Assembly: GCA_950097015.1 (NCBI GenBank) | Contig: CATNEN010000015.1 | Span: forward strand, 1,178,001-1,242,000 | Length of the DNA: 64,000 nt | Reading direction: 5' to 3' | Origin: Macrostomum hystrix | Lineage: Eukaryota > Animalia > Platyhelminthes | Part shown: piece after piece, positions 1 through 64,000 of the stretch | Numbering within the stretch: position 1 is the first letter of the stretch | How the letters are laid out: each line of letters starts with the position of its first letter | Notes under the pieces: model-generated | The model's input: the letters and a program-made list of their open reading frames with translations, nothing else | Told to the model about the DNA's origin: nothing | Databases searched by the model: none | Program-made: the position numbers and the translations under genes

Positions 1-3000
1 TCCTCATATTCAGATAGAATCATCCCACATCCTCAGAATCAGATAGAATAATCCCAGATCCTCAGAATCAGATAGAATCATCCCAGATCCTCAGATTCAG
101 ATAGAATCATCCCAGATCCTCATATTCAGATAGAATCATCCCAGATCCTCAGATTCAGATAGAATCATCCCAGATCCTCATATTCAGATAGAATCATCCC
201 AGATCCTCAGATTCAGATAGAATCATCCCAGATCCTCAGAATCAGATAGAATCATCCCAGATCCTCAGAATCAGATAGAATCATTTCAGATCCTCAGATT
301 CAGATAGAATCATCCCAGATCCTCAGATTCGGATAGAATCATCCCGGATCCTCATATTCAGATAGAATCATCCCAGATCCTCATATTCAGATAGAATCAT
401 CCCAGATCCTCATATTCAGATAGAATCATCCCAGATCCTCAGATTCAGATAGAATCATCCCAGATCCTCAGATTCAGATAGAATCATCCCAGATCCTCAT
501 ATTCAGATAGAATCATCCCAGATCCTCATATTCAGATAGAATCATCCCAGATCCTCAGATTCAGATAGAATCATCCCAGATCCTCAGAATCAGATAGAAT
601 CATCCCAGATCCTCAGATTCGGATAGAATCATCCCGGATCCTCATATTCAGATAGAATCATCCCAGATCCTCATATTCAGATAGAATCATCCCAGATCCT
701 CATATTCAGATAGAATCATCCCAGATCCTCATATTCAGATAGAATCATCCCAGATCCTCAGATTCAGATAGAATCATTCCAGATCCTCAGATTCAGATAG
801 AATCATCCCAGATCCTCAGATTCAGATAGAATCATCCCAGATCCTCAGATTCAGATAAAATCATTTCAGATCCTCATTTTCAGATAGAATCATCCCAGAT
901 CCTCAGATTCAGATAAAATCATCCCAGATCCTCAGATTCAGATAGAATCATTTCAGATCCTCATATTCAGATAGAATCATCCCAGATCCTCAGATTCAGA
1001 TAGAATCATCCCAGATCCTCATATTCAGATACAATCATTTCAGATCCTCATATTCAGATAGAATAATCCCAGATCCTCAGATTCAGATAGAATCATCCCA
1101 GATCCTCATATTCAGATACAATCATTTCAGATCCTCATATTCAGATAGAATAATCCCAGATCCTCAGATTCAGATAGAATCATCCCAGATCCTCATATTC
1201 AGATAGAATCATCCCAGATCCTCAGATTCAGATAGAATCATCCCAGATCCTCAGATTCAGATAGAATCATCCCAGATCCTCAGATTCAGATAGAATCATC
1301 CCAGATCCTCAGATTCAGATAGAATCATTTCAGATCCTCATATTCAGATAGAATCATCCCACATCCTCAGAATCAGATAGAATAATCCCAGATCCTCAGA
1401 ATCAGATAGAATCATCCCAGATCCTCAGATTCAGATAGAATCATCCCAGATCCTCATATTCAGATAGAATTATCCCAGATCCTCAGATTCAGATAGAATC
1501 ATCCCAGATCCTCATATTCAGATAGAATCATCCCAGATCCTCAGATTCAGATAGAATCATCCCAGATCCTCAGAATCAGATAGAATCATCCCAGATCCTC
1601 AGAATCAGATAGAATCATCCCAGATCCTCAGATTCAGATAGAATCATCCCAGATCCTCAGATTCGGATAGAATCATCCCGGATCCTCATATTCAGATAGA
1701 ATCATCCCAGATCCTCATATTCAGATAGAATCATCCCAGATCCTCATATTCAGATAGAATCATCCCAGATCCTCATATTCAGATAGAATCATCCCAGATC
1801 CTCAGATTCAGATAGAATCATTCCAGATCCTCAGATTCAGATAGAATCATCCCAGATCCTCAGATTCAGATAGAATCATCCCAGATCCTCAGATTCAGAT
1901 AAAATCATCCCAGATCCTCAGATTCAGATAGAATCATCCCAGATCCTCAGATTCAGATAGAATCATCCCAGATCCTCATATTCAGATAGAATCATCCCAG
2001 ATCCTCAGATTCAGATAGAATCATCCCAGATCCTCAGATTCGGATAGAATCATCCCGGATCCTCATATTCAGATAGAACCATCCCAGATCCTCATATTCA
2101 GATAGAATCATCCCAGATCCTCATATTCAGATAGAATCATCCCAGATCCTCATATTCAGATAGAATCATCCCAGATCCTCAGATTCAGATAGAATCATTC
2201 CAGATCCTCAGATTCAGATAGAATCATCCCAGATCCTCAGATTCAGATAGAATCATCCCAGATCCTCAGATTCAGATAAAATCATTTCAGATCCTCATTT
2301 TCAGATAGAATCATCCCAGATCCTCAGATTCAGATAAAATCATCCCAGATCCTCAGATTCAGATAGAATCATTTCAGATCCTCATATTCAGATAGAATCA
2401 TCCCAGATCCTCAGATTCAGATAGAATCATCCCAGATCCTCAGATTCAGATAGAATCATCCCAGATCCTCAGATTCAGATAGAATCATCCCAGATCCTCA
2501 GATTCGGATAGAATCATCCGAAATCCTCAGATTCAGATAGAATCATCCCAGATCCTCAGATTCAGATAGAATCATCCCAGATCCTCAGATTCAGATAGAA
2601 TCATCCCAGATTCTCAGATTCAGATAGAATCATTTCAGATCCTCAGAATCAGATAGAATCATCCCAGATCCTCAGATTCAGATAGAATCATCCCAGATCC
2701 TCATATTCAGATAGAATCATCCCAGATCCTCAGATTCAGATAGAATCATCCCAGATCCTCATATTCAGATAGAATCATCCCAGATCCTCAGATTCAGATA
2801 GAATCATCCCAGATCCTCAGATTCAGATAGAATCATCCCAGATCCTGAGATTCAGATAGAATCATCCCAGATCCTGAGATTCAGATAGAATCATTTCAGA
2901 TCCTCATATTCAGATAGAATCATCCCAGATCCTCAGAATCAGATAGAATCATCCCAGATCCTCAGAATCAGATAGAATCATCCCAGATCCTCTGATTCAG

Positions 3001-4670
3001 ATAGAATCATTCCAGATTCTCAGAATCAGATAGAATCATCCCAGATCCTCAGAATCAGATAGAATCATCCCAGATCCTCATATTCAGATAGAATCATCCC
3101 AGATCCTCAGATTCAGATAGAATCATCCCAGATCCTCAGATTCAGATAGAATCATCCCAGATCCTGAGATTCAGATAGAATCATTTCAGATCCTCATATT
3201 CAGATAGAATCATCCCACATCCTCAGAATCAGATAGAATAATCCCAGATCCTCAGAATCAGATAGAATCATCCCAGATCCTCATATTCAGATAGAATCAT
3301 TTCAGATCCTCAGATTCAGATAGAATCATCCCAGATCCTCATATTCAGATAGAATCATCCCAGATCCTCAGATTCAGATAGAATCATCCCAGATCCTGAG
3401 ATTCAGATAGAATCATTTCAGATCCTCATATTCAGATAGAATCATCCCAGATCCTCAGAATCAGATAGAATCATCCCAGATCCTCAGAATCAGATAGAAT
3501 CATCCCAGATCCTCTGATTCAGATAGAATCATTCCAGATTCTCAGAATCAGATAGAATCATCCCAGATCCTCAGAATCAGATAGAATCATCCCAGATCCT
3601 CATATTCAGATAGAATCATCCCAGATCCTCAGATTCAGATAGAATCATCCCAGATCCTCAGATTCAGATAGAATCATCCCAGATCCTGAGATTCAGATAG
3701 AATCATTTCAGATCCTCATATTCAGATAGAATCATCCCACATCCTCAGAATCAGATAGAATAATCCCAGATCCTCAGAATCAGATAGAATCATCCCAGAT
3801 CCTCATATTCAGATAGAATCATTTCAGATCCTCAGATTCAGATAGAATCATCCCAGATCCTCATATTCAGATAGAATCATCCCAGATCCTCAGATTCAGA
3901 TAGAATCATCCCAGATCCTCATATTCAGATAGAATCATCCCAGATCCTCAGATTCAGATAGAATCATCCCAGATCCTCAGATTCAGATAGAATCATCCCA
4001 GATCCTCAGATTCAGATAGAATCATCCCAGATCCTGAGATTCAGATAGAATCATTTCAGATCCTCATATTCAGATAGAATCATCCCAGATCCTCAGAATC
4101 AGATAGAATCATCCCAGATCCTCAGAATCAGATAGAATCATCCCAGATCCTCTGATTCAGATAGAATCATTCCAGATTCTCAGAATCAGATAGAATCATC
4201 CCAGATCCTCAGAATCAGATAGAATCATCCCAGATCCTCATATTCAGATAGAATCATCCCAGATCCTCAGATTCAGATAGAATCATCCCAGATCCTCAGA
4301 TTCAGATAGAATCATCCCAGATCCTGAGATTCAGATAGAATCATTTCAGATCCTCATATTCAGATAGAATCATCCCACATCCTCAGAATCAGATAGAATA
4401 ATCCCAGATCCTCAGAATCAGATAGAATCATCCCAGATCCTCATATTCAGATAGAATCATTTCAGATCCTCATATTCAGATAGAATCATCCCAGATCCTC
4501 AGATTCAGATAGAATCATCCCAGATCCTCAGATTCAGATAGAATCATCCCAGATCCTCAGATTCAGATAGAATCATCCCAGATCCTGAGATTCAGATAGA
4601 ATCATTTCAGATCCTCATATTCAGATAGAATCATCCCAGATCCTCAGATTCATATAGAAATCTCCCAGAT
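1..4670. repeat. 29-bp tandem array (consensus TCAGATAGAATCATCCCAGATCCTCAGAT), ~160 copies, probably inside an upstream TPR intron
   Basis: Period of 29 read directly (e.g. gatagaatca at 71 and 100). The array runs off the window start and ends ~90 bp before the acceptor at 4760. Confidence 0.97.
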
Positions 4671-4673
4671 CAT

Positions 4674-4738
4674 TCGTGATGGGAGTTCGTATTCGTGATG
4701 GGAGTTCGTATTCGTGATGGGAGTTCGTATTCGTGATG
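4674..4738. repeat. Short 19-bp tandem repeat (GGGAGTTCGTATTCGTGAT x~3.5)
   Basis: Directly visible between the 29-bp array and the first TPR exon. Confidence 0.85.
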
Positions 4739-4760
4739 AGGGTATTTTGTCTGTAATCAG

Positions 4761-7700
4761 GTCGCATCGAGCGCCTAGAAACTGAGCGCCAGCACCTGGA
4801 AGATCGGGTTCGCCTGCTCGAGTCCCAGCTGACTGAGCATCTGTCATCAGCATCGACCTCCGCTGCCGCTGCTTCGGCTGCCCAGTTGGAGAGTTCAACG
4901 CTCTCGGCACTCAGCTCCGGCGCCGAGGAGCTGCGCAGTCTTCGAGCCAAGCTGGACAGCTCGGAGTCTCGATCAGCTGAGTTGTCAGCCCGCCTGGAAT
5001 CGGCTCTGGCCCGGCTGGAATCTGATCGGGAGGAGCGGCAGCAACTGGAGGAGTCTTATCAGCGCCAGCTGGCTGCTGAGCGAGCCGCTGCCGAGCTGTC
5101 CAAGGCAACAGCTGATGAGCAGATGAGCAAGTGAGATTTCGCAATCGTCTGCTCTTAATTAGATTGTCCTTCTGTGTGTTTGGTTTTCTGTATTTCACGG
5201 TAGTGTCATTGTCTCTAATATACAGCATTATGTATCATTTACTCAAGCCTTATTGTAGTCTGTTCTGCTTTGCCGTGTGTGCCTCTGGGAACAGACTGTG
5301 CAGTCTGAACAGTCTGTTATTCACTGTACAGTCTGTTATTCACTGTACAGTCTGTTATTCACTGTACAGTCTGTTATTCACTGTACAGTATGTTATTCAC
5401 TGTACAGTCTGTTATTCACTGTACAGTCTGTTATTCACTGTACAGTATGTTATTCACTGTACAGTCTGTTATTCACTGTACAGTCTGTTATTCACTGTAC
5501 AGTCTGTTATTCACTGTACAGTCTGTTATTCACTGTACAGTATGTTATTCACTGTACAGTCTGTTATTCACTGTACAGTCTGTTATTCACAGTACAGTCT
5601 GTTATTCACTGTACAGTCTGTTATTCACTGTACAGTCTGTTATTCACTGTACAGTCTATGGTTGAATACACCTGGTCTAGCCCTTTCTGATCACAATGCA
5701 CACAGTAAATGACGATTCCCTTCGACTGGTCCCGCTGTCCAGGTGCTCGGAGCTGGCCAGCGCTGCTGACGGCATGCGAGCCCGCCTGGCCGAGGCCGGC
5801 AGAGATCGCCAGCTGTTGGAGCGCAGCTATGCCAGCCAGCTGTCGGTGGCGGCCGAACGGCAGTCCGAGCTGGAGTCGACCATCGCTGAGTTGAAGTCGC
5901 GCCTAGCCGAGGCCGCCAGCGAGGTAGACAGGCTGCGCGCCGGCATCGGTGCCCTGTCCGAGGCGGAGATCGAGCGCCTGGCACCCGCCGCCGCAGCCAC
6001 CAGCCGCATGCTGAAGCGGGGAAAGACTCTCACGCAGATCTACGCTGAGCACGTGGAGGTCCAGGGCCAGCTGTCCGCGGCACGCCTGGAGGCTGACAAA
6101 GCCAACTTGGCGGTGGCACATATCCTTGAAGAGATTCAGGCCAAGGTGCCGCTGCTTCGCCGGCGTCAGGATGAGTACCGGCGGGTCCGGCTGTCCGCCA
6201 GTGAGCTGGCCAAGCGGCTCGACGACTCCGTGGCCCAGATGTGCGATCTGAAGCGCGGCAATGAGGAGCTGGCAAGGAAGGCCACCTTCTTTGAAAGGGA
6301 GAATGCTAGACTGAAGGCCAGGGCTAAAGATCTGGGCGAGCAGGTGAGGGGCTCGACTTTTGACTATTCTGTATGTTGCACGGTTCATTCTGTGTGTTGC
6401 ACGGCTCATTCTGTGTGTTTCACGGCTCATTCTGTGTGTTTCACGGCTCATTCTGTGTGTTGCACGGTTCATTCTGTGTGTTGCACGGCTCATTCTGTGT
6501 GTTTCACGGTTCATTCTGTGTGTTTCACAGCTCATTCTGTGTGTTTCACGGCTCATTCTGTGTGTTGCACGGCTCATTCTGTGTGTTTCACGGCTCATTC
6601 TGTGTGTTTCACGGCTCATTCTGTGTGTTGCACGGTTCATTCTGTGTGTTGCACGGCTGATTCTGTGTTGCACTCCACTTGACCATCTCAATCTGCGCAG
6701 GTGACTCACCTGCTCGCTGAGGTAGAAGCCGCACGCGGCCGCCCACTAGCCGGAGGTGCTGGGGACGCCAGCTCTGAGGCTGAGGCGGCCCAGCCTGACA
6801 AGGTAGATGAGCAGCAGATGGATGAGGGCAGCAGAGGCGGCTCTCTGCTATCCGAGCAGCCTCAATCGACTCAAGATGTCATCAGCAGTTCGCTGCTGAC
6901 CTTCTCGGACATTCGCCAGCTTCAGCAGCGCAACATCGGCCTGGTGGAGGCGTCGCGCGAGTTGGCCGCCAGGTTGGAGGTTCTGGAGCGGGAACGTAGC
7001 GACGCTAGCGAGCTCCGGCTGCGGCTGGAGGCGGCCACATCCGAGCTGGAGTTGGCCCGCACCGCTGACAGGCAGCACCGAGACCTGCTGCGCGTGGCCA
7101 GTCAGCAGCGGGACATGTACAAGGTGAGCACTGCCTCCTCTTCTGGTGCTGAGTTCTTCATGCGGTTTCACCCTGAGCTCCCTAGGTTTCACCCTCAGTC
7201 CCCTAGGTTTCACCCTCAGTCCCCTAGGTTTCACCCTCAGTCCCCTAGGTTTCACCCTCAGTCCCCTAGGTTTCACCCTGAGTCCCCTAGGTTTCACCCT
7301 CAGTCCCCTAGGTTTCACCCTCAGTCCCCTAGGTTTCACCCTCAGTCCCCTAGGTTTCACCCTGAGCCCCCTAGGTTTCATCCTGATCCCCCTTGGTTTC
7401 ACCCTGAGCCCCCTAGGTTTCACCCTCAGTCCCCTAGGTTTCACCCTCAGTCCCCTAGGTTTCACCCTCAGTCCCCTAGGTTTCACCCTGAGTCCCCTAG
7501 GTTTCACCCTCAGTCCCCTAGGTTTCACCCTCAGTCCCCTAGGTTTCACCCTCAGTCCCCTAGGGTTCACCCTCAGTCCCTAGGTTTCACCCTGAGCCCC
7601 CCAGGTTTCATCCTGATCCCCCTTGGTTTCACCCTGAGCCCCCTAGGTTTCACCCTGAGCCCCCTAGGTTTCACCCTGAGCCCCCTAGGTTTCACCCTCA

Positions 7701-10700
7701 GTCCCCTTGGTTTCACCCTGAGCCCCCTAGGTTTCACCCTGAGCCCCCTAGGTTTCACCCTGAGCCCCCTAGGTTTCATCCTGAGCCCCCTAGGGTTCAC
7801 CCTCAGTCCCCTAGGTTTCATCCTGAGCCCCCTAGGGTTCACCCTCAGTCCCCTAGGTTTCACCCTGAGCCCCCTAGGTTTCATCCTGAGCCCCCTAGGT
7901 TTCATCCTGAGCCCCCTAGGGTTCACCCTCAGTCCCCTAGGGTTCACCCTCAGTCCCCTAGGTTTCACCCTGAGCCCCTAGGTTTCATCCTGAGCCCCCT
8001 AGGTTTCACCCTGAGCCCCCTAGGTTTCATCCTGAGCCCCCTAGGGTTCACCCTCAGTCCCCTAGGTTTCACCCTCAGTCCCCTAGGTTTCACCCTGAGC
8101 CCCCTAGGTTTCATCCTGAGCCCCCTAGGGTTCACCCTCAGTCCCCTAGGGTTCACCCTCAGTCCCCTAGGTTTCACCCTGAGCCCCCTAGGTTTCACCC
8201 TGAGCCCCCTAGGTTTCATCCTGAGCCCCCTAGGTTTCATCCTGAGTTCATGAGGTTTCATCCTAAGTTCATAAGGTTTTATTCTGAGTTCATGAGGTTT
8301 CATTCTTTCCTGATTTCCTCTCCTTGATTTCCGAAGCTTTTATTATCAGCATCAACGACCTCTATCTGATTTGTTAGAAAAAAATTCAAAAAGCGCATCG
8401 CTTTACTTATTAGCAGACTATCTAGCAAAAATTGTATTTGATAGCCAGCAATTCTCATATTCGTTCGCAGCTGCTACTGGAATCCGCCAAGAATTCTTCC
8501 GCCACTGATTCGGCTGCCGCTGCGGCTGCTGCGGCCCCAGTTGCCACAGAGGTGACCAGCCAGCAGCAGCAGCAGCAGTCCTCATCCTCGGCCAGCAGCG
8601 CAGCGCTCGTTGCCGCCCACGCCGAGCTGTCAGCCGTTCGCTCCCAGCTGGCTGAGCGGGATCGTCAGCGCGCCGTTGAGTTGGAGTGCGCCCGCGCCGA
8701 ACTCCTCGAAGCGCGCCGCACCAGCTCCCGCCTGTCTGCCCGCCTAGAGGCCGCTCAGCGACGCGCCGAGCTTGGCGAGGCCGGCTGCGCGCGCTATCGC
8801 CGCGAGATTGACCTCTTGCGCGAGATGAACGAGAAGTACGTGGGCATGCTGGCCAGGCACGAGCGGGAGGCGGTGCAGCTGCAGGCCCAGCTCATTGACC
8901 GGGCCGAGTCCAGGGCCCGGCTGGAGGCCCAGCTGGAGTTGGCCCGCCAGCAGGCCAAGGCGCTGAGAGCTGCCGAGGCGAGGCTAACTGTGGAGTGCGA
9001 GCAGCTGAGGCAGGACCGGCTGAGGCAAGGCCTGCTCATGACCAGCCTGCAGGCTGTGCAGGTGAGTCTGCTGAGAGTCAGCCAGGACGTCTGGCCTTCT
9101 TGCACCTGTGCGGCGTGGGTTGCATAGAACTCAATTAGTGAGAATGTAGCACAGTGTTTAAATGTGCGAAATTCAGACCGATAGGTCATGGGTTCGAATC
9201 CATGTTTTTAACAGTAGAAAGACCACTGGAGTATTTCAAATATCCACTGCCTACTTCGCGACAGCTCCCAAATCTAATGACCGATTTTTGCGAAAGTTTT
9301 CCGCCCTCAAAGCCGTCCGAGTCAGCATCGTCGAGATATTCAGCGATTCTTGTCGAAGAACCGGTTGGCAAGGACAACTAATGTAGCTCTGCATAAACCT
9401 CTGTGGCGAATCCAATTTCGGCTTCATCAGTGAAATTAGAGAAATTCGCGTCAGGGTGTCCATAGTAGTCTATTTCCACCTGTTGTAGCCCTTGAAGGTC
9501 CAGCAAATCCGTCTAAATAAAGGTCGGTGACCGCCGAAGACGGAGATGATGCAAGCACATTCGGGTGACATGCTGATAAAGTTTAAAGGTCTGGAAAGGC
9601 CACACTGAGTCGCAGTGCAAATCCGTGTATAGGGGTGTATGAAATACACTAGCTCTTATGCGAAAAATCTGACCTTCGGCCAGAAACATTGAATATCTCG
9701 CCGGTCTGAAGAGCTGGCGACTTGTTTCTTGTTTCAGAAGATGCGCAACAAAAAGTTGGCCCGTGTTCTTGAGTTTCGTGTGCTTGCATTGTTCCGTTCG
9801 GGTGCAGCAAATAATTGTCAGAGGGGGGGGTAAAACTGGTGCCAACGTCAGCTGCAGTTTTGCGGCTGGCTGTACATCTCGTGAACCCTTCTTCAGGGCG
9901 CCTTCCGCTTGTTTTCCTACACACAATGTGGCGCAGTTCATCGCTTATGAATTATTTGCAAAATTAGCCTCGTCGGAATTCCCGAGGTCGGGAGGTCGGT
10001 GGCAGAGCGGTTAGCGCGGCTGCCTCTCGCACCACGGTCCCTAAGTTCGATTCCACGGCGAGGGCACATTTATTTGGGGCGCAGCCGCGGAGAGAAGGCT
10101 TGTGGGGCTTGTCGTGCAATTTACGCCCTTGAGGGCCAACCTCCAAGGCACAGTGAAATGTACACTGCCTGACAATGAGAAAGTCAGGCAGATGTACACA
10201 CCTGTGTGAGCTTATGCCTGCGTACAGTATCTGTGTGCGTGTGCGCTCAGGAGTCAGCGAAATGGGCAAAATTGCCTCCTCGCTGGCTGCGGGTCTAGTG
10301 TCACTAAATGATGTGCCATTGCCCGCAGCCCTCCTGCAATTATTATTATTATTCCCCAGGTCAACCTGGAGAAACGCGACCAAGAAGTTCGCCTGGCTGC
10401 CGAAGCTCGAGTGTCGGCAGCTGCAGAGCGGGCCGCCTCCCTGGAACGCCGGTTGGCCGATGCCGTGTCCGCAGCGTCAGCCGAGCGGTCAGCCGCCGAG
10501 GCAGCGGCTGCCAACTCCGCCAAGCAGCTGGCAGAGCTCTCCGAGCGCCTGGCCGCAGCTCAGGCCCGGCTGAAATCTGCCGAGGAGCTGGTCGCCAACT
10601 CTGCGGCCGCAGCTGCCGCCGCCGCCGGAGTCAAGTCTGCCGCTGCCGAGGAGGACTCGGCGTCAGCGGAGCAGCCGGAGCCTGTCGACGCTTCGGGCCA

Positions 10701-13700
10701 GACTGCTTCCGCTCTCGCCAGCGAGCAGGAGCTGGGGGCCCTGCGGGAGCGAGTGCAGGCCCTGGAGCGAGACTGCGACTTCCTCAGAGGCCAGGTGGAC
10801 AATTATCGGGCCATGGCGGAGGGCGCCGAAGCTCGCCTCACTCAGCAAGCCGAGGAGCACGCGGCGGCTCTGGCCGAAGCCGAGAGTCGTCTCAAAGAGA
10901 GGCAGGAGTCCATTGACTACTATCGGTGAGCTGCGCCTTGGACTAACTTCTTTTAAGATACTAATGCTGCTGGATATTTTGTTGTTCTTCCCAATGTCTG
11001 TCAGTGCAGTCTATCGCGTTTGCATATCGCGCACCAAGGTCGATTCTGCGGTGACGCCACATTCATTTGTGACGTCAAGAAGGCTAGAAGGCTTGTCGAG
11101 AAATTTAGGCACAATGAGAGTGTACACTGCCTGATGATGAGAATTCAGGTACACACCTTTGTGAGGATGTGTTCAGGAGTCGGCGAAGAGGGCAGAATTG
11201 CCTCGTCGCTTACTGCGGGTCTAGTGTCACCCAATGATGAACTATTGTCCACAGCCCTTCTGAAATTTTTGTTTTTATTATTGTATTATATTTTATAAAA
11301 TGTACTTGTCCTCTTCTGCAATATCCTTCTCCTACTCCCTCTGCGAAGCTTTCTTGTTCCCCAATCCCATGTGTGATGAGATTTCTCTAACCAGTGTTCC
11401 TCACCGCTGAACCCACAGCGCCCAGCTGGACAGCCTGGAGCGGGAGCGCCAGTCGCTGGTGAGTGATCGCTTCAAGCAGACCGAGGAGGCCCACGCCATG
11501 AACGCCGACCTGCGTAAGCAGCTGCACGACCGGCAGCAGGAGCTGCAGGCAGCTCTGGATCGCCGCAACGCCGCTGTCGGAGCCGAGGAGCGGGCGAAGG
11601 CGCGGGCTGCTAGAGAGGCCGCCAAAGCAGCGGAGGCCGACAATAAGTACCAACAGGAGCTGCTGCTGCACGCCGCCGATGCCCAGGCGATGCAGGCGGT
11701 GCACAAGGAGCTGGCCGAAGCTGAGCGGCGCTGCCAGGAGGCTGGCGAATCGGCGCGCCGTGCTAGCGCCGAGGCACAGCAGAGAATCGCGACCTTGACA
11801 GCCGAGGTCGATCGGCTTAAGGCGGCCAAGGCGGACGCTGAGGCGAAGCTCACTCAGCTGGCGGGCGACTTCAGCGAAGCCAGGAAGCGACTGCTGGCGA
11901 CTGAAGAGGGGACCGCCCAGTCAGCTGCTTCAACAGGCGCAGGTCGCGGGGGTGTTGCCAAGGAGCTGGCTGGCCAGCTGCAGGTGAGACTCTATTGCCC
12001 TAAAATAAACAATCAGCAAATATGACAATATGGTTCATAGTCATTCACTTATTCAACATGTTCACCACCATTGTCCTTGCCGACGATGCGCCAGACCTCT
12101 GGTTCCGGTACCCACGCTCTTGAGTCCGCATTGCGTACCGCTTCATTGCAAGCAGCTTCGTTGTGCTCAATGCTGTCGAATCGATTGACCCGAATGGGCT
12201 TTTTCACACTTAGAAATAGGTAAAAGTCACACAACGTGACAAGTCATGCGAATAGGGTGGATGCTGAAGCACTTCCCAGCCCCATCTGGTTAGAAGATCC
12301 ACGAAATTGTGCTTGCGATGTGCTGGTGCATTGTGTCGTGATCAGACAATGCAACAGATCACACTCAGATTCCAGCAAGCCAGGACGCTTCTTTCGAATC
12401 GCTGGACGCAACTTCTGCTGGATCCACTTGAGTAGTGCCCATTGACGGTGGTTCCATGGGGCACTGCCCAGTTCAGATAGACTCCGTGGGCATAAAAAAA
12501 CATGATGTGCATGACCTTCAGCGCGACCTGCTTCCTGATTGCCTTCTGTGGCCCCGGAGAATCAGCCGGAAACCATTCAGCAGACTGGGCCTGTGTTTCA
12601 GGATCCCAGCTGTAAGTCCACGTTTCATTTCCGGCCACAATTCTCACAAGAAATTTGTCTCTGTGAAAGCGACGCAGGTGGTTAGTGGCAGCTAGAGCTC
12701 GTTGCATCTTCTGCTCACCTGTCAGAAGGTGCGGCACCCACTTGCAAAACTTCTTCTATGGGTCGAGACGCTCAGTCCGAATGGTATATATACTGCCAAC
12801 TGACACTCCTACCTCTTCTGCCAGCTCTTCGCTTGTCCGTCGCCGATTATTATCCAGGAGCTCTTGGACTTTCTTCATCTTGGTTGCTTGCAGTCATTGG
12901 CTTTCCTGAACGATCATTGTTTTCAATGCTTTCTCTCCGTAAACAACCGGCACCACTTGCGAACCGTCTGCTCAGTTTGTGCGTTGCTGCAAGCGAACCG
13001 TCTGCTCAGTTTGTGCGTTGCTGCAAGCGAACCGTCTACTCAGTTTGTGTGTTGCTGCAAGCGAACTGTCTGCTCAGTTTGTGCGTTGCTGCAAGCGAAC
13101 CGTCTGCTCAGTTTGTGCGTTGCTGCAAGCGAACCGTCTGCTCAGTTTGTGCGTTGCTGCAAGCGAACCGTCTGCTCAGTTTGTGCGTTGCTGCAAGCGA
13201 ACCGTCTGCTCAGTTTGTGCGTTGCTGCAAGCGAACCGTCTGCTCAGTTTGTGCGTTGCTGCAAGCGAACCGTCTGCTCAGTTTGTGCGTTGCTGCAAGC
13301 GAACCGTCTGCTCAGTTTGTGCGTTGCTGCAAGCGAACCGTCTGCTCAGTTTGTGCGTTGCTGCAAGCGAACCGTCTGCTCAGTTTGTGCGTTGCTGCAA
13401 GCGAACCGTCTGCTCAGTTTGTGCGTTGCTGCAAGCGAACCGTCTGCTCAGTTTGTGCGTTGCTGCAAGCGAACCGTCTGCTCAGTTTGTGCGTTGCTGC
13501 AAGCGAACCGTCTGCTCAGTTTGTGCGTTGCTGCAAGCGAACCGTCTGCTCAGTTTGTGCGTTGCTGCAAGCGAACCGTCTGCTCAGTTTGTGCGTTGCT
13601 GCAAGCGAACCGTCTGCTCAGTTTGTGCGTTGCTGCAAAATCTTGCTGAAGCTCTCGGAACATCTCCGGAGACTTTTTCTTTTGCAGAAATTGTATCTTC

Positions 13701-16700
13701 ATGACAATTCGAAGGTCTTGTTTCGAGAATGATTCCGCCATTGCCAATAATTCAATGGGTAGCAGTAAAGAAGAGAGCGAAGCTCAGGCATGATTGCAAG
13801 CTAAGGCTTAAAGTCTTAAACCAAAAAAAGCTTTTTGAAAGTACCCCGTAAATTTTAAAACCTTCTTTTAGGGGCTTCGGCTACGACACAGCCGGCCCGC
13901 GGGCCTAGTGCGGCACTCAAAGCTCCAAAATACAAAATCCCCAGTGTCTTATCACTCCCATGTCTCAACCCTCCCCTGTCTCATTTCTCCCCTGTCTCAA
14001 CCCTCCCCTGTCTCATCTCTCCCCTGTCTCATCTCTCCCCTGTCTTATCTCTCCCCTGTCTTATCTCTCCCCTGTCTTATCTCTCCACTGTCTTATCTCT
14101 CCCCTGTCTCATCTCTCCCTGTCTCAACCAAGTGTCTATCACACTGGGAGTTAATGAGAATCATTTAGAGTGGTTCATTCATACACAGCACAACTTAAAA
14201 ATTTCATCACCCTAAGCTATTATTCTCGAGGCACACAGTGACAGTTGGAGTGCTTAAGTGTAGTATAATTATTATGGTAATTATCGCCAATCGCTTAGCT
14301 AAAATCCCAAATCCCACGCAGGATCGAGTCCGTCAGGTGGCGGAGTTCCAGGCTGCCGCTGCCCGCGCCGAGTCAGCGCGTCTCGCGCGCCAGCTCGAGT
14401 CCACTCGCGCCGCCCTGGACGAGGCCCGCTCCGCGTTGGTGGCCTCGGCCGCGGTGCCCTCTCGCCAGCTGGTGGACGCCGATGAGCGCGCCGAGCTGGT
14501 CCGCGCCCGCGAGCAGATCAGCCTGCTGACGGAGAGCAACCGGCTGCTGCGGCAGGAGGAGGCCAGGTGGCGCTCCCGCACCGCCGAGCTCACCAGCCGG
14601 GCTGACGAGCTGGCGAACCAGCTGGCTCCGCTTCGAGCTCAGCTGGCGGCGGCTGCCAGTCAACAGACCGAAGCCGAGGAATCTGCCAGGCTGCTCACCG
14701 AGGAGCGAAATCGGTGGCGCGATCGCTGCCAGGAGCTGCTGGAGAAGACTGAGCGCATGGACGCTGATCAGTACAAGCAGGCCTGCGCTGAGAGGGACGC
14801 CCTGCAGGTTGGTTAGAGCTGGAGACCTGGGAGCGTCGATGATTCCAACCTTCTTAGAAGCACTTGAGAAGATCTTGAGCATACCCTCAACCCCCGCTAC
14901 AGATTCAGGTCGAGAGCCTCAAGGAGGAGGTGGAAGGCCTGAACGCGGACATCGCCGACTTGAACAACCAGCTAGAGGAGACGACCGAGAAATTCGACGC
15001 GCTGACAGTCGAGCAGGAGTCGGCCAAGGCTCGCCTAGCTTCCGTCATTAGCGAACGGGACGACATCGACCAGGTGCTGGCGCAGAAAGTCAAGGAGCTT
15101 GAGGAGCTGACCGCCGACCGTGACAGGCTGGCTCGAACGGTGGAGGAGCAGCGGGAGAGGTACAAGCGGGTGCAGGAGGTTGCCAGGAAGTACAAGCAGG
15201 AGGCCGTGGACCTGCGCACAGGCAAGGACGGCGGCGATACTGAGGTGGCTCGGCTTCGGGAGCGGGTGAGCTGGCTGACATTGGCCTAATAATGATAATA
15301 ATAATAATAATTGCAGGAGGGCTGCGGGCAATGGCACACATCATTTGGTGACACTAGACCCGCAGCCAACGAGAAGGCAATTCTGCCACTCCTGAGCACA
15401 CACGCACACAGATGCTGTACGCAGGCACGCACTCAAACATGTGTGCACATCTGCCCTGACTCACTCATCGTCAGGCAGTGTACGATCTCACTGTGCTTTG
15501 AAGGTTGCCCTTCATTGGCGTAAATTTCACGACAAGCCTCCAAGTAAATGTGACCTCGAACTTAGGGGCCTTGGAGCGAGAGGCAAATGCGTTAGACCGC
15601 TCTGCCGCCGACCCCTGGTGACGGCTTCCATGGTCATTGTCTAGGAACCAGTTGTCTGATAATCCGCGCATCCCCGCCCTAACCCCGCAGGTGTCAGAGA
15701 TGGAGGCCGCCGTTAACTCCGCTCGCGCCGAGTCCCAGACCGAAGTCGACCGCTTCAAAGACGAAGCCGCAGAGGCCCGCATGCGCACGGCTGCCATTGA
15801 GAATCACTCCAAGAAGCTGCAGGCTGACAATGCCGCTCTGCGATCTCGGGTGGCGGAGCTCGAGGCTCAGCTCAAGGAGCTGCAGCAACAGCAGCAACAG
15901 CAAAAAGTCAGCCTGAAGCGCCCATCTTCAATGCCATCCGGCGACAGAGGAGACGAACAGGCAGGCGACTTGGGTGACGATGATGACGAGTCGACAAAGC
16001 CCAAGCGAGCCCGTCAGGAAACTGACGATGCGGAACCGGAACAGCGCTCCGTCGCACCGAATGTGTTGGAGACAAATCGAGACACCAAGGCAGTAATGGA
16101 AACTGGTCCGGAAGTTCAGGAAGTTCAGCCTGAGCTGCAGACTGAAGTGGAAGCGCGAATGCAGCCAGAGGAGGGAACTCTTGAACAGCATGTTAAAGGC
16201 AATGAGGAAACACCAGCTGAGGACGAGCAGCCAGCCGAAGGCGAGGAAGTTGAGCCCGAATCTGAGCAGGAAATCGAGCAGCAGGCTGCTGTCGAGGAGG
16301 CGGTACAGTCGGTCGACTTCTTCGAAGAAGCCGCAACAGGTGACTTCGCCGAGGACGCAGGTGACTTCATCGAAGCCAACGACGCTGAGCAGGCGGATGC
16401 TGAGGCCGCTGTGGACGTGATCTGTATTGATGAATCTGTCAGCGTGGAGGATGAGGCTGAAGCTGAAGGTCAGAACCAAATTGAGGATCTGCAGCAGCAG
16501 CAGCAGGAGGATGAGCAGCAGGAGGAGGATGAGCAGCAGCAGCAGGAGGAGTATGAGCAGCAGCAGGAGGATGAGCAGAAGCAGCAGGAGGAGGATGAGC
16601 AGCAGCAGGAGGAGGAGGATGAGCAGCAGCAGCAGCAGCAGGAGGATGAGCAGCAGCAGCAGCAGCAGGAGGAGGATGAGCAGCAGGAGGATGAGCAGCA

Positions 16701-17307
16701 GCAGGAGGATGAGCAGCAACAGGAGGAGGATGAGCAGAAGCAGCAGGAGGATGAGCAGCAACAGGAGGAGGATGAGCAGCAGCAGGAGGATGAGCAGCAG
16801 CAGGAGGAGGATGAGCAGCAGCAGCAGCAGCAGCAGGAGGCACAACAACATGAAAATTTCGGTGGCGAAGTGTGCTTAACTCCCAGTCAGGCTGATGATG
16901 CATCGAAGGAGGAAACTCAGCCTTCTACCGACGCGGTAGTTTCGTCGGCCTCCGATACGCTCAAGACAGCTTCGCCGGCTCTTGCAGCTGTCGCTACCGT
17001 TGGCCAGTCATCGTCTACTCAACGACCTCGCATTGAGCCGATCGTCTGGTCCTTGTCTTCTGAACCTGGAGCCGCCGCCGCCACCGCACCCGCTTCTGCC
17101 GCGCCTTCACTATCCAGCAGGTCGCTTCCGGCTCCGCGTCGTGCCTGGGGGCAGCAGCAGCAGCATGTTGTGCCCACCATCGCCAGCACCCGGGGCGCCT
17201 TTGTCGGTGGTGCCGGACATCGCGGCAGAGGGCAGCAGCAGCAGGGTGCAACTGGAGTCGCTCGCCGCCAAAGTCGGCTGACCATTCAGCGGAAGCCGCT
17301 GCCGTGA
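4761..17307 (+). CDS. TPR: Nucleoprotein TPR / Mlp1 / Megator homolog, 5' part outside the window. Exons 4761-5130, 5743-6343, 6701-7123, 8471-9061, 10360-10925, 11419-11983, 14322-14807, 14903-15265, 15691-17307
   Basis: All junctions are GT-AG and phase-consistent (about 1860 codons). Long coiled coil with TPR-like segments: GKTLTQIYAEHVEV...EIQAKVPLLRRRQDEY, TFSDIRQLQQRN, QQRDMYK, KYQQELLLHAAD, ISLLTESNRLLRQE. The last exon is acidic and low complexity. Confidence 0.88.
5295..5658. repeat. 19-bp intronic minisatellite (CACTGTACAGTCTGTTATT) containing the palindrome ACTGTACAGT
   Basis: Period 19, lies inside intron 5131-5742. Confidence 0.95.
6368..6670. repeat. 21-bp intronic minisatellite (CACGGCTCATTCTGTGTGTTK)
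   Basis: Period 21, lies inside intron 6344-6700. Confidence 0.95.
7165..8285. repeat. 21-bp intronic minisatellite (CCCTAGGTTTCACCCTCAGTC / ...CTGAGCC variants)
   Basis: Period 21, lies inside intron 7124-8470 and degenerates at its 3' end. Confidence 0.96.
9570..9835. repeat. Dispersed repeat of unknown class, second copy at ~60110-60365
   Basis: Colinear similarity to 60110-60365, including the shared block cttgtttcagaagatgcgcaa and ttggcccgtg...cttgag.ttcgtgtgcttgc. Confidence 0.75.
9993..10352 (+). mobile_element. tRNA-derived SINE, copy 1
   Basis: Pol III A box TGGCAGAGCGG, B box GTTCGATTCC, central body and (ATT)n tail. Homologous copies at ~11000-11297 and 15288-15615. Confidence 0.8.
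11000..11297 (+). mobile_element. tRNA-derived SINE, copy 2 (degenerate head)
   Basis: Shares body with copy 1 (gtacactgcctga, aattgcctc.tcgct..ctgcgggtctagtgtcac..aatgatg) and ends in a T/TTA-rich tail. Confidence 0.7.
11995..13750 (-). mobile_element. Decayed mariner/Tc1 transposase interrupted by a 34-bp array
   Basis: Minus-strand fragments: N-terminal DLRIVMKIQFLQKKKSPEMFREL (13550-13747); (V)PHLLTGEQK...IVAGNETW...KVMHIMFF..HG...VPHGTTVNGHY (12342-12737); WEVLQHPPYSHDL...DFYLF; C-terminal DNGGEHVE. Multiple frameshifts. TIRs not identified. Confidence 0.88.
12959..13638. repeat. 34-bp minisatellite (GCGAACCGTCTGCTCAGTTTGTGCGTTGCTGCAA) x~20 inside the mariner ORF
   Basis: Period 34 (ctcagt at 13141 and 13175); copies are near-identical. 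Confidence 0.96.
13960..14127. repeat. 17-bp pyrimidine-rich repeat (CTGTCTYATCTCTCCCC)
   Basis: Directly visible, about 10 copies. Confidence 0.9.
15288..15615 (-). mobile_element. tRNA-derived SINE, copy 3
   Basis: Reverse complement begins GGGGTCGGCGGCAGAGCGG...AAGTTCGAGG, has the same body as copy 1 and ends in an (ATT)n tail. Confidence 0.8.
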
Positions 17308-17799
17308 CCAAAGCAATGTCTTGATACCAAAATCTTATCCCAGTTCTAGTTTTAGAAGTTCCCAAATAAGATACCTCCTGTGTTGTCTTATTAGGTCTGA
17401 CTGTAACAACACCGGTTCTGCCATATTCAACAATCCTTCAAAAAGTGCCATCAGTTAGTATAAATAATGTCATTTTTCCTAAAGCAACACAATTATCCCA
17501 ATGCCTAATCTGTTCGCATTTACGTTAATAATGAAAGCAGCCCATCTTATTGTTATAATTTATTGATTCTATTTGATCCCGTACTGCTCCCTAGGATTCG
17601 TATATTGCTGCCATCATGAGCTGTTTAGCATTCTTCTATAAATAATTGTTCAACTGGGTGTGTTTGCCAACATACTTGCATATTAAAGTGCAAATGCCTG
17701 TGAATCTTATTCAACTTATCTTATTATTTTTTGTCAGATCTTTTTCGTTATTTGTCTCTTATCAGCGATCCCTTTCTTACCACACAGTCTCAGATTCCT

Positions 17800-18375
17800 G
17801 ATTCAGGCATTCCTTATCCCATGCTCAGACATTCCTGATCCCATGCTCAGGTATTCCTGATCCCATGCTCAGGCATTTCTGATCCCATGCTCAGACATTC
17901 CTTATCCCATGCTCAGGTATTCCTGATCCCATGCTCAGGTATTCCTTATCCCATGCTCAGGGATTTCTGATCCCATGCTCAGGCATTCCCGATCCCATGC
18001 TCAGGTATTCCTTATCCCATGCTCAGGTATTCCTTATCCCATGCTCAGGGATTTCTGATCCCATGCTCAGGCATTCCTGATCCCATGCTCAGGTATTCCT
18101 TATCCCATGCTCAGGTATTCCTTATCCCATGCTCAGGCATTCCTTATCCCATGCTCAGGTATTCCTGATCCCATGCTCAGGTATTCCTGATCCCATGCTC
18201 AGGTATTCCTGATCCCATGCTCAGGTATTCCTGATCCCATGCTCAGGCATTTCTGATCCCATGCTCAGACATTCCTTATCCCATGCTCAGGTATTCCTGA
18301 TCCCATGCTCAGGTATTCCTGATCCCATGCTCAGGGATTTCTGATCCCATGCTCAAGCATTTCTGATCCCATGCC
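17800..18375. repeat. 22-bp tandem array (ATCCCATGCTCAGGTATTCCTG) between TPR and the TRAF-like gene
   Basis: Period 22 read directly. Confidence 0.95.
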
Positions 18376-18472
18376 CAGGAATGCAGCTACACTAGTCTAG
18401 TATTGACCTCCTCAGTTGCAGTTCCATAGCCAAGTGCAGACCCAACAGAGGTTGTCATGGCAACACCAGTGA

Positions 18473-19801
18473 AACCCAATCGCTAACCCGCAGCTTACCG
18501 CAGCGATCCCAGCAGCCGTAGCTCCAGTGAGCGGCTGCAGCGAGCCGCCGGCCGCAGCCCCGGCTGCAGTGGTGGAGCCGGAGGAGCCAGACTTCACCAG
18601 CGCGGTGCCCGACAGGCTGAAGTGTCCGATCTGTCTGGGCCATCTCAAAGCCCCGCTGCAAACCTGCTGCGGCCACCGCTTCTGCCGCGGCTGCTTTTTC
18701 TCGGCTGCGGCAGCCACAGTCAGCACCCCGTCAGCTGCGTCGGCAGTTCAGCATCCCCAGCTGCACCATCACCAGCACCAATTCCAGCAGCCCTTGCCAG
18801 CCACTGCCGCAGCCGCAGCCGCCGCAGCAGCTGCCGTGCCCTCCTCGATACTCAGCACCCGCCGGGCATGTCCGCTGTGTCGCTCGCCGATTCTCGACGT
18901 CGGACCGTCTGCCGCCGGTCGCGGTGGCCTGACAGCTGGCGTATTCAACGATCTGGCCACTGAACGAGAAGTTCAACAGCTAACTGTGCGCTGCCCGCGG
19001 CCCGGCTGTGATGCCACCATGGAGCTGGGCGGACTGAGAGCTCACCTATCCAGCAACTGCCAGTTTGTGGAGGAGACCTGCCCAGAGCAGTGCCAGGTAA
19101 TAAATGCACTTATTTCACACTTCATTGTCAATTGCACACTGCCGCCAATGTACACTTACTGAATAAACATTGTCAAGTACATACACCGAATGTACATTGC
19201 CCTAGATGTACACTGACCCGAACCCAACCTCTGTCTCCGGCAGTCGCGCGTCCGCCGCTGCGACCTGGCCGCTCACCGCGCCGCCTGCCGCGACCGCCAA
19301 GTGGCCTGCCTATTCTGCTCCACCTGTGTGCCCTATCGCCAGCTGAACTTTCACTACCTGTTCGGCTGCTCCAACTTCCCCATGCCCTGCCCGCACCGCT
19401 GCGGCCGCGTGCTGGCCGGCCACCAGCGCCTTCAGGAACACCTGGACCGCGCCTGCCCGCTCACCCTCGTCCTCTGCCCGTTCGCCAGCTTCGGCTGCGC
19501 CGCGGCGAGCCGGCATCGGCGGGACCTCGGCCGCCACGTGGCTGAGGCGCACAGCTATCACTTGCAGTTGCTGTGGCAGCAGCAGCAGCAGCAGCAAGTG
19601 CAGCCTCTACAACAGCAGCAACAGCAGCAGCAGCGAGCCACCACTGCTGATTTGAATTGCATGCTGGACAAGCTGGTGGTGAACCTTCAACAACAGCCAC
19701 TTCCATCGCAGCAGCAGCAGCAGCAGCTGTTTGCTGCTCAGCAGCAGCAAGCCCTGAGAAATCTGCTCTACCAGCAGCAGCAGTTCCAGCCAAGGCGTTG
19801 A
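18473..19801 (+). CDS. TRAF-like protein (RING plus TRAF-type zinc fingers plus poly-Q tail, no MATH domain seen). Exons ~18473-19096 and 19244-19801; start unresolved
   Basis: RING LKCPICLGHLKAPLQTCCGHRFCRGC...CPLC; VRCPRPGC...LRAHLSSNCQFVEETCP; CPHRCG...LQEHLDRACPLTLVLCPFASFGC. The GT-AG intron 19097-19243 keeps frame. Confidence 0.82.
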
Positions 19802-21940
19802 TCTTCATCAGATGAGATCAACTGGAATGAGGATTTAAAACTGTGCCGGGGCTGGGGATTCGCTTGCGCATTATCAATGCCAGTTTCCTTTGTTTTAGCC
19901 TGGCTTCTGTGTTGTATTTTTCATTAGTCAGCGTCAACTAGAGTTTATGGGCTTGTGTTTGCAATTTTACAGCTTTTACCTGTGCTTCAACGGATTAGCA
20001 TCAACGGAGAGACGGACTGAGAATATGGACTCAATCCGATATCTGAAATCACTATCTGATCTATCTGAAAGCAATGATCAGCTCACCCAGCTAATCTCTC
20101 TCTGTCTCTCCGCCAATTATAATTGGTTGCTACGCGGTCTCCAGGACTATTGTGCAGTGTTTTGTGTCCCAACTCTGGCCAATAGTTTCCGCCTTATTTA
20201 GCTTACTCAATAGTTTTGCGGCTACTCACAGCAGGTGTTCGATTCCTCACCCTGAGCTGAGCCAGCTGCTGCTGCTGCTGTTTCTCACCTCCGCTTAGCA
20301 ATCCACTTATTTACAGGCTCTGCATCACTTCATTAACTGTAGTATTAAGTAAGGCTCTATTGTTGATTTTATTGTTGCCATGCAAGACTCTCATTGCAAG
20401 CATGCTTCTTATACATTAATCTGCTGTGGTTTCCTTTAACTTGCTGATTTTAGTTGCGCAACACTTGTTTCTGAATGCCTCATAAAGTGTCTGGTTGCGC
20501 TTTCCTCTCCGTGTCTAGCTGAGTCTCAGAATGGTCTTTGTCACTCTCTATCCGCTACCCCAGCTGCCTGCTTGGGCCTCAGGTGTTTGCGACTTTGATT
20601 AATTATCCGAATACTTTCCTTGATTATCGATTTTAGACTTTGTAGTAATGACAGTTTTATTGGAACTCGCAAACCACCCGCCTAGCCTACTTACTCCTCC
20701 ATTGGTGAGTAGTGTGACGCGGCTTTTATTGTCTATTCATTCTCAGCGCGACAGAATGGGAATCATTTTTTCACTTCGGTGCAGTGTTTCAATCAACTGT
20801 GTAGCGTCTGTCTGCTGATTAGTGACATTTTAGCCTGTGCTTTATCGATTTGACATAACAGTTTTACTCCATTTTACTATTTATATTAGTAGCTAACAAC
20901 CTGTAAGCCGTGTGTAATTCTAGTTATTGTGTAGATATCATCTTTTTAGGCCTTGCTTTTTATCTTCTGGTTAGGTCTTCTGTGTGCGCAGCGATATTGT
21001 CGGTTTTGTTTTACTCAATACCTTTGCGTATTTTAACTGCCCGTTCGGAGACCTGAGAAATGAATTGGCATCATACTACTGCTGTTTGCGGTGAGTAGTA
21101 GGATAAGTGTAGCTTATCACCAGATTTCCTCAGCGCTTTGGCAGCTGGATCAGTTTATTGGCAGCATTGGATTTCTGATAGACTTTGATTACTGATTTTC
21201 CACTCTACCTACTGAGCCTCAGTAGCGTGATGCGCGTGATTGTCGGTTTTAATCAAGACAGTATTAGCGTCATGAGCGGTCGATGTGCTGTAAGACGCTG
21301 GTTTGTCAGGTAGCATGCACATAAAACGCGAAGAGCCGTACTGGCTTGCTTTGTTGGCCAGAAACACTGGGGTGGGTGTACCCACCCCCAATCACGCCAC
21401 GCAACCACGCACGCAGGCGTGTACGCTCTACCCGCCGCAGTGTACATGTAGAAAAAATGAAGTCTGTTAATACTTTGAGTCGATAGGTCAGTAAAAACAA
21501 AGACATGTCGGCCTTGCCTCGGGCCTTTCTGAATATTATATTATTTGAAAGGCTAGGGCAGAAAGGGGGGTCCACAGCGAGGAGAGACAAATGATGGTAT
21601 GAAAACCCTGGAGGGATGTACAATGGGGTAAACAGGCGATAACGCGCGCAGGGGGAAGGAAAACAAAATTGGTGCTGACGCTAGACTGGAGGGAGACAGA
21701 TGAAATGGACACGAGGGAAAATCGATAATAGATAGAAAGGGCGGGGCTGGCAGGTAAGAAAAAATATATTACCACACGGGTGAACAGAGAACAGGATTGG
21801 CTAATAATAACTCACGATTTTCGCGACAGTACACTGCGGGCCGAGAACTCTAAGCTGCTTACAGTGCAATTAAATGTAGGATTCATACATCGATTTTGCA
21901 CATTCAGCGGATAGACCATTTAAGCACAAAAAATCGATGT

Positions 21941-24026
21941 ATGAGTTGCATTGTATTACGTTGGCTTACTACTTTAGATGGCGCGTTAGATGCACGCTCA
22001 GTTAGACTTTGTCTTAACCATAGACAAAATGCGTGAAAGGCACGCAAGTTGATTGAGTGTTACGAAGAAGGGAATAAGAAGCTGTTAAATTAAAATCACT
22101 TGTGAGAGAATATGGCTGAGCCACCAACTAAAGTCAGACTTCTGAATCTGAGCAAATTTCCGAACGAAATGATTTCCGGCTTGTCCGCCAATGAGATTGA
22201 CGACATCCTGAACGAGCCTGATAATCTACCGGAGTCGGCGATTGATCGAGAAGAGGAGGATCTTCTGGAGGCACTTTTCAAGAAGATACCTGACGAAGAA
22301 GCTGAACTACTTGAATTGGAACAGCTCGTTTCCGAAATCGAGGACACCGCTGCTAGTAAGAGTGTGACAAAGGCTACCGAATATTATGTCGGTAAGTTGC
22401 AGAGCTTCATGGAGAACCATCCGTCAGTTCAGCGTGATTTGGCGACTTCTACACCGCGCGAGATCGATAGTCTATTGCGATACTTCTATGGCTCACTTCG
22501 CAAGAGGAATGGCGAATACTTTGCTCCAGCCACGTTGATTTGCATCCGAGCTGCGCTCTACCGGCATTTCATGTCGACAAGGCGAATCAATATTCTAACT
22601 GACGACGCATTCTATGCTTCCAATACGACACTGAAGTCAATGGGCAGAATCTTCATTGCCCGAGGCGGACGCGCCCGACACTTTCAATCGATCGAGCCTG
22701 TTGATCTGAAGAGGCTGTCTGACTACTTCGATCGGAAATCTCCAGAGGTGCTACTTCATGAAGTGTACTACAACATTATGTTCTACTTTGGAAACAGAGG
22801 TCGCGAGTGGATCCGTTCACTGAGCGATGATTCCTTTCGATTCGAGACGGATTCCGATGGGATTGAAGTGGTGCGCTTTGTTGCTGGAACAGTAAAGAAT
22901 GTTGGCAAAGAACTCTCCAGGAACTCGTGTGACGATGTCAAGCAAGCTGTTATGAGTGCGTTGCCAGACAGAAGCCGCTGCCCTGTGGAAGCTATGAAGC
23001 TCTATTTAGCTCAGCGTGAGCAATCCATTCCATCAAGCAGTTCGGAGACGGTGAAAAGATATCCTTTCTTCTTACTGCCGAAAAAGACTGGTTGGGCAAA
23101 TGGAGCATGGTACTGCCCGAACAAGGCAATTGGTGTGAATCCCTTGGGCCAGCTGATGACCGTCATTTCAAAGAAGGCGAATTTATCAAAGTCATACACT
23201 GCGCACTGCATTCGATCCACGGTAATAAAGGAGCTATCTAACGCAGGTTACAGCGTGTCTGATATCTGCAAAGTGACTGGCCATAAGCAGACGCGAACTG
23301 TAGAACGCTACTTACGCTTTGGCTCCAGAAGGGACGGTGAAATGCGAGACATGTCGGTCAGCTTGGCTTCTGCACTACACAAGGATGATTCCATGCAAGA
23401 CGTGATTATGAAAGACTCTTCTACCGTCATGAGCCAGTCACTGATTATTTCTGACACGTCGGACGTTGCTGGTGGGACGCCAAGTGATGACGCCAAGAAG
23501 AAGCCAACTGTGGTTTACAACTTCTACAACACTGTCAACAACTGCACGTTCAATTCTTAGAGTGAGTAATAGCAATGAACTTTTCCCATACTGAACTTCC
23601 AAATGCAGAACGCCTTCATCTTCATTCGCTTTCCCTGTCTGTGCACCTGCTAACCGTTCCTGTTACTGTAACTGTAATCGGGATTTACAAAAGCCTGTGT
23701 AGGGACCGAATTAAAGGACGGGGGGTCCACGATGTGAATACACAATAAGCGATGTAAAGCATTTTCGATGACTTAAAATGGAAATCACTTGGGTCAGGCG
23801 TCTACACAGTCTACCTTGTTTACACAATTCCATGTTGTTCGTTCGTTGTACTTGTAGCAGAAGTATACTTATTAAAATATACTCACTTTCCGTGCATTAC
23901 ACGCGTTAGACGCACGCTTGTTGTTTTTACTCAGATAGAAAATTGCCATAGACAACTACATTAGACGCACAGTAAATCGTGCATCTAACACGCGCCAGCG
24001 TGATACAATGCTCAGACTAATGAGTT
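21941..24026 (+). mobile_element. Putative Crypton DNA transposon (boundaries approximate)
   Basis: The YR ORF is flanked by an imperfect inverted repeat (21948-21965 vs 23994-24011, 16/18), a repeated motif CGCGTTAGAYGCACGCT, and a 7-bp direct repeat ATGAGTT at 21941 and 24020. Confidence 0.6.
22112..23560 (+). CDS. Tyrosine recombinase of Crypton/DUF3504 type, intact single-exon ORF (482 aa)
   Basis: Catalytic set recognisable: R (FGNRGRE), K (TVKN), HxxR (HCIRST), H (TGHK), Y (VERYL). The N-terminal LLRYFYGSLRKRNGEYF..TL..IRAAL.RH segment is typical of Crypton/DUF3504 recombinases. Confidence 0.88.
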   Translation: MAEPPTKVRLLNLSKFPNEMISGLSANEIDDILNEPDNLPESAIDREEEDLLEALFKKIPDEEAELLELEQLVSEIEDTAASKSVTKATEYYVGKLQSFMENHPSVQRDLATSTPREIDSLLRYFYGSLRKRNGEYFAPATLICIRAALYRHFMSTRRINILTDDAFYASNTTLKSMGRIFIARGGRARHFQSIEPVDLKRLSDYFDRKSPEVLLHEVYYNIMFYFGNRGREWIRSLSDDSFRFETDSDGIEVVRFVAGTVKNVGKELSRNSCDDVKQAVMSALPDRSRCPVEAMKLYLAQREQSIPSSSSETVKRYPFFLLPKKTGWANGAWYCPNKAIGVNPLGQLMTVISKKANLSKSYTAHCIRSTVIKELSNAGYSVSDICKVTGHKQTRTVERYLRFGSRRDGEMRDMSVSLASALHKDDSMQDVIMKDSSTVMSQSLIISDTSDVAGGTPSDDAKKKPTVVYNFYNTVNNCTFNS

Positions 24027-24487
24027 CCAGGTGGCCTGAGCAGGCTTTTATTTCAGAAGGGCAGAGTTCCTTACTCACAGCTAAAGAAGGACTCTCATAT
24101 GATACAGGTTTCCATTTTATTGGGCTTTCTCACAAGACGTGAGCTACTTCATTGTATTGTTCGCTAACTTCGGTTTCGAGCTGTCTTCGAAAGTCTTAAA
24201 TCTCATTAAAACAAACGGATTATTGAGCAGGGTGAGCACAGAGTTAAATATATTTTCTCCGATCTTACTGAATTAACCATGCAATATAATCAATTCACAA
24301 GTTTAATTGTGCATTCAGCAAGCAGAATAAACATGGATTTTTTCTGAATATTATTGCAGCTATTTAATTGTTTCAGATAAGGCTGGTGAATATATTGTTA
24401 CAGCACAGTGGAAATTGAGTTGCCACTGGCTGAAGCGGAGAAGTTCAGTTTTCTGCAGTCCATGGCTGATTCCTCAGCTGCTGCTGA

Positions 24488-26895
24488 TCACAGCTCCAGC
24501 AGAAGACTCACTGAGCGAAGAGTCAACACCTGGCGGAAGTTGTTGTACCATACCATGTTTGGTGTCTTTCTTTGGGGGAAGAGTCCGTTAGGATTGAGAT
24601 TGAAGTAATTGCAATCGTTGAACCACCACCCACCTGCCTGAAAAACATTCGGGCACGATATGTTGGCTCTGTCATTGTCCATGGTGGAGAAGCCTCCTCC
24701 TTTGCTCCTCTTCATAGCATCAAATCCGACACTGGACCTGTTCGTCAGCATCTCTCGGTACGTCATCTCATATTTGTTGCTGGCATCTCCAACCTGGAAC
24801 CCAGCATACTCAGCATGCAGCTCAGTCCCATCCCACAGCTTCATCTCCACTCTGAGTGTGGCACCGCCTGTGCTCAGCGAGTGGATGGCGGAGAGACCTG
24901 CGGGGTCGGACAGATGTGAATGGCCAGATTCAGCTGAAAATCTATAAATTGATTTGCTGTGAAACTGTTTGCAGGTAATAAATAATATATCGAGCTAAAA
25001 TATAATTTGAATTGTGAAAACTCTAGCCTTAAATGAAAGGCAACTGCGAGAAATTCACTATTTTATTTACTTACGCGCGCTTAGCTCATCAAGCCCTACA
25101 CTTCTCGCATCGTTTATTTATTGACAATTCTTTCAAGATGTTAACAAAAGTCAGACTTTTTTACCGTCTCAGCAGTCTAACTTGCATCACCCTCACATTA
25201 GATCCGCAATTCCCAATATTCTTAAGCCTCCAACTCCCAACACCCGGCATCTCTCGTTCAGTCCTTGAAGGCTAACGAGACTAAAATCAGCTGTCTGACC
25301 TGTCCAGAAGTCGGAGTTGTCGCCGAAGCCAGTCTCGTACTCAGTCCAGTTGCGCTGGAAGCTCACAGTCCCAGTGAGTCGCTGCTGAATCTTTACGAAG
25401 CATCTGCCGTCACGCCTGACTAGAAGCGCTTCAGTTTCAGAGATCGGACCACAGTTAGTAGTGCAGCACAGCTTGAGGCACTGCTTGAGACTTGAGCAGC
25501 TCACTGCTCTCGTGGATGGCTTCATTCGCCAGGGCAATAATTCGACACTCGATTCAACGCTGCAGTTGTCGGGTAAGAGAAAAGTCGCTCGCCATTTCGT
25601 GTGACGCCAGAAATCGGCTGGCTCCGACTCCAGCGATGATCTGAAACCAGAGGAAAGCTTACTGGCTTTAACGTAAAATAATTAAGTTACTAGCGTTTGA
25701 CATTGCTATTTGAGCTTAACAAAAGAAGTCTTAGAAAGTTCCAGTACCTCAACCCGCGGCATTGTTCCAAAGTTTGGCAATGCACAAGCAGCTGTGCAGT
25801 CTTCCAGTCTGCCGACACCATCAGTGAACCAATTAAGAAGCGAGAACTCAAGACCGAGCTCACAATGCTCTGAGCACTCCACAGTTTCATGAAGGTGACC
25901 GAGCGAGGAAACAGATCAGCCAGCTGAGACTTCACTGCTTCCAGTGTGGCCTCATCTTGCAGTACTACATCCAGCTTGAGGTAGTACATGCTACGGCTGT
26001 AGTCATACATGACTGACTCGCTGCTCAAGCTGCTGATGTTGTGGCAGAGCAGAGGCTCGATGACTAGGTAGCCCTTTTTGTCGAGTCTCTGATGCACTCG
26101 AGCAGTGCAGTTCCCGAGATTGATCGAGCGAACGAAACGCAGTGGACGACACGAGGAAATGTTGTACCGGCGTCTGTACAGTTCTGGCTCAAAGAAGATG
26201 TCATTCTTTTGCAACACATTATAGCTGAAACTGTGGCAGTCTCCGTTCGCCACAATGGATGCTGAGAGCCGCACTCGAGATAAAGCAAGTCGTGGATTTG
26301 AGCTGATGTTTGAGCTGAAGACCACATGTGGCTCGATTGATTGCAGAAATCGCATTGACGAAAATCCCTGCAGCCACGTGTCATAGGAGGCTCTGTAGGC
26401 ACTGCTGTCGCTGCCAGGGCGTTCTTTGAATCCGAGTCTCAGAGTTGCGATGGGTTCGTCAGGACTCCACAAGAGTCCAACACCAACTATTGATGAGTTG
26501 GGGTCAAACGAGAGGCTAATGTCTCTGACTGCCGCAAAACTCACAGACCTCGGTGACAGATGCCTGAGCTGACGTTGAACCTCTTCAAGCATGTTGGCAT
26601 CCCTCAGGACAACAGGCACACTCACGTACAGCTGTTGAGTGACTGGGTCGAGTCTCAGAAGCAATCTTTCAAGCCTGTCCGTCACGCACATGACCGGCTC
26701 GACTGCCAAGTGAGGACCGTCGCTCGCTCCCGTGTCGTGCACGAACAGCGCGCAGCCGTTCACATTGAGCTGGGCGACGAAGCGGAGCTTCGGTGAGCCT
26801 GTGGCTGCGCACTGTGAGACCTGGCCAGCTGCCAGCGAGCAGAGCAGCAGAGCCAGCGCTGCAGTTTCCACAACTTGCACACTGAAGGATTTCAT
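24488..26895 (-). CDS. Secreted fibrinogen-related (FReD) protein with a duplicated unknown N-terminal domain. Exons 26895-25748, 25640-25300, 24897-24488 (632 aa)
   Basis: Signal-peptide-like MKSFSVQVVETAALALLLCSLAAG; phase-consistent GT-AG introns; FBG motifs IQQRLTGTVSFQRNWTEYETGFG..DFWTG|LSAIHSL...LRVEM...FSTMDND..SC....GGWWFNDCNYFNLN. Confidence 0.85.
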
Positions 26896-27499
26896 TGCAT
26901 TGCACAGAGATTTGGTTTGAAAGCTTTCTATTTAGAGTTATGAGGTTGCAGTTTGTGCAGAGCGTGAGGCAGTCAGGACAATTCGTGTCTGAGCTACTGT
27001 TAAATACTCTCTGCTAGGCATGGGGTGATCGCTGCAGCTAGTGATGCGTTCGCAAGGACTTGGCGGATTGGTTTGTTTTCTAACCCGTGACAAAGTTCCA
27101 TTAAGTGCTCGAGTACTTTCTTCAGTCCTTGTGATTGCATATTGGTAGGCATGGCCAGAATTTAGTAAAAAATCATTAACCTTCAGCCCCACAAGGTAGC
27201 AAAGCAAAGGCAAAGCAAATAGAAGGTGAAAGAGAAAGCGAAAGCGCGAGCAGCGAGGAGGGGAAGGCGATCCGAACTCCGAAAAGAGGAGGGAGAAAGG
27301 GAAATAAGAGAGGTCGAAAAAGGCACTGCAGAAGGCACAGAAAGGCAGAGTCAGACCGCCAGTCGTCGAGGCAGCGGATGCCGTCCCCGGAGAGGCCGCT
27401 CTGGATGGCAGCGCTGGCTTCTCCTCTGCGCAGAATGTGCGTACAATGAACCGTTTATTGTAAGCGCTTTATATTAGGTAATATAGAGGCAAATATTGT

Positions 27500-28690
27500 T
27501 ATATTTATTATCACTATTCTTGATTTATGAAAAATAACTTTTTTTCGAGTGCAGCGGCGTTTTTCGATACAAAACTAAGAAATTTATTTTCGATCATATA
27601 GCTGCCAGCGTTACTAAATTTAGAAATCAAAGAAATTATTTTGAGCAATAGGTCTTAGCGTCGTTCATATTAAATTTCAACGTTTTTTCAAACATTGTCG
27701 CAAGCATTATTCAATTGGATTCAAAACTAAATGATTTTCATCATTTAGTAAACTAAATAACATTTCATATTCATTTAGAAAACTAAATGATGATAATGCA
27801 CTTTCTGTTTTCACCAGAAAGTGCCGATTCATCTAAGGATTAGACTGATCAATTTTCATTATTCAATGTTCGTTATTCGATGCGAAATGAGATAAAATGA
27901 GATATGAGATATTATGATATATTGCCACGTAGCATTGGAAAACACCTGTAAAATCATGCTACTGCATTGAAAAAATCACAACTTGTAGCATGATTAATGA
28001 AAAGCGTAGCATAAAATTATTTACGGGCTAAGTTTTCGAGGAAACAGCTAGCTATTATCAGTAAGAGAAGTATATTTATCGAGGGTTATGTATCATTATT
28101 GGTAAGTACCTGGTTTCCATTTCATTTTTTGATAAGCTCTTTTTGAGTAAGAGTGTTAATACAGTAAGAAAAACTGTTTTTCAAGTGTCTCAGCAAGCGT
28201 TGTTCAGTATAAAACAAAGGAAAGATTATTCGAGCATAGCTGCAAGAGTAATCCAGATTTAGAACTATGAGATAATGTTTGAAGCATAGCTATAAGCGTT
28301 ATTCTTTTTAAATTGTTAAGTTTTCAGCACGGCTGTTATCACTATTCTTCGAGTAATTAACGCTAGAGAAAACTTTTTGTTGATTGCTTCGATCGTTACT
28401 ATATTCAAAAGTAAAAAAATTGAGAATGACTAACGGCCTTATTTTTTTCTTCAAATTTTCATGTTTCTTTCAAATATAGCTCTAGCACTATTCGAATTGA
28501 CGCTAATGAAAAGTTTTTCTAGCATTTCGGCAATCGTTATTATGTAAAAAAAATAAATAGTTTCAAGGGTACCAAACAGCCGTATTATTTTTAATTAAGC
28601 GTTTTTTGAGCATAGCAGCTAGCATTATTTGCTCGATATTTTGAGAGCAGAAGATTCAACAAAAAAATCATGAAAGTAGATAATATAGCT
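27500..28690. repeat. Degenerate AT-rich tandem block (recurrent TTCGAGCA(TAGC) motif); related blocks at ~34080-34720 and ~36430-36920
   Basis: The motif recurs by eye; the period is not cleanly resolvable. Confidence 0.5.
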
Positions 28691-28772
28691 CAATAAAGTT
28701 ATATCAATGGATAGCATCTGCTATAGGTGAATGGCATAAGGTTTATAAAGAAAAGCATTATACTTCCAGGAG

Positions 28773-28950
28773 AAAGCATGAGATTTTCAGGGAATAGCAT
28801 GAGATTTTCAGGGAATAGCATGAGATTTTCAGGGAATAGCATGAGATTTTCAGGGAATAGCATGAGATTTTCAGGGAATAGCATGAGATTTTCAGGGAAT
28901 AGCATGAGATTTTCAGGGAATAGCATGAGATTTTCAGGGAATAGCATGAG
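28773..28950. repeat. 21-bp homogeneous array (AGCATGAGATTTTCAGGGAAT) within degenerate AGCATGAATTATCGAGGG-type satellite
   Basis: Period 21, flanked by decayed monomers of the same family. Confidence 0.92.
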
Positions 28951-30036
28951 ATTTGCGGGGAAAGGTATTAAGTTAATGACATAATATTTATGTAGAAAAT
29001 AATTTGATTTCCAGGAAACAGCATGAGATACCCGGGTGTAGTATGAGATTTTCAGGGGATAACATGATATTTCCGGTGCATAGCATTAGGATTCAATGTG
29101 GGAGCATGAATTATCCAGGGAAGCATGAAATAACGAGGGAAAAGTATGAATTATCGACGGAAAAGCATGACTTTTCAAAGTGACAGTGTACCAGGGCTTA
29201 CTTCTTTTTACTTAATTTTACTGAATGCCACCAAAGTTGTACAGGTGGAAATTAATATTTCTACTACAGTTGACTCACATTAACTGGTGGACCTTAAAAG
29301 GGCCGTTTATATATGCACGAGCGGTAATTAGGCAACTGTATACTTTTCCAGCCGATTAGGCGTCCCCGAGATTAGAGTTTAGCAGTTCCCTTCGATAATA
29401 TTCTTAGTATAACTTCTGAGTATAATTCTACTTATACTTCTCACTGCTATCTTCCTTTAAAATGAATAACACAATGCAAAGCTGTCGGAAATTTATCTTT
29501 TAAACACACTTAAAACTATATTTACAAACACCTCTTGAAAAACTACTTCAACTTTTAAACTCTTTAAACACTCTCCTGAAACACTTTAATACTCTTGTAC
29601 AAAGGCTTTCAGCTTTAACTCAACTCAACAATTTCAACTTCAACTCTAAAAACACACTTCGAAACACTCTTACAAACTCACTGAAACACTTCGAACACTT
29701 TCGAACTCTCTCGGACTCACTCACAGGTTATTTTTCCAGACCAAAAGTGCGGCTATTTATAGTGAGAAAAATTAACTTTTGTTTAAACGGGAGCATTTTA
29801 CATAATATTATTTATAATATGCGATTTAAAACAAAATTATTTACATACAGTATTACTTTTGATACGGTACAAAGATAAACAAATTATTATTTTTTTTGGC
29901 GCATTTTTAATTTTATTTATTTTTTTATAATTTTTATAATAGAATAACGTATATACAAGAGGCTAACTATTACAACTTTCCCTCTCTAAACAAAGAAATT
30001 TGAACGAAAAACAGAAAAAGAGTGAAAATTTCTTTT

Positions 30037-30705
30037 CTAAAAAGTACAGTTGTTCGGCAAGTCTTTAAAGTAGGGGAAATTTACTTGATTGAACAACCAG
30101 CGAAACTCGATATTCACCAATTGTCGTTGAAAAGTCCTCGAGTCGGCTTGCCGCAGGCGCTGTAGTTCTCGTCCGATTGCGGCGTAGAGGATTACAACCT
30201 CCGGCTGTGCCATCAGCTCTTTTAGCGCCCTTACCGCCGCCCATACTTGTGCTCGTTGGGGCAAGGCCTCGTCCAGCCTTAGGTAGGCTACTCTTGTTAA
30301 GTAGCGCAGAATGGCGAAGCGGAGCCGTTCGGCATGCTCCCCGTACTTCACCATCAATTCTTGATATGTCAGTTCGGTTGATGGCGGTGGCGGAGGCGGC
30401 GGCAGTGCTTCGGCAGCGGGTTGACCATGCTTAGCCGCCGGCGCAATGACGATTTGGCACGTGCTTCTGGTACCCGGCGTATTCTTAGCGTGCCTCTCGA
30501 CTGGTGATACCGCCTGGGCCGCCATTACGTCTGCTCTCCTCTTGTGGGGGTCCAGCTGTCGCACCTTAGTTGGCGAAGAAGTTCGCGGCCGCTTTCCTGC
30601 TACCGGTTGAGGCCTCGTCGGTTGTCGCTCTGGTGCTGATATTTCGGCGTCAAGATCCACTTCAGGTTCTAGAGATCGCAGTAATTCGTCCAGCTCGTTG
30701 TCCAT
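30037..30705 (-). CDS. Orphan ORF (222 aa from ATG 30705) carried by the non-autonomous LTR element
   Basis: Uninterrupted GC-rich ORF in AT-rich surroundings: Pro/basic N-half and helical C-half (ELTYQELMVKYGEHAERLRFAILRYL...). TATA and CCAAT motifs lie upstream. Confidence 0.7.
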   Translation of the reverse strand: MDNELDELLRSLEPEVDLDAEISAPERQPTRPQPVAGKRPRTSSPTKVRQLDPHKRRADVMAAQAVSPVERHAKNTPGTRSTCQIVIAPAAKHGQPAAEALPPPPPPPSTELTYQELMVKYGEHAERLRFAILRYLTRVAYLRLDEALPQRAQVWAAVRALKELMAQPEVVILYAAIGRELQRLRQADSRTFQRQLVNIEFRWLFNQVNFPYFKDLPNNCTF

Positions 30706-30768
30706 TTCTCTGCGCAAATTAGCTTTCCTTCTCAAAATTGTTGCTCCTAGATGCTGACCCTCCCTTCA

Positions 30769-30846
30769 TTATATAGGCTTTGGGGGTTGGCTAAAAACGA
30801 AATAATCATGGATACTGTTGTCAAGTCCTAACTCGCTTGCTATTGG
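30769..30846 (-). promoter_or_regulatory. Candidate internal Pol II promoter (CCAAT 30846-30842, TATATAA 30775-30769)
   Basis: Both motifs are on the minus strand, with the TATA ~64 nt upstream of ATG 30705. Confidence 0.5.
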
Positions 30847-31111
30847 CTGGCGCGGGAGGTGGGGTTAGGCAGACTCACGGCTGTGTGGCGTGGGCCGGGA
30901 GAAAAGTGGCTGAACATAGTTTGAGCATAGTGAGCATAGCAAAATTTTCCTTTCTTTATAAAACCTTTAAATTTCAATTTTAATCTTCAAGCAAAATGTT
31001 TTTGGAAAGCTGGCATCAAAACGAATACATTGGTTTTTAAATTTTTCAAATATCATATGCCGTTCTCATTTTATTGACTGGCGGCACTAAAAAGGGCCGT
31101 TTAACTATTTT

Positions 31112-31507
31112 CTACTGTCCATTATTCATTCTCTCGTAGTTAATCGCATTGTTACGTGGTCTAAGATTATATCTTGCTTCAGGAACTTGGTCCTCTTCAT
31201 ACTGCTCAGCTTCTTGTTCGATTGGTTCATCTTCTTCAGCTTCTTCTTGAATTTCTTCCTCAATTTCTTCTTCTATTACACTCTCAATTTCTTCTTCTTC
31301 AGATTCTTCAATGTCTTCAGGCTCTCTTATTCTCCACTGTAATCTTCTTTCATCTTCTTCTTCTTCTTCTTTTTCTTCTTCTTCTATCACAATTTCTTCT
31401 GTTCTCTTCTTCTCCTTGACTTTTGTCTTCTGCTTACTAATCTTCCCTCTCTTAATTTTTGGCTCTGTCTTTTCTTTTCTTTTAACTCTCGGATGTCTTC
31501 TTTCCAA
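31112..31507 (-). pseudogene. Remnant of a Gypsy Pol C-terminal tail (K/E-rich, ending ARYNLRPR)
   Basis: YNLRPR-like motifs commonly end Ty3/Gypsy polyproteins; the same motif ends pol of the 45828-57809 element. No ATG start. Confidence 0.55.
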
Positions 31508-32124
31508 ACTATCAGGTCCTTATAAAGGGGGAACTCTGTTGAACTATTGTCATCCGTTCCTACTTTTCAAGCGGACTAGAGATAGTCGGTCAGAATTTTC
31601 CGATACATGGCCTTATCACTGGCACATTTTCCTCACTTTTCCTCTCGAGGGCTCAACTTCTTTTCATACTTATCAGTCAGGGAAGTCTGGCAGCTCTAAT
31701 GCACAAGGCTGAGGCCGCATTAAGACTACTGTTTCTGATATTTTTCTCTTCAAACACTCACTGACTTCACTTCTTTTTCCTGAAACTGGCTTCACTTCTT
31801 TTCTGGAAACATTAACTTTGATCTCCTTTCTTCTGAAGCAATCAGCTGGCATTGATTCGGATTAGTTACAGAAGTCTGATATCTCCTTTCTTTGTTTATC
31901 CTTAATTTTACTTTGCTTGTTATTTATGTGAGTAGGCATAATCGTTTATCTGACTGCGGTTACGTGTTTTTTTTTTAGCATAATAATTGCATTTTAACTT
32001 TTTATATTTTTATTGCTTTTGTTTCTTTTCTTTATGGTATGTTTACACAGTTTATATACACAAAGCATTTCTATACACTATTTACAAATTCAGCTTCATC
32101 CTTCACAGTTCCTGTCAGACACCT

Positions 32125-32409
32125 TTATTTATTCTCAGAGCGTTTCAGGACAACTCTGCACACATGGTAACCTGGTCTTTTGTCCTCTTGTTCTCTGCTG
32201 ATTCTGCTTTTTATTTCTGTTGATGTTCCGGGTGTACCACATTGATAGCACCTGTTGAACATGTGGAAATTGTCCTTCGTTATGGTCTCATGATTCCTTT
32301 TTCCTCTTCCAGCTGATCTATTCTCAGTTGTCTGTTGTTTTCCAAACAATGAGGGATGAGCTGGCTGCTGGTTCATCAGCACTGCCATAATCAACATTAT
32401 AATCGACAT
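32125..32409 (-). pseudogene. Gag-like remnant with broken zinc knuckle (RCYQCGTPG)
   Basis: First ATG after the PBS; contains half of a CCHC knuckle. Confidence 0.4.
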
Positions 32410-35400
32410 CTTAACTGCTTTTCACTCTGTTTTTAATCGCTGCTTCTCTAATCCTTTCCGCTGCCACCAAAGTTGTACCACATTGGAAATTAATATTTCT
32501 ACTACAGTTGACTCACATTAACTGGTGGACCTTAAAAGGGCCGTTTTAACTTCTTAATTGGTAGCGTTTATATATGCACGAGCGGTAATTAGGCAACTGT
32601 ATACTTTTCCAGCCGATTAGGCGTCCCCGAGATTAGAGTTTAGCAGTTCCCTTCGATAATATTCTTAGTATAACTTCTGAGTATAATTCTACTTATACTT
32701 CTCACTGCTATCTTCCTTTAAAATGAATAACACAATGCAAAGCTGTCGGAAATTTATCTTTTAAACACACTTAAAACTATATTTACAAACACCTCTTGAA
32801 AAACTACTTCAACTTTTAAACTCTTTAAACACTCTCCTGAAACACTTTAATACTCTTGTACAAAGGCTTTCAGCTTTAACTCAACTCAACAATTTCAACT
32901 TCAACTCTAAAAACACACTTCGAAACACTCTTACAAACTCACTGAAACACTTCGAACACTTTCGAACTCTCTCGGACTCACTCACAGGTTATTTTTCCAG
33001 ACCAAAAGTGCGGCTATTTATAGTGAGAAAAATTAACTTTTGTTTAAACGGGAGCATTTTACATAATATTATTTATAATATGCGATTTAAAACAAAATTA
33101 TTTACATACAGTATTACTTTTGATACGGTACAAAGATAAACAAATTATTATTTTTTTTGGCGCATTTTTAATTTTATTTATTTTTTTATAATTTTTATAA
33201 TAGAATAACGTATATACAAGAGGCTAACTATTACAACAGCATGGATTATCAATGGAGTAGCACAAATTATCGATGGAGTAGCATGAATAATCAATGGGGT
33301 TGCATAATTTTTCAAGGGAAAAGCATGCATTTTCATGTGGGAAGCATCAATTATCGAGGGGGTAATATTAATTATTGATTGGTATAATAAATAATTGAGG
33401 TTAGGTATAAATTATCGAGATGAAAACATGAATTAACGGAAGGAAAACTATGAATTATACAGGGGAAGCATGATTTAGCGAGGGCAAAGCATGACTTATC
33501 GATAGGAAGTATGAATTATCAACAAAATTGTATGATTTGTAGAGAGGGTAGAATAAACATGGAGGTTGGTAGCATTTATTAACGAGGGGAAGTATGAATT
33601 AACATTTGAATTATCAACGGGGTAGCCTGAATTATCGTAGGTAAAGCATATATAAAGTTGGTAGCATAAATTTTTGAGCGGATAGCAAGATTTGTCCAGG
33701 GATAGCATGATATAACAAAGTGGTAGCATGAATTATTGAGGAGAAAGCATACCGGTCGATTATCAAAGAGAAAGCATGAAATATCGACGATGTGTCATGC
33801 ATTTTTGAAGAAAAACCATTATTATCAATTGGGTAGCTTGAATTATCTAGGGAAAAGCGTTAAATATCGAGGAGCTAGCATGAATTTTTAGGGGAAGCTG
33901 AATTATCGAGGGGAGTCATGCATTTTTTTAGGGGAAAGCATGAATTATTAATGAAAAATTATGAATTATGGAGGTGGAAACATAATTTATCAAGGGCGTG
34001 GAATGATTTATTCACTGGCTTGCACAAATTGGTTTATTGAGGGGCAGCATTATATATTGAGTAATGTTCTATCATCAACAGTTAAAAACTTAAGTACTGT
34101 TCGTGTAAGCTTTTATTTTTGGATTTTCGGCTTTTTGGGTACAGCTAACTATTAATAGTAAGAGCTATTGATTAGCTACTGTCAAAGCAAATATTTTTGT
34201 TTAATTGCTCTTCTCGCTCTGAGAAAATAATAATCTTTTTTAGCGCAGCAGCAAGTTTTTTTGATACAAAATTTTCGAGCATTTCTGTCAGCGTTTTTAG
34301 ATTCGGAAATATAAGAAAGGACTTTGAGCAAAGCTATTAGCGTAGATCATTTTAAATTTTAACCCCTTTTCAAGCATTCTTACAAGCAGTATTCAATAGG
34401 ATTAAAAACTATTAAAGATAAAATGTTATACTCGTATTCCAAACTAACAACAATTTTCCAGCATATCTGCAAGCGTAATCTGATTCAGAACTAGAAAACA
34501 TATGTTGAGCATAGCTAAAAGCGATATTATTTTTTATACTTTTTTCGATCATTTCGAGCGGTATCGATTCAAAAGCTAATGAGGACTGTTTGAGCATATG
34601 TAGCTGTTTAGCATTCTTTTATTTTCAAATCTAAAGAAAATTGTTTCGAGCATTGCTGTAATCTTTATTAGAAAACTAGGAGACAATGTTTTAATCCTAG
34701 TTAATAGCACTAATCTAAAAAAACTTTGCGTTTTTTCGTGCAGGGAAGCATTTATTGTTGTTTTGTGATGAATTTCATGAATTATGGTTGTGAAAACATG
34801 ACTTATTGAGAGTGTAGTGTATGGGGTTTGATTCCCAAAAAAGGGTAGGAGCGAGGCGGTGGATTTCTCTTTTGTTGATTATCAATGAGAGCGTGAGCTC
34901 GAAGTGTTGAAGAAAATGACGTCGATTGTGGCTCTATATTTATAGATGAAAACATGCATTTCCGGAAAATTCTGGAAAAATGCAAGAGTTATAACAAAGC
35001 TGATGCAATATAGTTTAAGTAACTTTAATATTGTAGCGCGAGATGATGTTATTTACATGTATGATATTTGATTATTGTTATTATGTGCTTTACAGATCAT
35101 TTGTTCTTAGAGTGGAAGTTTCTAGAAAAATATCGAAAAGTCAATTTGTAGTTTTACGGCGAATTTTCTGGAATGGCAAGTACGGTACGATGGAAGGTCA
35201 CGATGAGACGCTACAGTAGCATGAATTATCAGGAGGGTTGTCTAAATTATCGAGGGGAAGCATGAATTGTCGAGGGTAGAATACATTATTGAGGGGGTAG
35301 CTTGATTTATCAAAGGGGAATCATGAATTGCCGAGAGGAAGCATGAATTATCTGTGGATAGCATTTATTAACGAGGGGGGAGCATTAATCAATGAGGGGA

Positions 35401-36029
35401 GCATGAATTACCGAGGGGAAAGTATGAGTTGAGGGTTAGGGGGTTAGCATTCTCGATGGCGTAGAATAAATTATTGAGGGGATAGTTTGATTCATCAAGG
35501 GGGTAGCATGAATTATCTGGGGGTCGCATATATTTACGATGGGGAGCCCGACTTATCATGGGGAAAGTATGAGTTGAGGGAGGGCTTTGTCAGGAGATAG
35601 CATGATGTATCAAAGGGGTAGTATGATTTTTCACGGAGATTTTAAGAAAAGATAATCATACTATTGAAGTTGCATATTTTAAGCTTTTCTTCTTCCTAAG
35701 GCTGTAAAGCGTGATTTGCTTTCCCCAATGGGGGTCTTGGTTGCTAGTCAATTATACTAAAAATGAAAAGTGTCTATATATATATTATGTGCACACAACT
35801 ATTTCTGTGTCGGCTTATCAATTGAAACAATGTAAAAAGTGGTCATGTCGTTGTTCTAGCGTACGCGTTGTCCGATTTTCGCAATTCTTTCACTAAAATA
35901 TTCGCTTCTCTTAAGAATAAGTCCTCTTAGGAATAGAGCGCGACACTGTCAGTTTTATTAGATTGCATCGGTGCTTTTTCTCGCCCGCACGTGCGTTTGT
36001 AGCACAGAGGGCCGATTCTCTCAACGGAA

Positions 36030-36130
36030 TATATTTTCTTTTCTTTCTCTTTTCTTTTCTTTCTCTTTTCTTTTCTTTCTCTTTTCTTTTCTTTCTCTTT
36101 TCTTTTCTTTTTCTTTTCTTTCTCTTTTCT
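36030..36130. repeat. (TTTTC/TTTC)n pyrimidine microsatellite
   Basis: Directly visible. Confidence 0.9.
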
Positions 36131-37760
36131 GTGCTAGCAGAACACAGAGGTCCCGATACCGCCAATTGAATAGGATTGCGTCACTGCTTTTAGCACACGT
36201 ACGTGCGTTTACACATGGCGATAGTGATGTTGGTCTCACGGCTGATTGAGTGTTCTGATTTGAATAAGTAAAATGTGCATTAGCAGATTAGTCTTTTATG
36301 ATGCGCAATGCTAACGAGATCTCTCCTTCTGCCTTAAGGAGAGATAAATCCATAAAACTGCAGCATTTATATTGTCAAACCCTGTCTCGACTTTGATCAT
36401 TGTGTTTCTTTCTTTTCATCTAGCTCCGAAGTACTTTTATTATTTTGCAGAATGCTGGTAAAATTTCAGCATCAGTTTTGTTACTGCTTCTTTTTCTTCT
36501 AATCTTCTATCACCAACAGTTAAAAGCAAGTTCCCGTTAATTTTTATTTATCTGGCATTTTTGGGTTCGAGTATAAGTTGCAAGCGTTTTTTATTAACTA
36601 TTTCAAAGCAAATATTTGTTTGCTTTATTATTACTCTTCTTGCTGTTAGAAAGGAATATACGCAGCAAGTGTTCTTCGATACTAAGGCCAAGGAAAGTTT
36701 TTTGAGAATACCTGAAAGCGTTCAGAAGTCAGATTCAGAAGTAGAAGAAAATATGTTTCGAGCAATGCTTCAAGCATTATCCGATTCAACACTAAATGTA
36801 GACTGTTCGAGCACGCGTGTAGCTTTTAGCGTTGTTTTTATCAAAACGAAAGGAAGAAAACTATTCAAGCATGGCTGTAATCGCTAATAGATTCAAAACT
36901 AGAAGAAAATATTTTAGTCGGAGCAAATGGCATTAAATCTTTTTAAATGAGGGTAAAATGTTTCATCCAGGTATTGTCCGAATTTAACTCAGGAGTTACG
37001 AGCGTATTGAGGGTGCAGCATGAATTACTATCAAGGGGTTTCATAAATTATCGACGTAAAGCATGACTTATCGAGGGTGTAGCATGAACTATTGACGGAA
37101 GCATGACTTATCGAGGGTGTAGCATGAAATATTGACGGAAGCATGACTTATCGAGGGTGTAGCATGAAATATTGACGGAAGCATGACTTATCGAAGGTGT
37201 AGCATGAAACATTGACGGAAGCATGACTTATCGAAGGTGTAGCATGAACTATTGACGGAAGCATGACTTATCGAGGGTGTAGCATGAAATATTGACGGAA
37301 GCATGAACTATCGAGGGTGTAGCATGAAATATTGACGGAAGCATGACTTATCGAGGGTGTAGCATGAACTATTGACGGAAGCATGACTTATCGAGGGTGT
37401 AGCATGAAATATTGACGGAAGCATGACTTATCGAGGGTGTAGCATGAAATATTGACGGAAGCATGACTTATCGAAGGTGTAGCATGAAACATTGACGGAA
37501 GCATGACTTATCGAAGGTGTAGCATGAACTATTGACGGAAGCATGACTTATCGAGGGTGTAGCATGAAATATTGACGGAAGCATGAACTATCGAGGGTGT
37601 AGCATGAAATATTGACGGAAGCATGACTTATCGAGGGTGTAGCATGAAATATTGACGGAAGCATGACTTATCGAAGGTGTAGCATGAAATATTGACGGAA
37701 GCATGAACTATCGAGGGTGTAGCATGAAACATTGACGGAAGCATGACTTATCGAGGGTGT

Positions 37761-40700
37761 TGTTATGTAGTGAACGAAGGGAACAACGGATTTGTTGGCA
37801 GATTCCAAATTGAGCAGTTATCCTTTTGTGATAGCTTTGTGTCCGTATATTTATAGGTAGCTGATATGTTAAATCGAAAGTTCTAGAAAACACGGACTAT
37901 AGAAGGTTCTAGAATATTCTGGCCACAGAAGGTTCTAGAAACTACTAGCTTCCTCACTGCACTACTCATAGTGGCAGTATGCGTAAATTAGCATTCAGTC
38001 AGTCAATACACAACATCTTCCCCCTCTCCGCAAAATCAGTCAGTCAGAAGCCATAACACTGCACAGGTCGCCTCGGCCGACCGGATCGTCGTACCGGCGG
38101 GGTCGCTAGTCCCTGTGCTGGATCCGGTGCAGGCAAGGGATCTCCGCCTCCATCGTCCGGAACCGTGTGCTGTCCTTGAATGTCGATGAGCGGGTCGAGC
38201 TCGTCAGGCACCGGTGTCTCGGGGCTCAGGCGCATCGATGTTGGTACGAGTGCCTGCTGATTCCAGGTGCTGCCGTCGGTCAGTCGGCAAGCAGCGCCCA
38301 TCGTTTTGACGATCCGAAGCGGCGCCGAGAGCCGCGTTCCGAGCTTGCCCCGTCGTATTGGACGCCGCACCCGAACCCAGTCGCCGGCGCGCAGTGCCGG
38401 CGGTCGCGCTCTTCGCCGCTGGTCCGTGTAGGCTGCCGTCCGCTGCTGGCGCTCTTGGATTCGCTGGGCCATCTCGGTATGCGCAACCGCGTTGTCCTTA
38501 GACGGTGACAGCAGAGCCGGTCGCAGCTTGAAATTCTTCTCCGCTGTCTCGCAGGCGCCGCAGTCTCGGACGAACGTCTCGACGTCGGCGTCCATCTTTG
38601 GCCACCAGGCGAACTCGCGGAGCTGCTGCTTGGTGCGCACCACCCCCGGATGTCCAGAATGGGCCGCCTCCAGAAGCTCGCGCCGCAGCTGCAGGGGAAT
38701 GACGGCTCGTTCTTGGAGAGCCAGGCAGGCGCCGTCCTGCCAGACGCTGAGGTGCTCGCGGACCTTGAAGTACGGCTGCAGCTCGCTATCCGATGAAGAG
38801 CTCCAGTTGCCGCTTGTGACGTGCTGAATCACCTGTCGCAGAACCGCATCCTCGGCTGTGGCTATCGCTAGCTGCTGCGGGGTAACAACCCGTACCGGAG
38901 GCATCGCAGTGTCTGGTAGCTGGATGATGTTCATGTCGGAACCGCAGCTCCACCTAGACAGCATGTCGGCCACGAAGTTGCGGTTGCCCGGCAGGTATCG
39001 CACATGGAAGTCATATTGCTGAAACCTGTCGCACCACCGGTGGATGCGCAGCGGCCGATGTCCGGTGCCGCTGGGTCCCAGCAGGAGCTGGCGCAGCGCT
39101 TGGTGGTCGGTCCGCAGCTCGAAATGGCGCCCGTACAGGTAGTAGTGCCACTTCTCCATGGCCCACAGGCTCGCCAGCGCCTCTCGCTCGTTCGCTGCGT
39201 ATCGCTTCTCCGTCTCGGTCAGGGCCCGGGCGGCGAAGGCGATCGGCCTCTCGATGCCATCTTGGACCTGGGACAGCTGCGCACCGAGGGACTCTGCACT
39301 GGCGTCGCTAGTGACAATCGTCTCGGCCCCTGGGTCGAAGTGGGCTAGGACCGGCGGACTGCAGATTGCCGCTTTCAACGTTTCGAATGCCTTCTCGCAC
39401 TCCGTCGACCATTCGAACACCGCGTCGCTTTTCAGCAGAGGCCGCAGTGGCGCCGTTACCTCCGCGAAGTTGGGCACGAACCGCATCAGATAGTTGGCGG
39501 ATCCCAGGAACGCCTGCAGCTCCTTCCTGTTGGTCGGCGGGCGCAGCTCGCTGAAGGCCTTGGTCTGACTCTCAGACGGTCGCATGCCGTTGGCTGAGAA
39601 GATGAAGCCAAAGAACTCAATCTCAGTCCTCCGCAGCTGGCACTTGTCCTTGTTGGCAGTGAGACCGGCGTCCTCCAATCGCTTCAGCAGTGCTCGCAGC
39701 CTCGAGTCGTGCTCGGCTTCAGTTGCTCCGAAGACGATGAAGTCGTCCAGGATGTGCTCAACACCCTGCAGATCAGACACCAGGTCGTCCAGCATCCTCT
39801 GGAATGCCGCCGGTGCAGAAGCAAGGCCGAACGGCACCCTGCAGTAGCGATACAGACCCTGGTGAGTAATGAATGCTGTCAGGTCACGTGATGACTCGTG
39901 CAGCTTCATCTGCATGTATCCTGCCTTAAGGTCGATCTTGGAGAACACGCTGCCTCCGGCCGCTTTGATCTTGGCCGAGATCTCGTCCAGCTGCGGCATC
40001 GGGTGCCGGTCGATGACGAGCGACTTGTTCGGCTCTCGCACGTCAATGCAGACTCGAATATTTCCGTCCTTCTTGTTAGCGACAACCAAGTTGGAGATCC
40101 ATGGGCTGGAATTCACCCGTTCGATGATTCCCATGGCCTCCAGACGGTCCAGCTCCTCGCCGACTTGTTGCTGCTTAGCGAGCGGAAGTCGACGGAGCGG
40201 CTGCTGCACTGGTGGCACCGCTGCGTTAATCCTCGGTTTGTGCACTGCGCCTTTGCAGAGACCGATCGAGCCGCTGAAGACCGTTGGGAACTCTCGCTCG
40301 ATGTCTACGCTGGCGATCTCGGCACCGATCTCAGCTGGCAGCTGCAGTTGCACGCGGAAGCCTAGCTTCTCCATCAGGTCGCGGCCGATGAGGTTCTCGC
40401 CAGACCTCGTGACGTAGAAGTCGTGTTGGAGCTCACGGCTGTGGTGCTTGACGGGCACTGTTGCGATCCCAGCTAGGGCGATCAGCTTCCCACCGTAGGC
40501 TCGTAGCCTCATCGACGACGTTCTTAGGCGAATGTCGCCCAAGCTCCGTGCCGTGGCCTCGTTCAGCAGAGACACCTTGGCACCGCAGTCGACCATCAGG
40601 GTGACGGTCTTTCGGATGCTGCCGAGCTGAAGGTCTGCGCGGACCTCGTTGTTGCCGTGGACTGCGTAGATTGTCTCTTCCGCGCTGACCTGCATTGTCT

Positions 40701-41767
40701 TATTGCGGCAGCATCGGCTGAAGTGATTCAGTTTGCCGCAGTTGTTGCACTTCTTGCCGTGCGCGGGACATTGGGCTTTGCCATCATGGCTGCGGCCGCA
40801 TCGCTGGCAGGATCCTCCGGCTTGCTGCCCTGGCTTCTTCTTGGACGGAGCGCCATGGTGACCTCGGGGTCTGGCCTCCTGCACAGCCTGGACATTTCCT
40901 GAAGAGCCGGCTGCTGCCATCGCCTTGCTGCCTGCCGCTGCCTCCTCGATAGTCGTCGCGATCACGATGGCTTGGTCCAGTGTCAGCCTGGCGGCGTCCT
41001 CAGTCAGCAGGCGCTCACGAATCCGGCTGCTGCTGGTTTTCTGGGCCAGCTGGTCGCGGATCATTTCGTCAGCCATTGCTCCGTAGTTGCAGGTGGCTGA
41101 CAGCTCGCGTAGTGCTGCGACAAACGTGACTGCGTCCTCTCCGGGCAGCTGATGTCGCTCCCGGAATCGGTGACGCGCCAACATCACGTTTGGCCGGTCG
41201 CCAAACACAGTCGTCAGCATGTCGCGGGTTTGCCAGAAGGTGTGGCCGTCGACAATCGCGTTGCGTGCCCTGGCAATCCGCTGCCCTTCGAAACCGAGCA
41301 GGTGCAGCAGCATGTTGCGGCTCCTCGTTGCCAGTCGCGTAGCTTCCTCTGTTGGAGCTTCGCCCTCTGCCGGCCGGTCAGTCCAGATCTGCGCCGCTTG
41401 GCAATAGATATCGAAAGCGTCTAGCCATCGATTCCATGGAACTGCTGGAGGTCCGCTTGCCGGCAGGTACGGTGTCGGTGGGCTAACGTTGAGGGCCATC
41501 CTCGTCGCCAGTTGTTATGTAGTGAACGAAGGGAACAACGGATTTGTTGGCAGATTCCAAATTGAGCAGTTATCCTTTTGTGATAGCTTTGTGTCCGTAT
41601 ATTTATAGGTAGCTGATATGTTAAATCGAAAGTTCTAGAAAACACGGACTATAGAAGGTTCTAGAATATTCTGGCCACAGAAGGTTCTAGAAACTACTAG
41701 CTTCCTCACTGCACTACTCATAGTGGCAGTATGCGTAAATTAGCATTCAGTCAGTCAATACACAACA
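37761..41767 (-). mobile_element. Ty3/Gypsy (Mag-like) LTR retrotransposon, 4007 bp. LTRs 37761-38015 and 41513-41767, 5-bp TSD GGTGT
   Basis: 255-bp LTRs appear identical by eye, TG..CA ends, PBS TGGCGACGAGG, PPT AGAGGGGGAAGA, TSD at 37756-37760 and 41768-41772. Confidence 0.96.
38044..41499 (-). CDS. Gag-Pol polyprotein (1151 aa): Gag with two zinc knuckles, protease, RT, RNase H, integrase zinc finger and C-terminal domain; integrase DDE core missing
   Basis: CQRCGRSH..CPAHGKKCNNCGKLNHFSRCC; VDCGAKVSLL; FSKIDLKAGY, VPFGLASAP, ILDD; SDASAESLG, ELRTDHQAL; AHSGHPG...CGAC then directly AQRIQERQQR...GDWVRVR. Confidence 0.92.
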   Translation of the reverse strand: MALNVSPPTPYLPASGPPAVPWNRWLDAFDIYCQAAQIWTDRPAEGEAPTEEATRLATRSRNMLLHLLGFEGQRIARARNAIVDGHTFWQTRDMLTTVFGDRPNVMLARHRFRERHQLPGEDAVTFVAALRELSATCNYGAMADEMIRDQLAQKTSSSRIRERLLTEDAARLTLDQAIVIATTIEEAAAGSKAMAAAGSSGNVQAVQEARPRGHHGAPSKKKPGQQAGGSCQRCGRSHDGKAQCPAHGKKCNNCGKLNHFSRCCRNKTMQVSAEETIYAVHGNNEVRADLQLGSIRKTVTLMVDCGAKVSLLNEATARSLGDIRLRTSSMRLRAYGGKLIALAGIATVPVKHHSRELQHDFYVTRSGENLIGRDLMEKLGFRVQLQLPAEIGAEIASVDIEREFPTVFSGSIGLCKGAVHKPRINAAVPPVQQPLRRLPLAKQQQVGEELDRLEAMGIIERVNSSPWISNLVVANKKDGNIRVCIDVREPNKSLVIDRHPMPQLDEISAKIKAAGGSVFSKIDLKAGYMQMKLHESSRDLTAFITHQGLYRYCRVPFGLASAPAAFQRMLDDLVSDLQGVEHILDDFIVFGATEAEHDSRLRALLKRLEDAGLTANKDKCQLRRTEIEFFGFIFSANGMRPSESQTKAFSELRPPTNRKELQAFLGSANYLMRFVPNFAEVTAPLRPLLKSDAVFEWSTECEKAFETLKAAICSPPVLAHFDPGAETIVTSDASAESLGAQLSQVQDGIERPIAFAARALTETEKRYAANEREALASLWAMEKWHYYLYGRHFELRTDHQALRQLLLGPSGTGHRPLRIHRWCDRFQQYDFHVRYLPGNRNFVADMLSRWSCGSDMNIIQLPDTAMPPVRVVTPQQLAIATAEDAVLRQVIQHVTSGNWSSSSDSELQPYFKVREHLSVWQDGACLALQERAVIPLQLRRELLEAAHSGHPGVVRTKQQLREFAWWPKMDADVETFVRDCGACETAEKNFKLRPALLSPSKDNAVAHTEMAQRIQERQQRTAAYTDQRRRARPPALRAGDWVRVRRPIRRGKLGTRLSAPLRIVKTMGAACRLTDGSTWNQQALVPTSMRLSPETPVPDELDPLIDIQGQHTVPDDGGGDPLPAPDPAQGLATPPVRRSGRPRRPVQCYGF

Positions 41768-44700
41768 GGTGTAGCATGAAATATTGACGGAAGCATGACT
41801 TATCGAAGGTGTAGCATGAACTATTGACGGAAGCATGAACTATCGAGGGTTTAGCATGAAACATTGACGGAAGCATGACTTATCGAGGGTGTAGCATGAA
41901 ATATTGACGGAAGCATGACTTATCGAGGGTGTAGCATGAAATATTGACGGAAGCATGAACTATCGAGGGTGTAGCATGAAATATTGACGGAAGCATGACT
42001 TATCGAGGGTTTAGCATGAACTATTGACGGAAGCATGACTTATCGAAGGTGTAGCATGAAATATTGACGGAAGCATGACTTATCGAAGGTGTAGCATGAA
42101 CTATTGACGGAAGCATGACTTATCGAAGGTGTAGCATGAACTATTGACGGAAGCATGACTTATCGAAGGTGTAGCATGAACTATTGACGGAAGCATGACT
42201 TATCGAAGGTGTAGCATGAACTATTGACGGAAGCATGACTTATCGAGGGTGTAGCATGAAATATTGACGGAAGCATGACTTATCGAGGGTGTAGCATGAA
42301 CTATTGACGGAAGCATGACTTATCGAGGGTGTAGCATGAAACATTGACGGAAGCATGACTTATCGAGGGTGTAGCATGAAACATTGACGGAAGCATGACT
42401 TATCGAGGGTGTAGCATGAAACATTGACGGAAGCATGACTTATCGAGGGTGTAGCATGAAACATTGACGGAAGCATGACTTATCGAGGGTGTAGCATGAA
42501 ACATTGACGGAAGCATGACTTATCGAGGGTGTAGCATGAAACATTGACGGAAGCATGACTTATCGAGGGTGTAGCATGAAACATCGACGGAAGCATGACT
42601 TATCGAGGGTGTAGCATGAAATATTGACGGAAGCATGACTTATCGAAGGTGTAGCATGAACTATTGACGGAAGCATGACTTATCGAAGGTGTAGCATGAA
42701 CTATTGACGGAAGCATGACTTATCGAGGGTGTAGCATGAAATATTGACGGAAGCATGAACTATCGAGGGTGTAGCATGAAATATTGACGGAAGCATGACT
42801 TATCGAGGGTGTAGCATGAAATATTGACGGAAGCATGAACTATCGAGGGTGTAGCATGAAATATTGACGGAAGCATGACTTATCGAGGGTTTAGCATGAA
42901 CTATTGACGGAAGCATGACTTATCGAAGGTGTAGCATGAAATATTGACGGAAGCATGACTTATCGAAGGTGTAGCATGAACTATTGACGGAAGCATGACT
43001 TATCGAAGGTGTAGCATGAACTATTGACGGAAGCATGACTTATCGAAGGTGTAGCATGAACTATTGACGGAAGCATGACTTATCGAAGGTGTAGCATGAA
43101 CTATTGACGGAAGCATGACTTATCGAGGGTGTAGCATGAAATATTGACGGAAGCATGACTTATCGAGGGTGTAGCATGAACTATTGACGGAAGCATGACT
43201 TATCGAGGGTGTAGCATGAAACATTGACGGAAGCATGACTTATCGAGGGTGTAGCATGAAACATTGACGGAAGCATGACTTATCGAGGGTGTAGCATGAA
43301 CTATTGACGGAAGCATGACTTATCGAGGGTGTAGCATGAAACATTGACGGAAGCATGACTTATCGAGGGTGTAGCATGAAACATTGACGGAAGCATGACT
43401 TATCGAGGGTGTAGCATGAAACATTGACGGAAGCATGACTTATCGAGGGTGTAGCATGAAACATCGACGGAAGCATGACTTATCGAGGGTGTAGCATGAA
43501 ATATTGACGGAAGCATGACTTATCGGAGGTGTAGCATGAAACATTGACGGAAGCATGAACTATCGAGGGTGTAGCATGAAACATTGACGGAAGCATGAAC
43601 TATCGAGGGTGTAGCATGAAATATTGACGGAAGCATGACTTATCGAAGGTGTAGCATGAAATATTGACGGAAGCATGAACTATCGAGGGTGTAGCATGAA
43701 ACATTGACGGAAGCATGACTTATCGAGGGTGTAGCATGAAATATTGACGGAAGCATGACTTATCGAAGGTGTAGCATGAACTATTGACGGAAGCATGAAC
43801 TATCGAGGGTTTAGCATGAAACATTGACGGAAGCATGACTTATCGAGGGTGTAGCATGAAATATTGACGGAAGCATGACTTATCGAGGGTGTAGCATGAA
43901 ACATTGACGGAAGCATGACTTATCGAAGGTGTAGCATGAACTATTGACGGAAGCATGACTTATCGAGGGTGTAGCATGAAATATTGACGGAAGCATGACT
44001 TATCGAAGGTGTAGCATGAACTATTGACGGAAGCATGACTTATCGAAGGTGTAGCATGAACTATTGACGGAAGCATGACTTATCGAGGGTGTAGCATGAA
44101 ATATTGACGGAAGCATGAACTATTGAGGGTGTAGCATGAAATATTGACGGAAGCATGACTTATCGAGGGTGTAGCATGAACTATTGACGGAAGCATGAAC
44201 TATCGAGGGTGTAGCATGAAATATTGACGGAAGCATGACTTATCGAGGGTTTAGCATGAACTATTGACGGAAGCATGACTTATCGAGGGTGTAGCATGAA
44301 ATATTGACGGAAGCATGACTTATCGAAGGTGTAGCATGAACTATTGACGGAAGCATGACTTATCGAAGGTGTAGCATGAACTATTGACGGAAGCATGACT
44401 TATCGAGGGTGTAGCATGAAATATTGACGGAAGCATGAACTATCGAGGGTGTAGCATGAACTATTGACGGAAGCAAGAACTATCGAGGGTTTAGCATGAA
44501 ACATTGACGGAAGCATGAACTATCGAGAGGGTAGCATGAAATATTGACGGAAGCATGAACTATCGAGAGGGCAGCATGTGTTTTCAATGGGGTTGCATAA
44601 TTAATTTCGGGTGTAGCATAAATTATTGACCGGAAGGATAAATTTTTCGAGTGAACTTCAATAAAGTGTATTATTCCGGGAGCTTCGGTAAATATTGAGA

Positions 44701-47361
44701 GTAGCATGATTGTTGCAAGGTGCAGGAGCTCAATAATAGTAATAGCAATGACAGCACGGCGAGGCGAAGTGGACAACGAGAAGATAAGGCGAGATAACAA
44801 GAACTAGAACCGGACAGGACAGGACAAGCACGAGAACCAGAACGAGAACCAGGACAGACTCAGAACCAGAACCAGAACCAGTGGGGCGCGAGCGGGCCTA
44901 AAGCCCTTAGTTAAATAAGCTTAGTAAACTGCAGAACAGGGCGATCGATAACTCTAGAAACTGGCCTTAGCCAATGAGCGTGTAAGTACACTGGTCTGGG
45001 AAGACGACAATTTAAACATTAGCAAAACCAAGCTGTGGCGGCGCGATGTGCACCAACGCCTACTAACAGTAACACTCTAAGAATTACAGCTTAACCATAC
45101 GAACTGAGAAATGGATGAAAACCAGATGACATCAGTAAAACGGCTCTAGTTAGTACACACGTAAATTAGCTATGTAAATTAATACGTAAAGTAAATTGCT
45201 AGGGGCGCTCTCAACAAGTGACAACGTCACAGTGTGTTCTTCTTCCTCAAAAGGGAGTTTTGGTTGCTAGAAAAAAGTACTTGAAAATTTTTTTTAAGTA
45301 AAACTGATCATCTTTAACACGTATTGTTATAATTATCACTTAATTTTCATTTAAAAGTAGTAGAAACACTTTGCTACTAAACTTTTATGAGGCATACTTC
45401 ATTGGATAGATGATTTGTAAGCACTAGCGCTATATGCATTGGCCTGTTTATTGATACTTAAAATATACTTAAGTGGGAACATATTATGATGTCAAAAATG
45501 GGGAAGTACGACTTAAATAGAGAACATTAATAAACACAAAAAATCTTAATGGAGGGTCTGCACCTAAAGTTTAAACAGAAACTGGGATATAAAAGACATT
45601 TTGATCATGAAAAAGGAACAGGAGATCAAGTAGCACACTGATCTACTACTGAGATCAGTAGTACTATTGATTTACTAATTGGGATTTAATTAGTAAATAT
45701 TAAAATTAAAAGGACAAGTGGCATTGTTGCTTCCAATTGAAGAATTCTTTCTACGAAGCCTGGAATCTTCCTGATATTTCCGAGCATGCCTGATAAGACA
45801 GGCAAATATATTGTTATAGAACAGCGCTGAAGAGTTTGCGTGTTAATCAGACACACGAAACTCCCACTTCTAGACAATGGGGAACAATTGCCTAGGAATT
45901 TATAAAAGTCACGTGACACTTACTGCAATTGCTTCTTCTTCCTTAAGTAGTTCGTAGTCTTCTGGGTCCTTGTAATCCGGTAGTTCTTCTTCTTCTTATT
46001 CTGGTCGACCGTGAGGTTTCGAGTCTGTGTTTCTTGAGTCTTGGTAGTCTTGTCTTCTTTTGTCTTCCTGGCAGCTGCTTGAGTTTGTCTGTTGGCCAAT
46101 AAATGACGAGAGCGAATCAGATTACTTGACGGTTTCCTCGAGCTCGGAATTCACAATAGAAACGTGCGCCCTAGTGAACAATTGAAATCTCTCGTGTATA
46201 TCTCTAATAGGTCCTCCTGAAGGGCGTCTTCTTCGTTACCTCCGAAAGATAACGGATAACTCAAATCAAATCAATCAATAATCCTCTAGGAATGTATCCT
46301 AGGAAACAAGGAGGCCTTTCTCAAAAGTATCGACGATATGTGGCTCTCGTAAACTTAATTCAATTCAACAAAGACCGCTAGCGATAAATAACTCTGTCTA
46401 GTAAAGCGCTTACCACTTGTCTTTCCCTCAGAGATGAGTCCTCTTCTTCGTAGGGTGTTTTGAAGTCCGGTGGACCTCTCCGAGTCTGAATTTTTAGCTC
46501 GGATTTTCGCTTGTATTTATAGTAAAATTTTGGGGAAAAACCGGTTCTACTACCGGGTGTTTACATTGGGCATACATGTTTGCACAGTGAGGTCAGACTT
46601 GTTTGATCAGCTGCGTTTTGGGGGGTTTTCAGGTGAACATTACCATATTTGGAATATTGTGTAAATACAGGTGCAGAAACCGATGAGTCATGTTTGCTTC
46701 AAGTAAATACAGCTGTCGAGAACCAGTTCTCCGATTTCATGTCACATGACTTGCTTCAAAAATAGCGCATGACTCATTCCTAAAAATAGATTAAACATTA
46801 TAGCTAAGGTTTCCTTGTGACATTACTTTAAGTAGCGCGTTAAGTAAAAACATATTTTACAACTCTCTACAATATCTCCCTTTTTTACGAAAAAATTCGT
46901 CCCGAATTTATTGTTGACAATTAAAATTTTGGCATAAAAATTTAGGAGAATATACTTATATGTACGTATTTGTTGAAACAGTTGTGTGGTAGAATTTTAT
47001 AGATTTACAAAAACATAGTGAAACAGTGGATAATTCGATTTAAAACTTGTACCTAAAGCGTGAGAGTGAATACCATCACCGAGCAGTAGCAATAGTTACC
47101 AGCTACGAACGTATTAGTTAGTGGTAATTGTAGACAAAATTGTAATTAAGAGGCAATAGTGAATGTAAGTAGAAGAAAAGTGTTTGGATTTTTGTTCACC
47201 CATAGATCATGTTGTTTAGGTGTGTTTGGTGTTGTCGCCTTATTTTTTCCACCAGCTTGCTTATGGGCCAGAAAAGTTTTTGCAGTGGTGTGTAAGTAGT
47301 TTCTTCGGTCCGTTCCATTAGCATGAGGAAGGTGTCGAACGCCGTTGGTTCTCCTGGACTT

Positions 47362-47814
47362 TCAGCAATATTGTGGGCGAGCAGTAAGAGCCTTTGACGA
47401 TATGATTTTTAGACGCCAAGTTATTGGCCACGATTTTATGTTAATCGTTAAGTCGTTTATGCTGGCCTCCTCGCAGTTAGTTTCGTCTAGTAGGAGATCG
47501 AGGTGTATGGGCGTCATGTTGGTGATCGTTTTAGTATTGTCCAACATCTTCTCTAAACAGTCTGGACAGGAAGCGATGTTTCGTCGTGCCATTGATTGTA
47601 AGCAGCTAAAACAACTCCAATGTCGATTTTCGCACAATCGTATGTTGGGTTGTTCGTTGCATAGGACGCACCATACTCGGCTCCTGCGACACAGCGGACA
47701 TGTAGGTAGTGGGCCCTGGCTTGTGCAGTTTAGACAGACTTTATGCCCCCATTCGCATACTGGAACCAGATCTAGGCGTTCGTCGAGGCAGATGGGTCAC
47801 AACTCTCGATTCAT
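47362..47814 (-). pseudogene. Accessory double-RING protein 2, with in-frame TGA at 47799-47797 replacing the first Cys
   Basis: My translation: MNREL*PICLDERLDLVPVCEWGHKVCLNC..TCPLCRR..WCVLC..RLCENRHWSCFSC..ASCPDC, paralogous to 48122-48487. Confidence 0.82.
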
Positions 47815-47827
47815 CTGTTGAAATGTT

Positions 47828-48097
47828 TTAATAATATTCTGATTCAGAGTTATTATACTGGTATGTTTCTTGAGATGGTAGTATATATGATAGATCCTCG
47901 TTTCGCAAAATTAGTGTGGGAAGAATTGTACAGAAAATGGGACAGGGATGAAGATTCATGTCATCGACAAGATTAAACAGTTTTTGTGCAATATCATGTA
48001 TGGACAATTGTCTAAGCTCAGGGCCGTATTGCAATGAGTATCGTACGCTCGTACAATGTTTTTACGCGTTTTGTGAGCAATTCGTGGTATAGGCCAT
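47828..48097 (-). pseudogene. Small accessory ORF of unknown function with one internal TAA (48064-48062)
   Basis: ATG 48097 MAYTTNCSQNA*KHCTSVRYSLQYGPELRQ... stays in frame with the 68-aa ORF in the track. Confidence 0.45.
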
Positions 48098-48121
48098 GCT
48101 TTTAGAAGTTGAATTATCTTA

Positions 48122-48487
48122 TTAGAGGAAAAAAAGAGTATAGGTTAATGGATGAAGTTGGCAACCATAATTTGGTTTAATACGCGCAAGTTTGTTATAA
48201 ATCATGAATAGTGGGGTATTATTGCAAACAGGACATTGGAAAATGGCTCGATAGACAAACTTCTTCATGCATTGCGGACACATAAAATGTTGGTTTTGAC
48301 AGTATTGTACAGTTCGCCATGAGTTACATATCATACATTGGCGGAGATTTCCACGGCACAGAGGACAGTTTTTTAATGGTTTTTTGTAGTGTGCGAGGCT
48401 TAAGCAAGAACCGCAAACATGGTGTTTATTGACACATATACATGGTAGTTTACATGAGAATTCTGTAAGACAGACAGGACAGTCCAT
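48122..48487 (-). CDS. Accessory double-RING (C3HC4-like x2) protein 1
   Basis: CPVC..C.NKHHVCGSC..CPLC followed by CMIC..CQNQHFMCPQC..CPVC. Confidence 0.85.
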   Translation of the reverse strand: MDCPVCLTEFSCKLPCICVNKHHVCGSCLSLAHYKKPLKNCPLCRGNLRQCMICNSWRTVQYCQNQHFMCPQCMKKFVYRAIFQCPVCNNTPLFMIYNKLARIKPNYGCQLHPLTYTLFFL

Positions 48488-48645
48488 GGTAGTGTTCGCG
48501 AAAATTGTGTGGGCGTTTGCAGAGAGCAGAGGTTTAGTCGCCTTTTACGACAAGCTTGAGAAGCTGTAGTGTTATTCTTAATCCCGGTCACTACACGGGG
48601 AACAATAAACGAGTAATTTAACGAGGGCGTAGGTTATACGTATGA

Positions 48646-50328
48646 TTATTTGGTGGTGTGTTTTGTGGTTTGTGTCTCGGCATGTGCTGTTGCAATGTGC
48701 GTGTTTGTTGTTTTTGTGTGGTCTGGATTCTGTAACGTTGGAAGGAATGTAGTGTCGTTAGTGATGCGTTTTAAACGTTGAATGTGAACGTAGAACTGAG
48801 GTTGATGTGGATCCTGGATATTTGCAAGGCGTGCTGTTGTTGCGGATATCAGTCCTGTTACACGGAAAGGTCCTTTGTATTTGAAAGCATGCTTGTGCGT
48901 ATGCTGTGCCGGGTAGTGTAGGTAGACGATATCTCCTACTTGTAAGGTAGAAGCATGATTACTTGTTGTAGGTACGGTAGATTGGTTGTCGAGATTATGT
49001 TTTGCAATTTGCCATGCTAGGTGTAATTGAGAAGTGAACTTTTGTAGCGTCGTCGGCGTGTCAACATATTGAGATGGCAGTAATTTCTGGACTAATAGAT
49101 TCGGTGGTTGAAAGTCTCGAGAGAACATCAGAAAGAATGGTGTGTTCTCTGTTGAGCGATGAACTGCGCTGTTGTAGGCCATTGTCACGGATTGTATGTA
49201 AATAATCCAATCTTCAGGTTGTTTGTAAACAAAGTGTGTCAGCATTTCATGTAGATTTCTGTGAAATCTTTCGACGAGGTTTGCTTTTGGATTATATGTC
49301 GAAGTGAATATTTGTTGAATATTCAGTAGTTTGGCGGCCTGTTGAAATAACTGCGATGTGAACTGTGTACCATTGTCAGATGTTAGCGTCTTAGGAGTTC
49401 CGAATTTGCAGATAATTTCATTATAGAAGGCCATTGCAACTGTTGTCGCTGTGATGTCAGGTATCGGAATGGCAACGGCGAATTTCGAAAAAACATCCAA
49501 GGCTGTAAGAATGTAGTTGTAGTCGATAGAGTGTTGTCGAGCCGGTGGTAGTGGTCCGGTAATGTCAATTGACACTGTGTCCCATGTAGTTGTCTTCGGC
49601 ACTGATTGGAATTCAGGTTTTTGTCGTCTTCCGATTTTTGTTGAAGCACATGAGTGACATTGTGTGCAGTACTTGCGAATGTCTAAATTCATTGTTAACC
49701 AAAAATAGAACTGGGCGACTCTCTGGATTGTTTTCTTGGCGGATAAGTGTCCTGCTAATGGACTATCATGGAGTTCGTGTAGGATCGCTGAACGGAATGT
49801 GTATGGTAGGTACAGTCGCGGAATATTGTTGTACACCCAGTAGAGTGCGAGTTCTCTGAAAACTAGACTATTTTTGTGTTTTCGTAAGAATTGTTTTTCG
49901 ATTTTTGTAAGTTCATTTTCCGTTTCTTCTGTATCTTCTTGTATGGCTTTGTAAAAGGAATCGTCTTGTTGTGCTTTCAACAAGTCTTTTATGGTTGGAA
50001 TTGGATGAACTGCATTGATCTCGTATGTTCTGGACAGTGCATCAGCGGCTTTATTCATTGGCCCTGGTTTGTAAACCAGGTGAAAGTTGTAGTCCTGTAT
50101 TTTGAGGACCATTCGGATAAGTCTATTGTTCGTCTGTCCTTTTGTTTTAACAACGTGAGTCAGCGGTGCATGAACTGTGCGAATGATAGTTGGCAGTGGT
50201 GATCCATAGATGTAGTAATGGAATTGTCGAAGAGCAAACAGAACAGCTAGTAGTTCTCGTTCAGTGGATGACCATTTCGTTTCGTTTGGTCTATCGTTTG
50301 GTCTATTCGTTTGGTCTGATGTAAGCAA
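48646..50328 (-). CDS. Pol, RNase H C-part plus integrase (frameshifted from RT)
   Basis: TERELLAV, ADALSR, HDSPLAGH..CTQC, VSIDITGP, SDNGTQF, LVERFHR, GPF. The RNase H TDH motif reads TVH. Confidence 0.93.
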   Translation of the reverse strand: MLTSDQTNRPNDRPNETKWSSTERELLAVLFALRQFHYYIYGSPLPTIIRTVHAPLTHVVKTKGQTNNRLIRMVLKIQDYNFHLVYKPGPMNKAADALSRTYEINAVHPIPTIKDLLKAQQDDSFYKAIQEDTEETENELTKIEKQFLRKHKNSLVFRELALYWVYNNIPRLYLPYTFRSAILHELHDSPLAGHLSAKKTIQRVAQFYFWLTMNLDIRKYCTQCHSCASTKIGRRQKPEFQSVPKTTTWDTVSIDITGPLPPARQHSIDYNYILTALDVFSKFAVAIPIPDITATTVAMAFYNEIICKFGTPKTLTSDNGTQFTSQLFQQAAKLLNIQQIFTSTYNPKANLVERFHRNLHEMLTHFVYKQPEDWIIYIQSVTMAYNSAVHRSTENTPFFLMFSRDFQPPNLLVQKLLPSQYVDTPTTLQKFTSQLHLAWQIAKHNLDNQSTVPTTSNHASTLQVGDIVYLHYPAQHTHKHAFKYKGPFRVTGLISATTARLANIQDPHQPQFYVHIQRLKRITNDTTFLPTLQNPDHTKTTNTHIATAHAETQTTKHTTK

Positions 50329-51850
50329 TCGGTTTTTCTTTCTTTGGTTCCATTTCCTGAAGTAGTACGGCTCCTAATCCGCTTCCTGATGCGTCTGTTT
50401 CTATGATAAAAGGTTTGTGGAAGTTCGGGTGTTTGAGAAGAGCATCACTAGTTAGTTGTTGTTTGATTCTATCGAAACTTTCCTGTTGTTCCGCTTTCCA
50501 GTTGTCTTCTTTCCACTTTGGAATTTTTAGTAGTTCGTACAATGGTTTAGCCGTTTGTGCAAAGTTAGGTAGGAATTTTCGGAAATATTGTGCTAGTCCA
50601 AGGAATGACTGCAGTTTGGTAATTGACGTAGGTTTCGGGAACTTCTTGACCTTGTCGACGTTATTTGGGTCAGGTGATATGCCTCGTGATGAGACGTGAT
50701 GTCCAAGATATCGGACCGAATCTCTGCAGAATTTACATTTTGTTGGTTGCAGTTTTAGACCTTGTTGTCGGAGTAAGAAGAGAGCTTGTTCCATGACTTT
50801 TACTAGTTGTTCAAAGTTATTTCCAAAGGCAAGAATATCATCAACATAGTGAAGCAGATTTGTACATCCGGCTAGCATATAGGCTGTAAGACGGCTCATT
50901 GTTGCTGGTGAGTTGGAGATTCCCATTGGACTTCTCTGATACGCGAAAACTTCTCCTTTGTAAGTTTTGAAGGCAGTGTATTGTTTTGATTCTTCTTCAA
51001 GTTCGATTTGCCAGAATCCATGTCGTAGGTCAAATACGGTGAAGAGTGTCGCCGTATTGAGTCGTGCTAGCAGTTCTGAGATTTTTGGTAGACTTTGTTG
51101 ATCGGTGGGAATGTACTTATTTAGGACTCGGAAATCACAGACGAGTCGTCTTTCGTTTGTTTCTTTCTTTTCGACAAGAAGGCAAGGTGAAGAATAAGCT
51201 GAGACGGTACGTTTTATGATTCCTGCTTTAAGCATTTTTTCTATGATTTCATCGAAGTGTTGCTGTAGGTGTTTAGCGACTGGATATGGTTTACATTGGA
51301 TTGGTTCTTGATGAGGTAGCAGTTCAATTTTTTGCTTGATATCTCGAGCACATCCGATGTCGTAATCGTGATGACAAAAGACGTCGTTATACTTCCACAA
51401 TAGATCTTTAACTTGTGTTTTTTGTCCTTCAGTGATTGGACTTTGAGAAAGATCAATTTGTTGTAGGAATTTTTGTTTAGACATTTTTGTTGTTGTCTCT
51501 GGTTGGATGAGCATTACCGAAGCTTGTGTGTTGAGATGTCCCATGCATGTTCCTGCATAGATTTTTACTGGATGTTGATTTGGATTTATAATTTGTACTG
51601 GGATAAGGACTAGAGCCGTTGGTATTAAAACTTCTTTTGTTGTGAGGATCTTCTTTCTTGGTTCAAATATCATAGCTTCTTCGACATCGTCATGATTGGC
51701 GAGGTATGCTTTAACCCAACATGTACTTTCCGGCTGTATGAAGACATCTTGTTTAATATGTACTTTTGGTTGAAGGTGAACTTGGCTGACTAAAGGATGT
51801 TCCACATTGTCCAGTTTGAATGTTTGTTTGTTGAAATCAAATGTTAATGG
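50303..51850 (-). CDS. Pol, dUTPase-like spacer plus reverse transcriptase plus RNase H N-part
   Basis: SAYSSPCLLVEKK, RLVCDFRVLN, FDLRHGFWQI, PMGISNSP, YVDD, ETDASGSGLGAVLLQ. The frame extends upstream as PLTFDFNKQTFKL. Confidence 0.94.
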   Translation of the reverse strand, partial: PLTFDFNKQTFKLDNVEHPLVSQVHLQPKVHIKQDVFIQPESTCWVKAYLANHDDVEEAMIFEPRKKILTTKEVLIPTALVLIPVQIINPNQHPVKIYAGTCMGHLNTQASVMLIQPETTTKMSKQKFLQQIDLSQSPITEGQKTQVKDLLWKYNDVFCHHDYDIGCARDIKQKIELLPHQEPIQCKPYPVAKHLQQHFDEIIEKMLKAGIIKRTVSAYSSPCLLVEKKETNERRLVCDFRVLNKYIPTDQQSLPKISELLARLNTATLFTVFDLRHGFWQIELEEESKQYTAFKTYKGEVFAYQRSPMGISNSPATMSRLTAYMLAGCTNLLHYVDDILAFGNNFEQLVKVMEQALFLLRQQGLKLQPTKCKFCRDSVRYLGHHVSSRGISPDPNNVDKVKKFPKPTSITKLQSFLGLAQYFRKFLPNFAQTAKPLYELLKIPKWKEDNWKAEQQESFDRIKQQLTSDALLKHPNFHKPFIIETDASGSGLGAVLLQEMEPKKEKPIAYIRPNE

Positions 51851-53640
51851 TATAGATTCATTTGCCGAAATGTGTCGATTCCAATAATAACATCTTGGCT
51901 TGGAAGATGGTCAATAACAAATGCTTGTACCAGAAGTTGCTTGTTTGCAAGTTTAAGTGATATATTCACTTGTCCTAGGATATTAAGTGCATGTCCTCCG
52001 GCTCCGGCGACAGCGATTGAAGAAGGTCGCATATGAAGTTGCAATTTGTCGTAGAGTCTTTTTGTGATGACTGTGATTGAACTTCCTGAGTCGAGAAGTG
52101 CTTTACTGGGCATGTTGTTTATAAATACTTGAGCCATCGCTCTACCCATATTGGCTTGCAAGGTGCAAATGTAATTTGCTGGCCATTTTGGATCCGTTGG
52201 TAGAGGAGGAGATTTCGGCGGAGGTCTCACTGTTCTGATTTCAATTTTTGGGTAAATATTTGATCGTTCTGGTTCTGGTGCTGTTGGCAATAATTGTTTT
52301 CCTTGATCTTGTAGTATAGTTTCTTCAATTTTTTCGTTGGGTGTAGAAGTTTCTTGTTGTTTGTCAATTTGGAAAATCCGTTGTTTTGCTGGATAGGCTC
52401 GTGCTACACATCGTACTACTGTGATAAAGATCATTAGTGCAAGGTGAATCCATACAATGCATGCACTGGAGAAGATGAATCCCTGATAGTAACTTCCTTT
52501 TCCTTGGAGTAAATCGAGAAAGCTATTCGACCAAAAGGATCCTATTGCGTTATGTATGATGAATCCTGTCGAAAAGGATTGTTCTTTGTCCTGCTGGTTG
52601 TGTTGGGTAAAGAGCTTGTTCATCATCTGTCGTTGGGCAATAAAAACTTGAAGAAAATCATTAATTGTCCATCCTGGTGTGATTTCGTCAAGTTTGATGT
52701 CACCAAATGGTTTATAGGTGGTCTTATTTATCTTGAGCTGTAGGTCCGATAGTTCGTATGTTTCGTCGATAATAGCTTGCATACCAGTGATGTTTGTAAT
52801 GTGCCCAGTTGTTGAGACCTTGTGTAGTTTATTATTAATGTTGAAATAGTTGGCTGCGTCAGTGCAGGGTCTCGGGATTGCAGTTCCAACAATTATATTG
52901 TGCACAGTATCTAGAAATCCTTGAATTCGTTTCCCATTGTAGTAAGCTTCGATTCGGGGTTTATCGTAGCACGTAGTTGATGTGTTTGATGGCAAGATAT
53001 TAAAATGATGCAGTGGCACACATTTGTAAATCAACAGATGGCCAGAGATGGGGATAGCTAAAGCATCTTGAATCCCTGTGATTTTTCTGAATGTAGACGT
53101 TGGATTGACATAATAGTTTTGTCGTGCATAGTTAAGTGCAGTTTCGTGCATTCTACAAGTCAGTTGGATCAGTGATTTGTGCAAGTAGTTTAGTTCTTTA
53201 TGTAGGTTATGTTCCATTGCTGCGAGTTTTGCCGCTAGTAGTCGTGCAGAAACCATTGATGGTCTTTGTAGTTCTCTCCTTTTCCGAGCTGTGTTGGTTC
53301 TTGTTGAATAAGTAGTACCATTGACCAGTCTCATAAAGGTATCCTCATCCATATCACGTAATTCGAGCGGTATCTCTTGTTCAGACACTAGAAGTTTTTT
53401 AGAGTTCTCCTTGCAGTTAATTTGGAGATACTTGGGTTTTTTCGGAAAAGTTAGGGCAAAATCCGACGTACTCGCAAGGAAGGTATTTGACAGTAGATTT
53501 CCTTTTATTGTATGGTACTTCTGGAATTTACAATCAATATTCGGTTCAACTTTCCATGCAACGAAGTATTGTCGTTGGTATCCTGTAATCTCATAGTATG
53601 GGCTGTGTCGATGTTCAATTTGCCATCTGTAATTTTGATG
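51844..53640 (-). CDS. Envelope C-terminal part, TM helix, PTAP tail and aspartic protease (frame open from ~53640)
   Basis: Upstream of the tracked ORF the frame reads HQNYRWQ..YFVAWKVEPNIDCKF..ALTF..INC; furin-like ARKRR; NPTSTFRKITG..ALAIPISGHLLIYKC..CYDKP..GFLD..II..PC; TM YQGFIFSSACIVWIHLALMIFITVV; protease ALLDSGSSITVI...VIIGIDTF. Confidence 0.85.
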   Translation of the reverse strand, partial: HQNYRWQIEHRHSPYYEITGYQRQYFVAWKVEPNIDCKFQKYHTIKGNLLSNTFLASTSDFALTFPKKPKYLQINCKENSKKLLVSEQEIPLELRDMDEDTFMRLVNGTTYSTRTNTARKRRELQRPSMVSARLLAAKLAAMEHNLHKELNYLHKSLIQLTCRMHETALNYARQNYYVNPTSTFRKITGIQDALAIPISGHLLIYKCVPLHHFNILPSNTSTTCYDKPRIEAYYNGKRIQGFLDTVHNIIVGTAIPRPCTDAANYFNINNKLHKVSTTGHITNITGMQAIIDETYELSDLQLKINKTTYKPFGDIKLDEITPGWTINDFLQVFIAQRQMMNKLFTQHNQQDKEQSFSTGFIIHNAIGSFWSNSFLDLLQGKGSYYQGFIFSSACIVWIHLALMIFITVVRCVARAYPAKQRIFQIDKQQETSTPNEKIEETILQDQGKQLLPTAPEPERSNIYPKIEIRTVRPPPKSPPLPTDPKWPANYICTLQANMGRAMAQVFINNMPSKALLDSGSSITVITKRLYDKLQLHMRPSSIAVAGAGGHALNILGQVNISLKLANKQLLVQAFVIDHLPSQDVIIGIDTFRQMNLYH

Positions 53641-56242
53641 ATGCTTCGTTCAAGAGTTTTGCTGTTTCGCAGAACCCTGTGTTGTACTTGCAATCTTCCA
53701 TTGATAATTGTAGAGATTCCATGTTTTCAAATGGATTGTGGTAAAACAAGACTTTCCGGATTAAGTAACTGTTTGTCGTGGTGTAACGTGGCCATATGTA
53801 TTCGTTCCAATGGACATATCTACCGCTCGCACTGTTCTTGGTCCTGAAGAGTTGAGAGTTTCCAATTTTTTCATCGGCATGAAGTTCTCCATCTTTAGAA
53901 AATAATGTTTGGTTCCACTGGAGGCATTCTTCTTGTGTGACAGGCAGTGCTGTTTGCCAGAATCGGATGCGATTCCATTGGATGTACCAAACCTTTTCTA
54001 GTTCATGTTTGTCTCGGAAGCAGATAATACCATATTGCCTATGTTTCTTTGTGTTTGCTTTGTAGACATCGATCGTTAATGGAATAGGTTTTGTTTGATT
54101 AGTTTTAAAGTAACTGCACTTGATTTCCGTTGGTATTTTGTAGATGACTGGTTGGATGTTGGCATCAGTAGGGCAAATCATGGGCACTGAAGATGGTACA
54201 ACTGTCGGGAGAAGTAACATCACGATGGCTGAAAACAACCATCTTATCAGTATGTGCCGTTTCTTTTTCTTCACTTTGGTTGGTGGTGTCGGTTTATTGG
54301 TGTTTATTGAGTATCGTTGGTCTTCTGTCTCTCCAATTGGTGGAGTAAGGCGCATAGAAAAGTGCCATGGGTTGTTGCATCCTGATGGTCTGGTTTGTTG
54401 GTTATACCAGGTTGGTTGTTTCATATCGAATGTTAATGGTGTATTGAGAGTTTGCAGTACGGTACTTGTAGTATCCGTTCTCATGTCGATCCACGTTGTT
54501 GGTTCATCATAGATATGATCGTCATCATTTTCCATCGACGTATTGTAGTCACTTTTAGTCTGAGAAGATCTATCGTGCTTCGAGTAGTATGATTCGGTAT
54601 CCACTGCTTTATCGTGTCCATTCTGTCCTTCAGATGAATTGACATGGGTTATGTTTTCGTATTCGGGATCAGGTTTGTACTTGGGTGTCGAAGGCGGTGT
54701 CTCTGTCAAGTCGATGTCATCGACTAAAATTTGTAGCATGCTGATGCTTTCTTCAGACGTGTTGTGTGAATTTTTCGCACTGTGGTCCTCATTATTCCTT
54801 TCTGTGGATGTGGACAATTTATCTATGCCTTCTTTGTTTTGCAGAATTTTTGAAAGATCACTCATCGTTGGAATTTTAAATAATCCTTTGATTTGTTGTT
54901 GTAATTGTTTTCGTTCAATGTGTTGACAGGTGTTGAAGGCAACACTTTCTCTTGGCGAGGGAATCGATAATTCTTCAAACAATGAACCCATTATGCAGCT
55001 GCTGTCGTTGCTTGTGTTGTCGTTCTGTATTTCCTGTGTTGACTCATTGTTGTAGTAAAAATTGTTTTTTTCTGTATCCTCTGTTTCCTTTTGTGGCATG
55101 GGCGGCTCTTTCGAATGGTCGCTTTCGATTATAGTAATATAGGCTGCACCCTCGTTGTCCAGATGAAGGTCATTGATTTCTTGCTCCTTTTGTTTCTCAA
55201 GTTCATCAAGAACATTGACGGAAAAGTCTGGCATAAGATCTTCAATCTTGAACTTTGGCTCAATAGCTTGAGTGTATTGTCGACGGACTTGCGTTGGTTG
55301 TCTTGGAGGTGGAGGATTTCTTTGTTGACGATAAGGTACGATGGCATTAGATGGTCTGCTATCTTGTTGTCGACTATTTGTCCAATTACGGTTTGAAGGC
55401 TGTCTTGGAGGATGAGTCCAATTGGTCTGTCTATTGTCATTGTATGAACGTGGGTTGCCACGTGATCTGCAGTCTCTAGCATAATGACCGATCCTTCCAC
55501 AGGTGTAACAAGTTGATGTGTGCAAGTATCTCTGTTGTGGTTGTGGATAGGAATATCTCTGCTGCTGTGGTACAATAGCAGAAGTTTGGTGTTGCTGCAT
55601 GAGTTTGCTTAATTGTTCTGCTAGTTGTGTCGTGTCACTATTATGAGTAGTCATAAGAGGTGCGCTAGCTTCCCATTGCATTCCACAACGGAGCAATTGT
55701 TCCTCTGTGTTAATAGTTTCTCTCAGCAGTCTATCTCGCAAAGTAGGCTGTGCGTTGTTAATCACATGAAGTATTAAGCTTTGTTCCCGGTCTTCAAGAC
55801 GTTGTCTTTCTCGGGCAGCTGATTCGGCAGGTCCTATAGGTTGAGCTCCTTGATCCAATGGTGGAGGCTGATGTAATGCTTTGACGATCTTACGTATGTC
55901 ATCAACAAAGGTGAGAAAACTCTCAGTGGGACTCATTTTTCGATTATGAAGTTTATGAAGGAGTACCGATCTGTTTGTTCCACATCTTGCGAATTGTGCT
56001 CTCAGTTGGGTAACTAGAGCTTGATAATCTTGTTGTACTGCAGCTGTCAATTTTCCATAGATTTCTCGGGCTGTTCCTTGTAACAGTGGAGGTAGGAGGA
56101 GTGCTTTCTCTGCATTCTGTAATCCATATTCGCGTGAGACCAAATCAAAGTGATCAATGAATGTGTTGAAATCTTTATCCATTGTATACGTTCCGACCGT
56201 TTCCTTAATGTCACGATGGACCTGATAGTTTCTTCGTGCCAT
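53615..56242 (-). CDS. Gag (capsid-like, CCHC knuckle) fused through a long spacer and internal signal sequence to the envelope N-terminal part
   Basis: ATG 56242 MARRNYQ; FIDHFDLV..LLLPPLLQGTAREIY; CYTCGRIGHYARDC; KKKKRHILIRWLFSAIVMLLLPTVVPS/SVPMICP; GIICF..WYIQW..PVTQEECLQW..DCKYNTGFCET. Confidence 0.88.
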   Translation of the reverse strand: MARRNYQVHRDIKETVGTYTMDKDFNTFIDHFDLVSREYGLQNAEKALLLPPLLQGTAREIYGKLTAAVQQDYQALVTQLRAQFARCGTNRSVLLHKLHNRKMSPTESFLTFVDDIRKIVKALHQPPPLDQGAQPIGPAESAARERQRLEDREQSLILHVINNAQPTLRDRLLRETINTEEQLLRCGMQWEASAPLMTTHNSDTTQLAEQLSKLMQQHQTSAIVPQQQRYSYPQPQQRYLHTSTCYTCGRIGHYARDCRSRGNPRSYNDNRQTNWTHPPRQPSNRNWTNSRQQDSRPSNAIVPYRQQRNPPPPRQPTQVRRQYTQAIEPKFKIEDLMPDFSVNVLDELEKQKEQEINDLHLDNEGAAYITIIESDHSKEPPMPQKETEDTEKNNFYYNNESTQEIQNDNTSNDSSCIMGSLFEELSIPSPRESVAFNTCQHIERKQLQQQIKGLFKIPTMSDLSKILQNKEGIDKLSTSTERNNEDHSAKNSHNTSEESISMLQILVDDIDLTETPPSTPKYKPDPEYENITHVNSSEGQNGHDKAVDTESYYSKHDRSSQTKSDYNTSMENDDDHIYDEPTTWIDMRTDTTSTVLQTLNTPLTFDMKQPTWYNQQTRPSGCNNPWHFSMRLTPPIGETEDQRYSINTNKPTPPTKVKKKKRHILIRWLFSAIVMLLLPTVVPSSVPMICPTDANIQPVIYKIPTEIKCSYFKTNQTKPIPLTIDVYKANTKKHRQYGIICFRDKHELEKVWYIQWNRIRFWQTALPVTQEECLQWNQTLFSKDGELHADEKIGNSQLFRTKNSASGRYVHWNEYIWPRYTTTNSYLIRKVLFYHNPFENMESLQLSMEDCKYNTGFCETAKLLNEASSKLQMAN

Positions 56243-57813
56243 ATTCGCAACTGGGAACGGAAATAATTCAAGTTCTGGATCGATGTTCAAGGGTTCGTCC
56301 AGATTGACTTCTCTGACAAGATTTAGTGTGAATAAAAAGTGTGTGTGTGTGTGCGTGTGCGTGTGTATCAGCAAATTGAAAATGGTTTACACAGAGGAAT
56401 TATTTACTCAGGACAAGGGAGAAAAATTTATACAAAGCAGGGAACGTGTGCCGCTTTTAACGCTGAAAAGGGGTTATTGAAATGTGAGCCGGTGAGTTCA
56501 GTCGCGCGATTCCCAGGTGTGCAAACAATAGAGCGAAGTGACGCGTGTGGCTTATGTGCAAACAATATCCGGTAGGGACAGCAAAATTTTTCAGAGGGAT
56601 GACGCAACAAAATTTTTATGAATTTGTGGATCAAAGGCAATAATGATGAGTTGCAAAAATTGTTTCTTTTTACTTTTTCGTTAAAACGATTCAAGAGTTG
56701 TAACGCAAAAAAATTTAGTATCTTGGCCTGGGCTTGATTGCAGGGCCTGGGCGAGATCACCAGTTGAAGAGTTTTGCGTGTTGATCAGACACACGAAACT
56801 CCCACTTCTAGACAATGGGGAACAATTGCCTAGGAATTTATAACAGTCACGTGACACTTACTGCAATTGCTTCTTCTTCCTTAAGTAGTTCGTAGTCTTC
56901 TGGGTCCTTGTAATCCGGTAGTTCTTCTTCTTCTTATTCTGGTCGACCGTGAGGTTTCGAGTCTGTGTTTCTTGAGTCTTGGTAGTCTTGTCTTCTTTTG
57001 TCTTCCTGGCAGCTGCTTGAGTTTGTCTGTTGGCCAATAAATGACGAGAGCGAATCAGATTACTTGACGGTTTCCTCGAGCTCGGAATTCACAATAGAAA
57101 CGTGCGCCCTAATGAACAATTGAAATCTCTCTTGTGTCTCTCTAATAGGTCCTCCTGAAGGGCGTCTTCTTCGTTACCTCCGAAAGATAACGGATAACTC
57201 AAATCAAATCAATCAATAATCCTCTAGGAATGTATCCTAGGAAACAAGGAGGCCTTTCTCAAATGTATCGACGATATGTGGCTCTCGTAAACTTAATTCA
57301 ATTCAACAAGGATCGCTAGCGATAAATAACTCTGTCTAGTAAAGCGCTTACCACTTGTCTTTCCCTCAGAGATGAGTCCTCTTCTTCGTAGGGTGTTTTG
57401 AAGTCCGGTGGACCTCTCCGAGTCTGAATTTTTAGCTCGGATTTTCGCTTGTATTTATAGTAAAATTTTGGGGAAAAACCGGTTCTACTACCGGGTGTTT
57501 ACATTGGGCATACATGTTTGCACAGTGAGGTCAGACTTGTTTGATCAGCTGCGTTTTGGGGGGTTTTCAGGTGAACATTACCATATTTGGAATATTGTGT
57601 AAATACAGGTGCAGAAACCGATGAGTCATGTTTGCTTCAAGTAAATACAGCTGTCGAGAACCAGTTCTCCGATTTCATGTCAGATGACTTGCTTCAAAAA
57701 TAGCGCATGACTCATTCCTAAAAATAGATTAAACATTATAGCTAAGGTTTCCTTGTGACATTACTTTAAGTAGCGCGTTAAGTAAAAACATATTTTACAA
57801 CTCTCTACAGCGC

Positions 57814-58250
57814 AAATTGAGTTGTCTCTGGCAGCAGCGGAGAAGTTTAATTTTATGCAGTCCTTGACCGATTTCTCAGCTGCTGCTGATCACAGCTCCA
57901 GCAGAAGCCGCACTGAGCGGAGAGTCAGCAACTGGGAGTCTGTCCACCATGACATGTAGCTCGATTTTGGTGTCTCTCTTGAGGGAACGAATCCGTTTGG
58001 ATTGAAATGGACCACCACCCACCTGTCTTCAAATCATTCGAGCACGATATGTTGCTGTGTATGTCATTGTCGCTGTCCATAGTGGAGAAGCGCGCTCCGT
58101 TGTGGTACTCCATAGAATCGAATCCGACAGTGGACCTGTCCCTCAGCATCTCTCGGTACGTCATCTCATATTTGGTGCTGGAGTCTCATCTATGGCCGGC
58201 TGCGTACAGCTGTTCAGTCCATGGACTGGAGCCTGGGGGGACGCCCCACC
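57814..58250 (-). pseudogene. FReD paralog fragment (last exon and 3' flank), 5'-truncated and frameshifted
   Basis: MTYREMLRDRSTVGFDSMEYHNGARFSTMDSDND..SC..GGWW parallels 24488-24850. The segment encoding FNDCNY is deleted. DNA similarity to 24400-24800. Confidence 0.85.
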
Positions 58251-58258
58251 CAACTGGA

Positions 58259-59162
58259 GTTGAAAGCTCCAGAAAAATATTTTTCGCTGCGACTCTAACC
58301 CTGGCCTGTGCGCTCTCAGCAACTGTTGCCAGGCAGTTCAAGCTCACGAGTGTCGGCTGCTTCATCGACCTGACGACTGGCGGAAGAGACGTCAACGAGC
58401 TGAAAGACTTCGGCTTCACCCGGTTTGGCCAAGCCAGCCTGCAGCAGGGAACATTCGAGAACTTCCAGTCCAATGTGTCTGTGCGCAGTTCCACAATGAC
58501 CCACGACCTCTGCGGAAGCGTGTGCACTCTGGGCGGCTTCCAGTACATTGCGCTGCAGTCCTGGTAGTGGTGCTATTGTGGCAACGTCTATGGCCGGCAG
58601 GGCAGCGCTGCCAGCACTGACTGTAATACGGCATGCTCAGGCAATGCAACCCAGAACTGCGGAGCTAACTACAGAAACTTCGTGCTCAAGCTGAACTACA
58701 TCTGCAGTGACTGTGAGCTGCTTCTTTACTGCAACTTTGTACTTTTTAACAATCAAAGCCGGAAGTCTGTTACGATTATGGTTTCAGCAAGCTGAGGCGA
58801 ACATCTGTCTGTTTCGAAATATACTTTCGTTAGCTTTGCTTTTACGTACCTTTGCATGATTTGAGTTCACAAACAAATGGTGCTCTTTTTTACTGTGCCT
58901 GAGTCAATTCCTGAGTCTCCCCCATTCAATCACAGGCTTTGTCCTCGGCAACCGCACCCTGGTCGGCATCAGCAAGCCGAATGCGCCGGCCTTGTGGAGT
59001 CTCAAAGCTCGTGGACCTATCGAGTGCCTCATCCTGTGCGGTGTCGGCTGCGAGGCGGTGGTCTTCAACCATGAGCAGGGCCTCTGCCACCTGCTGGAGT
59101 TTGCTGTGGTGTCAGCTGCTCTCGACAGCGCCGGCAGCGGCGAGTTCTTCGTCCGCGGCTGA
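58259..59162 (+). pseudogene. WSC-PAN gene copy 1, lacking start codon and with premature TAG at 58565-58567. Exons ~58259-58712 and 58936-59162
   Basis: Near-identical to 62294-62747 and 63774-63997; TCCTGGTAG here versus TCCTGGGAG in copy 2. Confidence 0.87.
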
Positions 59163-60109
59163 GCCTGAGACAAGCTTTTGAATGCGGTGCAGACGCTGGA
59201 GCACGAACATTGTGTGTGCACCGACGATTATCGGAACCACGAACCAAATCGCGTGTGGCGTCCTTGTTTAACTAATTAATACGGCTATTGAATCTCAATA
59301 ATTCTTTACTGTGATTTAGAGACCGAACTTTAAGAGGCTTAGCAGTGTGATCAACTAGTCGCAAAAATAGCCAACAAAAGTATACTCAGCAACATTTCAA
59401 AAGTGACACCCGTGACGAGAGGCGATAATTTGTCTCAGTTGAGACGCCAATAGCAAGCTAAAAACCGCCAAAATTTGCCAGCAGTTCAGGTACTCTCACT
59501 GATGCAAGCATCAACCCGCGTCCCCAGTACCGCAGTCTCCGATGCATGGAGCGAGTCCCGTCATTCTAGACTCAAGTGAGAGAAATTTTCACTGAGTCTG
59601 TTGCTGAGTATATTTGATTTGACAAAACATTTGTGTGTTTATTTACTAGAAATTGAGCTTCTTGAGAATTATACTCGTATATCTCTGGTTATAAAAGCGA
59701 GAGAAATTGCATGAACACAAATGTTGTACATTATTTGCGCCTTAGCGAGCAATGTACTGTAAGCTCCCTTAGCTCCCTTGTGCAGAATGTAGAAATAAAA
59801 TAAGGTGTCTTCGTCTGCAGCTGTGCTAAATCGGCTTTTTGGATGCTCATCTCACTGGATCTCACCAGGGTTCAACTGAATGGTGTGTTGACCAGCTTTC
59901 TACTCGGTTGTGACTGATTGGTTGACGCACTAGGCGAGGATCCTGTGGTTGAGCGTTGTCCCATATTAAGGCTCGATCAGTGAAATGGGAGAAATTTTTA
60001 TCAGTGTGTCCATATTTGGCTGGTTGCACTCGTTGAAGGTTCAGCAGCTCCGTCTAGATAAAGATGCATGACTACCGAAGTTGGAGATGATGCAGGAACA
60101 TTCAGGTGA

Positions 60110-60365
60110 TGAGCTGATAAAGTTTGAAGGCTTGGCAAGGCCGCACTGAGGCGCAGAGCGAGTTCGTTTATACGGGTATGAAATTTTCCAGCTCTTATTG
60201 GAAAAAGCTGACCCTCGGCCAGAACCGATGACCTATCCCGATGGTCTGAAGGGCTGGCGACTTAATTCTTGTTTCAGAAGATGCGCAATAAAACGTTGGC
60301 CCGTGTACTTGAGCTTCGTGTGCTTGCGTTTCTCCGTTCGGATTCAGCAAAGAATAGTCAGCGGG
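60110..60365. repeat. Second copy of the dispersed repeat at 9570-9835
   Basis: Colinear similarity as described for the first copy. Confidence 0.72.
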
Positions 60366-60749
60366 GGATTTTTCCTTGCTAATTTTTTTCTTGGTATAAA
60401 AATGGGCGAGAAGATGGCCAGGTAGTCCTACTGTTAACTTTCCTAACGAGAGTCCAAATTTGAAGCTGTCACTCTAGTTGCGAATACAAAAGAAACAATA
60501 TGCAACCAATATGAATATTTTTAAACCGTGGTCTTCAAACTCTGAATGGTAAGTTGTCAGACAGATGGAGAAAATGTACTAAGTTCTGAGGAAAATTGAG
60601 CTATGACAGCCACTTAGTCACTGCACGCGCTCAAATAGATTTCGTCACAGCATAGACCTACCATCATGTCCCTCGGATTCTCTCCCTTTCTGCATGCAGA
60701 AGGCCTATGGTATAGATTCCCTCATTATCATTTGTCGTCTTCACCTTGC

Positions 60750-61285
60750 CAGTCATCTTAAGAGCGATGCATTCGCGGCCGCTTTCGAGTCTTGGAGGCT
60801 GGAGCTGGCCGATACGGAGATGCCAGCCGAGCTGTGCTCTCTGGTGTGAAGGACGGCTTCCGTATTCGCAATGTCTGCGGCGCCTTCAAAGTGGTTGATC
60901 AGGAGAACCACGGCTCCATCCGTCATGCTGCTGTCCAAGCCCTGATCCAAGAAGAGTTACGGACTGGGAGGTACCGCGTTTGTAGTCAGCCGACTATCGT
61001 CAGAGCCATTGGCGCCATTCCCAAGCCTGTTGGACGCATCCGGCTCATCCATGACTGCAGCCAGCCACGGGGCGCCGCTGTCAACCACATGTTCGCGGGC
61101 CAGCAGCATTTGCCAGGAGGCTGCGCAGGGGCATGTGCAAGGTGGACTTGAGTCAAGCCTATCGCTCCTGCGGCATCCACCCGAGTAATCACTGCCTTAC
61201 CGGCTCAAAGTTCACCTTTGATGGCGATTTCAAGCCGACCTACGTGGTGGACATCCGGCTGCAGTTTGGCAGTAAAAGATGCTAG
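60750..61285 (+). mobile_element. DIRS/Ngaro-type reverse transcriptase fragment (decayed)
   Basis: GFRI..ENHGS..VQALIQEEL..G..AIGAIPKPVGRIRLIHDCSQP.G.AVN, then in a shifted frame CKVDLSQAYRSCGIHP..TGSKF..YVVDIRLQFG. Confidence 0.8.
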
Positions 61286-61574
61286 AAACTGCTGCTGATA
61301 TCACCACCTTGTATAGAATTCAGGCGAGCAGGTCATGTTCTTTTTATCGTAAGGCAGGAAGTGAAAATAAATATTGGAAGTAGAACCCAGAAAAGTTAGC
61401 TCTGCTTAACTTTAACTGAAAGAATAACTTTGATGACAGACAACTAAAACTGAATTAAACTAGTCAGAATTTCTGGAAATGGACTATTTTACAAACTGGA
61501 AAAACAGGCTGACAACCAAGTTAGCGTTGAGTTCCTTAGAATTCTTTCTCTCGGACAGAGAAATAACGTTTCTG

Positions 61575-61621
61575 CCCGCCCACCCGCCCGCCCACCCGCC
61601 CGCCCACCCGCCCGCCCGCCT
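61575..61621 (-). repeat. (GGGC/GGGT)n G-rich tract
   Basis: cccgcccacccgcccgccc... on the plus strand. Confidence 0.85.
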
Positions 61622-62287
61622 GTCCGCGGTGCCGCCCTAGAACCACGCACCAGTTTGCCGTGAATGCATTGCATTCAATATGACTGGCAAGGAGAAGGCG
61701 AAAAATGCTGAGAATCTGATAGCCAATAAGCAGAATTAAGCGAGCGCAACTGACAAGACCAATTGGCCAGGTGCAGCTGTTTGCCAGGCCATGTACAGGA
61801 TCAGTAACAAAAAGACAGGCTATATTGTACCTCTCTCCATTGCATATCCGTTTCCTTGGTGACATGTCGTAGAGTGTTTGCTCATCCCACTTTCTGCCAA
61901 TAACTATGCATTTGTTTTAATATAATGGAAAGAACTGCTAGGTCACTCCTCACTCCCACTTGCCATGCGAGCACCAGCTGGGATGCAAGCAAGAACGCAG
62001 CCCAGGATAAAATGTTGCAATTCTATAAAAATCTATTTTTCATGTGCGGCAACTCATTCCAAGTTTCTTTTTTTTAACAAAAAATACTTGGCGCATTTAG
62101 TCTGGAGCGGTCCATATAAAAAGCCTTTCTTATTGAAGACCTGGACCAGACTTGCTATCGCAACCACCAATCAGAAATTTCCATTCCCACTACTAGCATA
62201 AAGGCAGTTGTCGATTTTCCTCTTTCAGAATTCTGTAGCCCGAGTGTAGCCTGAGATTTCAGCTGTTAGTGAGCTGGAACTTCTAAA

Positions 62288-63997
62288 ATGCCCGTTGAAA
62301 GCTCCAGAAAAATATTTTTCGCTGCGACTCTAACCCTGGCCTGTGCGCTCTCAGCAACTGTTGCCAGGCAGTTCCAGCTCACGAGTGTCGGCTGCTTCAT
62401 CGACCTGACGACTGGCGGAAGAGACGTCAACGAGCTGAAAGACTTCGGCTTCACCCGGTTTGGCCAAGCCAGCCTGCAGCAGGGAACATACGAGTACTTC
62501 CAGTCCAATGTGTCTGTGCGCAGTTCCACAATGACCCACGACCTCTGCGGCAGCGTGTGCGCTCTGGGCGGCTTCCAGTACATTGCGCTGCAGTCCTGGG
62601 AGTGGTGTTATTGTGGCAACGTCTATGGCCGGCAGGGCAGCGCTGCCAGCACTGACTGTAATACGGCATGCTTCGGCAATGCAACCCAGAACTGCGGAGC
62701 TAACTACAGAAACTTCGTGCTCAAGCTGAACTACATCTGCAGTGACTGTGAGCTGCTTCTTTACTGCAAATTTGTACTTTTTAACAAACAAAGCCGGAAG
62801 TCTGTTACGATTATGGTTTCAGCAAGCTGATGTGAACATCTGTTGTGAGCTGCGACTCACAATTCCCTTGCACCGACCCCAGAATTCTTTTAGCCTTTCA
62901 CCCCAGCCATCTGGGCGATAAATAGAAGACAACAATAGAATCGTTGCGTTTTTCGCTGCTTTGACTCGTTTGACCCCTGCCAGTAAGATACGCGTTTAAC
63001 GATTCATTCATTTCCTGCTCTCTTCATCATACACTTGCTTAACCTTCCCGACCTCAGTGTCCTCTGATTGGACACGAGTGGCCAACCGCTCATCCAAAGA
63101 TCCTCTATCCTTCCGCGTCTGCCCTCGAGTCTGCGAAGTGTCGGTACGCCTCCAGACCGCTACCCACATCACTCTGGTGCTGTTGAGTGGCCGCCTGCTC
63201 AGTCATCCGCGTATCCTTCTCGCAGGGCTAAGCGAGTGTCTGTCCGCTCCTAGCCCCTCATCTCTACCTCGGAGTGTCATTACGCCTCGAGGGTCGCCGC
63301 TCCCCTTCCCTCCTCCACGGCAAGCTCTAGGCAGTCCGGACCCGAACCCCGACTACCCGTCTGCTGTCCGCTCGACGGTAACGGATATTACAGCACATCT
63401 GTCTATGCAGCAATGCAAATCGAATTGACTATCGTGATCTTTATAGCTAGCTTCGAGTTCACAAATGGTGCTCATTTTTGTTACAACTTGAATTGATGAG
63501 GAAGACTAAGACAGCATCTGATAGTTTGCACTGTATAATGCGCTGCTTGGTGGATGTTATTCCTCCCATCGATCGGCTCTTGTATTTCTTCTTTGAGCTG
63601 AGATGTCTCTATCTACTAAGCTGTAGCTGCACTTGCTACGGAGTCATTGACATTAGACAGTAGACAAAGTTAGGCTTTGTGCCAACTAAATAAATAAAAG
63701 TTCAAAGCCAAAACCACAACAATTTTATTACTGTGCCTGAGTCAATTCCTGAGACTCCTCTGCTCAATCACAGGCTTTGTCCTCGGCAACCGCACCCTGG
63801 TCGGCATCAGCAAGCCGAATGCACCGGCCTTCTGGAGTCTCAAAGCTCGTAGACTCACTGAGTGCATCTTTCTCTGCGGTGTCGGCTGCGAGGCGGTGGT
63901 CTTCAACCATGAGCAGGGCCTCTGTCACCTGCTGGAGTTCGCAGTGGTGCCAGCTGCTCTCGACAGCGCCAGCAGCGAGTTCTTCGTCCGCGGCTGA
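62288..63997 (+). CDS. Secreted WSC plus PAN/apple domain protein (227 aa). Exons 62288-62747 and 63774-63997
   Basis: Signal-like IFFAATLTLACALSATVA; WSC motif VGCFID..MTHDLCGSVC..GFQYIALQSWEWCYCGN..DCNTACFGNATQNCG; phase-1 GT-AG intron; PAN-like ECIFLC..CEAVVFN..LCHL. Confidence 0.85.
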
Positions 63998-64000
63998 GCC

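Follow-up and report, generated by a model that had tools for sequence, protein, structure and literature searches.

The placement of an env gene inside a retroelement polyprotein has been described before. In the planarian element Burro/GYPSM1, env lies in frame between gag and the protease, an arrangement that was called the first such case (Arkhipova and Yushenova 2019; PMC6431247). As far as the accessible part of their eLife survey goes, Chary and Hayashi (PMC13524379) report that the errantiviruses of nematodes, bryozoans and flatworms carry only env genes of the gB type and have the order GAG-ENV-POL; they credit Sacco 2022 for the nematode cases and catalogue nine flatworm elements. 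Their catalogue includes Platyhelminthes_Rhabditophora_Mlig_errantivirus_2 (below, Mlig_errantivirus_2), an element of M. lignano listed with 16 copies. The earlier note on the DNA analyzed here had implied that an env between gag and pol is a novelty. This does not hold, as the layout was published in 2019 (PMC6431247) and is catalogued, M. lignano included, in PMC13524379; the search of the literature for the gag-env-pol order that the note had suggested leads to the same two papers.

The element studied here lies on the minus strand of a stretch of 64,000 nucleotides of Macrostomum hystrix DNA (the window), where it occupies positions 45828-57809, or about 12 kb; all coding and terminal features given below are on that strand. 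The marks of Metaviridae, namely TG..CA LTRs, a target-site duplication, a primer-binding site and a polypurine tract, are all present. The 5' LTR (56765-57809, 1045 bp) and the 3' LTR (45828-46871) both start with TG and end with CA, and a 4-bp GCGC duplication flanks the element at its 5' side (57810-57813) and its 3' side (45824-45827). The primer-binding site (56751-56762) is located 2 nt past the LTR, the polypurine tract (46875-46886) just ahead of the 3' LTR. The order of the pol domains, PR-RT-RNase H-IN, is that of Ty3/gypsy (Metaviridae), and in a Pfam search of the element no match to the BEL/Pao-specific domains Peptidase_A17 and DUF5641 was obtained.

Over 1045 alignment columns the two LTRs differ by 5 transitions, 5 transversions and 1 gap, which corresponds to 98.9% identity and a K2P divergence of 0.0096. 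This agrees with the value of about 99% estimated by eye in the earlier note and supports recent activity of the family. The element is surrounded by a host repeat, and its flanks match the adjacent parts 24376-24408 and 24412-24789 of a second copy of this repeat. An empty-site joint (45820 to 57807) was found in one of four runs, where a contig of run X1 joins the flanks without the element. The sequence of the locus thus supports the view that the copy in the window was inserted recently.

The coding region is distributed over four long frames, in the order 56386-53615, 53649-51844, 51910-50303 and 50373-48646. The first of these is free of stops and encodes Gag, including its CCHC knuckle, then the spacer, a hydrophobic signal sequence and the first portion of Env. 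The second, equally stop-free, contains the remainder of Env (PF24664) with an RKRR sequence, the transmembrane segment, a tail and the protease, while RT and the first half of RNase H are encoded in the third frame, and the second half of RNase H and the integrase in the fourth. The order proposed earlier, Gag-CCHC, spacer, signal, Env, TM, tail, PR, RT, RNase H, IN, is therefore confirmed by Pfam matches, reading frames and hydropathy, and the two stop-free frames confirm that the junctions from Gag to Env and from Env to protease each lie in one frame.

Gag, taken from its first ATG through the CCHC zinc knuckle, occupies 55469-56242 (knuckle at 55510-55469; PF00098, E 6e-7); against the PDB, zinc knuckles were its sole matches. 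It is followed by a polar, poorly conserved spacer (54272-55468), which is in frame with Gag and Env and has no in-frame stop; the other two frames of this region contain 34 stops in 400 codons and 12 stops in 399 codons. Downstream of Env, the aspartic protease (51853-52143; PF13650, E 4e-10) shares the frame of the C-terminal part of Env. The reverse transcriptase core (50693-51172; PF00078, E 5e-29) has its best PDB matches in 4ol8 (E 4.5e-52) and the Ty3-G Gag-Pol protein (E 5e-51), the next ones being at E 9e-38 and weaker; by this ranking of PDB matches the RT is nearer to Ty3 than to retroviruses. A tree of 9 RT rows without reference families serves only to group the window RT with the M. 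lignano rows (100/99); the nearest named proteins, 82% identical in RT, point to M. lignano or a close relative as the host. RNase H (50089-50500) is split by a frame break, so that its halves match PF17919 and PF17917 in two frames, and the integrase (48618-49806; PF17921, PF00665) comprises a zinc-binding domain, a core and a C-terminal part.

The copy in the window is not one ORF. Its four frame breaks lie inside Env (about 53615-53649), in the linker between PR and RT just past the protease (about 51850), inside RNase H (about 50303-50373) and near the C-terminal end of the integrase (about 48650). An uninterrupted ORF, which PMC13524379 uses to recognize an intact copy, is lacking here and present in the M. 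lignano proteins P0009 and P0012. Since contigs of other runs that span the breaks in Env and RNase H align with gaps, the breaks are likely private to the window copy or to its assembly. This copy is defective and cannot make the whole chain. Programmed frameshifting was considered as well and ruled out, because the breaks interrupt domains that P0009 encodes without a break. As a separate observation, runs X4 and X5 contain a joint from 48897 to 53777, by which the larger part of Env and nearly the whole of pol are lost; it likely represents a non-autonomous deletion derivative.

How the family is organized can be judged from natural relatives. P0009 (M. lignano PAA64473, 1914 aa) contains signal, Env, TM, PR, RT, RH and IN in one ORF; its alignment to the window is collinear and falls into four frame pieces of 57-72% identity, with 82% identity in RT and 61-70% in Env. 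In P0011 a single ORF runs from Gag through spacer and signal into Env; its Gag is 60% and its N-terminal Env part 64% identical to the window, and its spacer 28% over part of the spacer. Three M. lignano proteins of 2852-2859 aa (P0012, P0059, P0060) have CCHC, Env, PR, RT and IN in a single ORF, and P0012 shares 41% identity with the window in RT, 28-33% in Env and 30% in Gag. Among the 48 matches of an Env search, a CCHC knuckle is located upstream of Env in 17, a protease follows Env in 12, and everything from CCHC through integrase is present in 3 (P0012, P0044, P0054). P0054 is a Globodera protein with the order gag-env-pol; P0045, also among the Env matches, belongs to BEL/Pao and has its env at the end. 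None of 2443 candidates proved to be a longer relative of the window Gag-Env, and among the relatives searched no full-length ORF of the element's own family was seen. The claim of one polyprotein made in the earlier note is thus upheld by P0009, P0011 and P0012 and fails for the window copy itself with its four breaks; as a layout of the family, a single Gag-Env-Pol polyprotein is supported by these sequences.

Compared with the described systems, the element resembles the gB-type GAG-ENV-POL group and Mlig_errantivirus_2 in its Ty3/gypsy pol, its gB-type env, the order gag-env-pol and its multiple copies (PMC13524379, as far as accessible). Env is located between gag and pol, and a class III ectodomain is predicted between the signal or signal-anchor and the TM segment, in line with how this group is defined. 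The 12-nt primer-binding site is identical (12/12 nt) to that listed for Mlig_errantivirus_2 and in both elements starts 2 nt past the LTR. From the PBS to the end of pol, 8143 nt in the window element stand against about 8181 inferred for Mlig_errantivirus_2, whereas the distance from LTR to LTR is 10937 in the window element and 9727 in the published table. The listed Mlig_errantivirus_2 copy therefore probably has a 3' region that is shorter by about 1.2 kb, a difference close to the length covered by the RING ORFs described below. The window element likely belongs to the Mlig_errantivirus_2 family, as judged by comparing the PBS and these distances. Three short motifs of the window Env are absent from the supplement text of PMC13524379, in which long cells are shortened, and the accessible main text mentions none of the terms polyprotein, RING, late domain, accessory and in-frame.

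With Burro the window element shares the placement of env in one polyprotein; the Burro env matches fusion proteins of mononegaviruses, and its cargo is linked to ubiquitination (PMC6431247, in the part available). Burro, however, exceeds 30 kb and has an ORF of 4873 aa with BIR, BCL2, MATH and dUTPase domains, whereas the element in the window measures 12 kb and carries separate double-RING ORFs past the integrase. The non-canonical nematode ERVs (Sacco et al. 2022, as cited in the accessible part of PMC13524379) are likewise metaviruses in which env precedes pol and the glycoprotein is of RNA-virus type, but they differ in having a distant RT (30% identity) and nematode hosts. Atlas virus, a hookworm BEL/Pao element, resembles the window family in encoding one polyprotein of 2828 aa that includes Env; unlike the window element it is, according to the available part of PMC9094657, a belpaovirus with Env last and a class II, phlebovirus-like fold.

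The Env ectodomain (52480-54184) matches the Pfam Monjiviricetes fusion family (PF24664) with E 1e-6, as do 19 of 36 rows of the Env alignment. A profile of these 36 rows matches herpesvirus gB in a PDB search (E 4e-15); the C-terminal part of the window Env, searched as a lone sequence, gave 0 PDB matches. The fold was predicted on the sister protein P0009, the two Env pieces of the window being rows in the alignment. An AlphaFold model computed for the ectodomain of P0009 (pLDDT 80.6, pTM 0.56) matches herpes gB structures in Foldseek with E 4e-21, at a TM-score of only 0.40-0.48 and an rmsd of 11-13 A. It also matches glycoproteins predicted for nyami-, rhabdo-like and chu-like (mononega-type) viruses, with a best E of 1e-24. 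Homology to a fusogen, which the earlier note had listed as a check on the env segment, is thus found, and by profile and model Env is a class III fusogen of the herpes gB type. At matching positions, compared by offset, 12 of 12 cysteines and 6 of 6 N-glycan sequons of the ectodomain are shared between the window and P0009. In metagenome contigs, 141 pattern matches to Env were obtained, of which 0 were confirmed.

It is extremely improbable that the env segment was inserted as a nested element, or captured just once, in the window copy. The same domain order is present in the sister families and in the Globodera protein, and P0009, P0011 and P0012 already contradict such an origin. Env is not a nested insert because its identity falls in step with that of RT and Gag across families, its base composition is the same as in gag and pol, and there is no joint among the 14 listed by which env alone would be lost, with the limit that contigs show presence only. 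One X2 contig bridges 51392-56325, and the summed contig depth in run X1 is alike over env and pol. Around the ends of the env segment the longest shared word measures just 10 nt, which gives no support to a nested insertion. What the earlier note had named as grounds for abandoning its reading, an env nested in other copies, was not encountered: the sister families share the order, and Env tracks Pol. By sequence comparison, Env is an old resident of the element that has diverged together with Gag and Pol.

A putative internal signal or signal-anchor (54185-54271) consists of a basic run followed by a hydrophobic stretch (54253-54197, hydropathy 2.27), and a TM segment is predicted at 52400-52479 (hydrophobic stretch 52479-52423, hydropathy 2.37); both were called by hydropathy alone. 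The net charge in the window is +7 before the signal and -1 after it, and a positive net charge precedes the signal in 13 of 15 proteins examined. Because these charges and the kept cysteines and sequons fit, the topology proposed in the earlier note, with Gag and Pol in the cytosol and Env in the lumen, is favored as a prediction. We consider it the best overall explanation, with a probability of roughly 0.7, that the locus is a broken recent copy of a family whose polyprotein would, by prediction, pass through the ER membrane twice and which likely buds as enveloped particles. By analogy with the polyproteins of enveloped RNA viruses and with retroviruses, from which the signal-peptidase cut, the furin cut, the Pol tether and budding are derived, Gag and the spacer would remain cytosolic while the internal signal would insert with its basic end inside. 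The N-terminus of Env would then be freed by signal peptidase, and what remains of the signal would keep Gag anchored. Env would be glycosylated in the lumen and cleaved at the furin-type RKRR sequence (53286-53275). The Env TM would stop transfer, so that protease, RT and RNase H, along with integrase, would hang from the Env tail until released by the protease; tethered in this way, Pol would enter the particle with no need for a Gag-Pol frameshift.

Gag and Pol in equal amounts would be unusual for a retroelement. This speaks for an alternative in which the order is real and the message for Env and Pol is mostly a spliced one or one with internal initiation, the long frame rarely being translated as one chain. 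The gene model of P0009, which begins at a Met shortly ahead of the signal, and the poor conservation of the spacer point the same way, but the spacer is free of stops, the two length differences listed for it in other copies (3 and 24 nt) are multiples of 3, and Gag continues into Env in 17 of the 48 Env matches. We regard this alternative as unlikely. Alternatively, Env could be translated in an element that stays intracellular, serving as an ER anchor for assembly with no cell-to-cell step. In favor of this, herpes gB cannot mediate entry without partner glycoproteins, and according to the accessible part of PMC13524379 it is unknown how gB-type errantiviruses enter cells. Yet an anchor would need neither the full class III ectodomain nor the cysteines, sequons and furin-type site that are kept across families, and we consider a purely intracellular role quite improbable.

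For the preferred reading of an enveloped, budding particle, the cytoplasmic tail (52144-52399) offers a lead in its sequence. It contains the late-domain-like motifs PTAP (52287-52276) and IYPKI (52257-52243) and no PPxY. P[TS]AP, which we take to be a putative Tsg101 site, is present in 3 of 11 tails (shuffle expectation 0.09), and [LI]YPx[LI], with YPx[LI] presumably an ALIX site, in 4 of 11 (shuffle expectation 0.05); the two motifs are combined in the tails of the window element, P0009 and P0012, which stand for three divergent families and are still related, so that the shuffle control overstates independence. In 5 of the 11 tails all of the tested motifs are missing. Through P[TS]AP and YPx[LI] the tail would recruit ESCRT for budding. 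A literature search for late domains in such elements found nothing on point.

Two accessory ORFs are located 3' of the integrase. ORF 1 (48122-48487, 121 aa) contains two tandem C3HC4-like RING motifs by Cys/His spacing, and ORF 2 (47362-47814) has tandem RING-like motifs and a premature stop near its start. The C3HC4 ligand spacing occurs twice in each, and the two ORFs are 36% identical (E 1e-15). Neither has an above-cutoff Pfam match: ORF 1 has none at all, and ORF 2 matches Sina_RING with E 1.8e-5, below the curated cutoff. For ORF 1 no homologues were found in the sequence search and none in viral contigs, and its single-sequence model is unusable (pLDDT 41). Look-alikes of the RING ORFs in the Atlas are viral RING-type or unnamed proteins with weak scores (0.91 or lower, low recognition). 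In run X4, one contig connects ORF 1 with the end of the integrase; positions 47256-47669 are uncovered in X2, X4 and X5, where a gap does not equal absence, as contigs show presence only. We take the ORFs to be candidate accessory ubiquitin ligases. A literature search for RING cargo in such elements found no description, and the accessible part of PMC5408684, on the extra ORFs of rotifer elements, mentions neither RING nor ubiquitin.

Overall, the gag-env-pol order is already known, and the element in the window is a defective copy, probably of a catalogued family. The gene order itself thus adds little, and the remaining value lies in the assembly mechanism and the RING cargo. Tentatively, and as a possibility rather than an expectation, we suggest that Env and not Gag may run assembly, with a tail that would carry the ESCRT late domains and also physically bring Pol into the particle, while the double-RING ligases would aid budding or counter host silencing. 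If true, assembly of a retrovirus-like particle would resemble that from the membrane polyprotein of an RNA virus. Transmission and cell entry of gB-type elements are unknown according to the accessible part of the eLife survey (PMC13524379), and a family recently active in a laboratory flatworm, which has RING cargo and candidate budding motifs in its Env tail, makes this question approachable.

The stretch begins with a tandem repeat array of a 29-bp unit (1-4800), for which 157 overlapping 300-nt windows were recorded, with 91-96% identity among the matches listed. Downstream lie exons of a host gene for a long coiled-coil protein resembling the nucleoporin Tpr (5681-17307, plus strand), with several minisatellites within its introns, and a TRAF-like host RING-finger exon (18473-19162, plus strand) with zf-C3HC4 matches. 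An intronless ORF of 484 amino acids (22106-23560, plus strand) matches DUF3504 and tyrosine recombinases; it is probably either a Crypton-type transposon or a gene that has undergone domestication. Two further ORFs are found on the minus strand, neither of which has a match in Pfam. The first (25690-26931, 413 amino acids) starts with a hydrophobic, signal-like stretch, and the second (30037-30765, 242 amino acids) is located between direct repeats at 29226-29976 and 32462-33237 that are 96% identical to each other.

Further domain architectures were observed among the Env-bearing relatives. In P0012, a protein of a distant M. lignano family, a mucin-like, Thr/Ser/Pro-rich insert of about 200 amino acids (residues about 1010-1215) is flanked by two furin-like sites within the gB-type ectodomain. 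P0026 and P0042, also Env-bearing, each contain two aspartic-protease-like domains per chain, one on each side of Env in P0026 and both after Env in P0042.

Furthermore, contigs from sequencing runs X4 and X5 were aligned to the window, and in both runs a contig joins position 48897 directly to 53777 inside the Ty3/gypsy element. This joint removes most of Env and the enzymes, while Gag, the spacer, the signal, the start of Env, the end of integrase and the accessory RING ORF 1 are retained on either side. The contig depth of the joint is 15.1 and 7.3 in X4 and X5, exceeding the 2-7 recorded for the deleted part. The joint likely represents an internally deleted derivative of the Ty3/gypsy element.

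What the first reader, a model, noticed from the sequence alone, without database searches (positions are those of the whole stretch)
47362..48487. Two paralogous double-RING accessory genes downstream of integrase
ORF 48487-48122 has two tandem C3HC4-like RINGs. A second, diverged double-RING gene (47814-47362) is hidden from the ORF track by a TGA at its first Cys codon. RING E3 ligases are used by DNA viruses to degrade host restriction factors, but I do not know them as standard LTR-retrotransposon cargo. They may be anti-defence or anti-silencing factors of a complex retrovirus-like element.
Basis: partly seen in the sequence, partly recalled or inferred. Interest (0 to 1): 0.86.

Follow-up and report, generated by a model that had tools for sequence, protein, structure and literature searches.

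The report
Double-RING genes in a retroelement
A 12-kb retrovirus-like element, whose closest relatives are in the flatworm Macrostomum lignano, carries two related genes after its integrase that look like ubiquitin-ligase (RING) proteins; related elements keep the same genes under selection, which I have not found described for such elements, but both genes are broken in this copy.

Summary
On the minus strand, between the integrase stop (48646) and the 3' LTR (46871) of a complete LTR element (45828-57809), lie two paralogous genes, each with two adjacent C3HC4 RING signatures. They are real cargo, not a one-off capture. A relative with 64% identical integrase has an intact 206-aa orthologue at the same place. 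Another contig shows that gene followed at once by a second intact double-RING gene. Macrostomum lignano has orthologues of both. All 16 metal-ligand columns are kept in 9 of 9 sequences. One orthologue pair gives dN/dS 0.08. Predicted folds and a family profile match RING E3 ligases, although Pfam scores stay below threshold.

Two corrections:
- In this copy both are broken: gene A by 2-3 frameshifts, gene B by one stop and 1-2 frameshifts. Gag-pol has three frame changes.

Ligase activity and an anti-defence role are inferred, not shown. I found no such cargo described for LTR elements in the paper library. I rate it a new variant of a known kind, interest about 0.6.

The parts
57810..57813 (.). 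Target-site duplication, copy next to the 5' LTR (4 bp)
   Evidence: The same 4 bases flank both LTRs.
56765..57809 (-). 5' LTR (1045 nt, TG...CA ends)
   Evidence: 98.9% identical to the 3' LTR: 10 mismatches and one 1-base gap. Termini.
56745..56762 (-). Primer-binding site, 2 nt after the 5' LTR; its complement ends in CCA
   Evidence: Read. The first 14 nt recur at the matching place in the M. lignano relative L002.
48646..56374 (-). gag / env-like glycoprotein / protease / RT / RNase H / integrase coding region. Broken: read in four long open frames, i.e. three frame changes.
   Evidence: Pfam: zf-CCHC, weak PF24664 fusion glycoprotein (26.2 bits, cut-off 27), aspartyl protease, RVT_1, RT_RNaseH, Integrase_H2C2, rve. 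Same order in M. lignano L002.
48530..48600 (-). Conserved non-coding block between the integrase stop and the start of gene A. It has an acceptor-like pyrimidine run plus AG, then two small hairpins.
   Evidence: 75 invariant columns among the window, L001 and L002. Three compensatory pairs. No Rfam match.
47831..48487 (-). Gene A (A-type double-RING accessory gene, about 219 codons). Broken in this copy: 2-3 frameshifts, no stop on the alignment path.
   Evidence: 46% identity (88/193) to the intact 206-aa P0001 over its residues 8-206. Orthologues are P0001 and the M. lignano L002 ORF, 49-56% identical in the RING part.
48224..48481 (-). Double RING domain of gene A (RING1 48356-48481, RING2 48224-48337)
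   Evidence: Ligand pattern. AlphaFold2 pLDDT 74-93 over residues 1-105. All Foldseek PDB hits are RING domains.
47199..47814 (-). Gene B (B-type double-RING accessory gene, about 205 codons; the 3' end is approximate). Broken: one in-frame stop and 1-2 frameshifts.
   Evidence: Outer bounds and counts. Closest to the two modules of the M. lignano protein P0005 (51-54% identity in the RING part).
47557..47799 (-). Double RING domain of gene B
   Evidence: tblastn against gene A, alignment A1, Pfam Sina_RING E 1.8e-5, below threshold.
46875..46886 (-). Polypurine tract, 3 nt before the 3' LTR
   Evidence: Read.
45828..46871 (-). 3' LTR (1044 nt)
45824..45827 (.). Target-site duplication, copy next to the 3' LTR

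Best explanation
The two genes are conserved accessory genes of an env-bearing, Ty3/mdg4(gypsy)-type LTR retroelement lineage. Its nearest relatives are in the flatworm Macrostomum lignano. Each gene encodes a protein of about 205-215 aa: two RING-HC zinc fingers back to back, then a fast-evolving, probably helical C-terminal domain with a conserved Trp-Pro motif. I propose that the protein is a self-contained RING E3 ubiquitin ligase. RING1 engages the E2: it keeps a hydrophobic residue before the second Cys, and an invariant Pro and 'linchpin' Arg around the last Cys pair. RING2 keeps all ligands and the Pro but not the Arg, and would pack against RING1 as a built-in dimer partner, as in dimeric RING ligases. 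The variable C-terminal domain would pick the substrate. The most likely substrates are host proteins that restrain the element, which would also explain why the gene has duplicated and diversified into at least five lineages. Shown: position inside the element, conservation in relatives, purifying selection, RING-like fold. Inferred: zinc binding, E2 binding, ligase activity, the division of labour between the RINGs, the substrate class, and expression from a subgenomic or trans-spliced mRNA using the conserved block upstream of gene A. In this particular copy both genes are pseudogenes, as is gag-pol.
For: The element is complete: LTRs 98.9% identical, TG..CA ends, 4-bp target duplication, primer-binding site and polypurine tract. 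The genes lie between integrase and the polypurine tract. In relatives: L001 has integrase (64% identical), then 120 nt, then the intact 206-aa P0001. L005 has the end of a P0001-like gene, a stop, then at once the ATG of the intact 208-aa P0007. M. lignano L002 has integrase followed by an A-type RING ORF in two tandem elements. M. lignano P0005 holds two B-type modules. The 16 ligand columns are kept in 9/9 sequences that are only 27-56% identical overall. P42, R45 and P86 (window gene A numbering) are invariant. dN/dS is 0.08 over 49 codons of the C-terminal domain (15 synonymous, 5 non-synonymous, binomial P 3.7e-6). Among the three A-type lineages pN is 0.30-0.39 against pS of at least 0.77. 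The family profile matches RINGs of solved E3 ligases: TRIM21 E 1.7e-5 for RING1, BRE1 E 1.6e-4 for RING2, also SIAH1 and TRIM5. The AlphaFold2 model of the window's own ORF has pLDDT 79.8 and pTM 0.66. Foldseek returns only RING domains, including a linked RNF4 RING dimer and the RING1B-BMI1 fusion over both RINGs, and Bre1/RNF168 at rmsd 2.0-2.3 A over 43-47 residues. The sense-strand base composition of both genes matches the rest of the element.
Against: No Pfam RING model reaches its gathering score for any family member (best 26.6 against 27; the window proteins score 18.6 and 25.2). Foldseek E-values are weak (none at or below 1e-3 against PDB). The first loop of RING2 has 8 residues, just under the classical 9-39. 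There is no evidence of zinc binding, E2 binding, activity, target or expression. Both genes are broken here. In the two tandem M. lignano copies the A-type open frame also ends after the RING part and no B-type RING gene follows, so copies persist without them. The family is tiny in the databases: six relatives among 1.84 billion representatives. The frameshifts could in part be assembly errors. The C-terminal domain has no recognisable relative and a low-confidence model.
Confidence: 0.5

Rival explanations
1. The proteins are zinc-binding RING scaffolds without ligase activity. They would act by binding partners, for instance as a small matrix-like or regulatory protein in particle assembly, budding or control of the element's own polymerase, in the manner of the arenavirus Z protein.
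For: A Z matrix protein RING is among the structural matches (7ckl_B, rmsd 2.0 A over 47 residues, E 0.067). The element has an env-like gene and so may bud. The M. lignano A-type ORF begins with a Met-Gly-x-x-x-Ser start that resembles a myristoylation signal. RING matches to curated models are below threshold.
Against: The Gly-2 start is not kept in the window gene or in P0001, P0003 or P0007. RING1 keeps the residues typical of E2-binding RINGs, including the invariant Arg after the last Cys. Most profile and fold matches are active E3 ligases.
Confidence: 0.2
2. The proteins are E3 ligases that act on the element's own proteins or on the host trafficking machinery, rather than on host defence factors. 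Examples would be ubiquitin-dependent budding, turnover of integrase or Gag, or copy-number self-control.
For: The RING evidence is the same as for the main explanation. The element encodes a membrane glycoprotein within its polyprotein, so it needs membrane trafficking. Nothing in the data points to a specific host target.
Against: A housekeeping role on conserved own proteins would not predict rapid divergence. dN is 1.6-2.2 times that of integrase. It would also not predict at least five diverged lineages with different second-position genes. These patterns fit changing host targets better, but the argument is indirect.
Confidence: 0.15
3. The genes are a one-off capture of a host RING gene, or a neutral passenger, without function for the element.
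For: L003 holds a relative (P0002) with no integrase upstream and with intron-like features. A cellular relative may therefore exist and could be the source, or a domesticated descendant. Both genes are broken in this copy.
Against: The same position after integrase is kept in elements whose integrases are only 64-70% identical and whose synonymous sites are saturated. The A/B duplication is shared with M. lignano. dN/dS is 0.08 and the ligands are invariant. The breaks are no more than the decay expected after insertion: one indel per kb of LTR alignment.
Confidence: 0.03

Closest known systems
RING-HC (C3HC4) domains of cellular E3 ubiquitin ligases (best matches TRIM21, SIAH1, BRE1, TRIM5, RING1B/BMI1, RNF4, UHRF1, RNF8)
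   Same: Eight metal ligands in the cross-brace order and spacing. Pro after the seventh ligand. In RING1, a hydrophobic residue before the second Cys and an Arg after the last Cys. The predicted beta-beta-alpha RING fold. Matches over both RINGs to linked or heterodimeric RING pairs.
   Different: Two RINGs only six residues apart in about 90 residues. There is no B-box, coiled coil, SIAH-type zinc finger or other known partner domain. All Pfam scores are below the gathering threshold. The C-terminal domain is unknown. The genes are encoded by a retroelement.
RING proteins encoded by large DNA viruses (from my own knowledge: herpesvirus ICP0-type, poxvirus p28-type and baculovirus RING proteins; no sequences fetched)
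   Same: A virus-borne RING protein as an accessory gene. The BFVD fold search returned RING proteins of giant viruses, fish, amphibian and mollusc herpesviruses, baculoviruses and iridoviruses (best E 5.6e-4).
   Different: Only the generic RING fold is shared, with no specific relationship. None of the top 50 viral matches is from a reverse-transcribing virus. Here the carrier is an LTR retroelement and the architecture is a tandem RING plus a novel domain.
Accessory genes of complex retroviruses that redirect host ubiquitin ligases (lentiviral Vif, Vpr/Vpx and Vpu; from my own knowledge)
   Same: Small genes outside gag-pol-env. They are fast evolving and, in the lentiviral case, act through ubiquitination of host restriction factors. 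This is what the window's genes would work like if the main explanation is right.
   Different: Those proteins have no RING and borrow host cullin-RING ligases. Here the RING module would be self-encoded. There is no sequence or fold relationship. The function here is untested.
Arenavirus Z protein (small RING matrix protein)
   Same: A small virus-encoded RING protein and a local fold match (7ckl_B).
   Different: Z has a single RING and a conserved myristoylated Gly-2 and late domains, which this family does not keep. Z belongs to an RNA virus.
Extra ORFs of LTR retrotransposons (env-like genes of errantiviruses and nematode or mosquito elements; additional ORFs of plant Ty3/gypsy elements; from my own knowledge)
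   Same: Extra coding capacity between pol and the 3' LTR, kept within a lineage.
   Different: I know of none that encodes RING fingers. Four searches aimed at this in the held paper library found none, and a paper on M. lignano LTR elements mentions neither RING nor env.

Membership tests
RING-HC (C3HC4) zinc finger | Eight Cys/His ligands in the order C-C-C-H-C-C-C-C with canonical spacing | tested here: met
   Both RINGs of both genes. Kept in 9/9 family sequences. The first loop of RING2 has 8 residues, one short of the classical range.
RING-HC (C3HC4) zinc finger | Significant match to curated RING profiles | tested here: inconclusive
   Pfam hits are all below the gathering score: zf-RING_2 18.6 against 27.3, Sina_RING 25.2 against 29.3, and zf-C3HC4_3 26.6 against 27 for P0002. 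The family profile does match solved RINGs (TRIM21 E 1.7e-5, BRE1 E 1.6e-4).
RING-HC (C3HC4) zinc finger | Cross-brace beta-beta-alpha fold | tested here: met
   AlphaFold2 pLDDT 74-93 over residues 1-105 of the window ORF. Foldseek PDB hits are RING (and one U-box) domains or RING-bearing E3 assemblies, probability 0.9-0.99, local rmsd 2.0-2.3 A, but E-values of 5e-3 or weaker. This is a prediction only.
Active RING E3 ligase | E2-contact residues: a hydrophobic residue before ligand 2, Pro after ligand 7, and a basic 'linchpin' after ligand 8 | tested here: met
   Met for RING1: Ile or Val in all members, and Pro and Arg invariant. For RING2 the Pro is invariant but the other two positions vary, so RING2 alone does not meet it.
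Active RING E3 ligase | Zinc binding, E2 binding and ubiquitin transfer | not testable with these tools
   No experimental data available.
RBR (RING-between-RING) ligases | RING1, IBR and RING2 in series, with a catalytic Cys in a non-canonical RING2 | tested here: not met
   There is no IBR: the linker is six residues. The second finger has a full C3HC4 pattern. There is no Pfam IBR hit. Parkin and RNF216 appear only as weak fold hits.
LTR retroelement of Ty3/mdg4 (gypsy) type (the carrier) | Paired LTRs with TG..CA ends, target-site duplication, primer-binding site, polypurine tract, and the order protease-RT-RNase H-integrase | tested here: met
   I made no phylogenetic placement in a named clade.
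Accessory gene of a complex retrovirus-like element | Lies within the LTRs, outside gag-pol-env, and is conserved in position among related elements under selection | tested here: met
Accessory gene of a complex retrovirus-like element | Expressed from its own (spliced or otherwise processed) mRNA | not testable with these tools
   Only a lead: a conserved acceptor-like, structured block upstream of gene A.

The most novel reading that the evidence does not exclude
A lineage of retrovirus-like elements in flatworms encodes its own diversifying family of tandem-RING E3 ubiquitin ligases. These mark host anti-element factors for destruction. This would be the first self-encoded RING ligase in a reverse-transcribing element, doing directly what lentiviral accessory proteins do by borrowing host ligases. 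Gene duplication and swapping of the second gene would be the trace of an arms race.
Probability: 0.3. Interest if true: 0.8.

Novelty: new variant of a known kind. Interest (0 to 1): 0.6.

Why it matters
Retroviruses and LTR elements are known to fight host control through small accessory proteins. Large DNA viruses are known to carry RING ligases. A reverse-transcribing element with its own RING ligase genes would link the two themes. The genes are conserved and duplicated, and they diverge faster than integrase. That would mean invertebrate retroelements can be 'complex' in the retroviral sense. It would also point to unknown host restriction factors in flatworms. The nearest relatives sit in Macrostomum lignano, a laboratory model with a genome and transcriptomes, so descriptive follow-up (expression, distribution, structure) is feasible at once. 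The same element also seems to carry a membrane glycoprotein inside its gag-pol frame, which adds to its interest.

Tried and rejected
- Word-indexed protein search with gene A's ORF: nothing. The same search with the family profile A2 found no members beyond those already known.
- NCBIfam: nothing relevant.
- PDB sequence search with the single ORF: only BRCA1 RING at E 0.04. The profile did better.
- The C-terminal domain has no Pfam or PDB relative.
- Rfam on 45800-48800: no match.
- The env-like part against PDB sequences: nothing.
- Look-up of the neighbouring 1151-aa pol ORF to learn the source genome: not on record. M. lignano is the nearest relative (integrase 67-70% identical), not a proven source.
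- A paper search for the run accessions gave an unrelated paper.
- dN/dS among the window, L001 and L002 is unusable because synonymous sites are saturated. The three P0003 contigs differ by 0-1 bases, so they have no power.
- Rejected ideas: RBR ligase (no IBR); a conserved myristoylation signal (only in the M. lignano ORF); one-off transduction (contradicted by the relatives); a second copy of the element in the window (none).
- Most hits below the top few match only residues 84-114 of the query, in several stretches each. I took them for unrelated zinc-finger arrays and did not use them.
- Left out on purpose: scans of the viral contig collection; fetching any named viral RING protein as a comparator; reading genes A or B through their breaks as joined proteins (only the pieces were searched, aligned and folded); any consensus of the family or of the element. 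Nothing in the window looked human.

Full report
**What is there**

The region belongs to a complete LTR element on the minus strand, 45828-57809 (11,982 bp).
- The two LTRs (56765-57809 and 45828-46871) differ by 10 mismatches and one single-base gap.
- They begin TG and end CA and are flanked by the same 4 bases.
- A primer-binding site whose complement ends in CCA lies 2 nt after the 5' LTR. A purine run lies 3 nt before the 3' LTR.
- In between, Pfam finds a Gag zinc knuckle, a near-threshold match to a viral fusion glycoprotein family (PF24664, 26.2 bits against a cut-off of 27), an aspartyl protease, reverse transcriptase, RNase H and an integrase with H2C2 and rve domains.
- The two genes of the finding lie after the integrase stop (48646) and before the purine run, so they are internal cargo of the element.

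**The observation**

The second gene starts at 47814, has one in-frame stop and has the same two ligand sets. The two are paralogues: 36.5% identity over 85 aa, E 1.5e-12, with all covered ligands aligned.

**Relatives**

The word-indexed search found nothing. The exhaustive HMMER scan of 1.84 billion representatives found a handful of true relatives: P0001 (206 aa, 52% identical, E 1.8e-27), P0002, P0003, P0005 and P0007. Most other hits match only residues 84-114, in several stretches each, and I set them aside.

P0005 is a UniRef entry of Macrostomum lignano named 'RING-type domain-containing protein'. The others come from short Logan contigs. The best integrase relative is also from M. lignano (67% identity), and the next best has only 38%.

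Context of the relatives:
- In L001, an integrase 64% identical to the window's is followed after 120 nt by the intact P0001.
- In L005, the last 49 codons of a P0001-like gene are followed directly by the start codon of the intact 208-aa P0007. L001 and L005 overlap at 87% identity.
- In M. lignano (L002), two elements in tandem each show env-like/protease, RT, integrase and an A-type RING ORF, in that order. The primer-binding site recurs after the shared LTR.

So the position after integrase and the two-gene layout are conserved in diverged elements.

**Gene family**

In the double-RING part the sequences fall into groups:
- A-type: window gene A, P0001 and the M. lignano L002 ORF, 49-56% identical.
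- B-type: window gene B and the two modules of M. lignano P0005, 51-54% identical.
- P0007, P0003 and P0002 each stand apart, at 27-40%.

The A/B duplication therefore predates the split between the window's element and the M. lignano elements. The second-position gene differs between lineages.

All 16 ligand columns are kept in every sequence. In RING1 the Pro after the seventh ligand and the Arg after the eighth are invariant. In RING2 only the Pro is.

**Selection**
- Between L001 and L005, the 49 shared codons of the C-terminal domain show 15 synonymous and 5 non-synonymous differences: dN 0.047, dS 0.59, ratio 0.08. The binomial P against neutrality is 3.7e-6.
- Among the three A-type lineages synonymous sites are saturated, with pN far below pS. 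The RING part changes 1.6-2.2 times faster in amino acids than integrase does.

**Fold**
- A profile of the family matches RINGs of solved E3 ligases: TRIM21 at E 1.7e-5 for RING1, BRE1 at E 1.6e-4 for RING2, and also SIAH1, TRIM5 and RING2.
- The AlphaFold2 model of the window's own ORF, with the family as its alignment, has mean pLDDT 79.8 and pTM 0.66. Its last 14 residues are below 50.
- The model of the intact P0001 is confident only over the RINGs. The C-terminal part is helical but of low confidence.
- The Foldseek PDB hits listed are RING (one U-box) domains or RING-bearing ligase complexes. A linked RNF4 RING dimer and the RING1B-BMI1 fusion align over both fingers. Single RINGs align at rmsd 2.0-2.3 A. 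No E-value is at or below 1e-3.
- Against predicted viral structures, only generic RINGs of large DNA viruses appear, and none is from a reverse-transcribing virus.
- Pfam scores are below threshold for all members. Membership of the RING class therefore rests on pattern, profile and predicted fold together.

**State of this copy**

Relatives are 206-214 aa: the double RING plus a C-terminal domain with a conserved Trp-Pro motif. Similar coding sequence for that domain is present in the window for both genes, but neither gene reads in one frame.

A frameshift-aware alignment, from which only scores, counts and outer bounds were printed, gives:
- Gene A: 2-3 frameshifts and no stop, with 88/193 identities to P0001, within 48487-47831.
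- Gene B: one stop and 1-2 frameshifts, within 47814 to about 47199.

The gag-to-integrase region is read in four long open frames, which makes three frame changes. Comparison with the M. lignano copy suggests that the intact form reads in one frame, so I count three frameshift breaks.

The LTR pair shows about one indel per kb. This load of breaks is therefore what decay after insertion would give, and it does not show that the genes were dead on arrival. Some indels could be assembly errors.

**Mechanism**

I commit to a self-contained RING E3 ligase:
- RING1 is the E2-binding finger.
- RING2 is its built-in dimer-like partner.
- The variable C-terminal domain selects the substrate.
- Host factors that restrain the element are the likeliest targets.

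Only the RING-like architecture, conservation and selection are shown. The rest is inference.

Rivals:
- A non-catalytic RING scaffold, as in the arenavirus Z protein.
- A ligase that acts on the element's own proteins or on trafficking.
- A passenger gene, which the relatives contradict.

**Comparison with what is known**

Virus-encoded RING proteins are known from large DNA viruses. Complex retroviruses use accessory proteins that borrow host ligases. LTR elements are known to carry extra ORFs. I know of no LTR element or retrovirus with RING genes. Four searches of the held paper library aimed at this found none. A recent paper on M. lignano LTR elements mentions neither RING nor env. I rate it a new variant of a known kind.

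- Judgement call. I made the look-ups of genomic and Logan contigs that carry relatives of the finding's own proteins under the leave to compare and describe the copies. If the bar is meant more widely, those are the calls concerned.
- Nothing in the window looked human.

Noticed in passing
window 48530-48600 (minus strand); L001 about 1345-1410; L002 about 4735-4805: A non-coding block between the integrase stop and gene A is far better conserved than the flanking coding DNA (75 invariant columns among three elements). It starts with a pyrimidine run ending in AG, like a 3' splice or trans-splice site. It then forms two small hairpins with three compensatory pairs. There is no Rfam match. It may be the signal for expressing the RING genes.
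   Followed up: partly
window about 52395-54253 (minus strand), inside the gag-pol coding region: An env-like membrane glycoprotein sits between Gag and the protease. It has a hydrophobic signal/anchor-like stretch, a Cys-rich ectodomain with a near-threshold Pfam match to PF24664 (fusion glycoprotein of Monjiviricetes, 26.2 bits against 27) and a second hydrophobic anchor just before the protease. The M. lignano relative L002 has the same order. Comparison of the two suggests a single gag-env-pol frame in the intact form, which would be an unusual polyprotein layout. There is no PDB sequence match.
   Followed up: partly
L003 (Logan SRR31252246, 1472 nt, GC 31%): The relative P0002 has no integrase upstream. 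An intron-like stretch (GT...AG with a pyrimidine run) ends right at its start codon, and the Trp-Pro C-terminal domain lies in another frame after an acceptor-like site. It may be a cellular, intron-bearing member of the family, either the source of the capture or a domesticated copy.
   Followed up: partly
L005 149-154; window about 47814-47831: In L005 the stop of the first RING gene is followed at once by the start of the second. In the window the two genes are about 14 nt apart. Such tight spacing hints at coupled translation or a shared mRNA.
   Followed up: no
L002 (M. lignano NIVC01002447.1, 180264-198213): Two related elements lie in tandem with a period of about 9.73 kb and share an LTR. 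Their A-type RING ORF begins Met-Gly-x-x-x-Ser after an upstream TTG, like a myristoylation signal. Only a short piece resembling the N-terminus of P0005 follows, with no B-type RING.
   Followed up: partly
window 42000-44700: A tandem satellite with a 40-nt unit, at least 61 register-shifted copies at 93-100% identity, about 1.1 kb from the element's 3' LTR.
   Followed up: no
window 38044-41499 (minus strand): An open 1151-aa Gag-protease-RT-RNase H-integrase ORF of a different, GC-rich (about 60%) Ty3/mdg4-type element. It is 25-29% identical to the element studied here. Its exact protein is not on record in the look-up collection.
   Followed up: partly
window 58259-58812 vs 62294-62846, and 58886-59165 vs 63723-64000: A segmental repeat right of the element (97.5% and 91% identity). 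It holds ORFs with Cys-rich motifs that I took by eye to be WSC-like, presumably host sequence. A further 77% match links 57807-58181 to 24405-24783.
   Followed up: no

What the first reader, a model, noticed from the sequence alone, without database searches (positions are those of the whole stretch)
52400..54256. Envelope appears to be a class III fusion glycoprotein (gB / chuvirus / rhabdovirus-G-like)
The Cys and aromatic pattern fits class III fusogens: ICP near the N-terminus; G.IC followed by aromatic loop WYIQW..FW; P..EEC; a second aromatic loop YVHWNEYIW; DCKY..GFC; W....C.F; an internal furin-like RKRR; then NP..FR.ITG...LA...G.LLI.KC, CY.KP and GFL...II..C, which resemble the gB-type C-terminal region; and a single TM. 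This implies capture of a viral fusogen and possible cell-to-cell infectivity.
Basis: partly seen in the sequence, partly recalled or inferred. Interest (0 to 1): 0.8.

Follow-up and report, generated by a model that had tools for sequence, protein, structure and literature searches.

The report
Flatworm retrotransposon with herpes-gB-like envelope
This is a young but broken copy of a virus-like jumping gene, likely from a Macrostomum flatworm, that carries between its capsid and enzyme genes an envelope gene predicted to fold like the herpesvirus membrane-fusion protein gB; this layout is already published for flatworms, and whether such elements really infect neighbouring cells is untested.

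Summary
52400-54256 (minus strand) is the env gene of a full 12-kb Ty3/gypsy LTR element (45828-57809; LTRs 99% alike, 4-bp target duplication) ordered gag-env-protease-RT-RNaseH-integrase, plus two tandem-RING ORFs. The window's own N-terminal env piece folds into a class III fusion domain: the nine best of 48,161 PDB representatives are gB, Chandipura G, Bourbon/Thogoto GP and GP64. An intact Macrostomum lignano relative (60-69% identity, 12 of 12 ectodomain cysteines shared) matches herpes gB (Foldseek E 1e-20, Z 11-12). This copy has three frame breaks that contigs of other runs do not share; relatives encode gag-env-pol in one frame. The kind is known: GAG-ENV-POL gB-type errantiviruses of flatworms (PMC13524379, which lists an M. 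lignano element with the same primer site) and in-frame env in planarian Burro (PMC6431247). Capture from a virus and infectivity were not shown. Possibly new: ESCRT late-domain-like motifs in the Env tail rather than Gag (8 of 38 homologue tails against 1.25 expected) and the RING ORFs. New member of a known kind.

The parts
45828..57809 (-). Whole Ty3/gypsy LTR retroelement, gag-env-pol order, damaged copy
   Evidence: LTR pair, TG..CA ends, GCGC target duplication at 45824-45827 and 57810-57813
56765..57809 (-). 5' LTR (1045 nt)
   Evidence: 10 substitutions and 1 indel against the 3' LTR
56751..56762 (-). Primer-binding site
   Evidence: 12 of 12 letters equal to PBS_revComp listed for Platyhelminthes_Rhabditophora_Mlig_errantivirus_2; tRNA-Val-like is recalled, not tested
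54257..56242 (-). gag: capsid region, CCHC knuckle (55510-55471), long low-complexity linker; no stop before env
   Evidence: Pfam zf-CCHC E 4.5e-7; 30% identity to the gag part of P0011, E 6e-23
54197..54253 (-). Internal hydrophobic segment after a basic cluster; predicted signal/anchor for env
   Evidence: Kyte-Doolittle 2.27; same segment in P0009; cleavage inferred
53651..54184 (-). env N piece: class III fusion domain with two aromatic loops (53989-53975, 53818-53792)
   Evidence: AlphaFold pLDDT 80.6; best matches gB Z 8.3, rmsd 3.1, 127 aligned; Foldseek E 2e-5
53640..53650 (-). Break in env: short stretch missing, frame changes
   Evidence: gap against P0009; contigs of 3 of 3 covering runs differ from the window here
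52480..53643 (-). env C piece: rest of PH-like domain, furin-like RKRR (53286-53275), long central helix, crown domain
   Evidence: Pfam PF24664; 60% identity to P0009, whose model matches gB
52423..52479 (-). Single transmembrane helix
   Evidence: Kyte-Doolittle 2.37
52135..52422 (-). Cytosolic tail/linker with late-domain-like PTAP (52287) and IYPxI (52257) motifs
   Evidence: function inferred
51862..52131 (-). Aspartyl protease, in frame with env; second frame break just after it (about 51850)
   Evidence: Pfam E 1e-10
50089..51172 (-). Reverse transcriptase and RNase H; third break inside RNase H (about 50290-50320, short tandem duplication)
   Evidence: Pfam RVT_1 E 5e-29; best PDB hit Ty3 RT E 9e-52
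48646..49806 (-). Integrase (H2C2 and core) and C-terminal tail
   Evidence: Pfam E 7e-18 and 1e-16
48122..48487 (-). Accessory ORF 1: two C3HC4 RING fingers in tandem
   Evidence: Cys/His spacing; weak BRCA1 RING match E 0.04
47362..47814 (-). Accessory ORF 2: paralogue of ORF 1, early stop in this copy
   Evidence: 36% identity to ORF 1, E 1e-15; Sina_RING E 2e-5, below cut-off
46876..46886 (-). Polypurine tract
45828..46871 (-). 3' LTR (1044 nt)

Best explanation
The region is the envelope gene, predicted to be a herpes-gB-type class III fusogen, of a recently inserted but broken Ty3/gypsy element whose family likely makes capsid, envelope and enzymes as one membrane-spanning polyprotein and would bud as enveloped particles. 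Shown: gene order, LTRs, motifs, breaks, and one continuous frame in database relatives (P0009 env-pol, P0011 gag-env-pol). Predicted: fusion domain with two aromatic loops, PH-like domain, long central helix, crown domain. Inferred: Gag stays cytosolic and anchored by the internal signal; signal peptidase frees the Env N-end in the ER lumen; six disulfides form; furin cuts at RKRR; the TM stops transfer, leaving protease-RT-RNaseH-integrase on the cytosolic side tied to the Env tail until the element's protease releases them; PTAP/LYPxL-like motifs in that tail recruit ESCRT for budding; trimeric Env fuses the particle with a neighbouring cell. This copy cannot do so alone.
For: Profile of 55 homologous sequences: 16 of 17 PDB sequence hits are herpes gB, best E 2e-8. 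Model of P0009 ectodomain pLDDT 80.2: Foldseek gB E 1.5e-20; VIA Z 12.4, rmsd 9.0, 419 aligned; crown domain Z 12.1, rmsd 3.6, 167 aligned; BFVD top rows are nyami-, orino-, chu-like, entomopox and herpes glycoproteins. Window's own N piece: ranks 1-9 of 48,161 are class III fusogens, rank 10 Z 3.9. Twelve Cys are kept in 44 of 47 to all rows that cover them; two or more aromatics in loop 1 in 21 of 32 and loop 2 in 36 of 38 rows; R-x-K/R-R in 39 of 52. Of 63 representative hits, 20 have a CCHC knuckle upstream of env in the same chain, 17 a protease motif downstream, 9 both (Pfam on 37 of them). Contigs differ from the window at the env break in 3 of 3 covering runs, at the protease/RT break in 3 of 3, at the RNase H break in 2 of 2. 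Late-domain-like motifs: 8 of 38 tails, shuffle mean 1.25, 0 of 2000 shuffles reach 8.
Against: No particle, protein or fusion data. Whole-ectodomain TM-scores are only about 0.4 and rmsd 8-10 A; the full model is of a relative, not of this copy; best Z of the window's own piece is 8.3, near the level the tool calls common, so it rests on the rank pattern. Herpes gB needs partner glycoproteins that the element lacks (PMC13524379, section 9). A 1:1:1 Gag:Env:Pol ratio is unlike retroviruses (own knowledge), so splicing may modify the scheme. 30 of 38 tails carry no late-domain motif, the motifs were chosen after seeing the window, and homologues are not independent. Contigs show the family's common form, not this locus, and X1-X3 are one study.
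Confidence: 0.8

Rival explanations
1. Env is class III in fold but no longer serves infection: the family spreads inside cells and env is a passenger or membrane anchor within the polyprotein.
For: No data on particles; in-frame position would shield env from stops and frameshifts whatever its use; a deletion derivative lacking most of env and pol is seen in 2 of 4 runs, both of one study.
Against: Cysteines, both loops and the furin site are kept across 20-28% identical homologues; env identity to P0009 (60-69%) is close to that of pol (69-72%).
Confidence: 0.12
2. The frame changes are programmed ribosomal frameshifts that set the amounts of Gag, Env and Pol, so the copy is intact.
For: Frameshifts at protease/RT junctions are common in retroelements (own knowledge); LTRs are 99% alike.
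Against: P0009 reads through all three places in one frame and has residues that the window lacks at the env break; contigs of other runs differ from the window at each place; two breaks fall inside folded domains.
Confidence: 0.02
3. The env was captured recently from a nyami-, chu- or rhabdo-like RNA virus of flatworms, independently of other gB-type errantiviruses.
For: Best BFVD fold matches are negative-strand RNA virus glycoproteins; Pfam family is Monjiviricetes_fusion.
Against: Identity to those viral proteins is 8-14%, while many of the 63 sequence relatives sit in gag-env-pol chains; PMC13524379 finds env tracking pol and host. No tree was built here.
Confidence: 0.06

Closest known systems
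GAG-ENV-POL errantiviruses with HSV/gB-type ENV of Platyhelminthes, Bryozoa and Nematoda, esp. Platyhelminthes_Rhabditophora_Mlig_errantivirus_2 (Chary and Hayashi, eLife 2026, PMC13524379)
   Same: Ty3/gypsy pol, gag-env-pol order, gB-type env with two fusion loops, same 12-nt primer site as the M. lignano element (16 copies)
   Different: This copy is broken; LTR start-to-start 10.9 kb against 9.7 kb there; the paper's main text has no word on polyprotein, fused ORFs, accessory or RING genes. Sequence identity to that element could not be measured.
M. lignano database polyproteins PAA64473.1 (P0009), ALD16272.1 (P0001), PAA86625.1 (P0011)
   Same: Env-TM-protease-RT-RNaseH-integrase in one chain; P0011 also has gag; all 12 ectodomain Cys shared with P0009
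   Different: Only 56-72% identical to P0009 by segment and about 30% to P0011, so a sister family; annotated without env
Planarian Burro/GYPSM1 elements (Arkhipova and Yushenova 2019, PMC6431247)
   Same: env in frame between gag and pol in one polyprotein; ubiquitination-related extras
   Different: Burro is over 30 kb with BIR, BCL2, MATH, Ubl and ankyrin modules in the polyprotein; this element is 12 kb with two small tandem-RING ORFs after pol
Nematode gag-env-pro-pol elements (Sacco et al. 2022, PMID 35550022)
   Same: Flipped env/pol order (as cited in PMC13524379); one continuous ORF is recalled, paper not held
   Different: Other host phylum; not compared here
Herpesvirus glycoprotein B and other class III fusogens
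   Same: Fusion domain, PH-like domain, central helix, crown domain in the same order
   Different: 10-16% identity; shorter; no gH/gL partners in the element; embedded in a retroelement polyprotein

Membership tests
Class III viral fusogens | Elongated beta fusion domain with two hydrophobic loops at the tip | tested here: met
   Window piece model: strands 48-66/71-80 and 134-149 with the two aromatic loops between, pLDDT 90-96; gB Z 8.3, rmsd 3.1, 127 aligned; loop aromatics in homologues
Class III viral fusogens | PH-like domain into which the fusion domain is inserted | tested here: met
   In the relative P0009: many PH domains align to about 80 residues split over model 33-308, Z 5-6.5, rmsd 3-4
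Class III viral fusogens | Long central helix and crown domain | tested here: met
   P0009 model helix 323-369; PRV gB domain IV Z 11.8, rmsd 3.5, 164 aligned; sequence profile match to VZV gB over this region E 2e-8
Class III viral fusogens | Signal sequence, conserved disulfides, one C-terminal TM | tested here: met
   Hydropathy; 12 Cys conserved; cleavage and pairing not tested
Class III viral fusogens | Homotrimer | not tested
   No complex job was run
Class III viral fusogens | Membrane fusion activity | not testable with these tools
   Needs experiments
Ty3/gypsy LTR retroelements | Protease-RT-RNaseH-integrase order, Ty3-like RT | tested here: met
   Pfam; Ty3 RT best PDB hit E 9e-52, foamy next 5e-40; no tree built
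Ty3/gypsy LTR retroelements | TG..CA LTRs, PBS, PPT, short target duplication | tested here: met
GAG-ENV-POL gB-type errantiviruses (PMC13524379) | gB-type env between gag and Ty3/gypsy pol | tested here: met
GAG-ENV-POL gB-type errantiviruses (PMC13524379) | Place in the authors' POL tree and cysteine-bridge class | not tested
   Figures not held; no Mlig ENV row seen in the first 30 of 58 places of supplementary file 2
Mlig_errantivirus_2 itself (intact catalogued element) | Uninterrupted ORFs and the same length | tested here: not met
   Three breaks; LTR spacing 10.9 against 9.7 kb; filed as a damaged copy of a sister family, not as that element
Chuvirus or rhabdovirus G as the specific donor | Nesting within that viral clade | tested here: inconclusive
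   Fold matches to nyami-, chu-, rhabdo-like and herpes proteins overlap in score at 8-14% identity

The most novel reading that the evidence does not exclude
In this flatworm lineage the whole virion is one membrane-threaded polyprotein processed like an alphavirus or flavivirus structural precursor, and the ESCRT budding signals (PTAP, LYPxL, PPxY) have moved from Gag to the Env tail, so particles bud only where Env is present; two tandem-RING accessory proteins supply ubiquitin-ligase activity for budding or against host silencing. That would be an infectious retroelement life cycle open to study in a stem-cell model worm.
Probability: 0.25. Interest if true: 0.62.

Novelty: new member of a known kind. 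Interest (0 to 1): 0.3.

Why it matters
The fold call is right but adds one more family to a published class. What remains open for that class is how a gB-type env works without herpes partner proteins and how a gag-env-pol chain is processed (PMC13524379 calls the entry mechanism unknown). A young, multi-copy family in a likely Macrostomum host, with candidate budding motifs in the Env tail and RING accessory genes, gives concrete things to look for in a tractable animal.

Tried and rejected
No whole genome is held for the window, so copy number and host species were not measured; the host is inferred from nearest database proteins and the primer site. Word-index search for env relatives of similar length: 0 of 1866 candidates. 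Single-sequence PDB search with the env C piece: nothing under E 1. Atlas feature search of the P0009 ectodomain gave class III glycoprotein clusters in the first five rows shown but at 0.85-0.88, a lead only; the Atlas could not read the RING ORF. RING ORF 1: no homologue, PHROGs only E 0.011. Sequencing runs: no RNA holder listed, so nothing on expression. The 48897/53777 joint has a 3-nt microhomology and no GT-AG ends on either strand, so it was read as a deletion, not a splice. No class I (F-type) protein was listed in any fold search; that absence was not used as a test. No canonical heat-shock element in the LTR (pattern from PMC12801592, passages read). No tRNA gene in the window. One search was swamped by an unrelated term. 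Rows dropped: alignment A1 used 54 of 63 hits, A2 29 of 63 plus P0009; the tail test kept 38 of 63 (those with a TM and 40 or more tail residues). No tree and no trimer model were made.
Full report
Observation. The motifs are present on the minus strand in the stated order, from a hydrophobic segment at 54253-54197 to one TM at 52479-52423. The gene is split into two frames near 53640-53650. Both pieces score far above shuffles against a homologue profile that excludes the Macrostomum rows: 214 and 77 bits against at most 4.

Context. The gene lies in a complete LTR element, 45828-57809: LTRs of 1045 and 1044 nt with 11 differences, TG..CA ends, a GCGC target duplication, primer site and polypurine tract. 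Order: gag with CCHC knuckle, env, aspartyl protease, RT, RNase H, integrase, then two paralogous ORFs of two RING fingers each. The RT is nearest Ty3 among solved structures. Gag runs into env without a stop, and env into protease without a stop. The nearest database proteins are from Macrostomum lignano, so the host is likely a Macrostomum flatworm; no genome was held to confirm it.

Breaks. P0009 (PAA64473.1, 1914 aa) holds signal, env, TM, protease, RT, RNase H and integrase in one frame and aligns to the element in four segments of 56-72% identity, with frame changes in env, after the protease and in RNase H. P0011 (2852 aa) holds gag as well. Contigs of public runs differ from the window at each break: env 3 of 3 covering runs and protease/RT 3 of 3 (X7 had no cover), RNase H 2 of 2 (X2 and X6 no cover). 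X1-X3 are one study, X5-X7 another. So the breaks belong to this copy or its assembly and are not programmed frameshifts. Ten contigs of X1 leave the LTR end into different flanks, as expected of a multi-copy family.

Fold. A profile of 55 sequences finds herpes gB in 16 of 17 PDB sequence hits, best E 2e-8; 35 of 55 members hit Pfam Monjiviricetes_fusion, 3 Glycoprotein_B, 2 rhabdovirus fusion domain, 1 Baculo_F at E up to 0.01 (members scanned whole). The P0009 ectodomain model (pLDDT 80.2, pTM 0.61) matches postfusion gB: Foldseek E 1.5e-20, TM about 0.4; VIA Z 12.4, rmsd 9.0, 419 aligned. Against 48,161 representatives the five rows with Z 8 or more are all gB; Bourbon, Thogoto and Chandipura follow at 6.2-6.8 among PH domains. 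In BFVD the best rows are nyami-, orino-, chu- and rhabdo-like, entomopox and herpes glycoproteins at 8-14% identity. The window's own N piece (pLDDT 80.6) gives gB at Foldseek E 2e-5, and ranks 1-9 of 48,161 are gB, Chandipura G, Bourbon GP, GP64 and Thogoto GP, with rank 10 at Z 3.9. Both aromatic loops lie between long strands, where class III fusion loops lie. All 12 ectodomain Cys are shared with P0009 and nearly invariant in homologues; loop aromatic content is 0.19-0.21 against 0.10; a furin-type site occurs in 39 of 52. Limits: the full model is of a relative, global rmsd is high, no trimer was modelled.

Mechanism. Shown: order, frames, motifs. Inferred from topology and general knowledge: the internal signal follows a basic cluster and would send Env into the ER lumen, leaving Gag anchored on the cytosolic side; the TM would stop transfer, leaving Pol cytosolic and tied to the Env tail until the protease cuts. 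Of 63 relatives, 20 carry a CCHC knuckle upstream of env in the same chain, 17 a protease motif downstream, 9 both. The tail has PTAP and IYPxI motifs while gag has none; P0009's tail has LYPxI, PTAP and PPxY within 19 residues, P0011's PSAP and LYPxL; 8 of 38 homologue tails hold one of three motifs against 1.25 in shuffles (0 of 2000 reach 8), 2.8 per 1000 residues against 0.3-0.5 elsewhere. The reading as ESCRT late domains is recalled knowledge, the motifs were chosen after seeing the window, and 30 of 38 tails have none. It suggests budding coupled to Env. Fusion and infection are untested.

What is known. Chary and Hayashi (PMC13524379; read: abstract, section 5 part 1 of 2, section 6, section 9 part 1 of 2, section 14, word-search passages, rows of supplementary files by search; figures not seen) report that flatworm, bryozoan and nematode errantiviruses carry only gB-type env in GAG-ENV-POL order, and list an M. 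lignano element, 16 copies, with the same 12-nt primer site. Arkhipova and Yushenova (PMC6431247; passages) describe env in frame between gag and pol in planarian Burro. Sacco 2022 was not held; its continuous ORF is recalled. PMC12801592: passages only. All other papers: search listings only. Not found in print: RING ORFs (0 hits in the eLife main text; none of 15 listed of 65 papers has the term; 12 of 422 listed) and late domains in an errantivirus Env tail (6 papers listed, none on these elements). These searches cover open papers only; figures and the unread parts of supplements may bear on both. Earlier scan notes on other genomes reach the same class.

Verdict. Class III call supported; capture and infectivity not shown; new member of a known kind; interest 0.3. 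Boldest reading left open: Env-tail late domains and RING ligases in a single-polyprotein virion, probability 0.25, interest 0.62.

Noticed in passing
window 47362-48487 (-): Two paralogous tandem-RING ORFs inside the element. The first is covered in 4 of 4 runs laid; the second only in X1, at lower identity, while X2, X5 and X6 carry other sequence there: a variable accessory region. No homologue found.
   Followed up: partly
window 52243-52287 (-): PTAP and IYPxI late-domain-like motifs in the Env tail, echoed in relatives.
   Followed up: partly
window 48897/53777: Contigs of X5 and X6 join these places, dropping most of env and pol but keeping gag and the RING region: likely a non-autonomous deletion derivative.
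   Followed up: partly
P0060, P0051: Env homologues with a NADAR domain upstream; P0060 also has a nucleotidyltransferase domain, and its cluster holds a Meloidogyne incognita protein.
   Followed up: no
P0068, P0018: P0068 is a BEL/Pao polyprotein with the same env type at its C-end; P0018 has protease-like domains on both sides of env.
   Followed up: no
P0011 residues about 1000-1200: A long Thr/Ser/Pro-rich insert just before the furin site of this M. lignano env, mucin-like.
   Followed up: no
window 38044-41514 (-): A second, GC-rich gypsy-type element with gag-protease-RT-RNaseH and a truncated integrase, no env.
   Followed up: no
window 1-about 4800 and 41770-44580: Tandem arrays with 29-nt and 40-nt units.
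   Followed up: no
window 5681-17307 (+), 18473-19162 (+), 22106-23560 (+): Exon-like ORFs that look like a Tpr-type coiled-coil nucleoporin, a TRAF-type RING protein and a tyrosine-recombinase transposon ORF; labels by eye, recalled, not searched.
   Followed up: no
window 58264-58750 and 62273-62830 (+): Two near-identical WSC-domain-like coding stretches; label recalled.
   Followed up: no
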